The notes beneath the pieces are model-generated. The model saw nothing but the letters and a program-made list of their open reading frames with translations, made no database searches and had not been told where the DNA came from. 64,000 nt of DNA, taken from Antedon mediterranea. Lineage: Eukaryota > Animalia > Echinodermata. Position numbers and translations under genes: made by a program. The stretch covers positions 14,455,045-14,519,044 of the forward strand of contig NC_092680.1 of NCBI RefSeq assembly GCF_964355755.1, written 5' to 3'. Shown here piece by piece: positions 1 to 64,000 of this stretch (positions within the stretch are counted from its first letter, which is position 1; every line of letters starts with the position of its first letter).

Positions 1-117
1 GTAGCCACTAGATGTAATCAAAGAAGAAGAAGAAATGAGTAATCCACGATTTTTGCATTAGAAATTTGTAACAGACAATGATGCCTGCCCTCATAAGGGC
101 GGATGTATACATACTAA

Positions 118-650
118 GAGCCTGTTCACACACGTATGGCGTGTGAACTAGGCGGTGACGTTATTAACGCAACCCACTACGCCACGTCCGTGGCGTTATT
201 AACGTCAGTGACGCTTGAATGATTTTGACCCTCTTTCAAGATATTTACCAATTAATTCCTGTTTTTTTACTGAGGGCCTAAATTGTATTGCTGATATTAA
301 AACAAGCTATTTAGCTGCTCCCTGCCCTTCGATCTAAAAGCGGATGAATTGTTTAGGATTAAATAAAGTAAATAGTGTCCAAAAGCACAGTGTTTTTGGG
401 AAAGAATTGATTTAGAAATTAAGTGCTGACTATATTTCCAGAAATGGTAAAGAAACAATCACCAAGACAGTGTAAAATCTAAAAAGGAACCAAGAGTTTA
501 AAACGTAAACGATACATTGGACTTCTTTGTTTAACGCCATTCATTAATACCGAACGGCGTACGTGTGAACACCTGACCATTTTAATCCGTACTGGATTCT
601 ACCGCTTGCGTAAGTCACGCCAGTTTTACGCCGTACGTATGAACGTACCC
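118..650. mobile_element. Degenerate Harbinger-like MITE
   Basis: Imperfect TIRs gttcacacacgtatggcgt / acgccgtacgtatgaac flanked by TAA. Confidence 0.55.
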
Positions 651-2049
651 TAAAGAACACTTGATTTAATCATGGATTAAGGAGGAATAGAAGGATATGT
701 ATTGACGGTGACATCATAGTCAATAGAATTATGGTGAAATCAAACGGTTTTCCAAAGCGACGCTCATTAAACTCTGTGTCTCTAGCCGCGGCCCTTTATA
801 GAACGCTGCGAATCAACTGTTACATTTTGTTGAGAACAAAACGTAGCCATGTAGAAATCGTATGCGCTGCGCAGTCTGATTGTTCTATTGACATGCGTGC
901 GTCGATAATTAATTGTCAACAACAATATTGCTGAACAATTCTGTTTTAATTTCATCACAATCGGACTACGAAAAGTTCACTTTCTTACGACCGTTAATTT
1001 TAAGTAGTTGGTAATATTAATAAAATATGAAATTTTTATATTTGAATTATCATATTGGCCTGCCACCTCCTGTCATTAAAATTGTGTTAATCTATAGAAT
1101 ATTAAATTATGCATTTTACCATGTATGTTGTTACCGTCTGTTTTGCAGTACAACAAACGTGTTTGTAGCTAAGTTTCTTCATAAATCTCTTGTTAAATAT
1201 ATTCTTTATCTATTCAGTAACGACAAATGTTTTTCATGTTGTATAGGCCTATAATTAATAATATACCACTTACCACTTGCTTGTAGTGAAATTAGCCTAA
1301 ATCAGAAACAGCATTAAGACACACACAAATATATATTATTTTTTCCCGGAGAAATCTTATGTAGGAGAATTTTACAGTAGGCGGAGGTATGCACTCTCGG
1401 AGTGGCTTTCTAGTTGCTCATGTTTCCACCTCACGCACGCCGCTCCTGCCAGATATAAGATTGACCACCATTTTACGATATTTCCAAACACCAAATACAG
1501 TGATAAAACTAGGCTAGGTTATGTTTCTTACTAATTAGTTTTCTTATATATAGGCAATAACTAGATGATTCGGCCGAAGTGTTTATGCTGACGGGACAAT
1601 TTGGTCTGGAGAAATCAGAAAAAAAAGAGAATCTATTTTTATTCTGATTTCTCCAGTATTAGCATTATTCATTATGTCTTAGTTGCTCTTTCCCAACATA
1701 ATAGCCGGCCATCAACTAGACGATATATCATCAATCTGGTCCGAAGCACCGTGTCCCCTTTTTAAACCTACACATTTTCCGACTTATTTTTAGAGGTTTC
1801 ATTTAATTTGACTGGCTTCTGATCGTTGACGAGTTTATCATTCCAATATATTCCCATCATCATTATCTGGTTTTTTTTTATCATGCCATGCATTTCCAGT
1901 AATCTTCGCATTTTCTCTGTAATTGTTATCTTATACCTTTTGAACTAAATTCTTGGTCTGGACAGTAAAACACACTCTGGTGGTGGTGGTGGTAGTAGTT
2001 GGTGCGTTTTATCAGAGCCTTATTATTATATCGTGCTCAGCGTTTTATA

Positions 2050-4700
2050 TTATATAGAACCGGTAAACAGACCAGAGGAGACCAAAAACCTAGGCAAATA
2101 ATTGCTAAATTTATCTATAGACCAGAACGAAACGAGGTTCTTAAGAAGGTGAAGTCACTGATAAATATAGATTTTTATGCAATGGAGGACCTTACAGCAT
2201 CAGATGCCAAGAAGAAACGTGAGTACCGAGACATAATGTTGAAAGCATACAATGAAGGAAGACATCCTGTATTTAGAAATGGATCATTATATATGAAGAC
2301 GAAAATACAACCGCATTTAACTATAAGGAAAACTATTACTTTAGTATTGATACATTTAAATCCACGTTCAGTCAAACGTCAACTAATAGTTTTTCTATGT
2401 TTGCATTAAATTGTAGAAGTATTGTAAACAAATTTGAAGAATTTAAAAATGATGTATCCTCCCTCGATTTTTAATTTAATGTAATAGGACTTACTGAAAC
2501 TTGGCTTTCAAGCAAACATCACCTTGGTTTATATACACTTCCAAACTATACACCTATCTTTAAAAACCTAGAAACCCAGACAGGGGGATGTGTAGCATTG
2601 TACATTACAGTCAAATATATCATATCAAATAAGAAATGACGATCTGCTATGATAAACGATGGAGAGTGCATTATAATTGAATTAAAAAATAATGATAAAT
2701 CAATTATATGTGGAATAATCTATAGGCCTCCTAAAGCCCATATTCCAACATTTACTAATCAACTTAGTGAATTAATGCACATGATAAACAATGAAAATAA
2801 AAAGGCATACCTTATGGGTGACTTTAACCTAGATCTACAAAAATATAACTGTGACAATAATGTTTAAACTCATGTAGACAACATGCTAACAGAATCTTTC
2901 ATTTCACTAGTTAATAAACCCACCCGAATCACAAAAGATACCGCAACAGTAATTGACAATATTTTTACAAATTATCAGGAATTCCAAAATATTAACACAG
3001 GAATATTAGTTAACGACATATCTGACCACTTTGCAGTTTTCTGCATGGATGATTCAGAAAATTATTCATTACCACGATCAGAAAAATTTGTAATAAAAAG
3101 AAGCTATACTGATCAACAAAAACGGCAATTTAGACTTGAATTACAGGGCTATGATTGGCAATATGTAACTAGCATTGAAAATGCGAATGAATCATATAAA
3201 CGTTTCTCAGATTCTTTAAAAACAATTATAGATAAGCATTTCCCACTAAAAACAGTTAGGTTAAAAGTAGATACAATTAAATCCCCGTGGATAACATATG
3301 GAATTCAAAAATCTCTTTGTACGAAAAATAAATTATACATCAAATATAAACAGAAACCAACAGATATAAATAAATCTAAATATAAGAAATATAAGAATAA
3401 GTTAACATCAATAATAAGAGAAAGCAAAAAACTACTTATTACAAAAATGAATTTGAAAAGCACAAGAGTAATATAAAGAAAACATGGGGTGTCATAAACT
3501 CATTATTAGGTATGAAGAAACATCAAGACATGCCTCAAAAAATGAAAATCAACTCCCATCAACTTAATGACCCAACATCCATAGCCAATGCGTTTAACAC
3601 ATACTTTATAAATATAGGTGACCAAATGACAGGTGATGATAACCGTAATAGTAACACCGAATATAAAATACAACATGACATTTTGAATTCAGTGTTTTTT
3701 AGAGCTGTATCCGAGTCCAATATCATTAAATACATTAATGACTTAAATGTAAATAAGTCAAGTGGTTGTGATGACATTGGTACTTATATAAAAAATAACT
3801 CAGATATACTGGCTAAACCGTTATCTCATATAATCAATGTATCCCTTCAATCGGGTGTATTTCCTTGTCAACTAAAAATTGCTAAAACAATTCCTGTGTA
3901 TAAAAAAGGAGCAAGGGAGAACATAGAAAATTACCGATATCGATATTACCATGTATATCTAAGGTATTTGAAAGGGTCGTATATGACCAAACAATCGCTT
4001 TTTTGTGTAAATATGATATGTTACATGAATCTCAATATGGATTCAGGGCAGGTCATTCAACTAACCACGCCCTCCTACAAGTCCTTGATAAAATAACAAC
4101 AGCCGTTGACAACAAGCAATTTATGATTGGCGTATTTTTGGATTTATCCAAGGCGTTCGATTCGATAGATCATGAATTATTGCTCACAAAATTGCCCCAT
4201 TATGGAATAAGAGGCGTGGTTCTTGATTGGTACCGAAGCTACCTTAGAGAAAGACAAGTGTCAGTCTGTAACCAAAATAATAAAACAAGGCGTTCTACAA
4301 GGGTCAATCCTTGGACCCCTGCTGTTTTTGATTTTCATAAATGACATGTTTTCTGTAAGTAATGTCGTTGATTTAATAATGTTTGCAGATGATACGAATA
4401 TGTTTTTACAACACAATGATATCGTCACTGCCTTTACAATAATGACAAATGAACTAAATAAAAAATGGTGTAAAACTAATAGAACTATTAATACAACCAA
4501 GACTACTTTAATTAATATTTAATTATTGTTTATTGTAATTGATACAATTATTAGTGTATTTTGTACTGGTGAAACCAGGCTTAAAGCTCTATATTGAGCT
4601 TATTTGGTCTTTTCCAGGCTTTGCATTTTTTATTTAATACTTATTATGTAAAACTATTAAGTTTGATGCATTGTGAAATAAAAACGAACGAACGAACGAA
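2050..4700 (+). mobile_element. Decayed CR1/L2-clade LINE (ORF1 C-terminus, APE, RT, 3' tail)
   Basis: ORF1 'PRQIIAKF...EDLT'; APE 'IYRPP', 'GDFN', 'PTR', 'SDH'; RT 'QYGFR', 'LDLSKAFD', 'QGSILGP', 'FADD'. Frameshifts and stops present. AATAAA followed by (AACG)n tail at about 4677-4700. Confidence 0.92.
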
Positions 4701-4808
4701 ATGAATTAATAGTTATAAAGAAACAATATATCTTTGCGAAAACAACATTTGTAAAATATGTCTAACTTTAACTTAATTAATTACATTTTCGTATATATTT
4801 TGAGACTG

Positions 4809-4814
<6 letters not shown>

Positions 4815-4901
<87 letters not shown>
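4815..4901. repeat. (TA)n microsatellite
   Basis: Directly visible. Confidence 0.99.
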
Positions 4902-4902
<1 letters not shown>

Positions 4903-5839
4903 GTAGGCCTACGTTGTATTTTCCTTCATTTATTTACTACATGAAAACATTTTTGTAATATATTTGTAAATTTATATTTTAAGTTAGGGTGCTTGTGGTT
5001 ATCCTGTTTTTCACACTTTATTGTACTTAATTTTTTATTTATATTTTTATGAATGTTGTGTGAAAAATAAAAGAATCAATCAATCAATCAATATTCTACA
5101 TACGCCCTCTGCTGTTCGTACGTGTGTGGAGGAGAGAGAAGATCAGAGGCTACGACGTGCGCGCGCCCATGGTATTTTTGCGCGCTACATATTGATTTTT
5201 TAAATTAAACACGAAGAGAATAAAATAAACTGTTGTGCATACGGTGTGATATTGTCTATTTATTGTTTGATAAATATGTATAGGGATTAGGCCTAACCCC
5301 CCCCCCCCCCCAGTGGATTCTGATAATTTAAAAGGAAATACCCCTCTCTAGTAGTAGTAGCAGGCTAGCCCACCTAGGCCTAGCTAGCTAGGAGGCAGGC
5401 CTAGGGCCTAGCTAGGCCTATACTATAGGCTAGGCTACTAGGCCCTAGGCCCTAGACTAGTAGGCTAGCTAGCCTGATATCTACCTAACAAGGCTAGGCC
5501 TATTGTTGCATGTTAATTATTAATACTAGGCCTAGGGCCTAGGCTTATTAGCCTAGCCTAGCAATTTAACTTGTTGTATTGTAAAGAATTGTGTATAAAT
5601 TATAGGCCAAAGGCCTCTAGAACATCTTTTGACTTGTATGTAATGAATAAACCTAGGCCCTAGAACACCATATAGAGCTTCAGCCCAGCTGAATATTTAG
5701 GCTTTAGGCTATAATTAATAGGCCTATGTATTATTAGCTTTATTCTGATCGAATTTATTACACTCTTTTCGAAAGTATCAAGTTATTAAAATGAATGTTT
5801 TCTTGCCCCCTATAGATAGGCCTACATTTTCAAACTAAA

Positions 5840-8800
5840 ATGACGTCAACTCTAAAGACACTGCTATGCTTTCTTCTTCCGATAGCCGTTCTTATTGTAT
5901 CAAGTAAGTAGACTGTACACGTCCACGGTCTAGTAATACGTAATGCGTTCAGGTCAACCTTTCTTGCACGTCCGTGCGCATTTTGGTACAGTAGAGTTTT
6001 GAAACTACCTTTGATGTTCATGTGATACATTTAATTAATTTTCATAAACTCTGAGATAAACGACACACTTGCACATTGACTCAACATGTAGTTAAGCTTG
6101 GTTCCCACTAGAACGTAACGCAAGGACGTAAACGCAACGCAAGCGTTTTAACCAATGACAAGCGAAGTTATAGACAGATAGCAATCACAAGCGAATAAGC
6201 CATCGCTTGTGATTGGTCAATTCACTTGCGTTGCGTTACGTCCTTGTGTTGCGTCGCTAGTGGGAACCACGCTTTAGGAGGCGTAACGTACGTAAGTGAG
6301 TTTATCAATCACAGGCGAGCGGTGATTCATTGCGTCGTGATTGGTCAAATGCGGTGCGCTTAACAATATTTGCTTATATTAAGTCCTTCTTGCGCGCGTT
6401 GCATTAAACAAAGTGGGAACTAAGTAGGCCTATAAGCTGCGTTGCTAACCATCAGAGCTCGAAAGTTCATTACGTAAGTTTATTCATTTATCACTATGGA
6501 TAATATGATCTTTAGAAGTGAATAGACTAAATCCAGCAGCACTAGTTTAGGTGAGAGCATTGTATCCGATTTAGTGCACATTACGTTGGGGTTTCAAAGT
6601 TCACCTAACTATTTTAGATAAATAATGTTATAATATTATCTTAGCTAATGGTCTCAGATGTTATGAATGTCATAATGTATTTGGTGGCTCTTGTTCAGAA
6701 GACAACTTCAATCCCGCAAGTGCCACAATAGTCACGTGTAATTCAACTGACATATGCACGGTACGTAACTGTTAAAAATGTAATGTAATGTATTAATTTA
6801 TTCTGGTCCTCATGCTTACGTAACAAAAATCAACCACTAATGTAACAATCTATTAACCACTAACGTAACTACAGTTTAACAACTGAAGTAACACATTTCA
6901 TCAATCACTAACGTAACAAAATTTAACCACTAACGTAACAACAGGAGAAAATGTTAAGAAATCTTAGACTTTAAAAATTCTCTGTCATATTTTTGGTTTT
7001 GAAAGTTGGAAATCTAGGAATTGAGTTCAGTCATGTTTGTCTGTTCGTCAGCTCTCTTTAACTGGATAAATAATGGTGTTACAGTACTTCAGGCCTAATT
7101 GAATTTAACTAAAATATTTTTGGCTAATGTTATTATTATTATATTTGAAAAACGCCTTTCCAGAAGATCAAAGCGCTGTACAAAGAAAATGATCAGAAAC
7201 CACATACAAAAAAATAAATAAAAATGCTAATTAGGCAACAGATACGTTTTTAGTTGTTTCTTAAAATGCGAGAACAAGAAGCTAGTCGGATATCCAAATA
7301 TCCGCTTCTCATAATCGATCGAGAAAAGGTCCCTTAAAAGAGGTGGTGGTCCTTTAAAAGATGTGGTTCCTTACGAGAGGTAGTCGTTAAGAGAGGTGGT
7401 CGATTATGAAAAGCCTTACAAGAGGAGGTGGTCGATTTTGTCGAGAAGTGGCCCCTTAAGAGATGGTGGTCGTTTAAGAGAGATTGTCACTTACGAGAGG
7501 TGGTCTTTACGAGAGTTGTTTGATTAAGAGAAGCGGTCCCTTAAGAGAGGTGGTCGCGAATAATGAGGGAGGTTGCTTACGATGTACGGTCGTTTTAGGT
7601 AGGTGGTCACTTACAAGCTGGCTGCTTTTGGAAGTCGGTCGCTTACGAAAGATGGAGACTGATAGCTATAAGTAAGAAATGCATTTGTACAAATTTAAAA
7701 ATACTTTTTCCGAATAGTGTAGGCCTACGAAAGTTCTTTAACTTTCGCACTCTATGTACACGGGACCAACAGCTTTACATCAAATATGGTACAAATATGC
7801 TCTAAACATCATCATACATAAATAGTACAATACAATATGTATGTGTGTGAGGAGCCAAAAAATAGCTTTCGCTAATCAAGGTTTGACTCCTGTCACAAAA
7901 ATAAATTAGTCATAATGCACACATTTTCATCTATCAACAATGATTCAATAAAAAAGAAACAACAACTATATAAAAGAAATAACGTAAACAAGATTTGTGA
8001 ATTTAAATCTAGAACTAATAACTAATTGTAAATTATTCCAAAGTTGAGCTCTATTATAAGAAATTCTAAATTTACCAGCATCTGTGCGAGCCTTCGGATT
8101 TTCAAAATTATATTTATTACTAAATCTGGTACTAGCATTATGTGTAAATAAATAAAAGTATTCCATTGTTTAAATGTGGTGTTTTGCCGTTAATTTGGTC
8201 ATGAACAAACTTAACTATACTTAATTCAAACAACTTAAAAACGTCTAAAATACCCAGATCTTTAAATAATGAAGAAGATGGAGCCATAAAATCATAGAAA
8301 GTTATACACAAGACACATTTGGACAAGGAAAATAGGATATAGATGCGACCTATACGTGTTACCCCAGACTTCTAAACCATAAGTAATATTTGATTGAATA
8401 AATAATTTATAAAGCATAAGTAAAATATTACGGGGTACAATATGGCGTAAACTAAACAGAATTCCAGATTTCTTTTTTATCCTATTTTTAATCAAGTTGA
8501 TATGGCTCTTCCATGTGTTTATCTAATTTAACACCTAAAAACTGAATTTCATTGACTTCTTTAATCATAACATGTTTGTAATAAATATTGTTTGATTTGT
8601 TAATAGTTTTATATCGGTTACAAAAAATAATATAATTAGTTTTAACCAAATTAACAGTTAATTTATTAGCGTCACACCAGTTTGATATTTTTTTTAAATG
8701 ATGATTTACCATAGACAAATCAATATTACTGCCTGCAAAATTGTGATATAAGGTAGTGTCGTCAGCAAATAAACGAAATAAAAAAAACTGGAAGAATTTG

Positions 8801-11683
8801 GTAAATCATTAATATAGATTAGAAAAAGAGTGGGTCCAAGAACCGAGCCTTGCGGAACACCGCATTGAATTGATAAATGATCGGAGCTTTGACCGTTCGA
8901 AAAAAACAAATTGGGATCTATTTTTTAAATAATCAGTAAACAAAAGTAACGGTTGCCCTCTAATACCATAATAATAAATATAATTTGGATATACAAAATG
9001 TGGTGATTAATTGTATCAAAGGCTTTAGAAAAATCAATAAATATACCTGGTGAAGACTGATTATTATCAACTTGGTAAAGAAAATTATTAATTAGATTAA
9101 TTAAGGATAATTTTGTACTATATTTTTCACGAAAACCGGACTGGTGTTTAAAGAACAAATTATATTTTTCAAAGAAGATAATAAGTTATTGATAATTCTT
9201 TCAAACATTGTACTAAATAAAGGCAAAATGGAAATTGGACGATAATTACCGGTTTTTTCTGTATTACCTTTCTTAAATAGAAGTATTGGTTTTGCTACTT
9301 TCAAAGCAGTGGGGAAACGACTATGCGTCGTTTACAGCTATAACAATCAATTTAGCCGGTAAATCATCATATCCAGCTGATTTTCTAATATCAATACCTT
9401 TTAATTAATGAAGAACTTCGTCATAACATGTAGGGTTTAAAAAGAAAGATTTGTCTAAAACATTTGTCAACAAAAAAAATCAGAATACAATGATGTAGAT
9501 GCAATTTTCTCTGCAAGGTTGGGACCGATGTTAGTGAAATACTGATTAAAGGTATTTACAATTTGTTCGGAAGTATCCTGAACTATTTCATTACCATTAT
9601 CGTGTTTAATTATTAATTTTTCAGGTAGGTTAGGCTAGAAATTATTCTGGTTGTGTAAAAGTAAAGTAGTATAGTAATTTCTTTTAGCTAGTCTAAGTAG
9701 CCTACTTTTGTTAACGTATTTCTATACTTCTTATTGATGGATACTTTACTAATTTCATGTCCTGATTTAATCACCTTTGAATACAATTTATATTTTTTAT
9801 TAATTGATTGATTTGGTAATCCATGGTTTAGTTTTTGTTTTTGTTTTTGAAGATCTTTCTACCATTGGGGCATGAATATTACAATAATCACTAAATAATG
9901 AAACAAATAACTCGTATGCTTCATCAACCTCATTACAAGAGTAAATTGCATCCAAAGAAATAAGAGATAGTTCATCAATAAATCTTTGTTCATCAAAATA
10001 TTTGTAGTTTCTATACTACAATTCTATGCTATACAATTGATTGATTTGGTAATCCATGGTTTATTTTTTGTTTTTGTTTTTGAAGATCTTTCTACCATTG
10101 GGGCATGAATATTACAATAATCACTAAATAATGAAACAAATAACTCGTATGCTTCATCAACCTCATTACAAGAGTAAATTGCATCCCAAGAAATAAGAGA
10201 TAGTTCATCAATAAATCTTTGTTCATCAAAATATTTGTAGTTTCTATACTTAATTTTAGCCTTAACGTTTCATGTATTCTTAATGTTAGCAAATATTGCA
10301 AAGGTAGGTAAATGGTCTGAAATATCACATGCGATTGTACCAGAATGTATTGAATTACTAACAACATTAGTATAGAATTTATTTATGATTGTCGATGACG
10401 TTTTCGTAATCCTTGCATGAACGGTTATGATTTGGACAGATCAATATTAAAGTCTTCTAGCAGAATACATTTATGTTTATCTATTTTAATAGAATTAAGA
10501 ACATTTATTAACCCGTTGTGACATTCATGTATACTAGAGTTTGGCTTTCTATAAATAACACTTACAATAATAAAGTTATTACCATCTTAAACCTCTAACC
10601 ACAAAGATGTATTATTTGGGACAGTATAGGGAAGAACTTTATATTTAATTGAAGAGTGAATATATGCAGCAACCCCGTCGCCTTATTTGGAACAGTATAG
10701 GGAAGAACTTTATATTTAATTGAAGAGTGAATATATGCAGCAACCCCGCCGCCTTTACTATTTTCCCGACAGTTATATTCAAAAGAATAAGAAGTTAAAT
10801 GGAACAATTCTGGGTTGTCTATTTTCCATGTTTCTGAAACTCAAATAATTTTAAATTTGCCTATCAGTGTGTCTTCATAGAGCAAACGAGTTTCTTCAAA
10901 ATTGTTTTTAAGGGAACGAGCGTTTATGTGTGTTACAGTGAATGCATGATTGAACACAGTGCTGTTAGACGATTAACTGCAGACAATGTTACTGCATTTT
11001 TCACACATTTGTTATGTAAATTAATGTAAAGGTCCTCCTCAAGATAGGAATTTATAAAATCCTGCATACTACCAGGTTACTGGCATCTAACTAAAGTAAC
11101 GTAAGCCCAACTGAAACAAAGACTAAAATAAATACACAATTACAAACATTTTTTCAAAAACTTTATTGAAAGAAAAACATTGTTTATTTCTTCTATACAA
11201 AAGTGGCAACGCGGTAGTCCTCTCAACGCCAACAAAAATTAATCTCAGTACAGTATTTGTGAGTCTACTTCTTGGTCTCACTTACTTCATTAGGGTACAC
11301 TCTCTTTTGTTTACCATCGGTACCCTTTATTAACATGTATGCTGAAACAGTAAATTATCGTATTATATTGTAATATGTGATCGGTTAGTAGGCCTACTGT
11401 GTTTAGTACCATTATAATCGTCGTTATAATCTTTATTATGTATAGCTATTAGTATTAGATTCATTTTTTTTGTTTCTTTTCTTTATAGAAATCAGTTGTT
11501 GGTGGGTTAGTTGCCCGAGGTTGTGGTGAAGCAGCTGGTGTGAACGCTGACATGTGCTCCGAGTTTCTGGGCATGTTCGGTTGCATGTGCGTAACTGACC
11601 TTTGCAACAGCGCTTCGAGTATGACCTTACAAATTACCGCTTTACTGGCATCCACCTTCCTATGTGTCGTAATATTTGCTTAG
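5840..11683 (+). CDS. Ly6/uPAR (three-finger, quiver-like) GPI-anchored protein, ~124 aa. Exons 5840-5903, 6645-6760, 11489-11683
   Basis: Signal peptide [21 protein letters not shown], then LRCYEC...SC...TC...IC...RGC...MC...[10 protein letters not shown] (10 Cys) and a hydrophobic GPI-type tail [24 protein letters not shown]. Junctions are in frame. Not represented in the ORF track. Confidence 0.92.
6095..6273. mobile_element. PIF/Harbinger-like MITE
   Basis: tta|agcttggttcccactag ... ctagtgggaaccacgct|tta. Confidence 0.8.
6830..6940. repeat. Degenerate tandem repeat (aaccactaacgtaac core)
   Basis: Five imperfect units visible. Confidence 0.8.
7810..11090 (-). mobile_element. Decayed CR1-type LINE, antisense in Ly6 intron 2, with internal tandem duplications (about 9803-10250 and 10615-10750)
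   Basis: Fragments 'GGGVAAYI', 'NYRPISILP', 'QSGFR', 'IDFSKAFD', '[10 protein letters not shown]', 'YGLEVWG'. Confidence 0.92.
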
Positions 11684-12413
11684 GTGACACATTATGTGAT
11701 ACAAATACTTTTCTTTAAACGTTTGATTTTCCATACAAAATGTTTTACTTGCTGTGTTTTATAGACCTTCCAATTGTACATATTTGATTGCAGTGTGTTT
11801 CATTTATAATAAAGGACGTGTTGGTCTAACAAATAAACGTGAATATTATTTTCAAAAACAAAAAATCTATATTACTGCCGTCACAATCAAAAGATCCATC
11901 TAATACCCTTTTTAACATCTGCATAAATTGTTACAACTTGTAGGCACATACATGCTAAACATTTAGCTAAGCATTAGGTGAACGAGGTAGATGGATGGAA
12001 ATAGTCTTTTGAGTAAAATAAATTGCAAAAGTTAGTTATTTGTCTAAAACATGCTCAACTGGTTACATATATTATTATATCCAAAATCTAACCTGATCTG
12101 CCCATTTTAAATGACCTAATTTGCATAAAATCAAAATGGCTGTCATTTTACAACTTTGATTATAAACATGAACATAAACAACACAATTATAAACATGACC
12201 CCAAAGATTCAGAATAATATATTTGATTTGTCTTTGGTGTTAAGGTCAAAGGTCATTCCAGTATGACATCTAAAATATGCTATAAATATTGACGCCTATG
12301 GGTTACTATTAGAGTAGTGGGTTATTATTATAGATTGACTTATAAGGTGGGTTACTATTAGAGAGTGTGGGTTAATATTAGAATATTTACGGTATATTTT
12401 GCGAGCAGAGCCA

Positions 12414-14064
12414 TATTATACAGATATTGACTGCTTAGAGGTTAAATATAAGATTTGACATCCCCGAGGGAATGATATTATGTTCGAGGAAATATATATT
12501 TCCCGAAGCGCCAGTGTGGTTAGGATTCCGGCACCGGAATTCAACTGCCCACCGGTAGGGAATCCGACACGCTATTGCGCATGCCGAGAGCAAAGTAATT
12601 GCACTAGAGTGCCACAGACCGCGCACCACACCACACCCCAAGGAGAGAGTCGAACGCTGTTATAGGGATTTACTGTAGACTAGTTATAGTCGTTGCGCGG
12701 GGGAGAGAGCGATGGATGGACGAAACTTGGCCTACTAGGCCATACATGAATTAAATAATTAAAATACGACTACGCCACGCGTTAAAATAATTATTATGAT
12801 ATTGATAAGAGTCAGTATCTATCTAAGAATCGTAATGCTCTAATTTTATTAGACAGAGGAAGTATGAAGTTCGGAACGGGAGAAAAACACAGGCCTACCC
12901 TGTGGCATAACGCTTCTTGCGTATTTCAAGAAATGTACGAAAGTGAATATAGCGTAGCGTTGTGACCCCGACTTCCCGAACAGTTCTTTTTTTTTTCACA
13001 TCATATCCGCTCGGCGGCTGCCGTCAGCATGTTATTACAGTATATTAGTATAATGCGTTTAATGAAATCTTTTATTTTGTACTTGAAAATCATAAAACTA
13101 GTCATGTAATTATAATTCATAACTATATAAAGTTTATAATAATGAATGGGCTAGGCTAGTTCGCCGTGGCGCAGCTATTAATAGATCCATCGCTGTTAGC
13201 AAAGATAGTGTAGTATCTTTGCTGTTAGTCTGTAGATAGATAGTTTAAATAGTTTAGATGATTAATTTCTTCAAGCAAGTTCCGTTACAGCGCAGCGCAT
13301 GAAGCGTTGTCTTGTGATGGAGTGACAATTGCATCGCGAGTTCAAGACCCATACCAGTGGATGACTTTTGTTTATCTATCGGCAAACGCGAGCGTTGTCA
13401 CACGAAAATTACACAGTCAAAAAAAGACAAGACAACGCTTCATGCGCTGCGCCACGGAACTTGCTTGAAGAAATTAATCATCGAAAACTATTTAAACTAT
13501 GCCTACATAGCGCCCTCATTTATTTTTAATCCTCCCTAGATGTGATTAAACACCGTTTGTGATTGGTTAACACTTACAGTAGTAACTGGTACGCGCGCGA
13601 CGCACTGAACATCCGGTGATTCGGCTCGAAGTATGAAGACAAATTATTATTTATTCGGCCTACCTGATAATAATAATTATTATTATTATTAATGTCTTCT
13701 GTTATTATTTAAACGACCTAGGCCTAGGCTAGTGAATATTTCGTTGCCAAGGAATCATTAATTACCGTAGTAATTATCTGTATATTATTCTTCGAAAGGT
13801 ACGGTGTCTGGGCATCTTGTTTACATACATACAATACAAAAAGGAGGCCTAGCCTAGCTACCCGACCCAGCAGATATTCTACTTGTTGTTGGCTATGTAA
13901 TATAACAGATATCGCCTTTTATATCGGTAAAATATAAAATTAGACATCCCCTCGCGAATGATATTAAGTTCTTGGGAATTATATATTCCCTCGAACATAA
14001 TATCATTCTCTCGGGGATGTCAAATCTTATATTTAACCTCTAAGCAGTCAATATCTGTATAATA
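12414..14064. mobile_element. Non-coding element with ~85-bp TIRs plus an extra internal copy forming a right-end hairpin; contains a MITE at about 13247-13493
   Basis: 12414-12497 is the reverse complement of 13981-14064, with a degenerate direct copy at 13925-13980; inner ~70-bp IR. Confidence 0.8.
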
Positions 14065-14615
14065 ACTGATGATTATGCAAGGGTATACTATACCTGAAGT
14101 ATAATCGAGATCATACGAGTCCTCCGGAGGTGAGAATAATTATGCGTTCTGTGCTGTTGCTGCGCAGCGCCACCACCAGTTTTTAAAAGTTAACTAGCCT
14201 GTATCCCCCAACTACGATCTTCCACCTCTTATGTTATTTAATCATTGTGGATGGGTTTCGTCCGTTAAGGAATATTTGCGTCATATTTAAAAATAACTCC
14301 TATAATATTGAGTTAAAATTATATGTTTCTATTAAACATGAAGAGAAAGTAGTACTTCTGCATCATTTGCCATTATTTTCATGTCTCTACGATGTACGGT
14401 TTACAAGTTCTGAGTCAAAGGTCGAATTTTAAATGGCCGCAAAGAAGTTGCGAAATTTTTATACGAGTTGCATACCAAATTTCATGCTTCTAACCAAATT
14501 TGAACTATCAATCCTTTTATTTATTGCTGTTAGTGTTATTATTATTATTATTATTATTCTGTACAAAATAGTATCTATTCTTAGGTTTGATTATTTTTAA
14601 TTAGGCCTACGCGTG

Positions 14616-17600
14616 TCACTGCTTCTTCGCAGTTATTAATATATTTGTTTTCTCTTCTCTGTAATTCTTCTCTGACCACTCTTGCTGTTTTGCCTCGGCA
14701 AATATAATAAAAAACACCATTCCTAATATCTGCATTCCACCAATTATTAAGAATAACGCAACCCACTGTTCTATAGTATTCTGAAATATAACATAACGCT
14801 AAAAATTAATTAAAGATCAAGAGAAAGTACTTGGCAGAAGTAGAATAATAGTAGGTCTAGCAACATATAACTTTCATTACCTGTTCTTTGATTAAAAAGC
14901 CAGTAATAATTGGAATGATGAATCCAGTGAAACTGGCAACCATGTGTGTAGCTCCTGCTACTATTCCAACATATTCAACTGTTATATCCATTGGGTTTGG
15001 CATTACAGAAGCATTATTAAAACCGAACATAGCCAAAATAATAATATAGAGAATCTCCAGTCCCAATACACGGTAACAGGTGAACGCTAGTGCAATAAAA
15101 CTGACGCCGGATACGCCAAAACCTGAAGAAAATTGAAAATGTGGTACCGTATTTATTCGGGATATGACCGGTTGGGCCGCCGACAAGTTGAGCCGCCGGT
15201 GATTTCTATGAAACGCCCAGTGCATGCGTCTTTTACGACATTTTGCGTAGTGATTAGGATGGTGTCCTAGTAGCCTACACAAGTTCATGGTCTTGGTTTA
15301 TTGGTCATGAAAATAAATAACATATAATTATATATTACAATTAACAACACAGCAAAGGAAAGTAGTAATATTTAATAATTTAATTGTTTTAATCTTTCGA
15401 GGAAAAAATTCAGTGCACTCATAATTCTTCTCGCGTGTAGGCCTACTACTACCACGTAAAGCTTTACGTGGTAGTAGGCCTACACGCGAGAAAAATTAAG
15501 TCACGTTGTCTCTCAGGACTAATTAATAGAGTATTAATATTCTCCGAATGAGGTTAAATAAATATTTTTTATTTACTAATCTTTTAATATAATATTTTAT
15601 TGAATTTTACAATGTTAATACACAAAATATTTTACTAAAAAACGTGATTTTATGTAATTATTTTACCGAAAAATGGAGTAGGCCTAGCCTAGTTCATACA
15701 ACTGCCGACTGAGGGGCAACATGTTTACGTCATTTTTGGCTAAAAACGATCACTTTCGGTGATGTTTTATATTTTGGAATCTACAAGCAAGATTTCCATA
15801 ATTATTTAAATATAATATTTAATAATATATATACTAAAAACCATGATATATAAACTTTTGAATGTACATCGTTATCCCTAATATAAATAGAACGAGCACC
15901 GGCGAAAGTTAGCATTTGGCGTTCCATAGAAAATAACGTTTTTCTGGCGGCGGCTCAACTTGTCGGCGGCTCAACTTGGCCTAATCCATTTATTCGAATA
16001 AACGCCCGGGGAATTTATTGTTCAGGAGGGTTATTAGTTTATTAGGGGGAGGCGTTTAATTTTTTGGGTGTAATATGGTAACATGTATAATCAAATAAAT
16101 AATATGAAAAATACAACCCAATTAATATCAAGAAGTGATAAAGTACAGTATCAAAATCCTTGTTAAATTGTTGGTCATGTCAATCAATGAATTCTACTAC
16201 AAAAATAAATGTGTGTACATAGTATGCATGTTGTAGAGCGTTTATTCGAGGAGATAAATAATAAACGCCCTGGGTGTTTATTCGTGGCGTTTATTCTAAA
16301 TTATGTTCTATGGGGGCGTTTATTCGTAGGAGAGCGGGGCATGGGTGGCATTTATTAAAATAAATAGGTAGGCCTATTTCTAGTTTATATTTTAGTTAAA
16401 TTGTAGATCATGTCAATCAGTGAATTAAATAAGAAATAAACAATAATAAACAAGGCCAACAGCCATTAAGTCGCGTGCTACAATGCATAGTGATACCGAC
16501 CGACAGACAGACCGACAGACCGACCGACCGACATAGTGAACTATACTGACCGAAATTACTAAACATGTTTAAAAATGTTGAAATGTTTAAAAACATTTAT
16601 ATTTTTTTTAATTTACACGTGCGTAGCCTGTCACTTTTGACGTGCTCGTATAACGTAGTTTCGAGTTGAAAAGTAAGTCAAGAAAACAGAAATCGGGCAA
16701 AAAGAGTGCCCAATAACATTTAACGCGTAGTGCGCGCGCAACAATATGCGCACTCATGGCAATTTTGTAAACGCTTAAAATTGCCTGAAACGTACTCTTA
16801 TTTCATCGAAAATAAATTTTGAAAATTTTAAGCGGGCGTACGCATGCGTTACATGCGCTACGCACGTAATTGTATTGCCATATGATGATTTATGCCCTGA
16901 AATTTATGAGTACCAAATTTTATTTAATTGTGATTCATGGTTGTGAAGATATGATTACAAACGTGATTTCGTTAAATCGTGCGTAGACCGCGTAATTTTT
17001 TATTGCGCACCGTGAAAACATAACCACATCGATTCCTGGCCATAAGGAATATACTGTGAAAAATTGACCTAGCTAGATTAAACTGTTATCAAGATAAGGT
17101 CAGAAAGCGATAAAACGCATAGTGATACCGGACCGACAGACCGACAGACAGACAGACCGACAGACAGACAGACAGACCGACAGACAGACAGACCGACAGA
17201 CAGACAGACCGACCAACCGACCGACATAGTGAACTATAGAGTCGCGTCCACGCGACTAAAAAATACACGAAAAATAGTCTCAAACAATGTTTTAAAAAGT
17301 AACTAAAAATATTACCTATTAGAACAAACAATTTTCTTGTTTTTAAAACACTTAAGTGTTTTTGTCGTATGATATAATCCGCAAGCGCAGCAGAACATAT
17401 GCCGGTCACTGCAGCCGTCAAACCTGGAATTGACGTTAACAAACCAATCTAAATGATAAATGATGAGAAGAAATTAAGTGAGCCGAGATAGATGGTATAG
17501 TTATTCTATTATTAAAAGCCACTTTTAGGAGTAAGACAAATATTTTAGCCGTTTTTAAATAAATAAAATGAACAAACTGACCAACCAACCAACCAATAAA

Positions 17601-20468
17601 CCAACAACCAACCAACCAACCAACGATACTAACCAACCAACAATGCTAACCAACGAACCAACCACAAAATGAACGAACGACGAACCAACAACACACACAC
17701 ACACACTCAAGCAAACAAATAAATAAACTGAACTAAACACCTTATATTTTGTCTTACCATTCTTATATGAACTCCCAGTATGGTGGAAAGAAACGTAGGC
17801 ATTTCAATTACAAGAAAGTTGAAACCTAAAACTGAAGTGAATTTTCCAATTGCAATGGCCCAAACCGGCTTTGATGATAATATATCATACAGTGGAATTG
17901 ATCCTTGTGTCTGAAAATAAAACCAATATGAATTTTGTTTTTAAGTATAGGTCTACATTTTGTCTTTATGATAATACTGTGATATGTAATACTAATGCTG
18001 ATAACAGCTAATTAAAACATCTCATTATTCTGAAATGGGTTAGGGTTATTTCCTGTGAGAGGAATGGAATATTTACCTTATCTTTACTCGGCATATTAGT
18101 TTTTAATGTAATTTCATCTTTCTCTGGTGACTCTGTTACCCAGATTATCCAAATAATTGCTAGAATAGGACCAAGCATACCTTTAGATTAAAAACGTAAT
18201 AAATTAGAACAAAGACGAAGCTATTATTTCATACTTTTTTATGTTTTCCATCAGTTAACGCTTCGATTTTGTCTGGAAATTCTTAGCTCAGGATTATACG
18301 TATGAAACTCTATGTGTGCCAAAATCTTTTTACAAATATTGAGCTCTGTGTAGCCAACGCTATCAAACTAGTTTGAAAAAAAAGTGTTATGTTCTCAAGT
18401 CGTGTAGTAGCGATAAAATTATGCCGTCACATTTTTTTCACAGAAAGTTTGATAGTGTAGACAGAGTTTAGTTGGAATACTATAACCAGTATAATATGTA
18501 CAGATGACACAAATGGAGAACAAAATGAAAAAGAGGATGACATACTATATATATAAAAAGACATTGGCCATCCTCCTATCTTGTAAGAAGAGCAGATCAA
18601 TCCAGACATATAATTTGCAACTATGCCCCCAATTGGCATGCCTTTGAAAAAAATGAACAAGAATAAAATGAATAATAGAACTAATATTATATATATTAAC
18701 TAATATTATATATATTAACTAATATTATATATATTAACTAATGTTATATATATTAACTAATATTATATATATTAACTAATATTATATATATTAACTAATA
18801 TTATATATATTAACTAATATTATATATATTAACTAATGTTATATATATTAACTAATATTATATTAACTAATATTATATATATTAACTAATATTATATATA
18901 TTAACTAATATTATATAATATTAACTAATATTATATATATTAACTAATATTATATATATTAACTAATATTATATATATTAACTAATATTATATATATTAA
19001 CTAATATTATATATATTAACTAATATTATATATATTAACTTAAAAACAACATTAAAACATTATTATATATTGTATCAAAAGACATTTTAAACTGCTGTTT
19101 TTGGCATGTTAGAACATGGAGGAAAAGACTAACTATGTATGACTGATGATTATTCTTATACTTATCGGTAACAAATGCTTGTGAAAGATATAAATTCATT
19201 AATATTAAGCAAATTAATGAACTTACATACCGGCAAAAAATATTGATACCATTACACTTCGGTCATCAACACTAGACCATTTACTCAATAAAGTGTAGAC
19301 TGCAGGAATAACCATTCCCTATTTGCAAAAACATAGTATAACTATATTGTTTTCCACTGCATACATACATACTTTGATATTACATAGTTACGCACGAAGC
19401 AAGTTTTAATAATCCAGTAAGTATGCATCTTCCTTTAATAAACTACTTTGCGTGACAATTTGAAATCATGATTGGTTTGTAGACGCACGTGCAGTCGTTT
19501 CGTGGAAAGTGTCCCTAAGTAATACGTCATGATCGCTTCATACACACTCAATTATTACACACTGAATTCATTTTATTCCACATTTTCTGTCTTTCACGTT
19601 GGAATGAATGGAATTAATTTTTTTTACAGCAGTTTTACTATACGACGCGATATAAACGTAAATAGTGATTAGTAGTATTTTGATTTAACGTAAAACGCGG
19701 GGAAAACACGACGTAGGCCTAAAACCTATGCAATGCCATTTAACAACTTTCACAAACCTGTACAATTCCATCCAAAATCCGTAGCGTTATAAGGAGACCA
19801 ACATGTATCCCGGCTGTCCATGGGGATAAAGCTGCTATCACACTTGTCGAAATTATCACAAACGTTACTACATTTTTTCCTCCTATTTTAGCAGCTAAAA
19901 CTCCTCCTGGTATTTGGACGGCCACAAATCCATAATAAAAAGCTCCGAGTAACGTTTGTTGTGACATTTCATCCCAATCATAAGCGGGAATCTGTAATTG
20001 TAGAACACCATTGTATTAACTACTAACCGAAGTAACCCTAACGTTATAAAAACAATCCATCACTAACGCCATGAGGCGATGGCATTCATGCAATTAATTG
20101 CAGTTAAGATATTCCTTTGTTTTATGTTTGTTTGTGTGTCTGTCCGTCGTCAATTATTCTCCGAAAGTTTAAAATGGAGATCATTAATGATTTAAAACGT
20201 AAAGAAAGTTAAAGAGAATTGACATAACAAACACACGGTTACGTAAGTGGTTAAATTGATGTTACTTTGATACATTAAATACAATACTTACTTTATTATT
20301 ACGTTGATTTCTACTTGAAACAAAGTTGGATTGATTGTAAGACTGATGTGTAGATGTAGAATGATTTCTTTGAATCATTTCTACGATAGCGATGTTTATA
20401 TTCCATCTTGTACAACAGGATAAAATATTTACAAAACAACATGCCACTGCTAAAAAATACTGTTTCAT
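14616..20468 (-). CDS. SLC17 family (sialin-like) MFS anion transporter, ~463 aa. Exons 20468-20292, 19991-19758, 19318-19231, 18641-18546, 18180-18077, 17910-17758, 17448-17316, 15122-14881, 14780-14616
   Basis: Motifs TRWNINIAIVEM, YDWD...LLGAFYYG...QIPGG, LRILDG, GGWP..FY, S.PVWAI, TRK, NPMDI..EYVG, EQW..F. Exon lengths sum to 1392 nt in one open frame with GT-AG junctions. A probable 5' UTR exon lies near 22400. Confidence 0.92.
15160..15987. mobile_element. Mutator-like MITE with 9-bp TSD, nested in an older TA-type MITE (about 15145-16370)
   Basis: atttattcg|ggat...gccgccgacaagttgagccgcc ... ggcggctcaacttgtcggcggc...atcc|atttattcg. Confidence 0.85.
16449..17258. mobile_element. Helentron/HINE-like non-autonomous element with (GACA/GACC)n microsatellite
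   Basis: Microsatellite blocks at 16497-16530 and 17130-17225 and a terminal stem-loop agtcgcgt-cc-acgcgact followed by an A-run. Confidence 0.65.
18679..19039. repeat. 19-bp AT-rich minisatellite (ACTAATATTATATATATTA)n, ~19 copies, in an SLC17 intron
   Basis: Directly visible tandem array. Confidence 0.97.
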
Positions 20469-20974
20469 TGTTCTTAACGTAAGGTCAGCAATACTGTATC
20501 TATTCGCTTATTATACTTCACTAAAGCAAAGCAAAATGGAAGTTGAGTTAGGTAACAATGAAATAGACTGGGACAAAACATAGTACTGTAAAGTTCACAA
20601 TATGAAACATTTACCTAAAGTCGCCCAATTTAATTTTAAATTATTACATCGTATCTTAGCTTATAGAAAAAAAGGAGTGGAATCTTCATAAGAGTGATTG
20701 TTGCGAAAAGTGTTGTACAGAAATAGAAAGTGAAAAACATGCTGTACACCTGTAATAGCATTCAATCAGATTTGACTAAGTTCCGTAAACTGATTGTTAA
20801 ATGTATTCCGACTGATGAAACACTACGGTCATGTTTCCCCGAATGGTCAGACATGCCATAGGAACTCAACACACGCTTGTTAATGAACTCATTTTTTTAT
20901 TTACATTTAGTATTCACAAATCTTGTATTATATATAAAACAAGCAAACGCAAAGATTGGATTATCACTAGGAAT

Positions 20975-21283
20975 TTATTTACCTCCGCTAAGGAGGTAAT
21001 ATGTAATCGGTCGCGTGTGTTTGTTTGTTTGTTAGCAGGATTACTCAAAAAGTAGTTACAAGATCTTTACCAAAATGAATATACAGATAGATATGTGGTC
21101 AAGGACTATTCCATAACCATTACGCCAAACTCGCATACACATGCTTGTAGTGAAATTAGCCTAAATCAGCATTAAGACACATACATATATATATATATAT
21201 ATTTTTTTTTCCCCCGGAGAAATCTTATGTAGTTGAATTTTAAAGTAGGCTGAGGTATGCACTCTCGGGGTAGCTTTCTAGTT
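20975..21283 (+). mobile_element. Helentron/HINE-like element; partial second copy at 1277-1415
   Basis: Starts ttacctccgctaaggaggt (hairpin) plus GTTT microsatellite; ends ggc.gaggtatgcactctc...ttctagtt. The last ~140 bp are repeated at 1277-1415. Confidence 0.7.
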
Positions 21284-22962
21284 GAAGATAGAACTAAAAC
21301 ATTTAATTTTAAAGAAAAATAATCAATATAATTTAATTAAATTAAGAAATACACATAAGAATAAACGTACCATTTATATATTTTCTTGAGTTTGAAGCAA
21401 TTGTTCGTTTACCACCATTATTATATTATTGTTTTCTAGAAGGCCCTAGATTCATTTAATTTCATTTCATTATTTATTTGGTCTATTTTAGTATATACAT
21501 AACAAAAAAAATTAGATTGGGGAGACCAGGGTCAACCTAAGTGAACTTAAACCAGAACTATAAAAGTAAACCTGGCTAGCGACGAGGGCGTATCCCCATA
21601 CTTCGGTTTGGATTTAGCTTTGCAACGTATATTAGTTTGTTCAAAATGTCTTTATTAATGTAAAGCTATACAATTTTATCAAAGTATTCAAACGAAGCAC
21701 AATCTTATAATGCAATATACCATTTTATCTGAATGTCAATCTTTATATCGGTAGTAAAACCGTAATAAAATAACCTGAACAAACGCCATGGTGCTATTGT
21801 TTATACCAGAACAGAAAATTGTTACTAAATAACTTTTTCCTGGCACGGATATCAATCTGTAATATAAAACAGCGTTTCGCAAATGGTTTTGAAACGGTTT
21901 TTCAATTTTTGTTAGAAATTTAAAAAAAAGGAACTCCTTGGTATTATTGTATATTTAAATTGTAATTTGTAGAATTTTTGTTTAATATCTTAAAAATAAA
22001 ACCCCCTCATTATTGAGTGCCACTCACGTTCAAGTTATTATTACAACATTCGGAGTAAACATGTAAACAAAAATAGTAAGCTTAATGCAATCAGATTTTG
22101 TTTATAAATAAATTTTTCCTAAAATACACAAAACAATTTTATATGCAATAATCAACGATTATAAAAATAATAATAGAAATATAATGAGGCGCCGATTCCT
22201 CTCAAAACTGTAGGCATAAGCATACCGTCATTGACAGTTTGCGTTTTCAGTTTCTGAGTACTGTAGGCCTAAAATGTCCATACTAGAACTCAGTTGTATG
22301 TAGAGCTGAGTCATCCCCATCTATTCCATTTTCGGTAGAGAAAGTTAAAATAGATCATTTGGAAAGTAACATTAAAAATTACAAAGTATATACTTACGTC
22401 GTACAAGTTTTAGAACGTTGATTTGGTGCTTTGTGTGAATTAACTCTACTATCGATAAAATGTCTATGGTTTATCTAAACTAGTTACGGGTGAGTTATTT
22501 TCAAAAATTGGAATTGTATAATTCATTGAAAAATAGTACAATGAATAAAACGGACAAGGCCGATGTGGGAAAGGTCAAGATAGGATGAGTTCAAATCTAG
22601 TTTTTTTTTTATTAAATTGAATTACAGTATTGGAAATTTGTACAGTAACAAAATTAAAAATCGCTGCACTGCTTGCGTCAGGAGTACATTTTTCGCTGTC
22701 TTGATTTTGTTACTCACTTTTCGTTTTTTTAACATGTTATTGTATAGTTTGTCCGAATAGTTGTCCTGGTTTTAGTCTTGTGAATGTGGTGAACTGTCAG
22801 TGGTACTTTGATTTCGTGTTTTTGGCTGTATTTTTGCTGACTTTTCTATGTGCAGATCTAAGCCTAAACTGGCAGCTATGATAGGAATTCCTTGCTCGTG
22901 TTGGCGGCAGGAAGCTTCGCGACGACCTGTAACCTACTCGATGGAATGCCTGCTATCGTGCC

Positions 22963-23840
22963 CGGTCAGTTTAATTACCGAAACAACCGAAAATAACCGA
23001 AAACAACCATAAACAACCAAAAATAACCGAAAACAACAGAAAACAACCATAAACAACCAAAATCAACCGAAAACAAACCGAAAACAAAATAAAATCATCT
23101 AAATACCGAATTTTGTTTTAATGTCACCATCTACTGATGGGTTTTTCTAGAGCTAAGACCATGACAGAGAGAAGACCGCGTGCGCAAAAGCCAAGGAAGA
23201 TCCTATGGAATGGTAGTGTGCACAAAATACAAAAAAAAAATCGTACAATCAATCAATGATAACACCGCATTTAATTACAGAATCTCTAAAAAATATTTTT
23301 AGTCCTTCGATTTTTGATCCAGATACCAACGCATGTACTCCTCACATTAATTGTGAATATATTAATCATGATCAATTTTATTATAGATTTTCAAAGATAA
23401 TAATACAAAAATTATATTTTTAAGAATATTGATAATATTAGGGACTATAAATATACTTAAAACAAGCTCACGATAAAGGATTCACAATAAAATCTAGGCC
23501 TATTCAGTAAAATTACCGTAGTCGAGTTATAAAATAACGTGTTTATCCTTAATCACTTCAGTATTAACTTACTAGGCCTAAGTGACGAAAACAGGACGAA
23601 ACGCAATGTTAGGTAAAATCATGCTTTGTTTTTGAAAACCTAAAGACTAAAAACGAAATGTGGTTATAGATTTTGTAAGTAAATGTAGTCTAGGGTGTAT
23701 ATCATTGTTTTTTGTGCACACTACCATTTCGTAGGATCTTCCTTGGCTTTTGCGCGCGCGGATTTCTCTTGTGTATTTTGTTTCGGTTTGTTTTTGGTTG
23801 TTTGTGGTTGTTCAGTTGTTTTCGGTAATTAGACTGACCC
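22963..23840. mobile_element. Foldback/MITE with repeat-rich TIRs
   Basis: ggtcagtttaattaccgaa ... ttcggtaattagactgacc; inner IR 23183-23228 versus 23710-23755; near-TSD atcgtgcc/attgtgcc. Confidence 0.8.
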
Positions 23841-23900
23841 ATTGTGCCTAAACCTAGCGACCCACTACTGATACTGAAGCGTAAAGGACTGTCACGACTA

Positions 23901-25651
23901 CGGTGGCCCACAACTGTCACGCACACTATATAAATCATATTCACACAATTAAAGAAGGAATCACACAATTAAAGAAGAAATCACACAATTAAAGAAGGAA
24001 TCGCATATAAACAAAAGAAAGCATGAAAATATAAAACGAAATGCACAAATAAAGAAGAAACGCGCAATTAAAGAAGAGCTAAGCACAATTAAAGAAGTCC
24101 GCAACAAATTCGAAAGCTCCTCGCACAATTAAAGAAGTTCGCAACAAAATTAAAAGCTCCTCGCACAATTAAAGAAGTCCGCAACAAATTCGAATGTTCC
24201 TCGCACAATTAAAGTACAGTAGTCCGTATGGAACGCCATCGCTGCCTCCGGCAGCAAGCTGTAATTCTATTACGTTCGGCTCTTTTACCATTCGGCGCTA
24301 TTCGGCCCATTTACCATTACGTTCGGCTCTTTCAGCATTCGGCGCATTTCTATTTGGCCCATTTACCATTACGTTCGGCTCTTTCAGCATTCGGCTCTTT
24401 TTTATTCGGCCCATTTAACATTGCGTTCGGCTCTTTTTGATTCGGCCCTTTTATATTCGGCTCTTTCTGCATTACGTTGGGCTCTTTTTAAATCGGCATT
24501 TTTTTATATGGCGCAATTAAAATCTAACCTTTGACATGGGGTCAAATGGAAGAAAATCAACGACTGGAAATGATTCTATGAAAAGTTTACAAACATTTCA
24601 TCATCATGGCGCCAACCATGAGTAGCCAACCGATTAAAGATGTGTTGAATAACCTAAAATTAATTCATCTTTTAACAAATTTTGAGCGAGAAAGGGTAAA
24701 TTATTATTATTAAATGTTAGGCTGACACTAGGCTAGGCCTAGCTAGCCTATGCCATAAATCAACCTTTTCTCTCTCAAAATGGTCAATAAGGTGGGACAA
24801 TTGCAACTTCTCTAACACATTAATCATGTCAATAACATGATTAGTCATATTGAAATAGCCTTCAAATTCATTTAATTCAACCAACCAAACACTCTACATG
24901 CTGCATCTATATGTTTTGTAAACTTTTCATAGACTCATTTCCAGCCGTTGATTTTTTTCCATTTGACCGCATGTAAAAGGTTAGAATTTAATTGGGCCGT
25001 ATAAAAAAGGGCCAAATCAATAAGAGCCGAACGTAATGCAGAAAGAGCCGAATAAAAAAGGGCCAAATCAATACAGAAAGAGCCGAACGTAATGGTAAAT
25101 GGGCCAAATAGAAATGCGCCGAATGCTGAAAGAGCCGAACGTAATGGTAAATAGGCCAAATAGAAATGCGCCGAATGCTGAAAGAGCCGAACGTAATGGT
25201 AAATGGGCCGAATAGAAATGCGCCGAATGCTAAAAGAGCCGAACGTAATAGTAAAAGAGCCGAATAGAATTAAGTTTGCTGCCGGAGGCAGCGATGGCGT
25301 TCCATACGGACTACTGTACTTTAATTTGTTGCGGACTTCTTTAATTGTGCGAGTAGCTTTCGAATTTGTTGCGGACTTCTTTAATTGTGCGAGGAGCTTT
25401 CGAATTTGTTGCGGACTTCTTTAATTGTGCGAGGAGCTTTCGAATTTGTTGCGGACTTCTTTAATTGTGCTTAGCTCTTCTTTATTTGTGCATTTCGTTT
25501 TATATTTTCATGCTTTCTTTTGTTTATATGCGATTTCTTCTTTAATTGTGCGATTTCTTCTTTAATTGTGTGATTCCTTCTTTAATTGTGTAATTCCTTC
25601 TTTAATTGTGTGATTCTGTGTTATAGTGTGCGTGACAGTTGTGGGCCACCG
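23901..25651. mobile_element. Foldback-type element with ~700-bp modular TIRs, TA-flanked
   Basis: ta|cggtggcccacaactgtcacgcacactata ... tatagtgtgcgtgacagttgtgggccaccg|ta. Arms are built from cacaattaaagaag and ttcggc/gccgaa repeats. Confidence 0.9.
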
Positions 25652-26577
25652 TACACGACAAATATGGTCCGGGGCCAAAATCGGTCCGACTGGAATGCAT
25701 ATCGATGCTTTGTTCATCCACAAATTGATAGTGTGATCACTTTGATGCCTACATATTATATCGGATAAGCCCACCAAGAAGAACGTTAAAGTGTGGACTA
25801 TCGCTGTTACTGAACAAGATTGTTTTGTCAGCTCTGATTGATCCTTTAGATATTAATGCTTCCTTAGATGCTGTAAACAGTTATATTTTATTTTTCGAAG
25901 AACTAGTGGTTACATCTCAACAAGTTACTGTTACAAAAAAAACCCTGGTTTACTCTAAATGTCAAAGCACTTCTACGTGAGCGTTCAGTAGCTTTTAAAA
26001 ATGGAAACCGAGAGCGAGTTCAGACTTTGATCAGAAAAAAAGCGAGCCAGGATGCTAAAGTAAAATATAAAAGGAAACTCGAGGATGCGTTTGCCACTGG
26101 AAACCCAAGCCTCGTGTCAGTGCATGAATGTCATTACTGGAACTAAAAGCAAAAATAAAGTGAACTTACCTCGTCAAATCGAAGCGAACCTTTTTGTAAA
26201 TGAATGCTTTGCGCGTTTCAAGAAAAATTCTCCACCCACATGTGTTCCAGTCATACCGGAGGAATAAGGTGAAAGAATTATGATACAGTCACATGATGTA
26301 ATGAAACATTTCAGTAAAGTAAACAGAGCTAGTGGCCCTGATAAGATCAGTGGTAACATTTTGAAATCATGTGCTCGTGAACTTTCTGAGCCTTTTACCT
26401 TTTTTTCAATTATCCCTCGATAACCATTATGTTTGTATGTTTCAAAAAAATTGGAAAGCTACAAATATAACCCCGGTACACAAATTAACACATGCAAAGG
26501 TCCTAAATGATTATCGTCCGGTAGCCTTCACATTATTAGTGATCAAATGTCTGGAAAAGATAGTTTCTAATATAATT

Positions 26578-28033
26578 TTTTTTTCTCTTTTGTGGCGCAA
26601 ACACCACTTTTATTCACATTCATATTATCTCATATTACATAAAATCGTATTATTTAACTTGTAACATTTTTACATATATGAATTCTGTATTACTCCTTTT
26701 TTCATTAATTTTCTTATATTTTGTTATACACTTGACAGGATCATCATTATCATCTATCCCGTTTTAAAATAGTTCACACCTTTTCATTTGTTTGTTTTCA
26801 TTTTACAACCCGGATTATACAATATATTTATATACATGATAAAAAAAACAATAATAGCTCAGTACCACCAGTAACCCGTATCACTGTAATTCTTTTTCGG
26901 TTAATCGTATCAAATTAGAAATTATATTATCTTAATCTTATTTCTTAAAGCTACCCATTTTTCTATACTTGTTTCTTTATTGTTATATGTTTCACATTCA
27001 ATGTTATATAACATATTGCTTTTAAATGAATTCCATAAAGATTTACCCACTGGCTTATTTAGTGCAGATAACATTTTTATTCTATAAATAGTAAATGCTG
27101 CAAAAGTGTAAATATAATCTATTAGCTTATCTCCCGTTCCTAGTATTAATTGTTTAAATGATATATTATTGTGATTTAAACTTACAAAGATACTAAGCAT
27201 TTTCCTCCAATATTTCTGAATAAATCTACAACTAAAAAACAAATGATTTTCATTTTCAATTTCTCCACATTTGTCACACGTTTGTGTTTCCTTAACTTTC
27301 CACTGATACAGCCGTTTGTTGGTAGGCAGTATTCTATGTAACATCTTATAATTGAATTGTGCTAGTTTCTTATCTTTCATTTTACATACTTTCCGTAACC
27401 AAGAAGTTTTCCAATCAATGTTGTTATCATTGGAGTACTCTTCCCATTTTAGTTGTGACATTGGAATAATGAAATATTCTTTCACAAACCATGAGTACAT
27501 TAGTTTGGTAGTATTAATCTCATACTTGGTCCCAACTAATTCATCATTATCATCACAATTGAAAATATCTACCTCCTTAATAATACGTTTCCATTGAATT
27601 GGTATTGCCTTAATAATGCACAAATACTCATTTAACCAGTTTGTTTTACATTGTAGTTTCACCAGTATTTCGTTTGATGTTAAAAAAGTGTTCTTATTAA
27701 CAATGTCTTTAATACTGATAATGCCACTGTCAATCCAATGCTTGTAGAAAAGCGATTTTTTTTTTTAGTTTAACGTAGTGGTTTCCCCACAGTTGCTCAT
27801 TCATTATATCGTTATAAGTTTCAGGTTTTTTTTTTAGAGATTCTGTAGGCTTTTATCATATTTTTGTAAAACAGTGGAATTTTATCAGAATTAACATCAA
27901 TAATGCTATGACATGACATATTAAGTAAAACATTAACATCACATATTTTTTTAATATAATACATTGGAATATTTTTCCATTTAGCACCATCATCATTCAT
28001 AATTCTTGTTAACCAGCCTAGTTCCAACCTAAC
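26578..28033 (-). mobile_element. 5'-truncated Tx1/L1-clade retrotransposon inserted into the Rex1/L2 LINE
   Basis: ORF 27662-26922 with a zf-RVT-type C-terminus (FNYKMLHRILPTN...CDKCGEIENENHLFFSC); AATAAA plus poly(A) on the minus strand; 17-bp TSD tagtttctaatataatt at 26561-26577 and 28034-28050. Confidence 0.92.
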
Positions 28034-29232
28034 TAGTTTCTAATATAATTATGTCTCCTCTTATTCTAAATGAGATTGATCCACTCCAATCTATTTAAGA
28101 TGCAGTACTCTCACTTATACATATGTTGTCGCAACACACAGATAGTTAGCGATGTTATGCTCGTGTTACCTTTAAGGATGTGTACTTGGCCCGTTGCTTT
28201 ATATCCTGTATACAAATGACTGTAAGTTCGGTACAAAATAATGTCACTACTTGAAATATGCAGATGATACTGCCATTGTTGGCTTGTTAAAGATAAAGAT
28301 AGAAATTCTGAAATATTTCATCACGAAGAAGTAAATGCTTTCTGTGAAAAGGACAATAGTCTAATTTTGAATGAAAAGAAAACTAGAGAGATGATATTTG
28401 ATTTCAGGAATAATTGTCTACAGTACCTATTGAACCACTCAATATAAATGGCTGTTATTGAAGTTGTAAATAATTACAAATATATAGGTATTACCATTGA
28501 CAATGAATTAAATTGGGTCGAACATTGTAAAAATACAATACGGAAAGGAAATATGCTGTTCTTTCTTTGGAAACTTAATAAATTTGAAGTGGACAAGTCA
28601 ATATTAAATTTGTTGTACTCATCAGTCATGGTTGGAAGTGTCATCGCTTTCTGCTGTGTTGTATAGTATGGAAAAGAGAGAAGAAGATAAAACTTCTATC
28701 CAACGCATTGTGAAGAAATTAATTATTCGCTGATATGTCATAAATGTATTAAATCGAAAACCACTAATATTCAGAAAGACGTAAACACCCGTTATAGTAA
28801 TTATCATAAAATGCGCTCTGAGAGAAATGATCTGTATAGATCTATCAGATGTAGAACCGAGAGATATAAAAGGTCCTTTGTTCCTTACTCGATCAGGTTG
28901 TATAACGCTGAATAATCTAGATTGAATCAATTAGGCATAGTAGCCTAAAGTCAGCATTTTTATTTTATTTTTTTAGCCAGTTTTTATTGCATATTTTAAC
29001 CAATTATTGGAACCAGTATATAATGTTTATAGTATTTTTGATGTTCTTATATGTTGCTTTTAAAATGTTGTATCCCTGACAGTAGTATTCATGTCTGTTT
29101 TTAATATATTGATTGTTTTAAATAATATAAATATTGTATATAGTAATAATTTTATTAATATACATTTTAACATTTTGAAAATGTACTCATATTATTTCCA
29201 TTTTAATTGGCAAAATAAAATTGTATCTTGAA

Positions 29233-32200
29233 TCTATATATAAATTTACGTAAGGGCAACATTCGGTAAATCGCGCGTAACTTCTGGAATTTTTACACGA
29301 TGGTATATAAAGTTGGTACATACTGTCGATACTGATTTTCAACACCTAATGAAAACCATGCCATAACACTAATTAAGTTATTAGTTAGATAATTAGTCAT
29401 TGACTATTATAACGAATTTAGGTTCAACTATTTGCCCCTAGGGGTGTTTTCTGATCGTGGTATACACTGTCTAATGGATGTCGATGCTGAAAAATACCCG
29501 CACACAAGAATACGAGGATTCTTCGCATTTACGATTTACGATCTTTCTATACGATAATTGTTGGAATAGTTGGAAACCGGTTGAACAGCTCGAGTGCAGC
29601 ATCATAATGTTGAAGACAGGCCGATTTTCTTTTGATAGATTTAATACACAATACTTACTTAATACATGTATACAAATGAGATTCAAGATTCAATTTATTG
29701 TCACATAATATTACATAGGCCTACATGATATTTGTTTCCTGAGCTAAGAAACATAGATACAATACAATTTAAAACACAATATAAAAACGTAACACCTAAG
29801 TTAACTAATTATCTTGAAAAATGTACATTATAGATGACAAGCATATGGGAAAAAAGAGTCTCTAAAACGGTTCGTTTTAACTGGCATTCTACCAGATCTA
29901 TTAAAACTTACAATTTAGTTTAATTTATTAAGAGTCGTTTAATTACAAAGATTACCTATACTTTCAATTTCTATGCCAATTATTTTACATGCTACTTTAG
30001 TTATTTTACAAATTTGATTGATGTTTTTCGTGGGTGTAATTAAATTTGAATACCATGCAATACAACAGAACGTCATAACAGATTTGATTATACTTTGGTA
30101 AAATAGGAACAGCGTGTCTTGTCCAACATTAAATGTCTTAAGCTTCCTAAGAAAAAGGCGTTGACTAGCTTTAGAATAGACACTGGGTATGCTTGTTCCA
30201 ACTAAATTGATCGTCTATAGTTACACCCAAGTATCTATTTGTGTTCTGTTGGCTAGATACGCATTCATTGGTAACAATATTAGTTGTTCTATATCTTTGT
30301 TGTTTCTCCTAAAGTCGAAAGTCATTTCTTTAGTTTTCTTAGCATTTATAAAGATGATTGTCAGAGCACCATTTAATAACATGAGCGACCTCATTTCTGT
30401 ACGCATTTTCATCATCATTAATTTAAGCCTTTGTAATAAATTACCATTCCTTAACATATACAGTATCATAGTATCTACATGAACATTCTAGAATAAGAGT
30501 AAGTTTAGATTTAAGAAACCATGTATAATTAATACAAGAACAATCAGGAACATTTCAGAATTATACTATTAATAGAAACTGTAATCTAATCCAATAGAAT
30601 AAGAAGTATAAGAAATGATCTAGAAGGTTTTGAACATATTGTATATAAGGGAAAGTATGACAATTGTAAGAGGGGAGAAGGATTTTTGATTGAAGCATTT
30701 ATTTTGAAGAAGGTTGGATATTAGAGGTTGGATATTAGATTGTAAAAGTTATTACATATTATGAAGCTGTTGTTTAAAGTGCTTACTGGATTGTTGAAAG
30801 TTGAAGTTGATTGGAATTAAAGCTTTGTTTTTTAGTTATTTTACAACTTTGTGGATTTTGTGTGTCACAAGGGAGTTCCTAAATTATTTTCAACCACTCG
30901 GAAACATACGTAAAGGGAGTTCGTGACTGCTCTGCATGTTACACACATATATCATCAGCAAACTTAAATATAATACAGGAACTATCAAAACATCTCAAAT
31001 TACACATGAAATATTAAAATCTTAACCCTTTGTGTTCGATTACTAATATAATCACTAATCCATAAAGATATATACAAGGATGTACATTTAGATTCCTAAG
31101 CTTAGCTACTAACATATGGTTGAATTGTGTTGAATGCTGAACTAAAGTCTAAAAATATAGTTCTGGCATAGGATTTAGCTTTGTCTAAATGAACCAAAAC
31201 AGGATGTAAAAAAGAAATCAGAGCGTTGTCAACACCTCCTTTAGCACAGTAGGCAAATTGACAAAGATCTGCAAACATCTGTGTCTGCCTAATTAAAATG
31301 TTCTATTCTATTATTTTCTCAAAACATTTCATAGTAACTGATGTCAAAGCTTTCGGTTTAGATGCCTTATTCAGAGGCGAAATATTAGCTGCTTTCCAAA
31401 AACTATTTAATGACCATTCAAAAAGATGTCCAAAAACTGGAGCTAATTCATGACAAAACATTTTCAGAACTTTCACGATATCAAATCTGGTCCGGATGCC
31501 TTTTTAGGTTCAATACATTTAAATAGTTGTTCTACTTCTGCTTTAGACACCTCCAATTTAACTGTATCCTTATTTATGTCGTTAGTAAGTAACAAATTTA
31601 TAGCTTCAAATTCATCATTAAAGTCAGTAGTATCAGGTCGATTAAAAAAGTGGTTTACAAATGTCAATGGTTCTACATCGTCTGGTATCATGACATCATT
31701 TCCAATTACCTTCTTCATCCCATGCGCATTTCGGATTACCACTCTTAAATTTATTTCTATTTTTTTAAACCAAATTTGCGTTTGTCTCGCTTAACCACTT
31801 TATCTATTTTGCGCTAAATCTTCCTCTTCTCATCTCCATTACTCTGCTTAATTGCTAGTTGTTTGAGTTTCAACAAATACTTGATATCTGTGCTACAGAA
31901 TCTGGTATATTTTTATTTTCTTTTTCTCAATTGTTGTAGACTCAGAATATATTGTGATATAACTGCTAACTACTACGGTGGCTTCTTCTAGTGTTGAGTT
32001 CTCAGTGAAGATATCCCAATCTGTCGTTTCCAGACAACATTTACGTCAGACCAAACTTTCACTTCTCTAATTACAGGCTTCTTTATGTATTGATTTGCGA
32101 TGAATGTAGCATTCTAATCTCAAATCTCCCAGCTTAATTTTTTTGGTTTACACATTTACAAATAGGTAAATTTATGGGCCATTGGGGGATAAACTTAAAA

Positions 32201-33335
32201 CCTTTAGATATAGTATTGCAATAACAATAATGTTAATACGTATTAATAATTTTGGTCGCCATTTGAATGGCAACTTTACTGTTAGATAATATAAACACAT
32301 ATACAAATAAACTTTATTACTTTGAGTGAGGATACTGTTATAAATATAAACAAATAATATACAAATAAATGTTATTACCCACAGTTGCTTCTCAAAGTTT
32401 GTATAAGTAATTAAAAAAAATTATAAACGCCGTAGTGATGTATCGTTACATGTACTTTTTACTATTTCAATCGTCTATGACAGTGACAGTTTGAACAAAG
32501 AATTAAATCGCAAATGTTTTACTGTATTTAGTGGTATTATTTATAGGCCTATAAAACACGAACAAAATATTTCGTTACTGAGTGGATAAAGAATATATTA
32601 AAAAATTGTTCCTCTTTGTACCGTACCCATCCTTTCCCTCATCTCTCAACCCTAATGTTACATACAAAACACAAATTGGGTTTGTTTATCAATTAGTCGA
32701 ATTTACAAAATACTAAAAATGTCAGCCGTAGATAGGCCTAATAAGCTTTCCGCTTGATATAGCTTCTGAATATAATTATAGTCCTCTGGGGATATAGCTG
32801 GCTAAAGGCGCGGCGCGAAAAGACACGTGTTCATTTAATTTAAATTCAAAGAATTTCAATACATTATTTTTCCGTGTGTTGGACATACAGTCCTCAGTCC
32901 GATCGTGACTTCACTTTGTGTTGATTCGCGTCAAGTCAACCAATCAAAAGACGAGAATAAAAAATCGTTCAACCATGAGCCCTCATATAGACTCTCTTTT
33001 CCCAGACGTTTTTTGGGTGCAGCAGCTTGGATCTATCAATTAGTCGAGTATACAAAATTCCGAAAATGTCAGCCGTAGATAAAAAGCTTTCAGCTTGATA
33101 TAGCTTCTATTCTGAATAAGTAGTCTTCTGGGAATATATCTGGATCATGGTTGCCTAAAGCCGGCCGCGGCGCGAAAATGTGGACTCATTTTGTGACAAA
33201 TTTCTCAGGGTGCTGTGTCTATTCGTTTCTGCGATACGTACATTAATTAAAGTCGCCAGTTTTGTTACTCTGAAATTACTGTGTATTCGAGAACCATCTG
33301 CGAGCGAAGCGAGCGTACCAACCACACACCATCTA
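29233..33335 (+). mobile_element. Non-autonomous Helitron-like element split by the LINE at 29680-32085
   Basis: Starts A|TCTATATATAAATTTACGTAAGGGC and ends CCATCTAG|T. Both halves align with the uninterrupted copy at about 61770-63048. Confidence 0.8.
29680..32085 (-). mobile_element. Decayed Rex1/L2-type LINE inserted in a Helitron-like element
   Basis: 'KASGPD', 'INAKKTKEMTFDFRR'; minus-strand 3' tail aataaattgaatcttgaatct at about 29680-29700. Confidence 0.85.
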
Positions 33336-33533
33336 GTAAATGCAAATATTGTGAACCTTTGTAAATATGTAATTAAATAAATAATATTATATACTGCCCT
33401 CAAACTAAATTAGTACAAGTGAGTTGAAAGGAGCACCATCTCTCGCTCGTCGTTGGTCAATTTCATTATGCGTATTTTATATTGTGAGAGAATTGCGTCC
33501 TCTCGGGTGTTGTCTTTCTACACTAGGAACAGT

Positions 33534-33644
33534 ATGGCGGACGAACAGATTATTACCGAAAAGGCACATTTAGCCGAGCAGCCTATAGTAGAAGTTATTA
33601 CCGATAAGGTGGAATCTGTACCGAATTCAATAGGCTTAGTAGAA
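33534..33644 (+). CDS. First coding exon of the DBD/PTS gene ([37 protein letters not shown])
   Basis: AGTATGG Kozak-like start in a CpG-richer island; 37 codons ending at a strong GAA|gtgagt donor. Confidence 0.72.
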
Positions 33645-36600
33645 GTGAGTTATGATATTATACACGACAATACACGACATGGAACACGATAAAATAAAAA
33701 AAAATTAAAATGGTTAGCTTTCACACAGGAGACCCCTCTGCTGTGACTGTGTGGTGGTTTGGCTAGAGGGCCAGGCCTCTAGCTAGCTAGGCTACTAGTA
33801 CTAGGTAGGCCTGAGGCTAGTAGGTGTGGACCAAGCTAGGCTAGGCTAAGAGGCCTAAGGCCTAGCCTATGGACTGGAACATCCTCTCAGTCTCACCTGT
33901 ATCCCAATGTCTCTTAGATTAGGCCCCTAGGTTACTTTAGTAATTGATTAGCCGGTTTGTTTACATACAGTGGTAGTGTGGTAGCAAGGAAGCCGCTCAC
34001 TCCGGCCGCCGTATCAGTTTAGCGCGATGTTATGCACTCCGGCCGCTATTTAATTCGACTTCCTGTGCAAAGGGGCCGTTTTAGTATGGAGCGCCCATAT
34101 CTACGTTTTCTATACTGTTCAGTGTTATAACAAATTCTTGGTGACCAAAAGAATTAAAAGAAAAAAGAATTTAAATGGAACTAGCCTAGCCTAGTTGAAT
34201 ATTTATTAGCAACAATTTTACTTTTTTCATTAACATTCAAAAAAGTTGGAACTGCTTTTTCTTTCAAACTTAACTTAACTTTTTCCTTTCAAATAATCAA
34301 ACACACGTCTAATTAATGCTTGAATAACAATATTTAATTTCTTTCTATGTACATTTTATAGCTTTACATTAACATTAAAAATTAGTTAAAAACCTTATTT
34401 TTATCTTGCCAGTACCCATACTTACTAATTATAGTTAATAACAATATGTAAAATATTAATAAATTTATTTCAAATAATCAAATATCCGTCTAATTAATGT
34501 TTATTTTGATTCTCTACAAAAAACGTGTCTCGGTTGTATGTACTGTAAAAGACTCATTGGGCGCTCCATAGCTGTGGCCGGAATGAATCGCGGCCGGATT
34601 GAAGCGCGGCCGGATTTAAGCGCGACCGGAGTGATCTGTATTCGGTAGCAATATGTTTTTGACAGTGGGACATCCTCTCATCTGTATGCAAATGATTGTT
34701 ACTTAATTGTGGTGTAATAGTAGGTGAGAACAATAACATGTTTGACAGGAGACAAATGTAATTTAAGTAAGATGTAAGATTTAATGTAAGACTTTGTTGA
34801 CAAAAGCAAAAGTCGTATGAACGGCTTATGAGTGGAGTTTTCCGTTAATATAGAGGTTCCCGTTTCTAAACACTGGTCGTTTCCCTTCTCCGTATGCTTT
34901 TGCCATTATTTCTCTGAGATTACGTTTCTTTTTAAGGTCAGTTTTTGGTAAGTCCTCTAGTACGAAGATCCCCTATTTTTCAACACATGACCTGTTTTGG
35001 CTTGCATCAGTACTTGGTAGCGCTGCGGTCGAAACAGAAATTTAGCGATAATATGTCTAGGTGTTCCGGTCGGTGAAGTACGGGGTTTGTCTGTACGGTG
35101 GGCATTTTTTACTGTAATGTTCGGTAGTTTTAGATCGTTCTTTATAATTTCATTGATTTTCTCAATTGGAATTTCATCTGTATTTTCTTTAGTTCCACCG
35201 AATCTCAAATTAAAACTTCTAGAGTATCTCTCAAGTTTGAGGATTTGATTTTGAAGTAATGTGACGTTGTTCCGGTCGGCGTCCATTGATGTCTTAACCG
35301 CTTCAATGTCCGTACAAAATGATACAATTTTCTTTTCTATCTCTACGATTGAATCACTAGTAAATGCGATCGATTTTTCTAGTTACGTTTGTTTATGTTC
35401 GATCTTGTCAATTCGACTTCCCATTTTGCCTCTGCAATGGGATTGGTAGCTATTTCATTACTTATTTCAACATTTCTGTTATGCCTAAAGACATTTTATA
35501 TTTATTTATGGATAGGTGAACATTTTACAGTCTACAGAATTATATATTATGTAAAATGTTCGGGTAGCTTCCATGCATGCGGCTTTTGGCCTTAATGGAA
35601 GTCTCCCTGGTCCTTTTGTATATTTTTTGCTTTGTATTTTTTTCCTTTATGGATCAAATAAACTGATTTGTGACTTGTGTGACTTAAGACACTTAATTTT
35701 TAACCCTGACTGAAGAGACAAGTTGTCAGAGGCTTTGATTCAGTACTGTATCTCAAGTAGTAGACAAATTGATCTATTGCGTACTTCAACCGACAACTTC
35801 AGCAGAACCCAATATTTTTGTAGGTACAGTACTCTGTTACTAGGCTACAGCAATATTAATTTCTTGGTTTCTCTTCCAGATTGATCCTCATACAGCTGTA
35901 GTGGTCGCTGATCCAGCAAGCCTGAACAATGTTGCAAGTCAGGTATGACTTTACTTCAGTTGTAAAATGATATTAAAGTTCCTCCTCCATCCTGGAGTCA
36001 GATATCATCATTTGTTGTGAGGCTCAAGTTTTTTTCTTGACCCAACAAGTTGCATGCTTGCTTTTTCACCAATCCTTATTATCAAACAAAAATTTGTTTA
36101 AAGCTTAAAAATTCTGGAAATTAGCATTAACTAAAATTAGTCTTAACCACCAAAGCTACAATTAAACCATGCAACTGATGAATGATTATGATGATGTAAT
36201 TTCAATCATGCATAGAGTAGAATGCCTGGCCAAACACTTTCATGTATAATGGTAGCAAGTTCAAAATACATTATGTCATTTCAATTTTTCGACAAACCAG
36301 AACTACATTACTTACTCGCCTAAAGAGCTCATTACTGCAAATTGTATTTTACTAGATGGTTCTTGAATACACTAGTAATTTCAGTGTTAAAAAACTGACG
36401 AGTAAATTAGCACCCCGAGAATTACTTCCGAAAGAGAAACTTGTCACAAAATAAGTTCAAATTTTTGAGTAAAATTTAAACAAACATTAGGGATAAGGAA
36501 GAGGATGTTTGCAAAATAAATATATTCTTTTATCCACACAATATACATATAAAAATAAACACAGTAAACATTTGTGATTTAATAATAATCTGTCATAGTC

Positions 36601-39600
36601 GATAGTAAAGTACAACGATACACCTCTACAATGTTTATATTTTTTGTAATTATTAATTAATACAAATGTTGAGAAGTTGAGTCAGTCAAAGTTTATTTGT
36701 ATACCCACACTCACAGTAAGAAATTTGCGCTTCAAATTGTATTTACAGTCAAAATTTGTTATACACTACTTATACAGTAGAACCTATGTTTTACGTACCC
36801 TGATTTTGCATTCCCTGGATTTTACGTATGCTTAAAATGACAGATGACGTCATCATTTTCTTACATTGAGGGCGCAATTTAACAACAACAAAGCACAAAG
36901 GCATGGCTGTGAGTAAGGAACTCTGCTGTGTGAGACAGCTACACGCATGCATTCCCCTTACAGCAGCGACTGTTTTTATTGATATAAAATACAAGAACAT
37001 TGATATTTTAATTTACACTTTATTTAAAAATTGCACAGCCTGTATATACTGTAGTTAGTTGCCTAGATTAGTCTAGGCAAGGCCTAGCTAGTAACCACCT
37101 GGATGCTGTACAGCCTTTTTAGCTACGATCTACGTATTTGGGGGTCAATTTAAAGTCAATTTTTACATACGCCTGGTAAAGGAATACATGACATGATGGT
37201 AACGGAATTACGCGTCTGATTATTGATTCGAATAGAACATCAAATAATAATTTTAATATTATGTTTTTTAGTGTTCTCATGGAACTTTAACAATGATTGA
37301 TGCCCATTTAAATTAAACCAGATTTTATAAAATCATCACATGAATTGGTTGAATCTACCTACTATAATAATAAAAAAAAATGCGCCTATCTGTGGTTTAC
37401 AGAGCTTAGTCAATATATGTATGATCTGTCCACTGTATTATTTAAGTCATTTACACTATAAACAAAATGTTCCAAATTTAAACATTTTAACAAATTGAAT
37501 TGTGAAGTTTAATTTTCATTGTCATATTCAAGAGCCTAGCCAAAATTTCTCTAATATTATCACTATTAAACTTTAACTGGCTTTTGTATACACTGTACAG
37601 TACTACAGCCATCATCAAACTACCGTGATCATTATTAAATATAAGTTTATTCACTACTGATTCAGATAGATCCTTAAAGTGGTGCCCGTAAAGGGAATGA
37701 ATTTTAATGATTTTAGCATAGATTGGAAATATAGTATCTACCATATACTGTACTGTGACTCTATACTAATTAAAATTACTATAGATTTGTTTTGGAATTG
37801 GATTCATTATTTATTAATTAATTGTTGATTAACTTCATTTAGAAACCATTTATACAGTACTAAAACATATGTATATAATAATTAAGGTTTATTACTTTAT
37901 ACATAACCCAATGTAATTCTGTTACCATGTAATAATACCATTAATTTATACCAAAATTTAATTATGTTACCCAGACTTTCTAAAAAGTTGTTGACTATTT
38001 TTTAGGGAAATCTTGAAAACATTTTTTTTAGATATTGTCCTCCAAAATTGGTCTTTTTGTGCTCGTTTTTTCCAAAAAGGTCCTGTCTTTTATTATGATT
38101 CGTAACTTTTGAACTTTTGCATTGCATAGAATGTATGTATTTTAGTAAGATTATTTATATTGACAGTCGGTATTTCTGAAATACAACATAAAATATTGTT
38201 AAAAAATGTTTCAACAAGATCTTTCCAGACATATAATTTTTATTCACATGGGTACTGTACATAAGAAATAATATATTTTTAACTTTAAACTTTTTCAAAT
38301 TTCATGATTCGTACCTTTTATTTTTGTTCTGTACCATCTAGTCTATATATAAATTTATGTAAGGACAAAATTCGTGGAATACTGGTATTAGTGACCATTC
38401 TATCATCATTCGTCATCGTAGCCCTGTTACCTGCTAAAACTGCAACATGTACTGTATGCCCATAAAGCTAAATTGTGCAAAAAAACTGTCTACTAAGATG
38501 AAGGCAAAGCAAATGAAGCCGAAGATGCTAAATTTGAACTAGATTTAATGGCTAAATTGTAAAATTGATAACAAGGAAGTCACTATAGATGGTTATAATA
38601 TATGAATGTAGATTAGATAGATCAAACTGTAGATCAGATGTTGGTGTTTTATTTTATATTAAATCGGGAATCGTATTTAAAGAATTAAGTACCTTAATAA
38701 AGAGAAGATGATGTTGAAGCACTCTAGATAAATTAACCCACTCCAGTAAACCTATGCTTCTTGATACGATATACAGACCACCAAGTACCACATCTGAATA
38801 TTTATGTAAATTAGGTACCATGTTTCAAAATTGTACTATGCTTTAGGAATCTATGAGCACTTACTGTAGATAAGGCAAAGATCGTTGTTTATTGACAGTT
38901 CAGCTTTCAATACTATTCCACCAAGTGTACTACTGTATTGAGGAAGCTGATAAACAATGAATGTAAATCCTTATTTTATTTTCAAAACACACTTTATGAA
39001 CAATTTAAGACCAATTTTAAGTGTGTAGGACATAAAGGTCAGAGCTCAATATTTAGAAAAATGACCTTTCCTGCCATTTTTTGACAACATTTTTATTAGA
39101 GAAAATAGAAATATATGTTGTATACAATTTAAGACCAAATAGAAGCCTCTACAGTTGTCATGTATAATATAATCAAGTCTTCTTTAGTCTGTATACATCT
39201 ATGACCTACGCTGCTCTCTTACAAATTCCTAAAAATACAAAAATCGCAGATTACTCATTCTTGTGATTTAAACTGTATTCTTTGATTTCAGTTTTCCAAC
39301 AGACAGTGCAGTCTATTAATTTAAAGACAGTTTACCTATGTTTTTTACATCTAATTTAAGGGCACAAACTAGTATATTTTATGCAAAAATAAATAATATA
39401 TTGACCAACTGTTACGATAATTTTTTCCATCTCGAGTGGTTACAAATATGTGAAAAAAAAAGATTCTAATAATTTAAAAGAGAAAATTCAACTCGAGCTA
39501 CATAGGTAGTGTATTGTTTTTCTCTTGTTATCATAATTAACCTTAGAACATACATTTAAGGCAAGGAATGACCTGGTTTAATGTTATACTGTATATGCAT

Positions 39601-42600
39601 TATTTTTACAAAATGTCCACAATTTCAGGTAAATATTTGACTGAATGAATTTGTGCCATGCTGGATAATGGTTTTCTTATGATACAATGTACAGTATGCA
39701 GTTGCCTACATTACCACTTCATTTCTAAAATCAAAACTACTCAGCTTGACACAATACATACATGTTCAGACTGTGCTTTGTACATTAAAAAAAAGAAGAG
39801 TTTTTCACCATATTCAAAATGTACCTACCGCCACATTTTAATTTAGGCACTGGGTTTAAATCCTATTGATATAGTATACAAATAATGTTTATGAGTGTAA
39901 TGGTACAAATAATGGCACGAGGTGAATGATGAAAGGTTATATTTCAACTCGGCTCATCGCCTCGTTGAAATATAACCTTTCATCATTCACCTCGTGCCAT
40001 TATTTGTACCATTACACGAATACAAAACTTTCATTATTTGTTTTATATAACATCTAAATAAATTCTAGTTATTTGAATCAAATAAAAGGTAGCCCTAGCC
40101 AAAGTTTACTACATTTCATTCACACACATTGATTAAAAACAGTAACATTTCGTTTTAAATAATTTTATATTAAATGTTATATTTATATGGATTTTGTAAA
40201 CACACCTACTTTTGTGTTAATTATGTCAACAAACGACCAAACAATCCTAGGCCTAGCAAGGCTAAAACGCCTAGGCTAGGCCTAGCCTAATACTAGCATG
40301 GCCTAGGCTAGACCTAGTAGCCTAGTACTAGCTTGGCTGAAAGGCAAAACTTCGACAGACAATTGGAACTTATCTAAGCTAATTATGGTTTTTCCAACAA
40401 TTCCACGTCCTGTAGGGATGTCCCCATTAATTAATCAAAATCCTAAAAACGATCTAAAGCTAATTTAAATGCCTTTTTGAATGAAATTAGTACATAATGT
40501 CCAAATCGTACACAAATATCTGCTGCTGTTGCATATCTCGCGGTGGTGTTTACAAATGAAACTCAGACCAGACGACAGGTGGCGCTGTTGTATTTCACAG
40601 TACATAGTCATATCATAGGATAATTTTTGTACTAGATTTTTTTTCATCCGCGAGACGTTTTTTTTTTCGTACACAAAAATGTTTCAAAAAGTACTATTTA
40701 ACGATCGTTGAATAGTGCGTACTATTGCACGCCATGTGACCTACATTCGTCCAATCAAATGACAGGAATTTATTTAGGTGTTATATAATATAATCTTTTG
40801 TGAAGTGATAGTACCATCTTTTTAATTAGGAAGCTGGTCTCAAACAAAATGAGATAATTATCATTTTTTGAGGAATATTGTATTTTCGGGATTACAGTTT
40901 GTTTATTTGTTGTTTTAATTATTTATGTTGATAGGGAAATTCTGTTGTTCAGTCGCCAAAGCCACGAGAATTTCATTCACTATCGTTCAAGATGAAGGTG
41001 ATCGAGAAAGCCAAACAAGTTGGTAACTGTGCAGCGGGAAGAGAATTTAAAGTTCCGGAGTCGTCCATACGTAAATGGCGGAAACGACATTCCCTTGCAG
41101 GTGCCATATCCACCTTGACTACTCCTGGGTCGACACGATACGCCATGCGGCATCCAGACATCGAAGATGACTTGGTGACTTGGATACGCAATCTAGATGC
41201 CCAAGGCATTTCGGTAAAGTATTCCGATATTCGGGATAAAGCTATGGAATTTGCTCGAGAACGAAACATCCCGGAGCACATGTTCAAAGCACGCTCATCG
41301 TGGGTACAGCGATTTCTTCAACGCCATAACCTAAGTACTGCAAGACAAATTGCTCGTAGACAAAAACGTGAAACTGAGCAGCAATTATTTCAAAATGCAG
41401 AAGAAGTAAGCAATTAATATGATAGCAATAATAATAAGATAATTTGAAATTAAAATTATTTGTAATTTACACGTTGTCCATTTTATTATGTTAGACTGAC
41501 CATGGAGCTATAAAATTAGCTCTAATTTCATAGCTCCATGGACTGACATGCTCCTAGTACTGGTTGCTGGAACAAGTCTTCTCGGATAAGCAATATAATC
41601 CGTAGGACACAGTTCATCATTTGAAATGAGTAGGAGGTTATCCCGGTGAACTAGTTCACAAAATAGCCCCTGTAAAAGGGGGATAATACCACCTATCTGA
41701 TAAGACAGTGATTCATTTACTATTGGTAATCCTTTGTTACATGTGCCAAAGACATAAAATAAAAATACATAATAAATTTAAATACATATAAAATTTGATT
41801 TGAGTGAGATATTAATGATTTGGACTTGTTACCTTCTGTTATAAAGGTGAGCATTTTTAAACCAAACCATACATTCTATAATTGGCTAACATTTTACAGT
41901 AAATTTGTTTTATTCCATCAATTGTTTAAAAATGACCTTGTATTGTTATTTTTTATCACTTTGCTTTATAGTTTTATTTTGTGGATGGTGTAATAACATT
42001 AAATTTGATGATTTCATTTTTTGGAAATATGATGGTACCCGTACCCACTTGTTAATATTGAGTGCATAGAGAATTACAATAAGATAGGCCACACATAGAC
42101 AAGCTGACAGGATCTTGGTTTATACGTTGTTAATCTTGTGTTTTGACACTTGTTTGCTATTCTTCTTCTTCTTTTTAGATTGTATTATCAGCAGCAATGG
42201 CAGCCCAGATAAGCTTAGAAGATCTTCAAACGATTAGTTCACCAGTTGCATATGTTAGACGTATAGAGAAATTTTCTGCATCTCACAGACTTCACAGGTA
42301 CATAGAAATTTCTTAATTTATTGTGTTAACATAGGCTCATTCATTTATTCAATAACACATTCTTTACACATAATAATTAAATAAGCAAGTTCGATAATGA
42401 GTTCAAACATAGTACTGTACATTGATAAATTGGTACAATTGGTAATATAATTGGATCACATTGAGATGCAAAATATGAAAAACAATAAATCGAAACAGTT
42501 GGAAAAGCTTTTGAAAAACTACAAATGGCATTGTTTAATAAAGCTTTGTCATGCGATACTTTTTCTGAAATTACCTAAAATTTTGCAGTTAAGGTAAAGT

Positions 42601-45600
42601 TATCTATGGACAAGGAGGTCAGAGGTTACTTATAGAGGTTTATATAGTGTACATTAAAAAATGTCTCTTGCAAAGTCCATAAAGTTCAATTGTTTTACAA
42701 TATGTGGAATTGATAGATGAATTGATTGGTCATGTAATGAAGGAATAAGTTGTTTTCTTCATTTTTTTCCTAGTATTTATTTTACGCATGAAGAAAATAA
42801 ACAAGTTTATGGAAAGTGTAACAATCCAAATGGACATGGACATAATTATACAGGTACAAGAAACATTCTTATTATAATTAATTTTACAACAACCCAGTAA
42901 GCCTTTCAAAAATAGAAAAACGTGGTGTGGCACAAAAGCATTAGAGGATTTAATCAACATTTAGCAAACCAGTATATAACTAGATTTAATTCGTCACTAT
43001 GACGAATTATAGGTTATATGCATTGATTTAAATAAAGATATATTGACTGATTGATTTTCTCAAAATCTTTAATTATTTATAATATATTATAGGATCTTGC
43101 TAACACAAATACAATAGCCGGTATCACAATCCGATCAAAGATCCCTCTGCGTATAGTGTCATAAACCACCCTTGTTACATAATTATAAAGACATAAGTTT
43201 CTTTTTATCTATATTTCATTATAAATCTATACAAAAACTACAAACCAAAATCTGATAAAATTAAATCAAATGATGACCTACCCCAAAACGACTGAATGAT
43301 TTCTTCAGTCGTTTTGACACTTACCCTCTCCATCAAGACAATAATTATGAAAATGGTAATGATGTACTGTTAGTTGTTCTTGAAGAGAATACTTGTAATG
43401 AGTTTAGTAGATGTAAGTCAAATAAGTCAGCTGGTCCAGACGGTATATCCCCTATGCTTGTTAAACATTGTTGCAAACAGATTGCCCATATTTTTACATA
43501 CATTTTCAATTTCTCTCTTATATCTCAAATTATTCCGCGATGTTTTAAAGATTCTATAATAATTCCAATTCCGAAACGTTCCCCACTCGAAACCCTGAAT
43601 GATTATCGACCTATAACATTAACGTCTGTTCTGATGAAATGCTTTGAACATATAGTCCTTAATTACTTGAAGGCCAAGTGTCCTCGAGATCTTGACCATT
43701 ATCAGTTCGCCTATAGACCAAACCGGTCTACCGAAGATGCAGTATCGATCACTTTGCATAGGATCTTAGAGCATCTCGAACGTGATAAGAGATATGCTAG
43801 ATTTTATATATAGATTTTAGTTCAGCATTTAATACGTTTGTACCGTATAAGTTACACACTAAGATGGTTGAAATCGGTTTCGATATTTCTATACGTAACT
43901 GGGTGTTAAACTTTTTAACTGATCGACCCCAACGTACTAAAGTGGGTACCATTATATCGGCTAGCGTATTATAAATACAGGTGTACCACAGGGCTGTGTT
44001 CTGTCGCCCTTTCTTTTTACTTTATTTACCTATGACTGTGTTACCTACTACAGTAACTGTCATATCGCTAAATTCGCGGATGATACTACCATTGAAGGTC
44101 TAATCAATGATGACAGTGATGAGTCTAATTATCGCAACCAAGTTAAACGAGTTGTAGACTGGTGTAGCGAAAACAATCTGTTCTTGAATGTATCTAAGAC
44201 TAAAGAAATGGTTGTAGACTTCCGTAAATCACTTAATGTCAGATATCCAATATTTATTAATGGTATATCAGTTGAGTTTGTAGAAGAATTTAAGTTCTTG
44301 GGTATTTATATTTCAAATGATCTGAAGTGGCATATTAACACACGTAACATTATTAGAAAGGCCCAAAGAAGAATCTACTTCCTACGTAGACTTAAATCAT
44401 TTTGTATAAACTAATAAATAATGTCGTCGTTCTATAGGTCAGTTATAGAGAGTGTCATAACGTATTCTTTAACGGTATGGTTTGGTAGCACTACCGAAAA
44501 TGAAAATAGTCAAGACCGCATCGCATATAATTGGATCTGCACAATTTCCTTTGGAGAACATATTTTCGGATCGTCTTCTGAAAAAGGCAGTGGCTATCAA
44601 AGATGATCAATTTCATCCGGCCTCTAGTATGTTCCAGTTGATGCGCAGCGGTCGGCGATTTCGTTCTATTAAGGCCAATAAAGCACGATTTACAAATAGT
44701 TTCTTTCCAGGAGCTATTAGAGCCTTAAACATAATGTAGACACTTTTTGTAATGTTTTTGTTTTTGAGTTTGTGTTGTGTCCGTTTTCTTTAAAAAAATG
44801 ATAATAAATGATACTTGACTATACACTAAGAAATAAAATTGAACAAACAATATGGATAATAAAAAGAAAAATCATGTTTCGTTTGGTTTCCCAAGGTGAG
44901 ACTCGATCTCGGTACCTTGAATGCCATAGACACGAGCACAGACCACTGAGACATACACAACTGACTTAAAGTCATAGAAAGATTCCTCTGTGTATTTACT
45001 ACGCAATAACCACTTTGGTGCAGATAGATATTACATACATCAATGAATTATAATTTTTTACTATGGTGACATCTTTAAAAATTAAAAAAAAATGATGCAC
45101 TGTCAAACTATATACTTTTAACTTTAGTTTATGAACATTTTAAGGAAGAAAGTTAATGTTAACGTGATTTTTTTAAATTGCTAGATTAAATTGCTAGTTA
45201 AATTAATAGACCGCGTAATTTTTTATTGTGCGCCATAAAATCATAAACACATCGATTCCTGGCCATAAGGAATAAACTCTGAAAAATTTACTTAGCTAAA
45301 CTGATATTAAGATAATTGACGGACAAAATAGTGCTTAAGGAAAGAAAAAATAAATAAAGAAATAAATAAATAAAGATTCTGACAGAATCAAGATGTTATA
45401 TGCATGATAATGCATATAACCTAATAATGTACTGGTTAAAAGTATTGGCAGGGATGCGTACCTTGCCTTTTGAATTTGAACCAAAGCGTATTGTTTTGCA
45501 TTATAACATTTAACTGCCAAACACAAAGATCTTCGTGTTTGGAAACACAACGCTTGACTGCCAAACACGAAGATCTTTGTGTTTCGCGTTTTTTTTACTA

Positions 45601-48295
45601 TAAATATGGACACTATATTCGGTCTGGACCGTCAATATTTTACTATTTGAAGATAACTAATCTGGTTACGAACGACTGTCAAAATAGTACCTGTCGAAAT
45701 AACAAAAACCGCGCATCACAGTAGCTTGGCGCATTGTGTATCGGTCTCGCACTAGCTATGCCGCCGAAGCATTACGAAGGTTTTTGTGGATTGACATGTT
45801 TGTTTGTTATCTGAATAAAAAAATAATGGAGTCATTTTCAATATGAAGTCTTTAATTTTATTATTGTATGTATACCCTAATTGTTTTGGTGTTTCACTGT
45901 AAGTATTAATCGAGTTTCATGCAACAAACTTGTTTAGAAATGGTATGGATATTATCATCAGTTTACTAGGCTAGTAGTACTGGGCTAGCCTAGGCGTAAA
46001 ACGGTTCCGGACCAACCTTAGGCCTCGTTAACTAGGCCTGGGGTCTTTACTATGTGGATTTTGGCGAAACATTATGATTTAAAAAATGTAATACATTTTT
46101 CGATAGTGATAACTTGTTTTTATAGGCCTTATCGGTGCCGTGTAAGTAACTCTTTCGTTGTTTGTTGATCTCACTGGGCGATATTTTCATATTGTGATGT
46201 CTTGCACAAAATCGCGAATATCTTGACTTTCTTGAACGAAACTACAAAAAACTCAGTGGGTTAAATTTATTTTACTATTACGATTTACATTACGATTTGA
46301 AAATCGTTTTTGGTAGCATTGTAAAGCTAAAATCTTTATGATTATTTTAGTCTAAATTACATATAAATCATATCACATACATAGTTTCAATCAGCTTTAA
46401 ATTGGGCTAAAAACCTCTGGCAGTAAAAGTGTTAAACTAGTATCGTATATTAGTACTGAAGGCTGCCATCTTTGTATGAAGCAGAAAATTGAATTTATTT
46501 ATAAATGTATGTGTTATTTGAAGCTCAAATTATGATTTGTACTGTAAGATTTGCATTTTGGAGGCGTTTCATCATTATAGGGCAGAAGGTTTTTTTAAAG
46601 GTTGTTAAGGCACAAAGTTTTTGTTTAAATACTGTGTGAATAAATTTACGACAGAAACGGGACCAGATTTCAGATACTAGCCTCAATTGTGATTAAAAAA
46701 TTATTCCCTATGACTCCACTTTTTCGACCTGCATTGAGGCTAAAGATGACGTTTCTTGATGAGTGATTTTCTTGTGGAAAAATGTTCAGCAGAAATGCTA
46801 TTAAAATGTGCTAAATACTAGCCTTTTTTCCATTATGCAAATTTATTTAGTGCAAAGCTAAAGCGTTGACTAATGCTTATGCATATTAATATTTTCGCAT
46901 ATTAATATTTTCATCTACTTTTTCTTTCCTCCTAACATCAGGAGAGTTGGGGCATCTGCAATGACACACTATCCACTTAGTATCACATTTAACATGATAT
47001 TTAAATTCCCACTCTCATCGCTTTCTGATTATGATGCCATTGACAAACTAATGTTATTTTTGTTTATATTTCAGTTGAAGTTATTTTAAGAGGCAAGGTA
47101 AGATAGTTATGTTTTGTAATAATTATATGTTTATAATATCAGGGGCGTAGGCTTGAAAGACACCCCCTCCCACAAAAAGGCAAAAAGATCTCTATGGGCC
47201 TCTATGCCTGACATTTTCAAAGTATAAGTGCAATTTATAAAGACCTGCAGCTCTAGTTTCTCAGCTAAGCCCCAACCATAGATCTGTTCATACTTTTATA
47301 TTACGATTCATATTTCGAAGTACAAGTTCATTCCCTGGGGACCTAACACCTCTATTTTTCAAAATTTTCTTAGCTTAGCTCCAACCATGGTTAGATGGTT
47401 CTGGAGCCTTTCCGGGGACCTAGCAGCTTCATTTCTTAAAATTTTATTACAGATCAGCCCTGAAGGATTAGGGAGGGGTTAGTGTTAATCCCGCATTTAA
47501 CATTTTTCGCATCCCCTAGACAGCAACAAGCCTATGCCTCTGAATATGTTGATAGTAGTTATGTTTTACTCTATGGCAATATTGCCATATTATGTTTAAC
47601 CTAAGCATGTATATGGTTAACCTGATCATGTGTACAGTATATTTAACCTTAAGATGTTTTGTTTAACCTAACGATGTTTATGTTCAACCTAAACATTTTT
47701 ATGTTCAACCTAAATATGTTTGTTTAACCTAAACATGTTTATCCTAACCATGTTTATGTTCAACCTAAATATGTTTTGTTTAACCTAAACATGTTTATCC
47801 TAACCATGTTTATGTTCAACCTAAATATGTTTTGTTTAACCTAAACATGTTTCTTGTTACCTAAAGGTGGATCCTAAGACTGGAATGGTAATAAACATAA
47901 ACGATTTAAAGAATGTAATGCAGGTAGGTAAAGCAGTTTATTTATCAATATTAATTCAAGTGTTCTGTGTATTTTTGACAAAACCACTTCTTTTTCATAT
48001 TGGTAAAATGCTTGCTATTTTCTTTTTATTTAAAATGTTGTCTGAAAAGCAAAAGCACAAAAAATTGTCTCTCATCATCTTACAGAAAGCCATCATGGAG
48101 CCTCTAGATCACCGAAACCTAGATGTGGAAGTGGACTTTTTCAAAACTCGTGTTAGCACATCGGAAAATGTAAGCATCTTTATCTGGAACCAGATGCTGG
48201 CGCATCTACCACATCCAGAACTACTGTATGAGGTTAAGTTACACGAAACTGACAAGAATGTTGTGTCGTACAAAGGAGAAATAAGTGAAAGTTAG
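33534..48295 (+). CDS. PTS: Predicted 377-aa fusion protein: acidic N-terminal leader + pogo/CENP-B-type DNA-binding domains + full 6-pyruvoyl-tetrahydropterin synthase. Exons 33534-33644, 35880-35942, 40935-41405, 42179-42297, 42774-42853, 47075-47097, 47867-47923, 48086-48295
   Basis: All junctions are GT..AG and frame-compatible (phases 0,0,0,2,1,0,0). The PTS part reads [64 protein letters not shown]...PLDHRNLD...STSEN...[17 protein letters not shown] identity is very secure; linkage to the three upstream exons is predicted. Confidence 0.8.
33985..34645. mobile_element. MITE with ccggccgc repeat TIRs
   Basis: tatggagcgccca (34085) versus tgggcgctccata (34557), flanked by inverted tccggccgc repeats. 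Confidence 0.6.
34810..35580 (-). mobile_element. LINE ORF1 (L1/Tnp22-like coiled-coil + RRM) fragment with no adjoining ORF2, in intron 1 of the PTS fusion gene
   Basis: '[15 protein letters not shown]...AHR...PRHIIAKF'; similar to the ORF1 remnant at 2050-2290. Confidence 0.8.
35880..35942 (+). CDS. Second coding exon of the DBD/PTS gene ([21 protein letters not shown])
   Basis: Polypyrimidine acceptor tttctcttccag, 63 nt open, donor CAG|gtatga; phase 0-0. Confidence 0.7.
38500..38860 (+). mobile_element. Highly decayed CR1 APE-domain fragment
   Basis: Manual translation gives [16 protein letters not shown]...IYRPP remnants with frameshifts. Confidence 0.55.
39880..40790. mobile_element. 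Non-coding element starting with a perfect 54-bp-arm hairpin
   Basis: Arms 39895-39948 and 39964-40017; second IR ttatataacatctaaataa (about 40042) versus ttatttaggtgttatataa (about 40770). Confidence 0.7.
40935..41405 (+). CDS. Pogo/Tigger transposase-derived DNA-binding exon (Brinker-like HTH + HTH_Tnp_Tc5/CENP-B), 157 codons, phase 0-0
   Basis: Open frame ...[36 protein letters not shown]...[22 protein letters not shown]...IRDKAME...[18 protein letters not shown]. Acceptor gttgatag|GGA and donor GAA|gtaagc. No DDE domain follows. Confidence 0.88.
41550..41765 (+). mobile_element. Deu-domain-like SINE remnant; a related antisense remnant lies at about 60600-60780
   Basis: cttctcggataag..taatccgtagg...gagtaggaggttatcccgg resembles the DeuSINE core as I recall it. 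Confidence 0.45.
42179..48295 (+). CDS. PTS: 6-pyruvoyl-tetrahydropterin synthase catalytic portion (5 exons; internal ATG at 42197 could start a stand-alone enzyme)
   Basis: Signature motifs [18 protein letters not shown] (catalytic Cys, Zn-binding His), LDH, STSEN and ETD..V.YKGE. Internal exon sizes of 80, 23 and 57 nt match the vertebrate PTS structure as I recall it. Confidence 0.96.
42978..45320 (-). mobile_element. Helitron-like remnant hosting the Rex1/L2 LINE
   Basis: Hairpin aattcgtca-cta-tgacgaatt next to CTAG at about 42980-43010; 45208-45300 resembles 16985-17090. Confidence 0.5.
43250..44820 (+). mobile_element. 5'-truncated Rex1/L2-type LINE in a PTS intron
   Basis: '[18 protein letters not shown]', '[13 protein letters not shown]', [19 protein letters not shown], '[11 protein letters not shown]', 'SGRRFR...FTNSFFP.AIR'. 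Confidence 0.93.
47595..47862. repeat. Minisatellite (aacctaaacatgttt core) abutting a PTS splice acceptor
   Basis: Directly visible; ~19-bp units with a higher-order repeat. Confidence 0.9.
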
Positions 48296-48413
48296 TCAGC
48301 TTTGTTTATTGTCAGATGTTTTGCTGAACTCGTACATGTTGTTCTCCAGTAGGCTTGAAGCCACTACTTTACTTTCAGATCACTAGCCTGGCATTCATAT
48401 CTCTTCCACCGAC

Positions 48414-48509
48414 AGCTAGGCTAATTTGTTTTAGTTAAGCTAGGCTAATTTGTTTTAGTTAAGCTAGGCTAATTTGTTTTAGTTAAGCTAGGCTAATTTG
48501 TTTTAGTTA
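48414..48509. repeat. 24-bp tandem repeat x4 (agctaggctaatttgttttagtta) just 3' of the PTS stop
   Basis: Directly visible. Confidence 0.95.
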
Positions 48510-49207
48510 TTTACTAGAAGCACTTATATTGTAAAGAAAAACAACATATCCGTGTTAAACAGAAAACCAGGTCTTAAGTTGACATTTAGCATTTGCTTTT
48601 TTCAATGCCACTACAAATATACAGTATGTCTATATTTAAATCAAGCAGATATTATTGTTTTTTTCCCAAATAATTAATTAGTCAAATCATGTTAAGTTAT
48701 CTTACCATAAATATTATATGAATCAACATTACTGAATTGGTAAAAGGGAACATATTATATCAAAATCTGATACTTCAGATATTAAATAGCAATTTTCGTG
48801 TTGGCAGAATTCAGTTGCTTAATGTACATAATATTGTACTGTATATGGACATAGGAGTACTAGTAATCATTTTATTAGTTTTGTTTGTACAGTAAACATG
48901 TACAAAATTCTACTTATCCTATTTATGCACAATTCATTCCAAATTATTAATTAATGTTAATACCAGTAAATGTTATGAAAAGGTTAAATTACTAAAATAT
49001 AATATGCATTTAGATGGCTACTCTAAAATGTCTATTGTTTATTGTAGAATACTGTATACTCAATTATAACCAAACACTCTATAAATGCTAATTGTTTGTT
49101 TTTTTAATGAACACTATCAGTTTGATGAAAGTGTGTGATGTGCCCAAAAATCATTGTGTCCATATAATGGGCACATTAAATTGTCACATAAAGTGTAGAG
49201 AGCTTAA

Positions 49208-52200
49208 GAGCCATTGTCTGTAAAAATCAAAGATTTGGTGGCAGATGTAAAAAAATGGATTTCTCTCAAATTTTTACCATGAATAGACATTTCAATAAAA
49301 AGCATATCTACAACATTCATTTTAATTTTTAGCCTCCGTTGCCATGACAACGGTCAATTATCCAAATTTTGTTGTTTTTGCCATTTTTCACAGATTTTCT
49401 ATAGTGAAAAAGTACAAACTTGTATACTTATTTTAACCAAAAATACTTACATTATACGGTTTTTGTTTATAGCAGTGTAAACAACATGTATTGAGTTCCA
49501 TTTAATGTAGAAAAAAAATAAATTACAAAATGGAGTTTGGTTGATACCATTATTTTAAAAAGGGGTGTTTTTAAAAAATATTTTTTTTATAAAAGTATAC
49601 CTCATAAACGTACCTATAACTTCCAAAGTGGTGTTTTTAAATCAATGAGGTTTTTTAATTTGATAGTCAATAGGTTTTTCAACAATAATCACGAAAAAAA
49701 CACTGGGGTAAATTTCGTACATAGGTTTTGTGTTGCCAGGAAAATACGAAAAATGCAAAAAATATAACAAAATATCAACAAACAAAACACATGAAACACA
49801 ATTTAAATATGGCTAATCCAATAATAAAATGTATATATGGCTCGTCATATTGCTACTAGAGTCATACAAATAGTTTAGATAAAATAGGAGAATGTGTTGC
49901 CAGGTTTATTTCAATTAATTGCCAGAAAAACAGTATTTTGCATTGAAATATTTAGTTGATGGAAAATAATGTTAAACTTGGAAATAATTGAGTCAATGGT
50001 TTTTATAAATTTTTAAATCTATTTTGTGTAAAGAGATACAGAAAGACCTCCCAAAAAATCTGACCTTGTAAATAGGTCATTTGAGGTCAAAAGGGGTCAG
50101 ATTGCAAAACAGGACAGGTCCCCACTTTACTACAACTATTAATGTTTGATCAAAATTTACAAGATAGTTCATAACAATTCTCAACAATTTTCATATTTTA
50201 CCTATAGTGTTACCTTAGCAACCATTTCTATGTGTAACTAAGGAAAGTAATTTTTAAAAAACGTAAAAAATGGCGTTTTTATAAATACAAAGAATTGATT
50301 GCATTTGTACATGTTTCTCAATTTTACTTCTACTGCATTCCATTAATGACAAACTTGACCTTGTAAATTCATTCATTTTGAGGTCAACATTTTACCATAG
50401 TAACTGTTTCTATGCGAAAATTTAAAAAAAATAAGGGGTTTTTCATAAATAAAAAACATTTTTTCTACATAGTTTTACATTTCTACTTTTTGCCAAATTT
50501 ACTTTAAATACTGAATCCTAATAATCTCAGAAAGAAAGTCTTGACGAATCTGAATAAAGGTTAAAAAAATGACCTTTAGTGTTATCTTAAACCTGTTTAC
50601 GTAACAAATGATATTTAAAAAAAAAATTAAATATGGAGTTTCATGAAAAAATAAAAATTTTACATATTGAGGTCAAATGACATCAACATTTTACCTATAG
50701 TGTATTGTAGCAACTGTTTCTATACGTAACTAAGTACAATATTTTTAATATGGGGTTTCATGACTACAAACAATTGATTACATAGCTTTACTACCTTTTC
50801 CCAAATTTACTTATCTACTGAATCCCAGAAAATGTCTGACCTTGTGAAAAAAATTTTTTGGGTCAAGTTATGTCAAAATGTATTATCTATGTTATCTTAG
50901 AACCTGTTTCTATGCGTAACTAAGGATAATTGTTTTGTTAAATACAGTTGAACCTCCCGTAAGTGGCCACCCTCGGGACCTGGAAAAGTGGCCGCTTACG
51001 GGCGGTGACCCATTACGGGAGGTTCTGCCGATAAAGGGCCAAAATCACTTATTATGGCTATATACGATATTCTTAACGAAACGAGCCTCTCAATTTTCCA
51101 GCTAATTGTAGGCATATTATTATTTATAATCAGGTGGTTTAGTATTTTTTAGCATTTTCAGACAAATTTTAAAAACTTTTATCATATGAAAAATGGTCGG
51201 TCAAAATCTGTGTAGTTTTCTCATCTCTTCACAGTAATGTTTTTAAAACCTCTTCAAAATAAAGCTAATATATAAAGAAATACAATAAACATGCACCTCT
51301 AATTCATAGGTCCATGCAATAAGTATCACATTTTTCGATTGGCCGCTTACAAAAAATCTCACTTTTAGTATAAAAAGGTGCTCGCAGCTGCTTACGGTAA
51401 GCACCAAATGCACTAATTAGATAGGAAGAACAAACAGGCTTTTCAAAGTGCGTCCGTTAAGGGAGGTGGCCGCTGTAAATAAAATATGGGGTTTTCATGA
51501 ATAAAAATAATCACAGAAGAAAGTGCTTACGAATATGACCTTGTGAAACGGTAATTTGAAAATGCAAATAAGGCATGCCTGCTAATAATCTACAAATTTA
51601 AATTTGTATGAGATAAATATGCAAAATCTAAAGAATATCTCATTTTTAGTTACCATAGTAACTGTTGCTATGCATAACTAAGGGAAATTAAATAATTATC
51701 AGATAATTATTAATTAATAATTATTACTGAATCCAACCATCACAGTAAAAAAAATATAGAATTTAAAACCAATATTTAATAATAAAGTGTGATATTTTAC
51801 ATGCTGACCTTAAATGAAATGAAATTTCAAATCAGGGCTTCAATATTTGTTATGTAGCATTAACATACCTGAGTATATCATTGACTTTTGATTGGTTCTA
51901 TTTTGGGGAGGGGAAAGTGGTGGATCCAGGACTTTTAAATAGTTAGGTGGTTGAAGGCGAGGGTCTAAAAACTTAACTTTATGTCCTATCTTTTGCATTG
52001 CAATTTTTAACTTGGGGTGGGTGGGGGCTTGGAGAAAAGGGGGAGGTGGTTGGATGGAGGAGTTTGAATCCGTCTATTCATTGGGGCGATAATAGCGGCA
52101 GTGTGGGTGGTGCTTGAATGCATGCATTTGACACTCTATATTGGATGATCGACCAAAGTGTTGCAGTTTATCTTTTTGTGGTTATAGTCGGGGTGGGGGT

Positions 52201-53111
52201 GGGGAGGGGTGGTAGTCGAAAGTGGTGGTGGATGGGCATATGGGATCTGCTTAGGTTAGCAAATAAAAGAAGTAAACAAATGAAAGAGGAGCTTCAAAAT
52301 AAGAGAGGAGTAATCTGTTGCAAAGATTAAAATTCACAACGATCTGATAATTTATTCAAATTTCCAGAGGATATAACCTATAAAATGACATTAAAACTGG
52401 GAATTACAGAATCTATAATTAAAAATTAATTTTTTTTCTCACAACACAACTAGAACTATATAAAACATTAAGAATTTTTCTGACCAATGAGTTTCAAATC
52501 AAATAATCAAAGAAAATAAAATGTTTTTACTAATATACCATGTTTTTTTTTATATAAAAATGCCTATGTTTCTCGCAACACTGCTTGTAGATTTTAAATT
52601 TACCCCAGTATTTTATTTTAGAAATCAATTATTAAACATTAGAACTACCTATTTGTAATAAATAAGCTAAAAAAATACACCACTTTGGGCGTTATGGTGA
52701 AGTAAAGTTTAGTTGCATTGAACAATTTTAAAAAAGTGAAAAACACCCCTTTTTAAATAAATGGTATCTCCCAAAGTATGAAATAAAAAAAAAAAAAAAA
52801 ATTTGAAACAGGTACACAATGCATTGTTATTATGCATACACTAATTATTTTTTATAATTAAATGAACAACACAAAAATATCGCTCATCAAAGTAGTGCCA
52901 ATATCCATTTTAAAAAACCTTAAAAAAGGACAAAATTTGTCAAAAACACAAATTTGGCCGTTGCCATGGAAATATACGTTTGAAATAAAAAATACTTCAT
53001 ATTTGATTTCTCTCAACACATATATAGCCATGTGCAAAATTTGAAAGAAATCCATTTTTTTGAGTCTGCCACTTTTTTTGATATTTCTTTGATTCTTACA
53101 GACAATGGCTC
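49208..53111. mobile_element. 3.9-kb TTAA-flanked non-autonomous element with long degenerate TIRs (Kolobok/piggyBac-like)
   Basis: ttaa|gagccattgtctgtaaaaatcaaaga ... tctttgattcttacagacaatggctc|ttaa; inverted similarity extends several hundred bp (aaaaggggtgtttt, ccaaagtggtg, ggggtaaattt). Confidence 0.85.
50945..51476. mobile_element. Pogo/Tigger-like MITE remnant; a related repeat array lies at about 7320-7650
   Basis: ta|cagttgaacctcccgtaagtggccacc with repeated ggccgcttacgg motifs; ends ggtggccgctg|ta. Confidence 0.6.
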
Positions 53112-54206
53112 TTAAGAACTGTTTCGAACACTGTACTTGTATAATTAGGTGATCATTTAGAATAAAATGATTACCGATTACTGTACCTGTTAATTATTAT
53201 TAGTTATCCGCTACAAGCGGATAACTCTTTGTAATCATCTTGTTTCCTTTTCTATGTTTTTTGGTTATCCACTTGTTGCAGATAACCCTTGTGATTGTCG
53301 GAATCTTTTTTTATCTTAGTGTTTCATTTTGATACCGTCACCATTTTAAAAATGGGAATAAGTTGCGGGTCCCGTAATTTCACCTATTCTACAATGTATA
53401 ATATAAGGTTTTTTATATTTTGCAATTTTTTACGTAAGGTTTGGTATCTTTTTTGCTACTTCTTTACTTACATTGTCGTTTAGATATTTTGCTTTAAGCA
53501 GAGATACTTATTATTTACACATATCGCGGATTCGAACTCGAAACTACTAAACATTAATTTCAATGCCCACGGCGTTTTACTCACTGAGCCAAACCGTGAT
53601 TTACAACATACATTCTGTTCCAAGGATAGGCGTAATTAATTAAAACTTCAACGACGCGATCAGTCGATATACGGTTGGGCTACTGAGAATAAACACCGTT
53701 TTAATTCGGCGGCTCAACATGATGTTTGTAGATCAGGCCATTGCGGTACACAACGGAGACGTTTGTGTAGTTAATACGTGACGTAACAACTCGCGAAACG
53801 TGGTCAAATTACTGTTATTTTTTGCCTTTTGTTAGTGTTTATCCTTAAAATACAGGAAAATAACATAGCCTATCGTGCGCGGTCCATCAATAAACATCAG
53901 TGTGCCAAATGTGAGCACGTACCGTTCAGTGGCTTTGGAGGAGATAAGTAAAATACGCAAACAATTTATTAGCATTATTATATAGATTATCGTAGGAGGA
54001 GATAGGAAAGTGCGAAGCCTCCTCGTATTGTGTGCGGGTATTTTTCAAGATGGACATCCATTAGACAGTGTATTTTACCGAATTTTGCCCTTACGTAAAT
54101 TTATATATAGATATAGAGAAACTTTCCATTGTTTTTCCGTCTAATCCATAGTACCATTGGCTGCATATCCCTGTGTGTCTCAATGCATGAATACATTTGC
54201 ACTTAA

Positions 54207-57004
54207 AGGGGGATTCTGGGTTTAAAATTGCTTTTAAATATCGTTTATTTATTAAATAAAAAATATTATAACAATATAGACATTTCAGAATGAAGAAGTA
54301 ATAACGAGAAATTAAAAAAATTAAATTTCATATACATTTTAGGGTAAATTCATGGAAAGTCTGTTTTTTAGCAGCTTAGGGAAGCTCATTAATATTCATG
54401 AGATATTCACAAAATCACGTCACCAGTGGATTCCAAACTCGCGACGTCATGTACGTTGTGTTTGTCAACTAATTTACATCTCTCTCCCCTGTCAAACGAC
54501 GACCACCATTGTGATCATTGTGAAATACATTTTTTTGTAGATTTTCTAAGCTAGGCCTAAAGTGTAATAATAACAGTAGTAGCATATATTTATTTGACAT
54601 TTAATGAAATACAAAATTTAGTACAGATACGGAGTCATAAATTATACTATTTTTATACCTCTATAGTACAGATCGTATTATCGGCTTCACGTACAATACT
54701 ACTCTAGGCCTAGCCTAATAATAATATGGGCGAGAGCCATTCTGACTAGGGATTCCATGCCACGATGGATATGCTAGTCAAGTCGCCCCATCGCAAAGTC
54801 GCCCCATACAAAGTCGCCCCTTACACAGTCGCCCTATCGAAAAGTCGCCCCAAAACAAAGTCGCCCCGACACAGTCGCCCTATCGCAAAGTCGCCCCATC
54901 GCAAAGTCGCCCCAACGCAAAGTCGCCCCATCACAAAGTCGCCCTATCGCAAAGTCGCCCCAAAACGTTAAAAAATAGTTTACAAGTGCGTAAAATGTTG
55001 CAATGATACACAAAATAACACGGAACGTGTAGGCATAAAAGGGGAAGCCCCGCCATGTAGTCTCGGGTCACACGATCGGCACGCACCCCAATCATCAGAG
55101 AGGAAGCCCCCGACTAATCACTCGGTCGCACTCCGCGGTCGCACGAACGTGCTAGCTTACCAGAGGCAAACCCCCGTAATTACTCCGCCGTTGCCGTTGT
55201 CGCACTCTACAACGCACCATCTGAAGATGGGGAAACCCCGCCGGAGTTTTACGATGATATCAGTCGCGTTCGAAATCGGTCGCGATAAAATGATGTTATA
55301 CGATCTAGATTATTTTTACTTTGGTCGATGAATATTTATTATTATTATTAGGCCTATATTAATAATTGATTTTTGTTTTTATTCTACACATTTATACATT
55401 TATTATATTATCCTAAAAAATGAGCTGGTATCGCGTAGGTTGAAGAAATTGTAATTGTGGCTCTGGTAACTAATTTTAAAATCATATTAAATTAACATTT
55501 TCGAAACTATAAATCAGGGATAATCTTTTTAAAACTTTCAAACAAGGGACTATTTTTTTAATGATTTTTAAAAAGCACATCACTCCATTAAAACCTGTAA
55601 AATACAAATTAAAACACATATTATGTATATAATAGGATAAACATTAATGTATACGACATTTAGCGCGACCAAAGTAACAACGCAATCGATATCAAACGCA
55701 ACCGATATGATTAAAACCGTGGGCGACTTTGCGATGGGGCGACTTTGCGTTGGGGCGACTTTGCGATGGGGCGAATTTGCGATGGGGCGACTTTGTAATG
55801 GGGCGACTTTGAAATGGGGCGACTGTGCCGGGGCGACTTTGTTTTGGGGCGACTTTGCGATGGGGCGACTTTGTATTGGGCGACTTTGTATGGGGCGACT
55901 TTGCGATGGGGCGACTTGACTGGATCCCTTCCTTCCCGCCACGATGGCTACGTTAAAACAATGGGGCCCATGGGCCTAGCTAGCCTACTACTAGACGATT
56001 GGCCTATAAATAACAAAACCATGGAGTAAAGAATAATTCTTTACTCCATGACAAAACCCATCCTATCAACCAAACTCCTAAACAATCTAAACCTAAAACA
56101 TTCTACAAAATCGGCTGTAAATATTGAAGCAAAACAAGGTCCGATCGCCGTCCACACGTATGGTGTCCCGATCGTCTAAGTAGGCCTAAAATAAATAGGT
56201 TTAGTTTACTCTCCAAAAAAGCGGATACTCGCTCATGCATCAAGCAAGTAGACCAGATAGTAGGAAGGAGACCTAGCCGATCCGGCCCAGTTAAAATTTG
56301 AGCTAGCTAGTGAAGTAGACCCTATGCGAATTGATACTACCAGGCCTTTTACTATAGGCTGCACTACACAAATATTCCAACTCTCTCATTCGAGCTATAT
56401 TATCTATACCATTCCGGTAGGTCGAGTCGACCTTCAATCAAATAGTGTACATCATTCATGTTGTGATTATAGACGGGGTATACTCGACCCGACCAGTTTG
56501 GTATTGTTGTATCTGCTTATCACGTGACGATGCCAGGCATGGGCAGCAGAGAGAGCACGTGTATCGTCGTCTCGCTCGATCCTCAGCAGGAATGTACATT
56601 ATACGTTACGCTTCATTGATTTTGATTTTTCCCTAAGTCGGTGCGAAAATCGGCAAACGTAAAGTGCAAACATATCTAATTTTTCACTGTTTTGATGAAT
56701 TTTCATAAAAAATTGACTTTATAAATGGGAAGACCGACTAAAATTACATCAGATAAGTATAATTTTACAAAAGTAATTGATATGGTTTATGATAACGAGT
56801 CGTCGGAAGATGGACCATTTCACGAATTTCCTATTTTGTAACCACAGTGTGATTTTGCCGTAGCTGCACTTGTAATCTGGCCTGATTTCACAGCCTTCGT
56901 TCTGCTTCACTGGGCGCTTATATAAATTGAAACTTTTACCGTTCAAGAGACAAACAAATATATTTTACATTTTTTACTATTCATTTTAAACCCGGAACCC
57001 CCCT
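54207..57004. mobile_element. TTAA-flanked non-autonomous TIR element (Kolobok-like) hosting the foldback
   Basis: ttaa|agggggattctgggtttaaaa ... ttttaaacccggaacccccct|ttaa. Confidence 0.8.
54767..55936. mobile_element. Mutator-like foldback element with (AAAGTCGCCCCA..)n TIR arrays
   Basis: Inverted ~17-bp arrays at 54777-54965 and 55720-55920; flanking direct repeat gccacgat (8 bp exact, 9 bp with one mismatch). Confidence 0.85.
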
Positions 57005-59348
57005 TTAATTTTAATCTAATTCTACCCCTGCATCATACAGGTACAACATTTGAGACATTGACGACGGGGTTGAAACTATTCTGATAGCAATCTTCCAGCA
57101 TTTCCATTCATTTATCTACACGCTTATCGTAAGCTTTCTAGTAGTTGTTGGTACTTCCACTGTAAACCACAAGTGAATCAGTAGTTCAATCTAAAAAACA
57201 ACGTCATACAACCAGACGTGTGTCGAATTATTATTTTAAATGTCTGTAATCATAAGGAATTCGTTTAGTCTATTATGTAAGTAACTTATTTTTTTCTGTC
57301 TGTATTTGTTTAAATACACATTTTCTGGTCGTTTTGATTTCGAGACATCATTGAAAAAGCTAAGATAAACAAACGAATGTGGAAGGAAAACACGGATTCA
57401 ATCCTTCCGAAATTAAATATGACGGAATTTGATACAATAACACAAACAGGAAGTAATCATTCTTCCTAATGGACTTGTTTTTGACAAAAGTCAAATTATA
57501 TCGTACTTGTACCACTTCTACTATTGAGTTGTCCACCATGATCATAGTGTAGGCTGGAATGTCATTTATATAAATGTCAATAAAAAAAAATACATTTTAA
57601 GGACCAAATTCAAGATGGCCGTCAACATTCAAATAAAATCAGAATATCACAAATAACACAAATTATGAATGTGAAACAAGTCCCGGTTTGAATGTATTAT
57701 CCATTATACAATCTTAACTATGTTATATCAATCTGTCAGTCATCTTGGATTTCAAAAAGGCCGTGTTAATAACAAATTTAACCCATTTAAAAAAAATGGC
57801 GGCCATTTTTAAATTCAAAATATATACATAACATAACAAACATAAATAATGTACGGCACGGCATTGTTATACTAACCGTTTTATATGATGTCACAACTAC
57901 CTTATGACGTCATAATTACGTCATATGGTAATTTAAATATACTAATTGGGAAGTTTAATGTCACATTTATATCTACTCGTAATGCACTTAGGTGGTCTAA
58001 AACAACCATTGAGGAAGATACGGGACTTCAAAATGTTAAATGGCGGCTCTTTTGAATTTATGCAAATTAACCCACTTCCCGATGTCCGATTTCGGTAAAC
58101 TTTGGATATGTTTATTTGGACCATATCAACTAGACGAAAACATTCTGTTGAATCTAACATATTAAAACAAATTCCTCTTCATCCCTCAACGCTGAATATG
58201 AATAAAAATAAAATAAATAAATAAAAAATGTTAAGAAATGAATATTTTAAGAAATTAATTTGCTATAAATATGATTATGTTAGGAAACGATGTTGATATA
58301 ATGAATGTGTTAAAAAGAAAGAAATAAATATGCCAAGAAAAAAATATGCTAAAAAACTAATACGCTAAGGAGTGAATGTGTTTAAAATGTTTAAGAAATG
58401 AATATGTTAGGTTATATGAATATTATGAAACGTCATTATGAAATGAATATATTTTAGTAATAAAAGAAAAAAAACCCCATTAAATTAGGGTCTAAATTGT
58501 TTTAATATTATAATTTATCAGACCTTAAAATAAAAGTGTACAAAAAATGTGTTGACCGTTCTAGATTAGTTGGTGTTGATTTTTATTTAGGGCCTACTAC
58601 ATTAAGCTGTTGTTGTTTCTACATTATCTGGATGTTTTACTACATTAGCGGTGGATTGTTCTACATTAACGTTTGTTTGTTTGTAACAGTGTTCATTTGA
58701 TAATAGTGAAATTCCAGGACCCATTTAGTGTGACCACAGTGTATTGAAACACGAGTTAATGCTAGTTCTTCTGTTTTCAAATTGCTCATTGTGTGGTTTT
58801 TAGCGGACATGGAATGTGAGCATTTCAAACATTCATTGAAATGTCCTCAATCTCTCTCTCTAACATGCACATCTTTCTTGAGGCTACAATGTTCCCAGTT
58901 AAAATAATAATTTAAGTGAACTGAAGCATAATATAATGAACAGACAGACTCACAGTAGACATAGACATTGGACTTGCTGTTGTTGTTGTAAACCTTCTAG
59001 ACATTTGGCCAGGTTATAAGTATTACATCCGCCATCGCATACGCTGTCTCATAAATACCAGATGAACCGGTTATTCCAAACAGAAGCAAATGCAGCAGCA
59101 ACACAACGATCGAACACAAGAGTTTGAAGCAGCAGCGCACACAATTCTACATGGTATACATTTGTTTCCACTTATTGTTATTTTGATAACATTCAATCAA
59201 GTGTCTCCTGACACAAACTGTTCGACGGAAGAGTATTAATAGTTATAATAAAGAGTCCTGTAACGCAATTATTAGGTTGTTGTTTTCTTGGCAAAGGCCT
59301 GTTGACGAGAAACACTTACTTGGAAAAGCTCTGATCCAGCAAAAAGTA

Positions 59349-62300
59349 ATGGCAATTGCGAAACTTAGTCTTTGGCTTATTTCTGCATTATCAAGTAAGT
59401 GCTTTATGGTTATTAGCGTCAATATTAATATCTTTTGCAAAAATTCCTTAATAAGGCTTTAAAAATATTCCATACCATAAATTGAATGTCTTCTAGCCTA
59501 TGTCTTCGTATTCATTCGAAGAACAAGGTATTGTATTTGGAGTTTCCATATTATCTTTATTATTTATATGTATTTTTAAATCATTGTAAATGTTTTTTTT
59601 TATAGGCATAATTTTTAAAAACATTACTAAATGCAATACGTTTAGCCCTTGGCTGTATTGTGTATATGTTATACCCTAATAAAAATTATGTTGATTATAA
59701 ATTGCTTCTTTTAAAAAATGGCATGCAATAATACAAATAATAAATCATAATGAATCAGTTAATTTATGACGTCATTGTGTTGTTTATTTTTAGGTACTAT
59801 TAAACAATTTTCTTTCGTCTGTTTACTTTTATTTGCTTAGTTACTACAATTAAAGCGCAGAACTGTACTTTTGATGATATGATTTATCCCCTCTGTGAAT
59901 GGACAGTAGAAGGTTGGAAGGTGAATCACACGCAATCAAAGGTACCAAATTCTAACGGCACAAATGCAATAGGTAAAAAACGCGTCCATATTATATTGAT
60001 CACACTTTATACCGGTACTTATTCCGTAAACGATTATCATGTTGTCAGATTTGTCAGGTTTACGCGCGCGTTTATTTACCGTAGTATATCATTATTTAAA
60101 CGCACGCAATAACGAACGCAATAAATAAATCAATCCTGTGTCTTTTTATTAATGTCGCTCTGTGAAATAAATTCAGCACTTATAAACTATTCTTATATTT
60201 CAAGTTTGTGTGTAATAATTTTACCAAATTCGGTTGAGAAGTATAAATATACCATTGTTCCTCAACATATTTACTGCATTTCTCATTAATCATGAGTTAG
60301 TTATAATCATAATATTAATTTATGAATTATCGATTCTACTATTGACATTTCTTATGCCTATTATTGTGTAATCACGGAGGTTGATTTTGATAAATTTTTA
60401 ATCCGATGGTCAAACTTATGGTCTATTATTAAATTTGAATTAATTTGTATTAATGTGTTCATTTTAATCCTTTGATGATTAAGTAACATTATTTATCTTA
60501 ATATACTATTTTAGTTTTTATTTTATGTCTTTAGGCGCACACATGTGGCCAAGAATTACCAATAGTAAACAATCACTGTCCTACCAGATAGGCCTAGATG
60601 GTAATCCCCTTGATATAGGAGCTATTTTGTGAACCTTTTCACTCCGGGGTAACCTCGTACTCGTCGTTTAGAATGATAAACTTGGTTCTTGAAGTGCACA
60701 CGGGTTATAATTGTGTACACTGGACCTACATTTTGTAGTCCAAAAAGTTTTCAATTTAGCGATTTCTTCCAAGGAACACTGTATCCATACTCTTTGAGCG
60801 AAGTGGATATCAAGAATGAAGTTCGGAATATCCGGGCTATTAAAAATATATATAGGCCTATTTAGGGCATAATTAGGCCTACTTAATTTTGGCTGTTTTT
60901 TTTTCAGTGGGAAACTTTATATATGTTGATTCAGGAAACAGTGCAACCACTACAAGCCCATTCTTAACCACTACTGCTGTTATTGTAAGTATTCAGGGTT
61001 GATAACACCCTGACATTAGGCTCTGTCTAACTATCACACCTTATATGACAACAAAATATGATGTACTCATATGGACTAGTATCACTACCATATTTGGGCA
61101 TATCACCCCCTTTTTTTTAACAAACTAGTCTGATAGTGTAAACAGAGCTTTAGACAAATAATAGCTGCAAATTGATTATTATATCTATTGTGTTAATATA
61201 CGTATTTCATAGGAAATTATTTAATAATTATGTTTTTGCCTCTAACCGGAAACCTTAGATTGTGTTAGCTAATTAATTGATTCCAGTTCCGGTAACTTAA
61301 TTCCCAATTAAACTCAGTATAGCCTTAATAATTTTATTAATAATCTATTTTCGGGTTATGATAAAATAAATTACATATGTTACATAATAATTTAAAATGA
61401 AAGAAAAAACGACCTCTCTTTACAAATAGAGTCCTACACGGCCTAAACGACTCGTTGTTAATTCTGGTTACAAAAATAACAGAAGTCCTCCGACGAAAGC
61501 AATTGGGAAACAATTTTGGCAAATTCTAGCCACGTGCTTGTTAAGCCACTCTACTATAAGCCTATAATGATAAAATACATTACTTTCATTTTGAAGGATT
61601 TTAAGTTGTGGTACTATATGCACGGTTCTCAGAATATAACTTTGAATGTTTACATACAAGATGCTGATAGCATGGAACTTGTATTCACCGTCACCGGGGA
61701 TAAGGGTAACAGATGGAATGAAGCATCGATAAGTGTTCAAAATCCATTGAATCGTCGTGTAAGTTTGCATATATATTGACGTAAGGGCATCATTTGGTAA
61801 ATCACGCGTAACTTCTGAAATGTTTACACGATGGTATATAAAGTTGGTACATACTGTCGATACTGATTTTTAACACAAAATGAAAACCATACAACTAATT
61901 AGGTTTAGTTAGATAATTAGTTATTGACTATTATAACGAATTTAGGTTCAATGATTTGCCCCAAATAGGGGTGTTTTCAGATCGTGGTATACACTGTCTA
62001 ATAGATGTCGATGCTGAAAAATACCCGCACACAAGAATACGAGGGTGCTTTGAATTTACCTATCTCCTTCTACGATAATTGTATTAAATAGCTGAAAACC
62101 GATTGAACAGCTCGAGTACAGTATCATAATGTTAAAGGCCGATTTTCTTTAAAACAATACTATTTTAATAGATTTAATATACGTTTATACAAAATGTTTT
62201 GATTTGCGATGAATGGAACATTCCAATCTCATTTCTCCCAGCATAATTATTTAGTTTACACAAGTAGGTAAATGTATGGGCCTTTGGGGGATAAACTTAA

Positions 62301-63803
62301 AACCTTTAGATATAGTATTGCATTAATTTGACAATACTGATAATACGTATTACCCATTTTTGAATGTGGGTACTGTTTAGATATATAAACACATATACAA
62401 ATAAACGTTATTACTGCGAGTATGTCTACTGTTAGATATATAAACACAACACACAGCTTCTCAACGTTTGTATTAATTACTGATTACAAAAAAATATCGT
62501 TATTGTATCGTTACATGTACCTTACTATTTCAATATACTATGACAGTGACAGTTTTAACAAAGTATTAAATCGCAAATGTTTTTTTTTATTTTTGTTTTT
62601 TATTTATTTCCAAACCCAACCACCAGCAAAATAAATTCGCCAATAACAGGAGGGTAAACACAAAACGGATACAAATACATGAATACTGTATTCATTGGTA
62701 TAATTATTATTTATAGGCCTAAAAAACATGAACAAAATATTTCGTTACTGAGTGGATAAAGAATATATTTAAAAATTGTTCCTCTTTGTACCCATCCTCT
62801 TCCCCATCTCTCAACCCTAATGTTACATACAGAACACAAATTGAGTTTGTTTATTATAAAAAATGTGGACTTATTTTGTGACAAGTTTCTTTTTATGAAT
62901 TCCCAGTAGTAGTTAACTACATAAATCATCGTGTCTATGTATTCGTTTCTGTAAATACGTTTCTGCGGTACGTACATTTGAAATCGCAAGTTTTTTTACG
63001 CTGAAATGACTGTGTATTCGAGAACCATCTGTGGACACGACCATCTAGTATTCAATAATTATAGTTAGCGTCTTATCTTAAAACATTAACGATTCAATTA
63101 TCTATTGTATCTTTTATAACTGTATCATTCAATTTCAGATTGTCGTTGAGGGACAGGTAAATAGTTTTGCTGGTATTATTGGACTTGATGATTTTATAAT
63201 TTCTAACACTAGTAAGTATTTTTCATAACGTAATATTAAACAAAATCTAATTCCTTTTGTTTTGTTTTTAGCTATGATTAAATAGTGTAGGCCTACTGTT
63301 ACGTAACAAGCGTAATATGTATTTATCAAAATACAAATTAAAATTTGAATAGTTGACAAAATAGTGATGCCACTTAAAATGATCTGGCTTATCTAATAAT
63401 AGCTACTGTATGGGTAGCTTTACTTCCAGTAAATGTAACTGCTGTGTGTGTAATCAATCCTGACAGTGACTTATTTATTGAGGGTGATATAGCATAATAA
63501 CATAACATCAGCCTTTATGTTATATCAATTAAACTTTTTTCAAAGAACTCGATTGCTGAAATTTCGCTGCTTTCTAAACTGTATTTTAGGGTGAAAGTTC
63601 AGTTAAAAATCTAATAAACACAAACAATAATTTATTTGTAGGTTCTAAAAACGACGGATCATGTGACTTCGAAGAAGGCGACATTTGTAATTATAGACAG
63701 GTACTCGCTGATGATTTTGACTGGGTAAGACAAACAGGGAAAACGCCTACGAATGGAACAGGCCCACCCTCTGGTCATACTGCCAACAATTCTACTTTTG
63801 GAG
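59349..63803 (+). CDS. MAM-domain protein, 5' part (signal peptide + MAM1 + start of MAM2), continuing beyond the window. Exons 59349-59394, 59841-59972, 60908-60984, 61597-61758, 63139-63211, 63642-63803
   Basis: NCTFDD...LCEW, GNFIYVDS, LWYYMHG, GDKGNRWNEASI, IVVEG...IGLDDF, then SCDFEEGDICNY...DFDWVR.TGKTP..GTGP. Junctions are in frame. Confidence 0.88.
61770..63048 (+). mobile_element. Second copy of the Helitron-like element, in a MAM gene intron
   Basis: Long co-linear similarity to 29245-29660 and 32085-33335; ends ccatctag|t. Short 5'-end fragments also occur at about 38342 (+) and 54070-54111 (-). Confidence 0.8.
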
Positions 63804-64000
63804 GTATGGATCTTCTATACTTTATGTAAAATACTGTATTTCCGTTAAATTCATTGTTTTTTGTTTGGAATTGCAAATATTTTTAAAAGCTGACGTAATG
63901 CTGATTTTTTAAATTACATTGTATTGGTGGTACACACAGAGCCGCTCGGTAGACCCTAGCAACAATTATACTTTTGGAGGTATGGATCTTCTATACTTTA

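Follow-up and report, generated by a model that had tools for sequence, protein, structure and literature searches.

How an enzyme of pterin biosynthesis that normally consists of a single domain could come to carry the DNA-binding part of a transposase is the question raised by a locus of the feather star Antedon mediterranea, located in a 64,000-nucleotide window of contig NC_092680.1 (positions below are those of this window). A sequence-only reading had proposed that an exon of pogo-transposase type is spliced in frame to the gene for 6-pyruvoyl-tetrahydropterin synthase (PTS). On the basis of sequence comparison and structure prediction, we lean towards a domesticated transposase head placed on the main feather-star PTS, the product probably being a bifunctional DNA-binding hexamer.

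Gene Structure and Transcript Evidence

The gene is an 8-exon chain on the + strand (33534-48295) with GT..AG at 7/7 introns, encoding 377 aa (42.9 kDa) with no internal stops. As had been read beforehand, exon 3 has 471 nt, is in phase 0 at both ends and finishes in the donor GAA|gtaagc, while exon 4 follows a strong, pyrimidine-rich acceptor. The chance of a 157-codon open frame at the local base composition is p ~5e-6 per start; besides this low value, the exon 3 frame matches two Pfam families. The features are as follows.

33314..33533, + strand: 5' leader, within the spliced contig; the RefSeq start, an upstream ATG in frame, is at 33468
33534..33644, + strand: exon 1, coding part; start ATG; acidic low-confidence N-terminus, likely disordered; CpG-rich, promoter-like
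35880..35942, + strand: exon 2, 63 nt, phase 0/0; N-terminal segment with poor conservation
40935..41405, + strand: exon 3, phase 0/0; BrkDBD at ~40980-41090 and HTH_Tnp_Tc5 at ~41154-41339, without DDE; its 3' end encodes the N-terminal half of the linker helix
42179..42297, + strand: exon 4, 119 nt; encodes the C-terminal half of the linker helix, then PTS strand 1, which bears the first zinc histidine; the ATG inside it at 42197 has a strong context and is likely where the ancestral PTS began
42774..42853, + strand: exon 5, 80 nt; encodes the catalytic Cys and the zinc-binding His-x-His
47075..47097, + strand: exon 6, 23 nt of PTS
47867..47923, + strand: exon 7, 57 nt of PTS, its first 7 letters seen in an X1 loose end
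48086..48295, + strand: exon 8, coding part; encodes the Asp-His dyad, the Thr-Ser-Glu motif that binds pterin and the last Glu, followed by the stop codon
48296..48443, + strand: 3' UTR, given up to the limit of the spliced contig; the transcript may in truth end further downstream

The closest polyA-like hexamers past this reach lie at 48781 and beyond. The spliced protein is identical (100%) to the RefSeq A. mediterranea model, which begins at the ATG at 33468, 22 codons upstream of 33534, and so has 399 aa. These 22 extra residues are missing from the protein of Anneissia japonica, whose start aligns to 33534; this favours 33534 over the RefSeq ATG and agrees with the earlier proposal that two phase-0 upstream exons supply the start of a 377-aa protein.

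Transcript evidence comes from the contigs of X1, a single RNA-like run whose RNA status is a guess, there being no RNA label on record, and from which rare isoforms drop out; its sample is other than those of X2 and X5, which are DNA-like runs. One X1 contig of 1,506 nt spans the whole spliced chain. Two of the seven junctions are recorded as joints (41405-42179 and 42297-42774), the first of them, the phase-0 splice at the centre of the sequence-only reading, at depth 93. At three others (35942-40935, which had also been put forward for checking, 42853-47075 and 47097-47867) the loose-end letters are those of the next exon, and the remaining two follow from the arithmetic of the record in the 1,506-nt contig, where gaps of 61 and 276 nt fit exon 2 and exons 4-7 exactly. 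Repeat-free intron bins are at depth 0 in X1 under narrow alignment, and some intron pieces are present at depth 2-7. The 41405-42179 joint was not found in X2 or X5, both of which run through the introns. The data do not support a retrocopy as the origin of the 1,506-nt contig, since such joints are absent from these two runs (X1 being another sample).

The DNA-Binding-Type Head

In Pfam, exon 3 matches both HTH_Tnp_Tc5 (E 6.3e-19) and BrkDBD (E 7.6e-6) above the cut-offs, so that the Brinker-like plus Tc5 pair recognised earlier stands. The earlier attribution can be refined: the pair has been described for the Passer family and POGK type (PMC7386202), and its presence points to a Passer/POGK-type head rather than to Tigger/TIGD. 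The HTH region aligns with the CENP-B DNA-binding domain 1hlv (E 2.5e-5) and is strongly basic (30 K+R vs 15 D+E). Model confidence is low for the first HTH (pLDDT mostly 41-68), and Foldseek with the model gave no HTH structure among the matches listed. The basic patch RKWRKRH, taken earlier as a possible NLS, is indeed present; as it belongs to the final helix of the first HTH, and all aligned BrkDBD-Tc5 modules have a similar motif, it need not be one. Going by homology, charge and conservation, the head may bind a defined DNA motif in the nucleus.

A pogo transposase of the Passer type is the likely origin of the domesticated head. Of what defines an active Passer/pogo element, the DNA-binding pair is present and DDE_1 and TIRs are absent: Pfam gave no DDE match in either crinoid fusion protein, no open frame longer than 61 codons follows exon 3 on the + strand in the next intron, and no convincing inverted repeat flanks the exon (39500-42200), the pairs that span it being 16-18 nt long, 81-88% complementary and mostly AT. 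Strong inverted repeats upstream of exon 3 were rejected as its TIRs, both arms being upstream, inside an insertion missing from another haplotype. Read depth over exon 3 is at the single-copy level in X2 (14.9 vs 13.7, at 96% likeness) and is read as such in X5 (32.7 vs 15-17, the intron alleles being split there), and no second copy lies within the 64-kb window. The earlier description of an intact exon lacking DDE and visible TIRs is thereby borne out. Sequence searches recovered no close DDE-bearing transposase relative, and the nearest HTH relatives seen are DDE-less and ~33% identical; the transposon donor is thus deduced from domain content, and the source of exon 3 could be an already domesticated DDE-less gene instead of a transposon directly. 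A scan of metagenome contigs with exon 3 gave 155 pattern matches and 0 confirmed relatives, and no usable feature match came from comparing the full-length protein with the Atlas.

The PTS Core

For rat PTS, T105-T106-E107 and a three-His zinc site have been described (PMC7546909). The last exon of the crinoid gene matches Pfam PTPS (PF01242), the family expected for the 377-aa model; the PTS part aligns with rat 1b66 (E 9e-48), and its predicted model has the T-fold and superposes on 1gtq with a TM of 0.98 and an rmsd of 0.8 A. In 399-aa numbering, H273, C292, H298, H300, D338, H339, T355 and E357 do not vary across the 74 sequences compared, both crinoids among them, and E384 is near-invariant over the same set; the roles of the remaining catalytic residues are presumably those generally assigned to PTS. 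With all catalytic residues kept, as the sequence-only reading had held, conversion of dihydroneopterin triphosphate to 6-pyruvoyl-tetrahydropterin is likely retained.

Prediction of a PTS trimer gave a score of 0.83 (best of 3 controls, 0.00), with runs agreeing in at least 39% of contacts and pLDDT of at least 71; the score mark is one reached by 21/30 solved homo-pairs and 0/23 single chains (17/29 and 0/30 for eukaryotes). The confident contacts are confined to the PTS core, and the pass may therefore be memory of solved PTS structures. A continuous helix of ~38 residues is predicted to lead from the second HTH into PTS strand 1, the far end of which bears a zinc histidine.

Distribution and Conservation

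The same fusion architecture was found in only 2/188 candidates, A. mediterranea (100%) and Anneissia japonica (87%), which belong to different families (Antedonidae and Comatulidae); the expectation that relatives would share the fusion has thus held in a second family. Both database records are labelled 'uncharacterized'. Between the two species, the two HTH blocks are identical at 113/121 positions (93%) vs 123/139 in the PTS core. By region, identity is 43/46 in BrkDBD, 70/75 in Tc5 and 22/24 in the junction helix, the N-terminus (22/40) and the short linkers (9/12 and 6/10) being less conserved. At the amino-acid level, and for two species, the 113/121 vs 55-75% in the linkers suggests purifying selection on the head. 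Since both halves are almost unchanged in two feather-star families, the PTS enzyme would likely also bind DNA. The literature available on crinoids yielded no divergence date for Antedonidae and Comatulidae.

Plain PTS proteins of 144-167 aa occur in five other echinoderms, and no short crinoid PTS appears among the best 120 of 880 short matches (best identity 70%). In the PTS tree the crinoids stand apart from other echinoderms; 17/34 inner branches are open and only close pairs are settled, so the tree is silent on orthology. A Pfam scan of 17 further long PTS-containing proteins gave FolB, WD40, FHA, a second PTPS or nothing, and 0 HTH. No published description of an HTH-PTS fusion was found, in line with the earlier statement that no such fusion to a small-molecule enzyme was known; judged by abstract, the papers found for nuclear PTS were not relevant and those for pterin trigger enzymes did not concern PTS.

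Proposed Function and Alternative Explanations

The reading that we favour treats the gene as a two-part DNA-binding-type head joined in frame to a PTS with all catalytic residues, whose product would assemble on the PTS core, likely make the BH4 precursor and bind DNA. If, as in solved PTS, two trimers face each other at their active sites, each outer pole would present three HTH heads (we infer this placement of the N-termini and did not read it from coordinates), giving a six-headed, two-ended DNA binder. Such a binder would have high avidity and could loop or bridge sites, the PTS core doubling as the oligomerisation scaffold of a transcription or chromatin factor. The fusion would be the main PTS form in feather stars, in which case catalysis would be retained and the protein would have both functions. 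Historically, the fusion likely arose in the interval between the separation of crinoids from other echinoderms and the Antedonidae/Comatulidae split. The head would have become spliced to what had been the first PTS exon, at its 5' end, with DDE lost or never captured, and both halves then fixed by selection. A further step, to which we give rather little credence, is a metabolite-coupled transcription factor of ArgR-like design, arrived at independently in an animal, in which pterin occupancy would be conveyed through strand 1 and the long helix to the heads, so that BH4 flux sets expression or looping.

It is doubtful, to a similar degree, that the locus makes two products, a ~156-aa metabolic PTS released by an internal start or linker cleavage and a long DNA-binding form for which PTS serves mainly in oligomerisation or which joins mixed hexamers. 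The ATG at 42197 may also give rise to a short PTS, as this Met is conserved in both species, has a strong context and lies about where other echinoderm PTS proteins start, and young host-transposase fusions are described as often retaining the parental transcript (bioRxiv 10.1101/2020.05.07.082677). The same source describes older fusions as generally having the fused transcript only, however, and at 42179 X1 shows neither a loose end nor another joint (rare forms can drop from contigs). No short isoform appears in either protein cluster (1 member each) or among the short matches listed, the residues flanking the Met are 22/24 identical, and 10 ATGs precede it in the coding sequence, which argues against leaky scanning. 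An internal CpG promoter in exon 3 is not supported either: CpG o/e is 1.15, but 15/28 CpGs are positions 1-2 of Arg codons, and silent-site CpGs are depleted in exon 3 (4 vs 15) and in the PTS exons (2 vs 19), unlike in exon 1 (4 vs 1), all of these being small counts.

Less probable still is a head that reads no specific site and serves as a targeting or interaction module, placing an ordinary PTS through nuclear import, non-specific chromatin or RNA tethering, or partners. Its strong basic charge and basic patches suit such a role, conservation by itself is silent on the ligand, and the first HTH is the poorly modelled one. Both HTH units and their spacing are nevertheless more conserved than the enzyme core, which is more constraint than an import signal needs, and motif positions common to other BrkDBD-Tc5 modules are retained. 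We consider it very unlikely that the PTS half is a pterin-binding or structural domain with little catalysis and that an unseen paralogue makes BH4; the stem branch to the crinoid pair is long (0.71, with tips of 0.05 and 0.16) and crinoid PTS is 50-62% identical to other echinoderm PTS vs 59-84% among those, yet other single-species branches are equally long (0.6-1.3), every invariant catalytic column is intact and no paralogue is among the matches listed. An artefact or accident, that is, a read-through or mis-annotated join of a transposon remnant to PTS without selected function, might be suspected from a single RNA-like run and because RefSeq models can merge neighbours, but is largely refuted and retains almost no probability, because the sole X1 contig over exon 4 is the fused form, the second family has the same fusion with a junction region identical at 22/24 positions, the exon is single copy, and, 252 weaker rows aside, 3/3 of the differences listed for X1 within the coding exons of the 377-aa protein are synonymous.

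Significance

Documented transposase capture mostly arms chromatin effectors; the crinoid partner is a housekeeping enzyme that normally has a single domain, and in two families the new head is constrained at least as much as the enzyme. The gene thus offers an expressible 43-kDa test case of how animal metabolic enzymes gain direct DNA binding, bears on whether nuclear pterin synthesis or sensing regulates, and is a candidate crinoid-specific molecular novelty, datable with existing sea-lily and feather-star transcriptomes. Were the halves uncoupled, it would still be an unusual domesticated fusion, of narrower interest.

Comparison with Known Systems

In design, with no homology claimed, the nearest analogues are ArgR/AhrC, in which a D3 hexameric small-molecule core carries six outward DNA-binding heads; the bacterial trigger enzymes PutA and BirA, which combine an enzyme and a DNA-binding domain in one chain; and PCBD1/DCoH, a BH4-pathway enzyme with a transcription role and no DNA-binding domain of its own. 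To our knowledge, none of these uses a transposase head. With animal PTS (rat 1b66/1gtq, human 3i2b, C. elegans 2g64) the crinoid core shares fold, catalytic residues and predicted trimer contacts, and its exon sizes of 80/23/57 are, we believe, those of human PTS exons 2-4; it differs in ~220 extra N-terminal residues comprising two HTH units and the long helix. The same module occurs in DDE-less BrkDBD-Tc5 proteins (oyster A0A8W8HXK3, with 8 full and 1 partial modules; P0342/P0387; Atlas clusters of 109-132 aa), which lack PTS, are the ~33% identical relatives mentioned above, and may be independent domestications or transposon debris.

POGK/Passer transposases have the same BrkDBD and HTH_Tnp_Tc5 pair (PMC7386202); POGK retains DDE_1 and gained KRAB, whereas the crinoid gene, for which no orthology is claimed, lacks DDE and gained PTS. 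In the tetrapod host-transposase fusions (KRABINER, other KRAB-transposase fusions, SETMAR, PGBD3-CSB), a transposase DNA-binding domain on its own exon is likewise spliced in frame, the DNA-binding part is kept and the fused transcript is apparently dominant (bioRxiv 10.1101/2020.05.07.082677). The main text of that source has 0 occurrences of 'enzym' or 'pterin', the 55 host domains being detailed in its figure and supplements. The partners it names are chromatin or transcription effectors (KRAB, SET, SCAN), whereas the crinoid gene has as its partner PTS, an obligately oligomeric enzyme of small-molecule biosynthesis, with an N-terminal head and in a crinoid lineage. With one spliced frame, separate exons, conservation in two species and a single copy without TIRs, the crinoid gene has several of the features by which host-transposase fusions are recognised.

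Gene structure and splicing of the fusion

The fusion gene is composed of eight exons with GT..AG borders at 7/7 introns and a single open frame of 377 aa (42.9 kDa); the exon coordinates and splice sites of the sequence-only reading proved correct. The features of the locus and its surroundings are as follows.

17092-20015 (-), upstream neighbour, major-facilitator transporter exons (MFS_1 match), which we take to be SLC17-like
33534-33644 (+), exon 1
34960-35382 (-), intron 1, 141-codon open frame with a weak L1 ORF1-like match (Transposase_22, E 0.009); divergent copies in 4/4 runs compared
35880-35942 (+), exon 2
~39869-40782, high-copy, inverted-repeat-rich insertion of ~0.9 kb, with 150 bp between its end and the acceptor of exon 3
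40935-41405 (+), exon 3, HTH module
42179-42297, 42774-42853, 47075-47097, 47867-47923 and 48086-48295 (+), exons 4-8, PTS
43277-44411 (+), intron 5 (within PTS), LINE-type reverse transcriptase, broken and split over two frames (RVT_1 matches), on the gene's own strand
47587-47865, short tandem array directly before exon 7
48415-48510, short tandem array where coverage of the 3' UTR ends
59804-61776 (+), downstream neighbour, MAM-domain gene

The MFS_1 and MAM-domain neighbours can be used as synteny markers. Contigs in the RNA-like run X1 and the DNA-like runs X2 and X5 join 39868 to 40783, which indicates another haplotype without the ~0.9 kb insertion.

Exon 3 is phase 0 at both ends, and the three expected families were all matched in the Pfam scan: HTH_Tnp_Tc5 (E 6.3e-19) and BrkDBD (E 7.6e-6) in exon 3, both above the Pfam cut-offs, and PTPS at the last exon of the gene. 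Exons 1 and 2 matched no Pfam family, and no second copy of exon 3 was found within the window.

The stretch is contained in five public runs from two studies, with no RNA label on record, X1 being RNA by guess. A single 1,506-nt X1 contig (depth 93) covers 33314-33644, 40933-41405 and 48083-48443, and the gaps in its record, 61 and 276 nt, fit exactly exon 2 and exons 4-7. Two joints are listed in X1, 41405-42179 (GT..AG, skipping 773 nt, with a short side of 117 letters) and 42297-42774 (GT..AG), and loose ends match the last letters of exon 2 and, in another case, exon 6 together with the first letters of exon 7; over the seven junctions the evidence thus consists of two listed joints, three cases of loose-end letters and two of gap arithmetic. 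Both junctions on which the proposed fusion depended are supported in X1, 41405/42179 by a listed joint and 35942/40935 by the letters at the end of exon 2. Repeat-free intron bins have depth 0 in X1, and some intron pieces at depth 2-7 point to a little unspliced material; X2 and X5 are continuous through the introns and present neither joint. That the fusion is real is beyond reasonable doubt. No alternative joint or loose end at 42179 is listed in X1, one run seen as contigs from which rare forms can drop out, and a minor PTS-only RNA may accompany the fused form.

Taxonomic range and conservation

Among 188 longer candidate proteins, exon 3 matched two, XP_071965177.1 of Antedon mediterranea (399 aa, search identity 100%) and XP_033107551.1 of Anneissia japonica (351 aa, 87%). 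In both, HTH is combined with PTPS, and each is named 'uncharacterized protein' and is the sole member of its cluster. The former extends the 377-aa model by 22 residues, its start being an ATG further upstream (33468), and the start of the latter corresponds to position 33534. The window thus belongs to Antedon mediterranea or to a species very close to it. The fusion is therefore present, as had been anticipated, in a second feather-star family; the two species belong to separate families within Comatulida, which probably split in the Mesozoic.

Among the best 120 of 600 PTS matches of 219-699 aa, an HTH family occurs in two, namely the two crinoid fusions. The best 120 of 880 shorter PTS include plain proteins of 144-167 aa from Amphiura, Asterias, Patiria, Acanthaster and Diadema, the non-echinoderm PTS listed there are likewise plain, and none of the 120 is crinoid-named; their top identity is 70%, and a short isoform of the fusion gene would score 89-100%. 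When 50% representatives were searched exhaustively, the Anneissia protein was the single one of the best 150 of 5,139 to cover both halves, and in a comparison set of 391 proteins the HTH module occurs in five, two of them also with PTS. The fusion is apparently the main PTS form in these animals. Since crinoids are described as the earliest-diverging living echinoderm class (PMC7351957) and the non-echinoderm PTS among the shorter matches listed are plain, the sequences would most simply be explained by a gain in crinoids.

Between Antedon and Anneissia, amino-acid identity is 22/40 in the N-terminus, 43/46 in BrkDBD, 9/12 in the inter-HTH linker, 70/75 in Tc5, 6/10 in the short linker, 22/24 in the junction helix and 123/139 in the PTS core, the enzyme being less conserved than the HTH blocks. 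The predicted junction helix lies at 41340-41405 and 42179-42235, and it is its second part that is so conserved, in contrast to the highly variable N-termini of other echinoderm PTS. The X1 differences listed in coding exons are all synonymous (3/3; weaker rows fall outside this listing), exon 3 retains 15 CpG-containing Arg codons and its silent-site CpGs are depleted like those of the PTS exons, and its depth in X2 and X5 is single-copy. These comparisons suggest that the fusion is almost certainly under selection.

The main rival is a second, short product from an internal ATG at 42197, which is itself conserved. Such a product is unlikely, since 10 ATGs precede this one in the coding sequence, no short isoform appears in X1 or among the database matches listed, and the silent-site CpGs give no signal of an internal promoter.

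Origin of the HTH head

In Passer-family pogo transposases and in POGK, DNA binding has been assigned to the combination of BrkDBD with HTH_Tnp_Tc5 (PMC7386202). The HTH module of the fusion is basic (30 K+R vs 15 D+E), retains the motif positions of other BrkDBD-Tc5 modules and can be aligned to the CENP-B DNA-binding domain 1hlv (E 2.5e-5); such a head is likely to bind DNA. The claim that DDE domain and TIRs are missing was borne out, the Pfam scan giving no DDE match in either crinoid protein, the next intron no long + strand open frame, and the inverted-repeat search no convincing TIR flanking exon 3. The nearest HTH relatives found, an oyster protein and two unnamed proteins, are DDE-less and ~33% identical, and because of this the head may derive either from direct capture from a transposon or from fusion with an already domesticated HTH gene, origins that the sequences do not distinguish. 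The oyster protein P0241 (Magallana gigas, A0A8W8HXK3) has 2,283 aa, eight full BrkDBD-Tc5 modules plus one partial, and no DDE match; P0342 and P0387 from the comparison set have a similar but smaller design. The Atlas neighbours, short BrkDBD/Tc5 clusters (score 0.91-0.92), are a lead only.

The PTS half and a predicted DNA-binding hexamer

Rat, human and worm PTS can all be aligned with the PTS half, and H273, C292, H298, H300, D338, H339, T355 and E357 (numbering of the 399-aa record; minus 22 for the 377-aa model) are invariant across 74 sequences, so the catalytic residues are indeed kept and the half is very likely active. In a model built with the 74-sequence alignment, pLDDT is >95 in the PTS core, 75-91 in the second HTH and mostly 41-68 in the first; a predicted single helix (216-253) spans the exon 3/4 junction and enters strand 260-273, and the TM against rat PTS is 0.98. 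Trimer prediction of residues 85-399 x3 scored 0.83, vs 0.00 for the best of three controls, with at least 39% of contacts shared between runs and pLDDT of at least 71; the mark was reached in the benchmark by 21/30 solved homo-pairs and 0/23 single chains (eukaryotes, 17/29 and 0/30). Because confident contacts are confined to the PTS core, the score shows that the model resembles solved PTS and that the extension can be accommodated; it does not demonstrate binding.

Solved PTS has been described as a pair of trimers that meet head to head, the zinc sites lying between neighbouring subunits (PMC7546909). The first zinc histidine closes strand 1, so the opposite end of this strand, to which the helix is joined, should point towards the outer pole. 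The hexamer would then carry three two-part HTH heads per end on 38-residue arms, and might act as a multivalent, two-ended DNA binder with retained enzyme function. This combination of active enzyme and DNA-binding hexamer is the reading we moderately favour. Coupling between the two functions is doubtful; a normal-mode simulation of the Plasmodium enzyme, in which terminal-region motions were linked to tunnel gating (PMC7546909), offers a route by analogy with a different PTS. Taken together, these data support the sequence-only reading overall, the fusion being spliced, conserved and of the proposed domains, with functions that are predicted.

Comparison with known fusions

Other putative PTS fusions in database records (P0329, P0361, P0309, P0289) combine FolB, WD40 or FHA with PTPS, and one putative FolB + PTPS protein is from the euglenid Entosiphon. 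A tetrapod survey reported at least 94 host-transposase fusions with 55 host domains, naming chromatin effectors (bioRxiv 10.1101/2020.05.07.082677); 'enzym' and 'pterin' are absent from its main text, and its figure or supplements may include enzyme partners. The main texts of PMC12062965 and PMC10799480 contain 'PTPS' and 'pterin' 0 times, and no published description of the crinoid gene was found, judging by abstracts, mostly outside subscription journals. The crinoid gene is not an active Passer element, and it shares every feature tested with host-transposase fusion genes except donor tracing; what distinguishes it is that, in an animal, the partner is an oligomeric enzyme of a core pathway and is fully intact.
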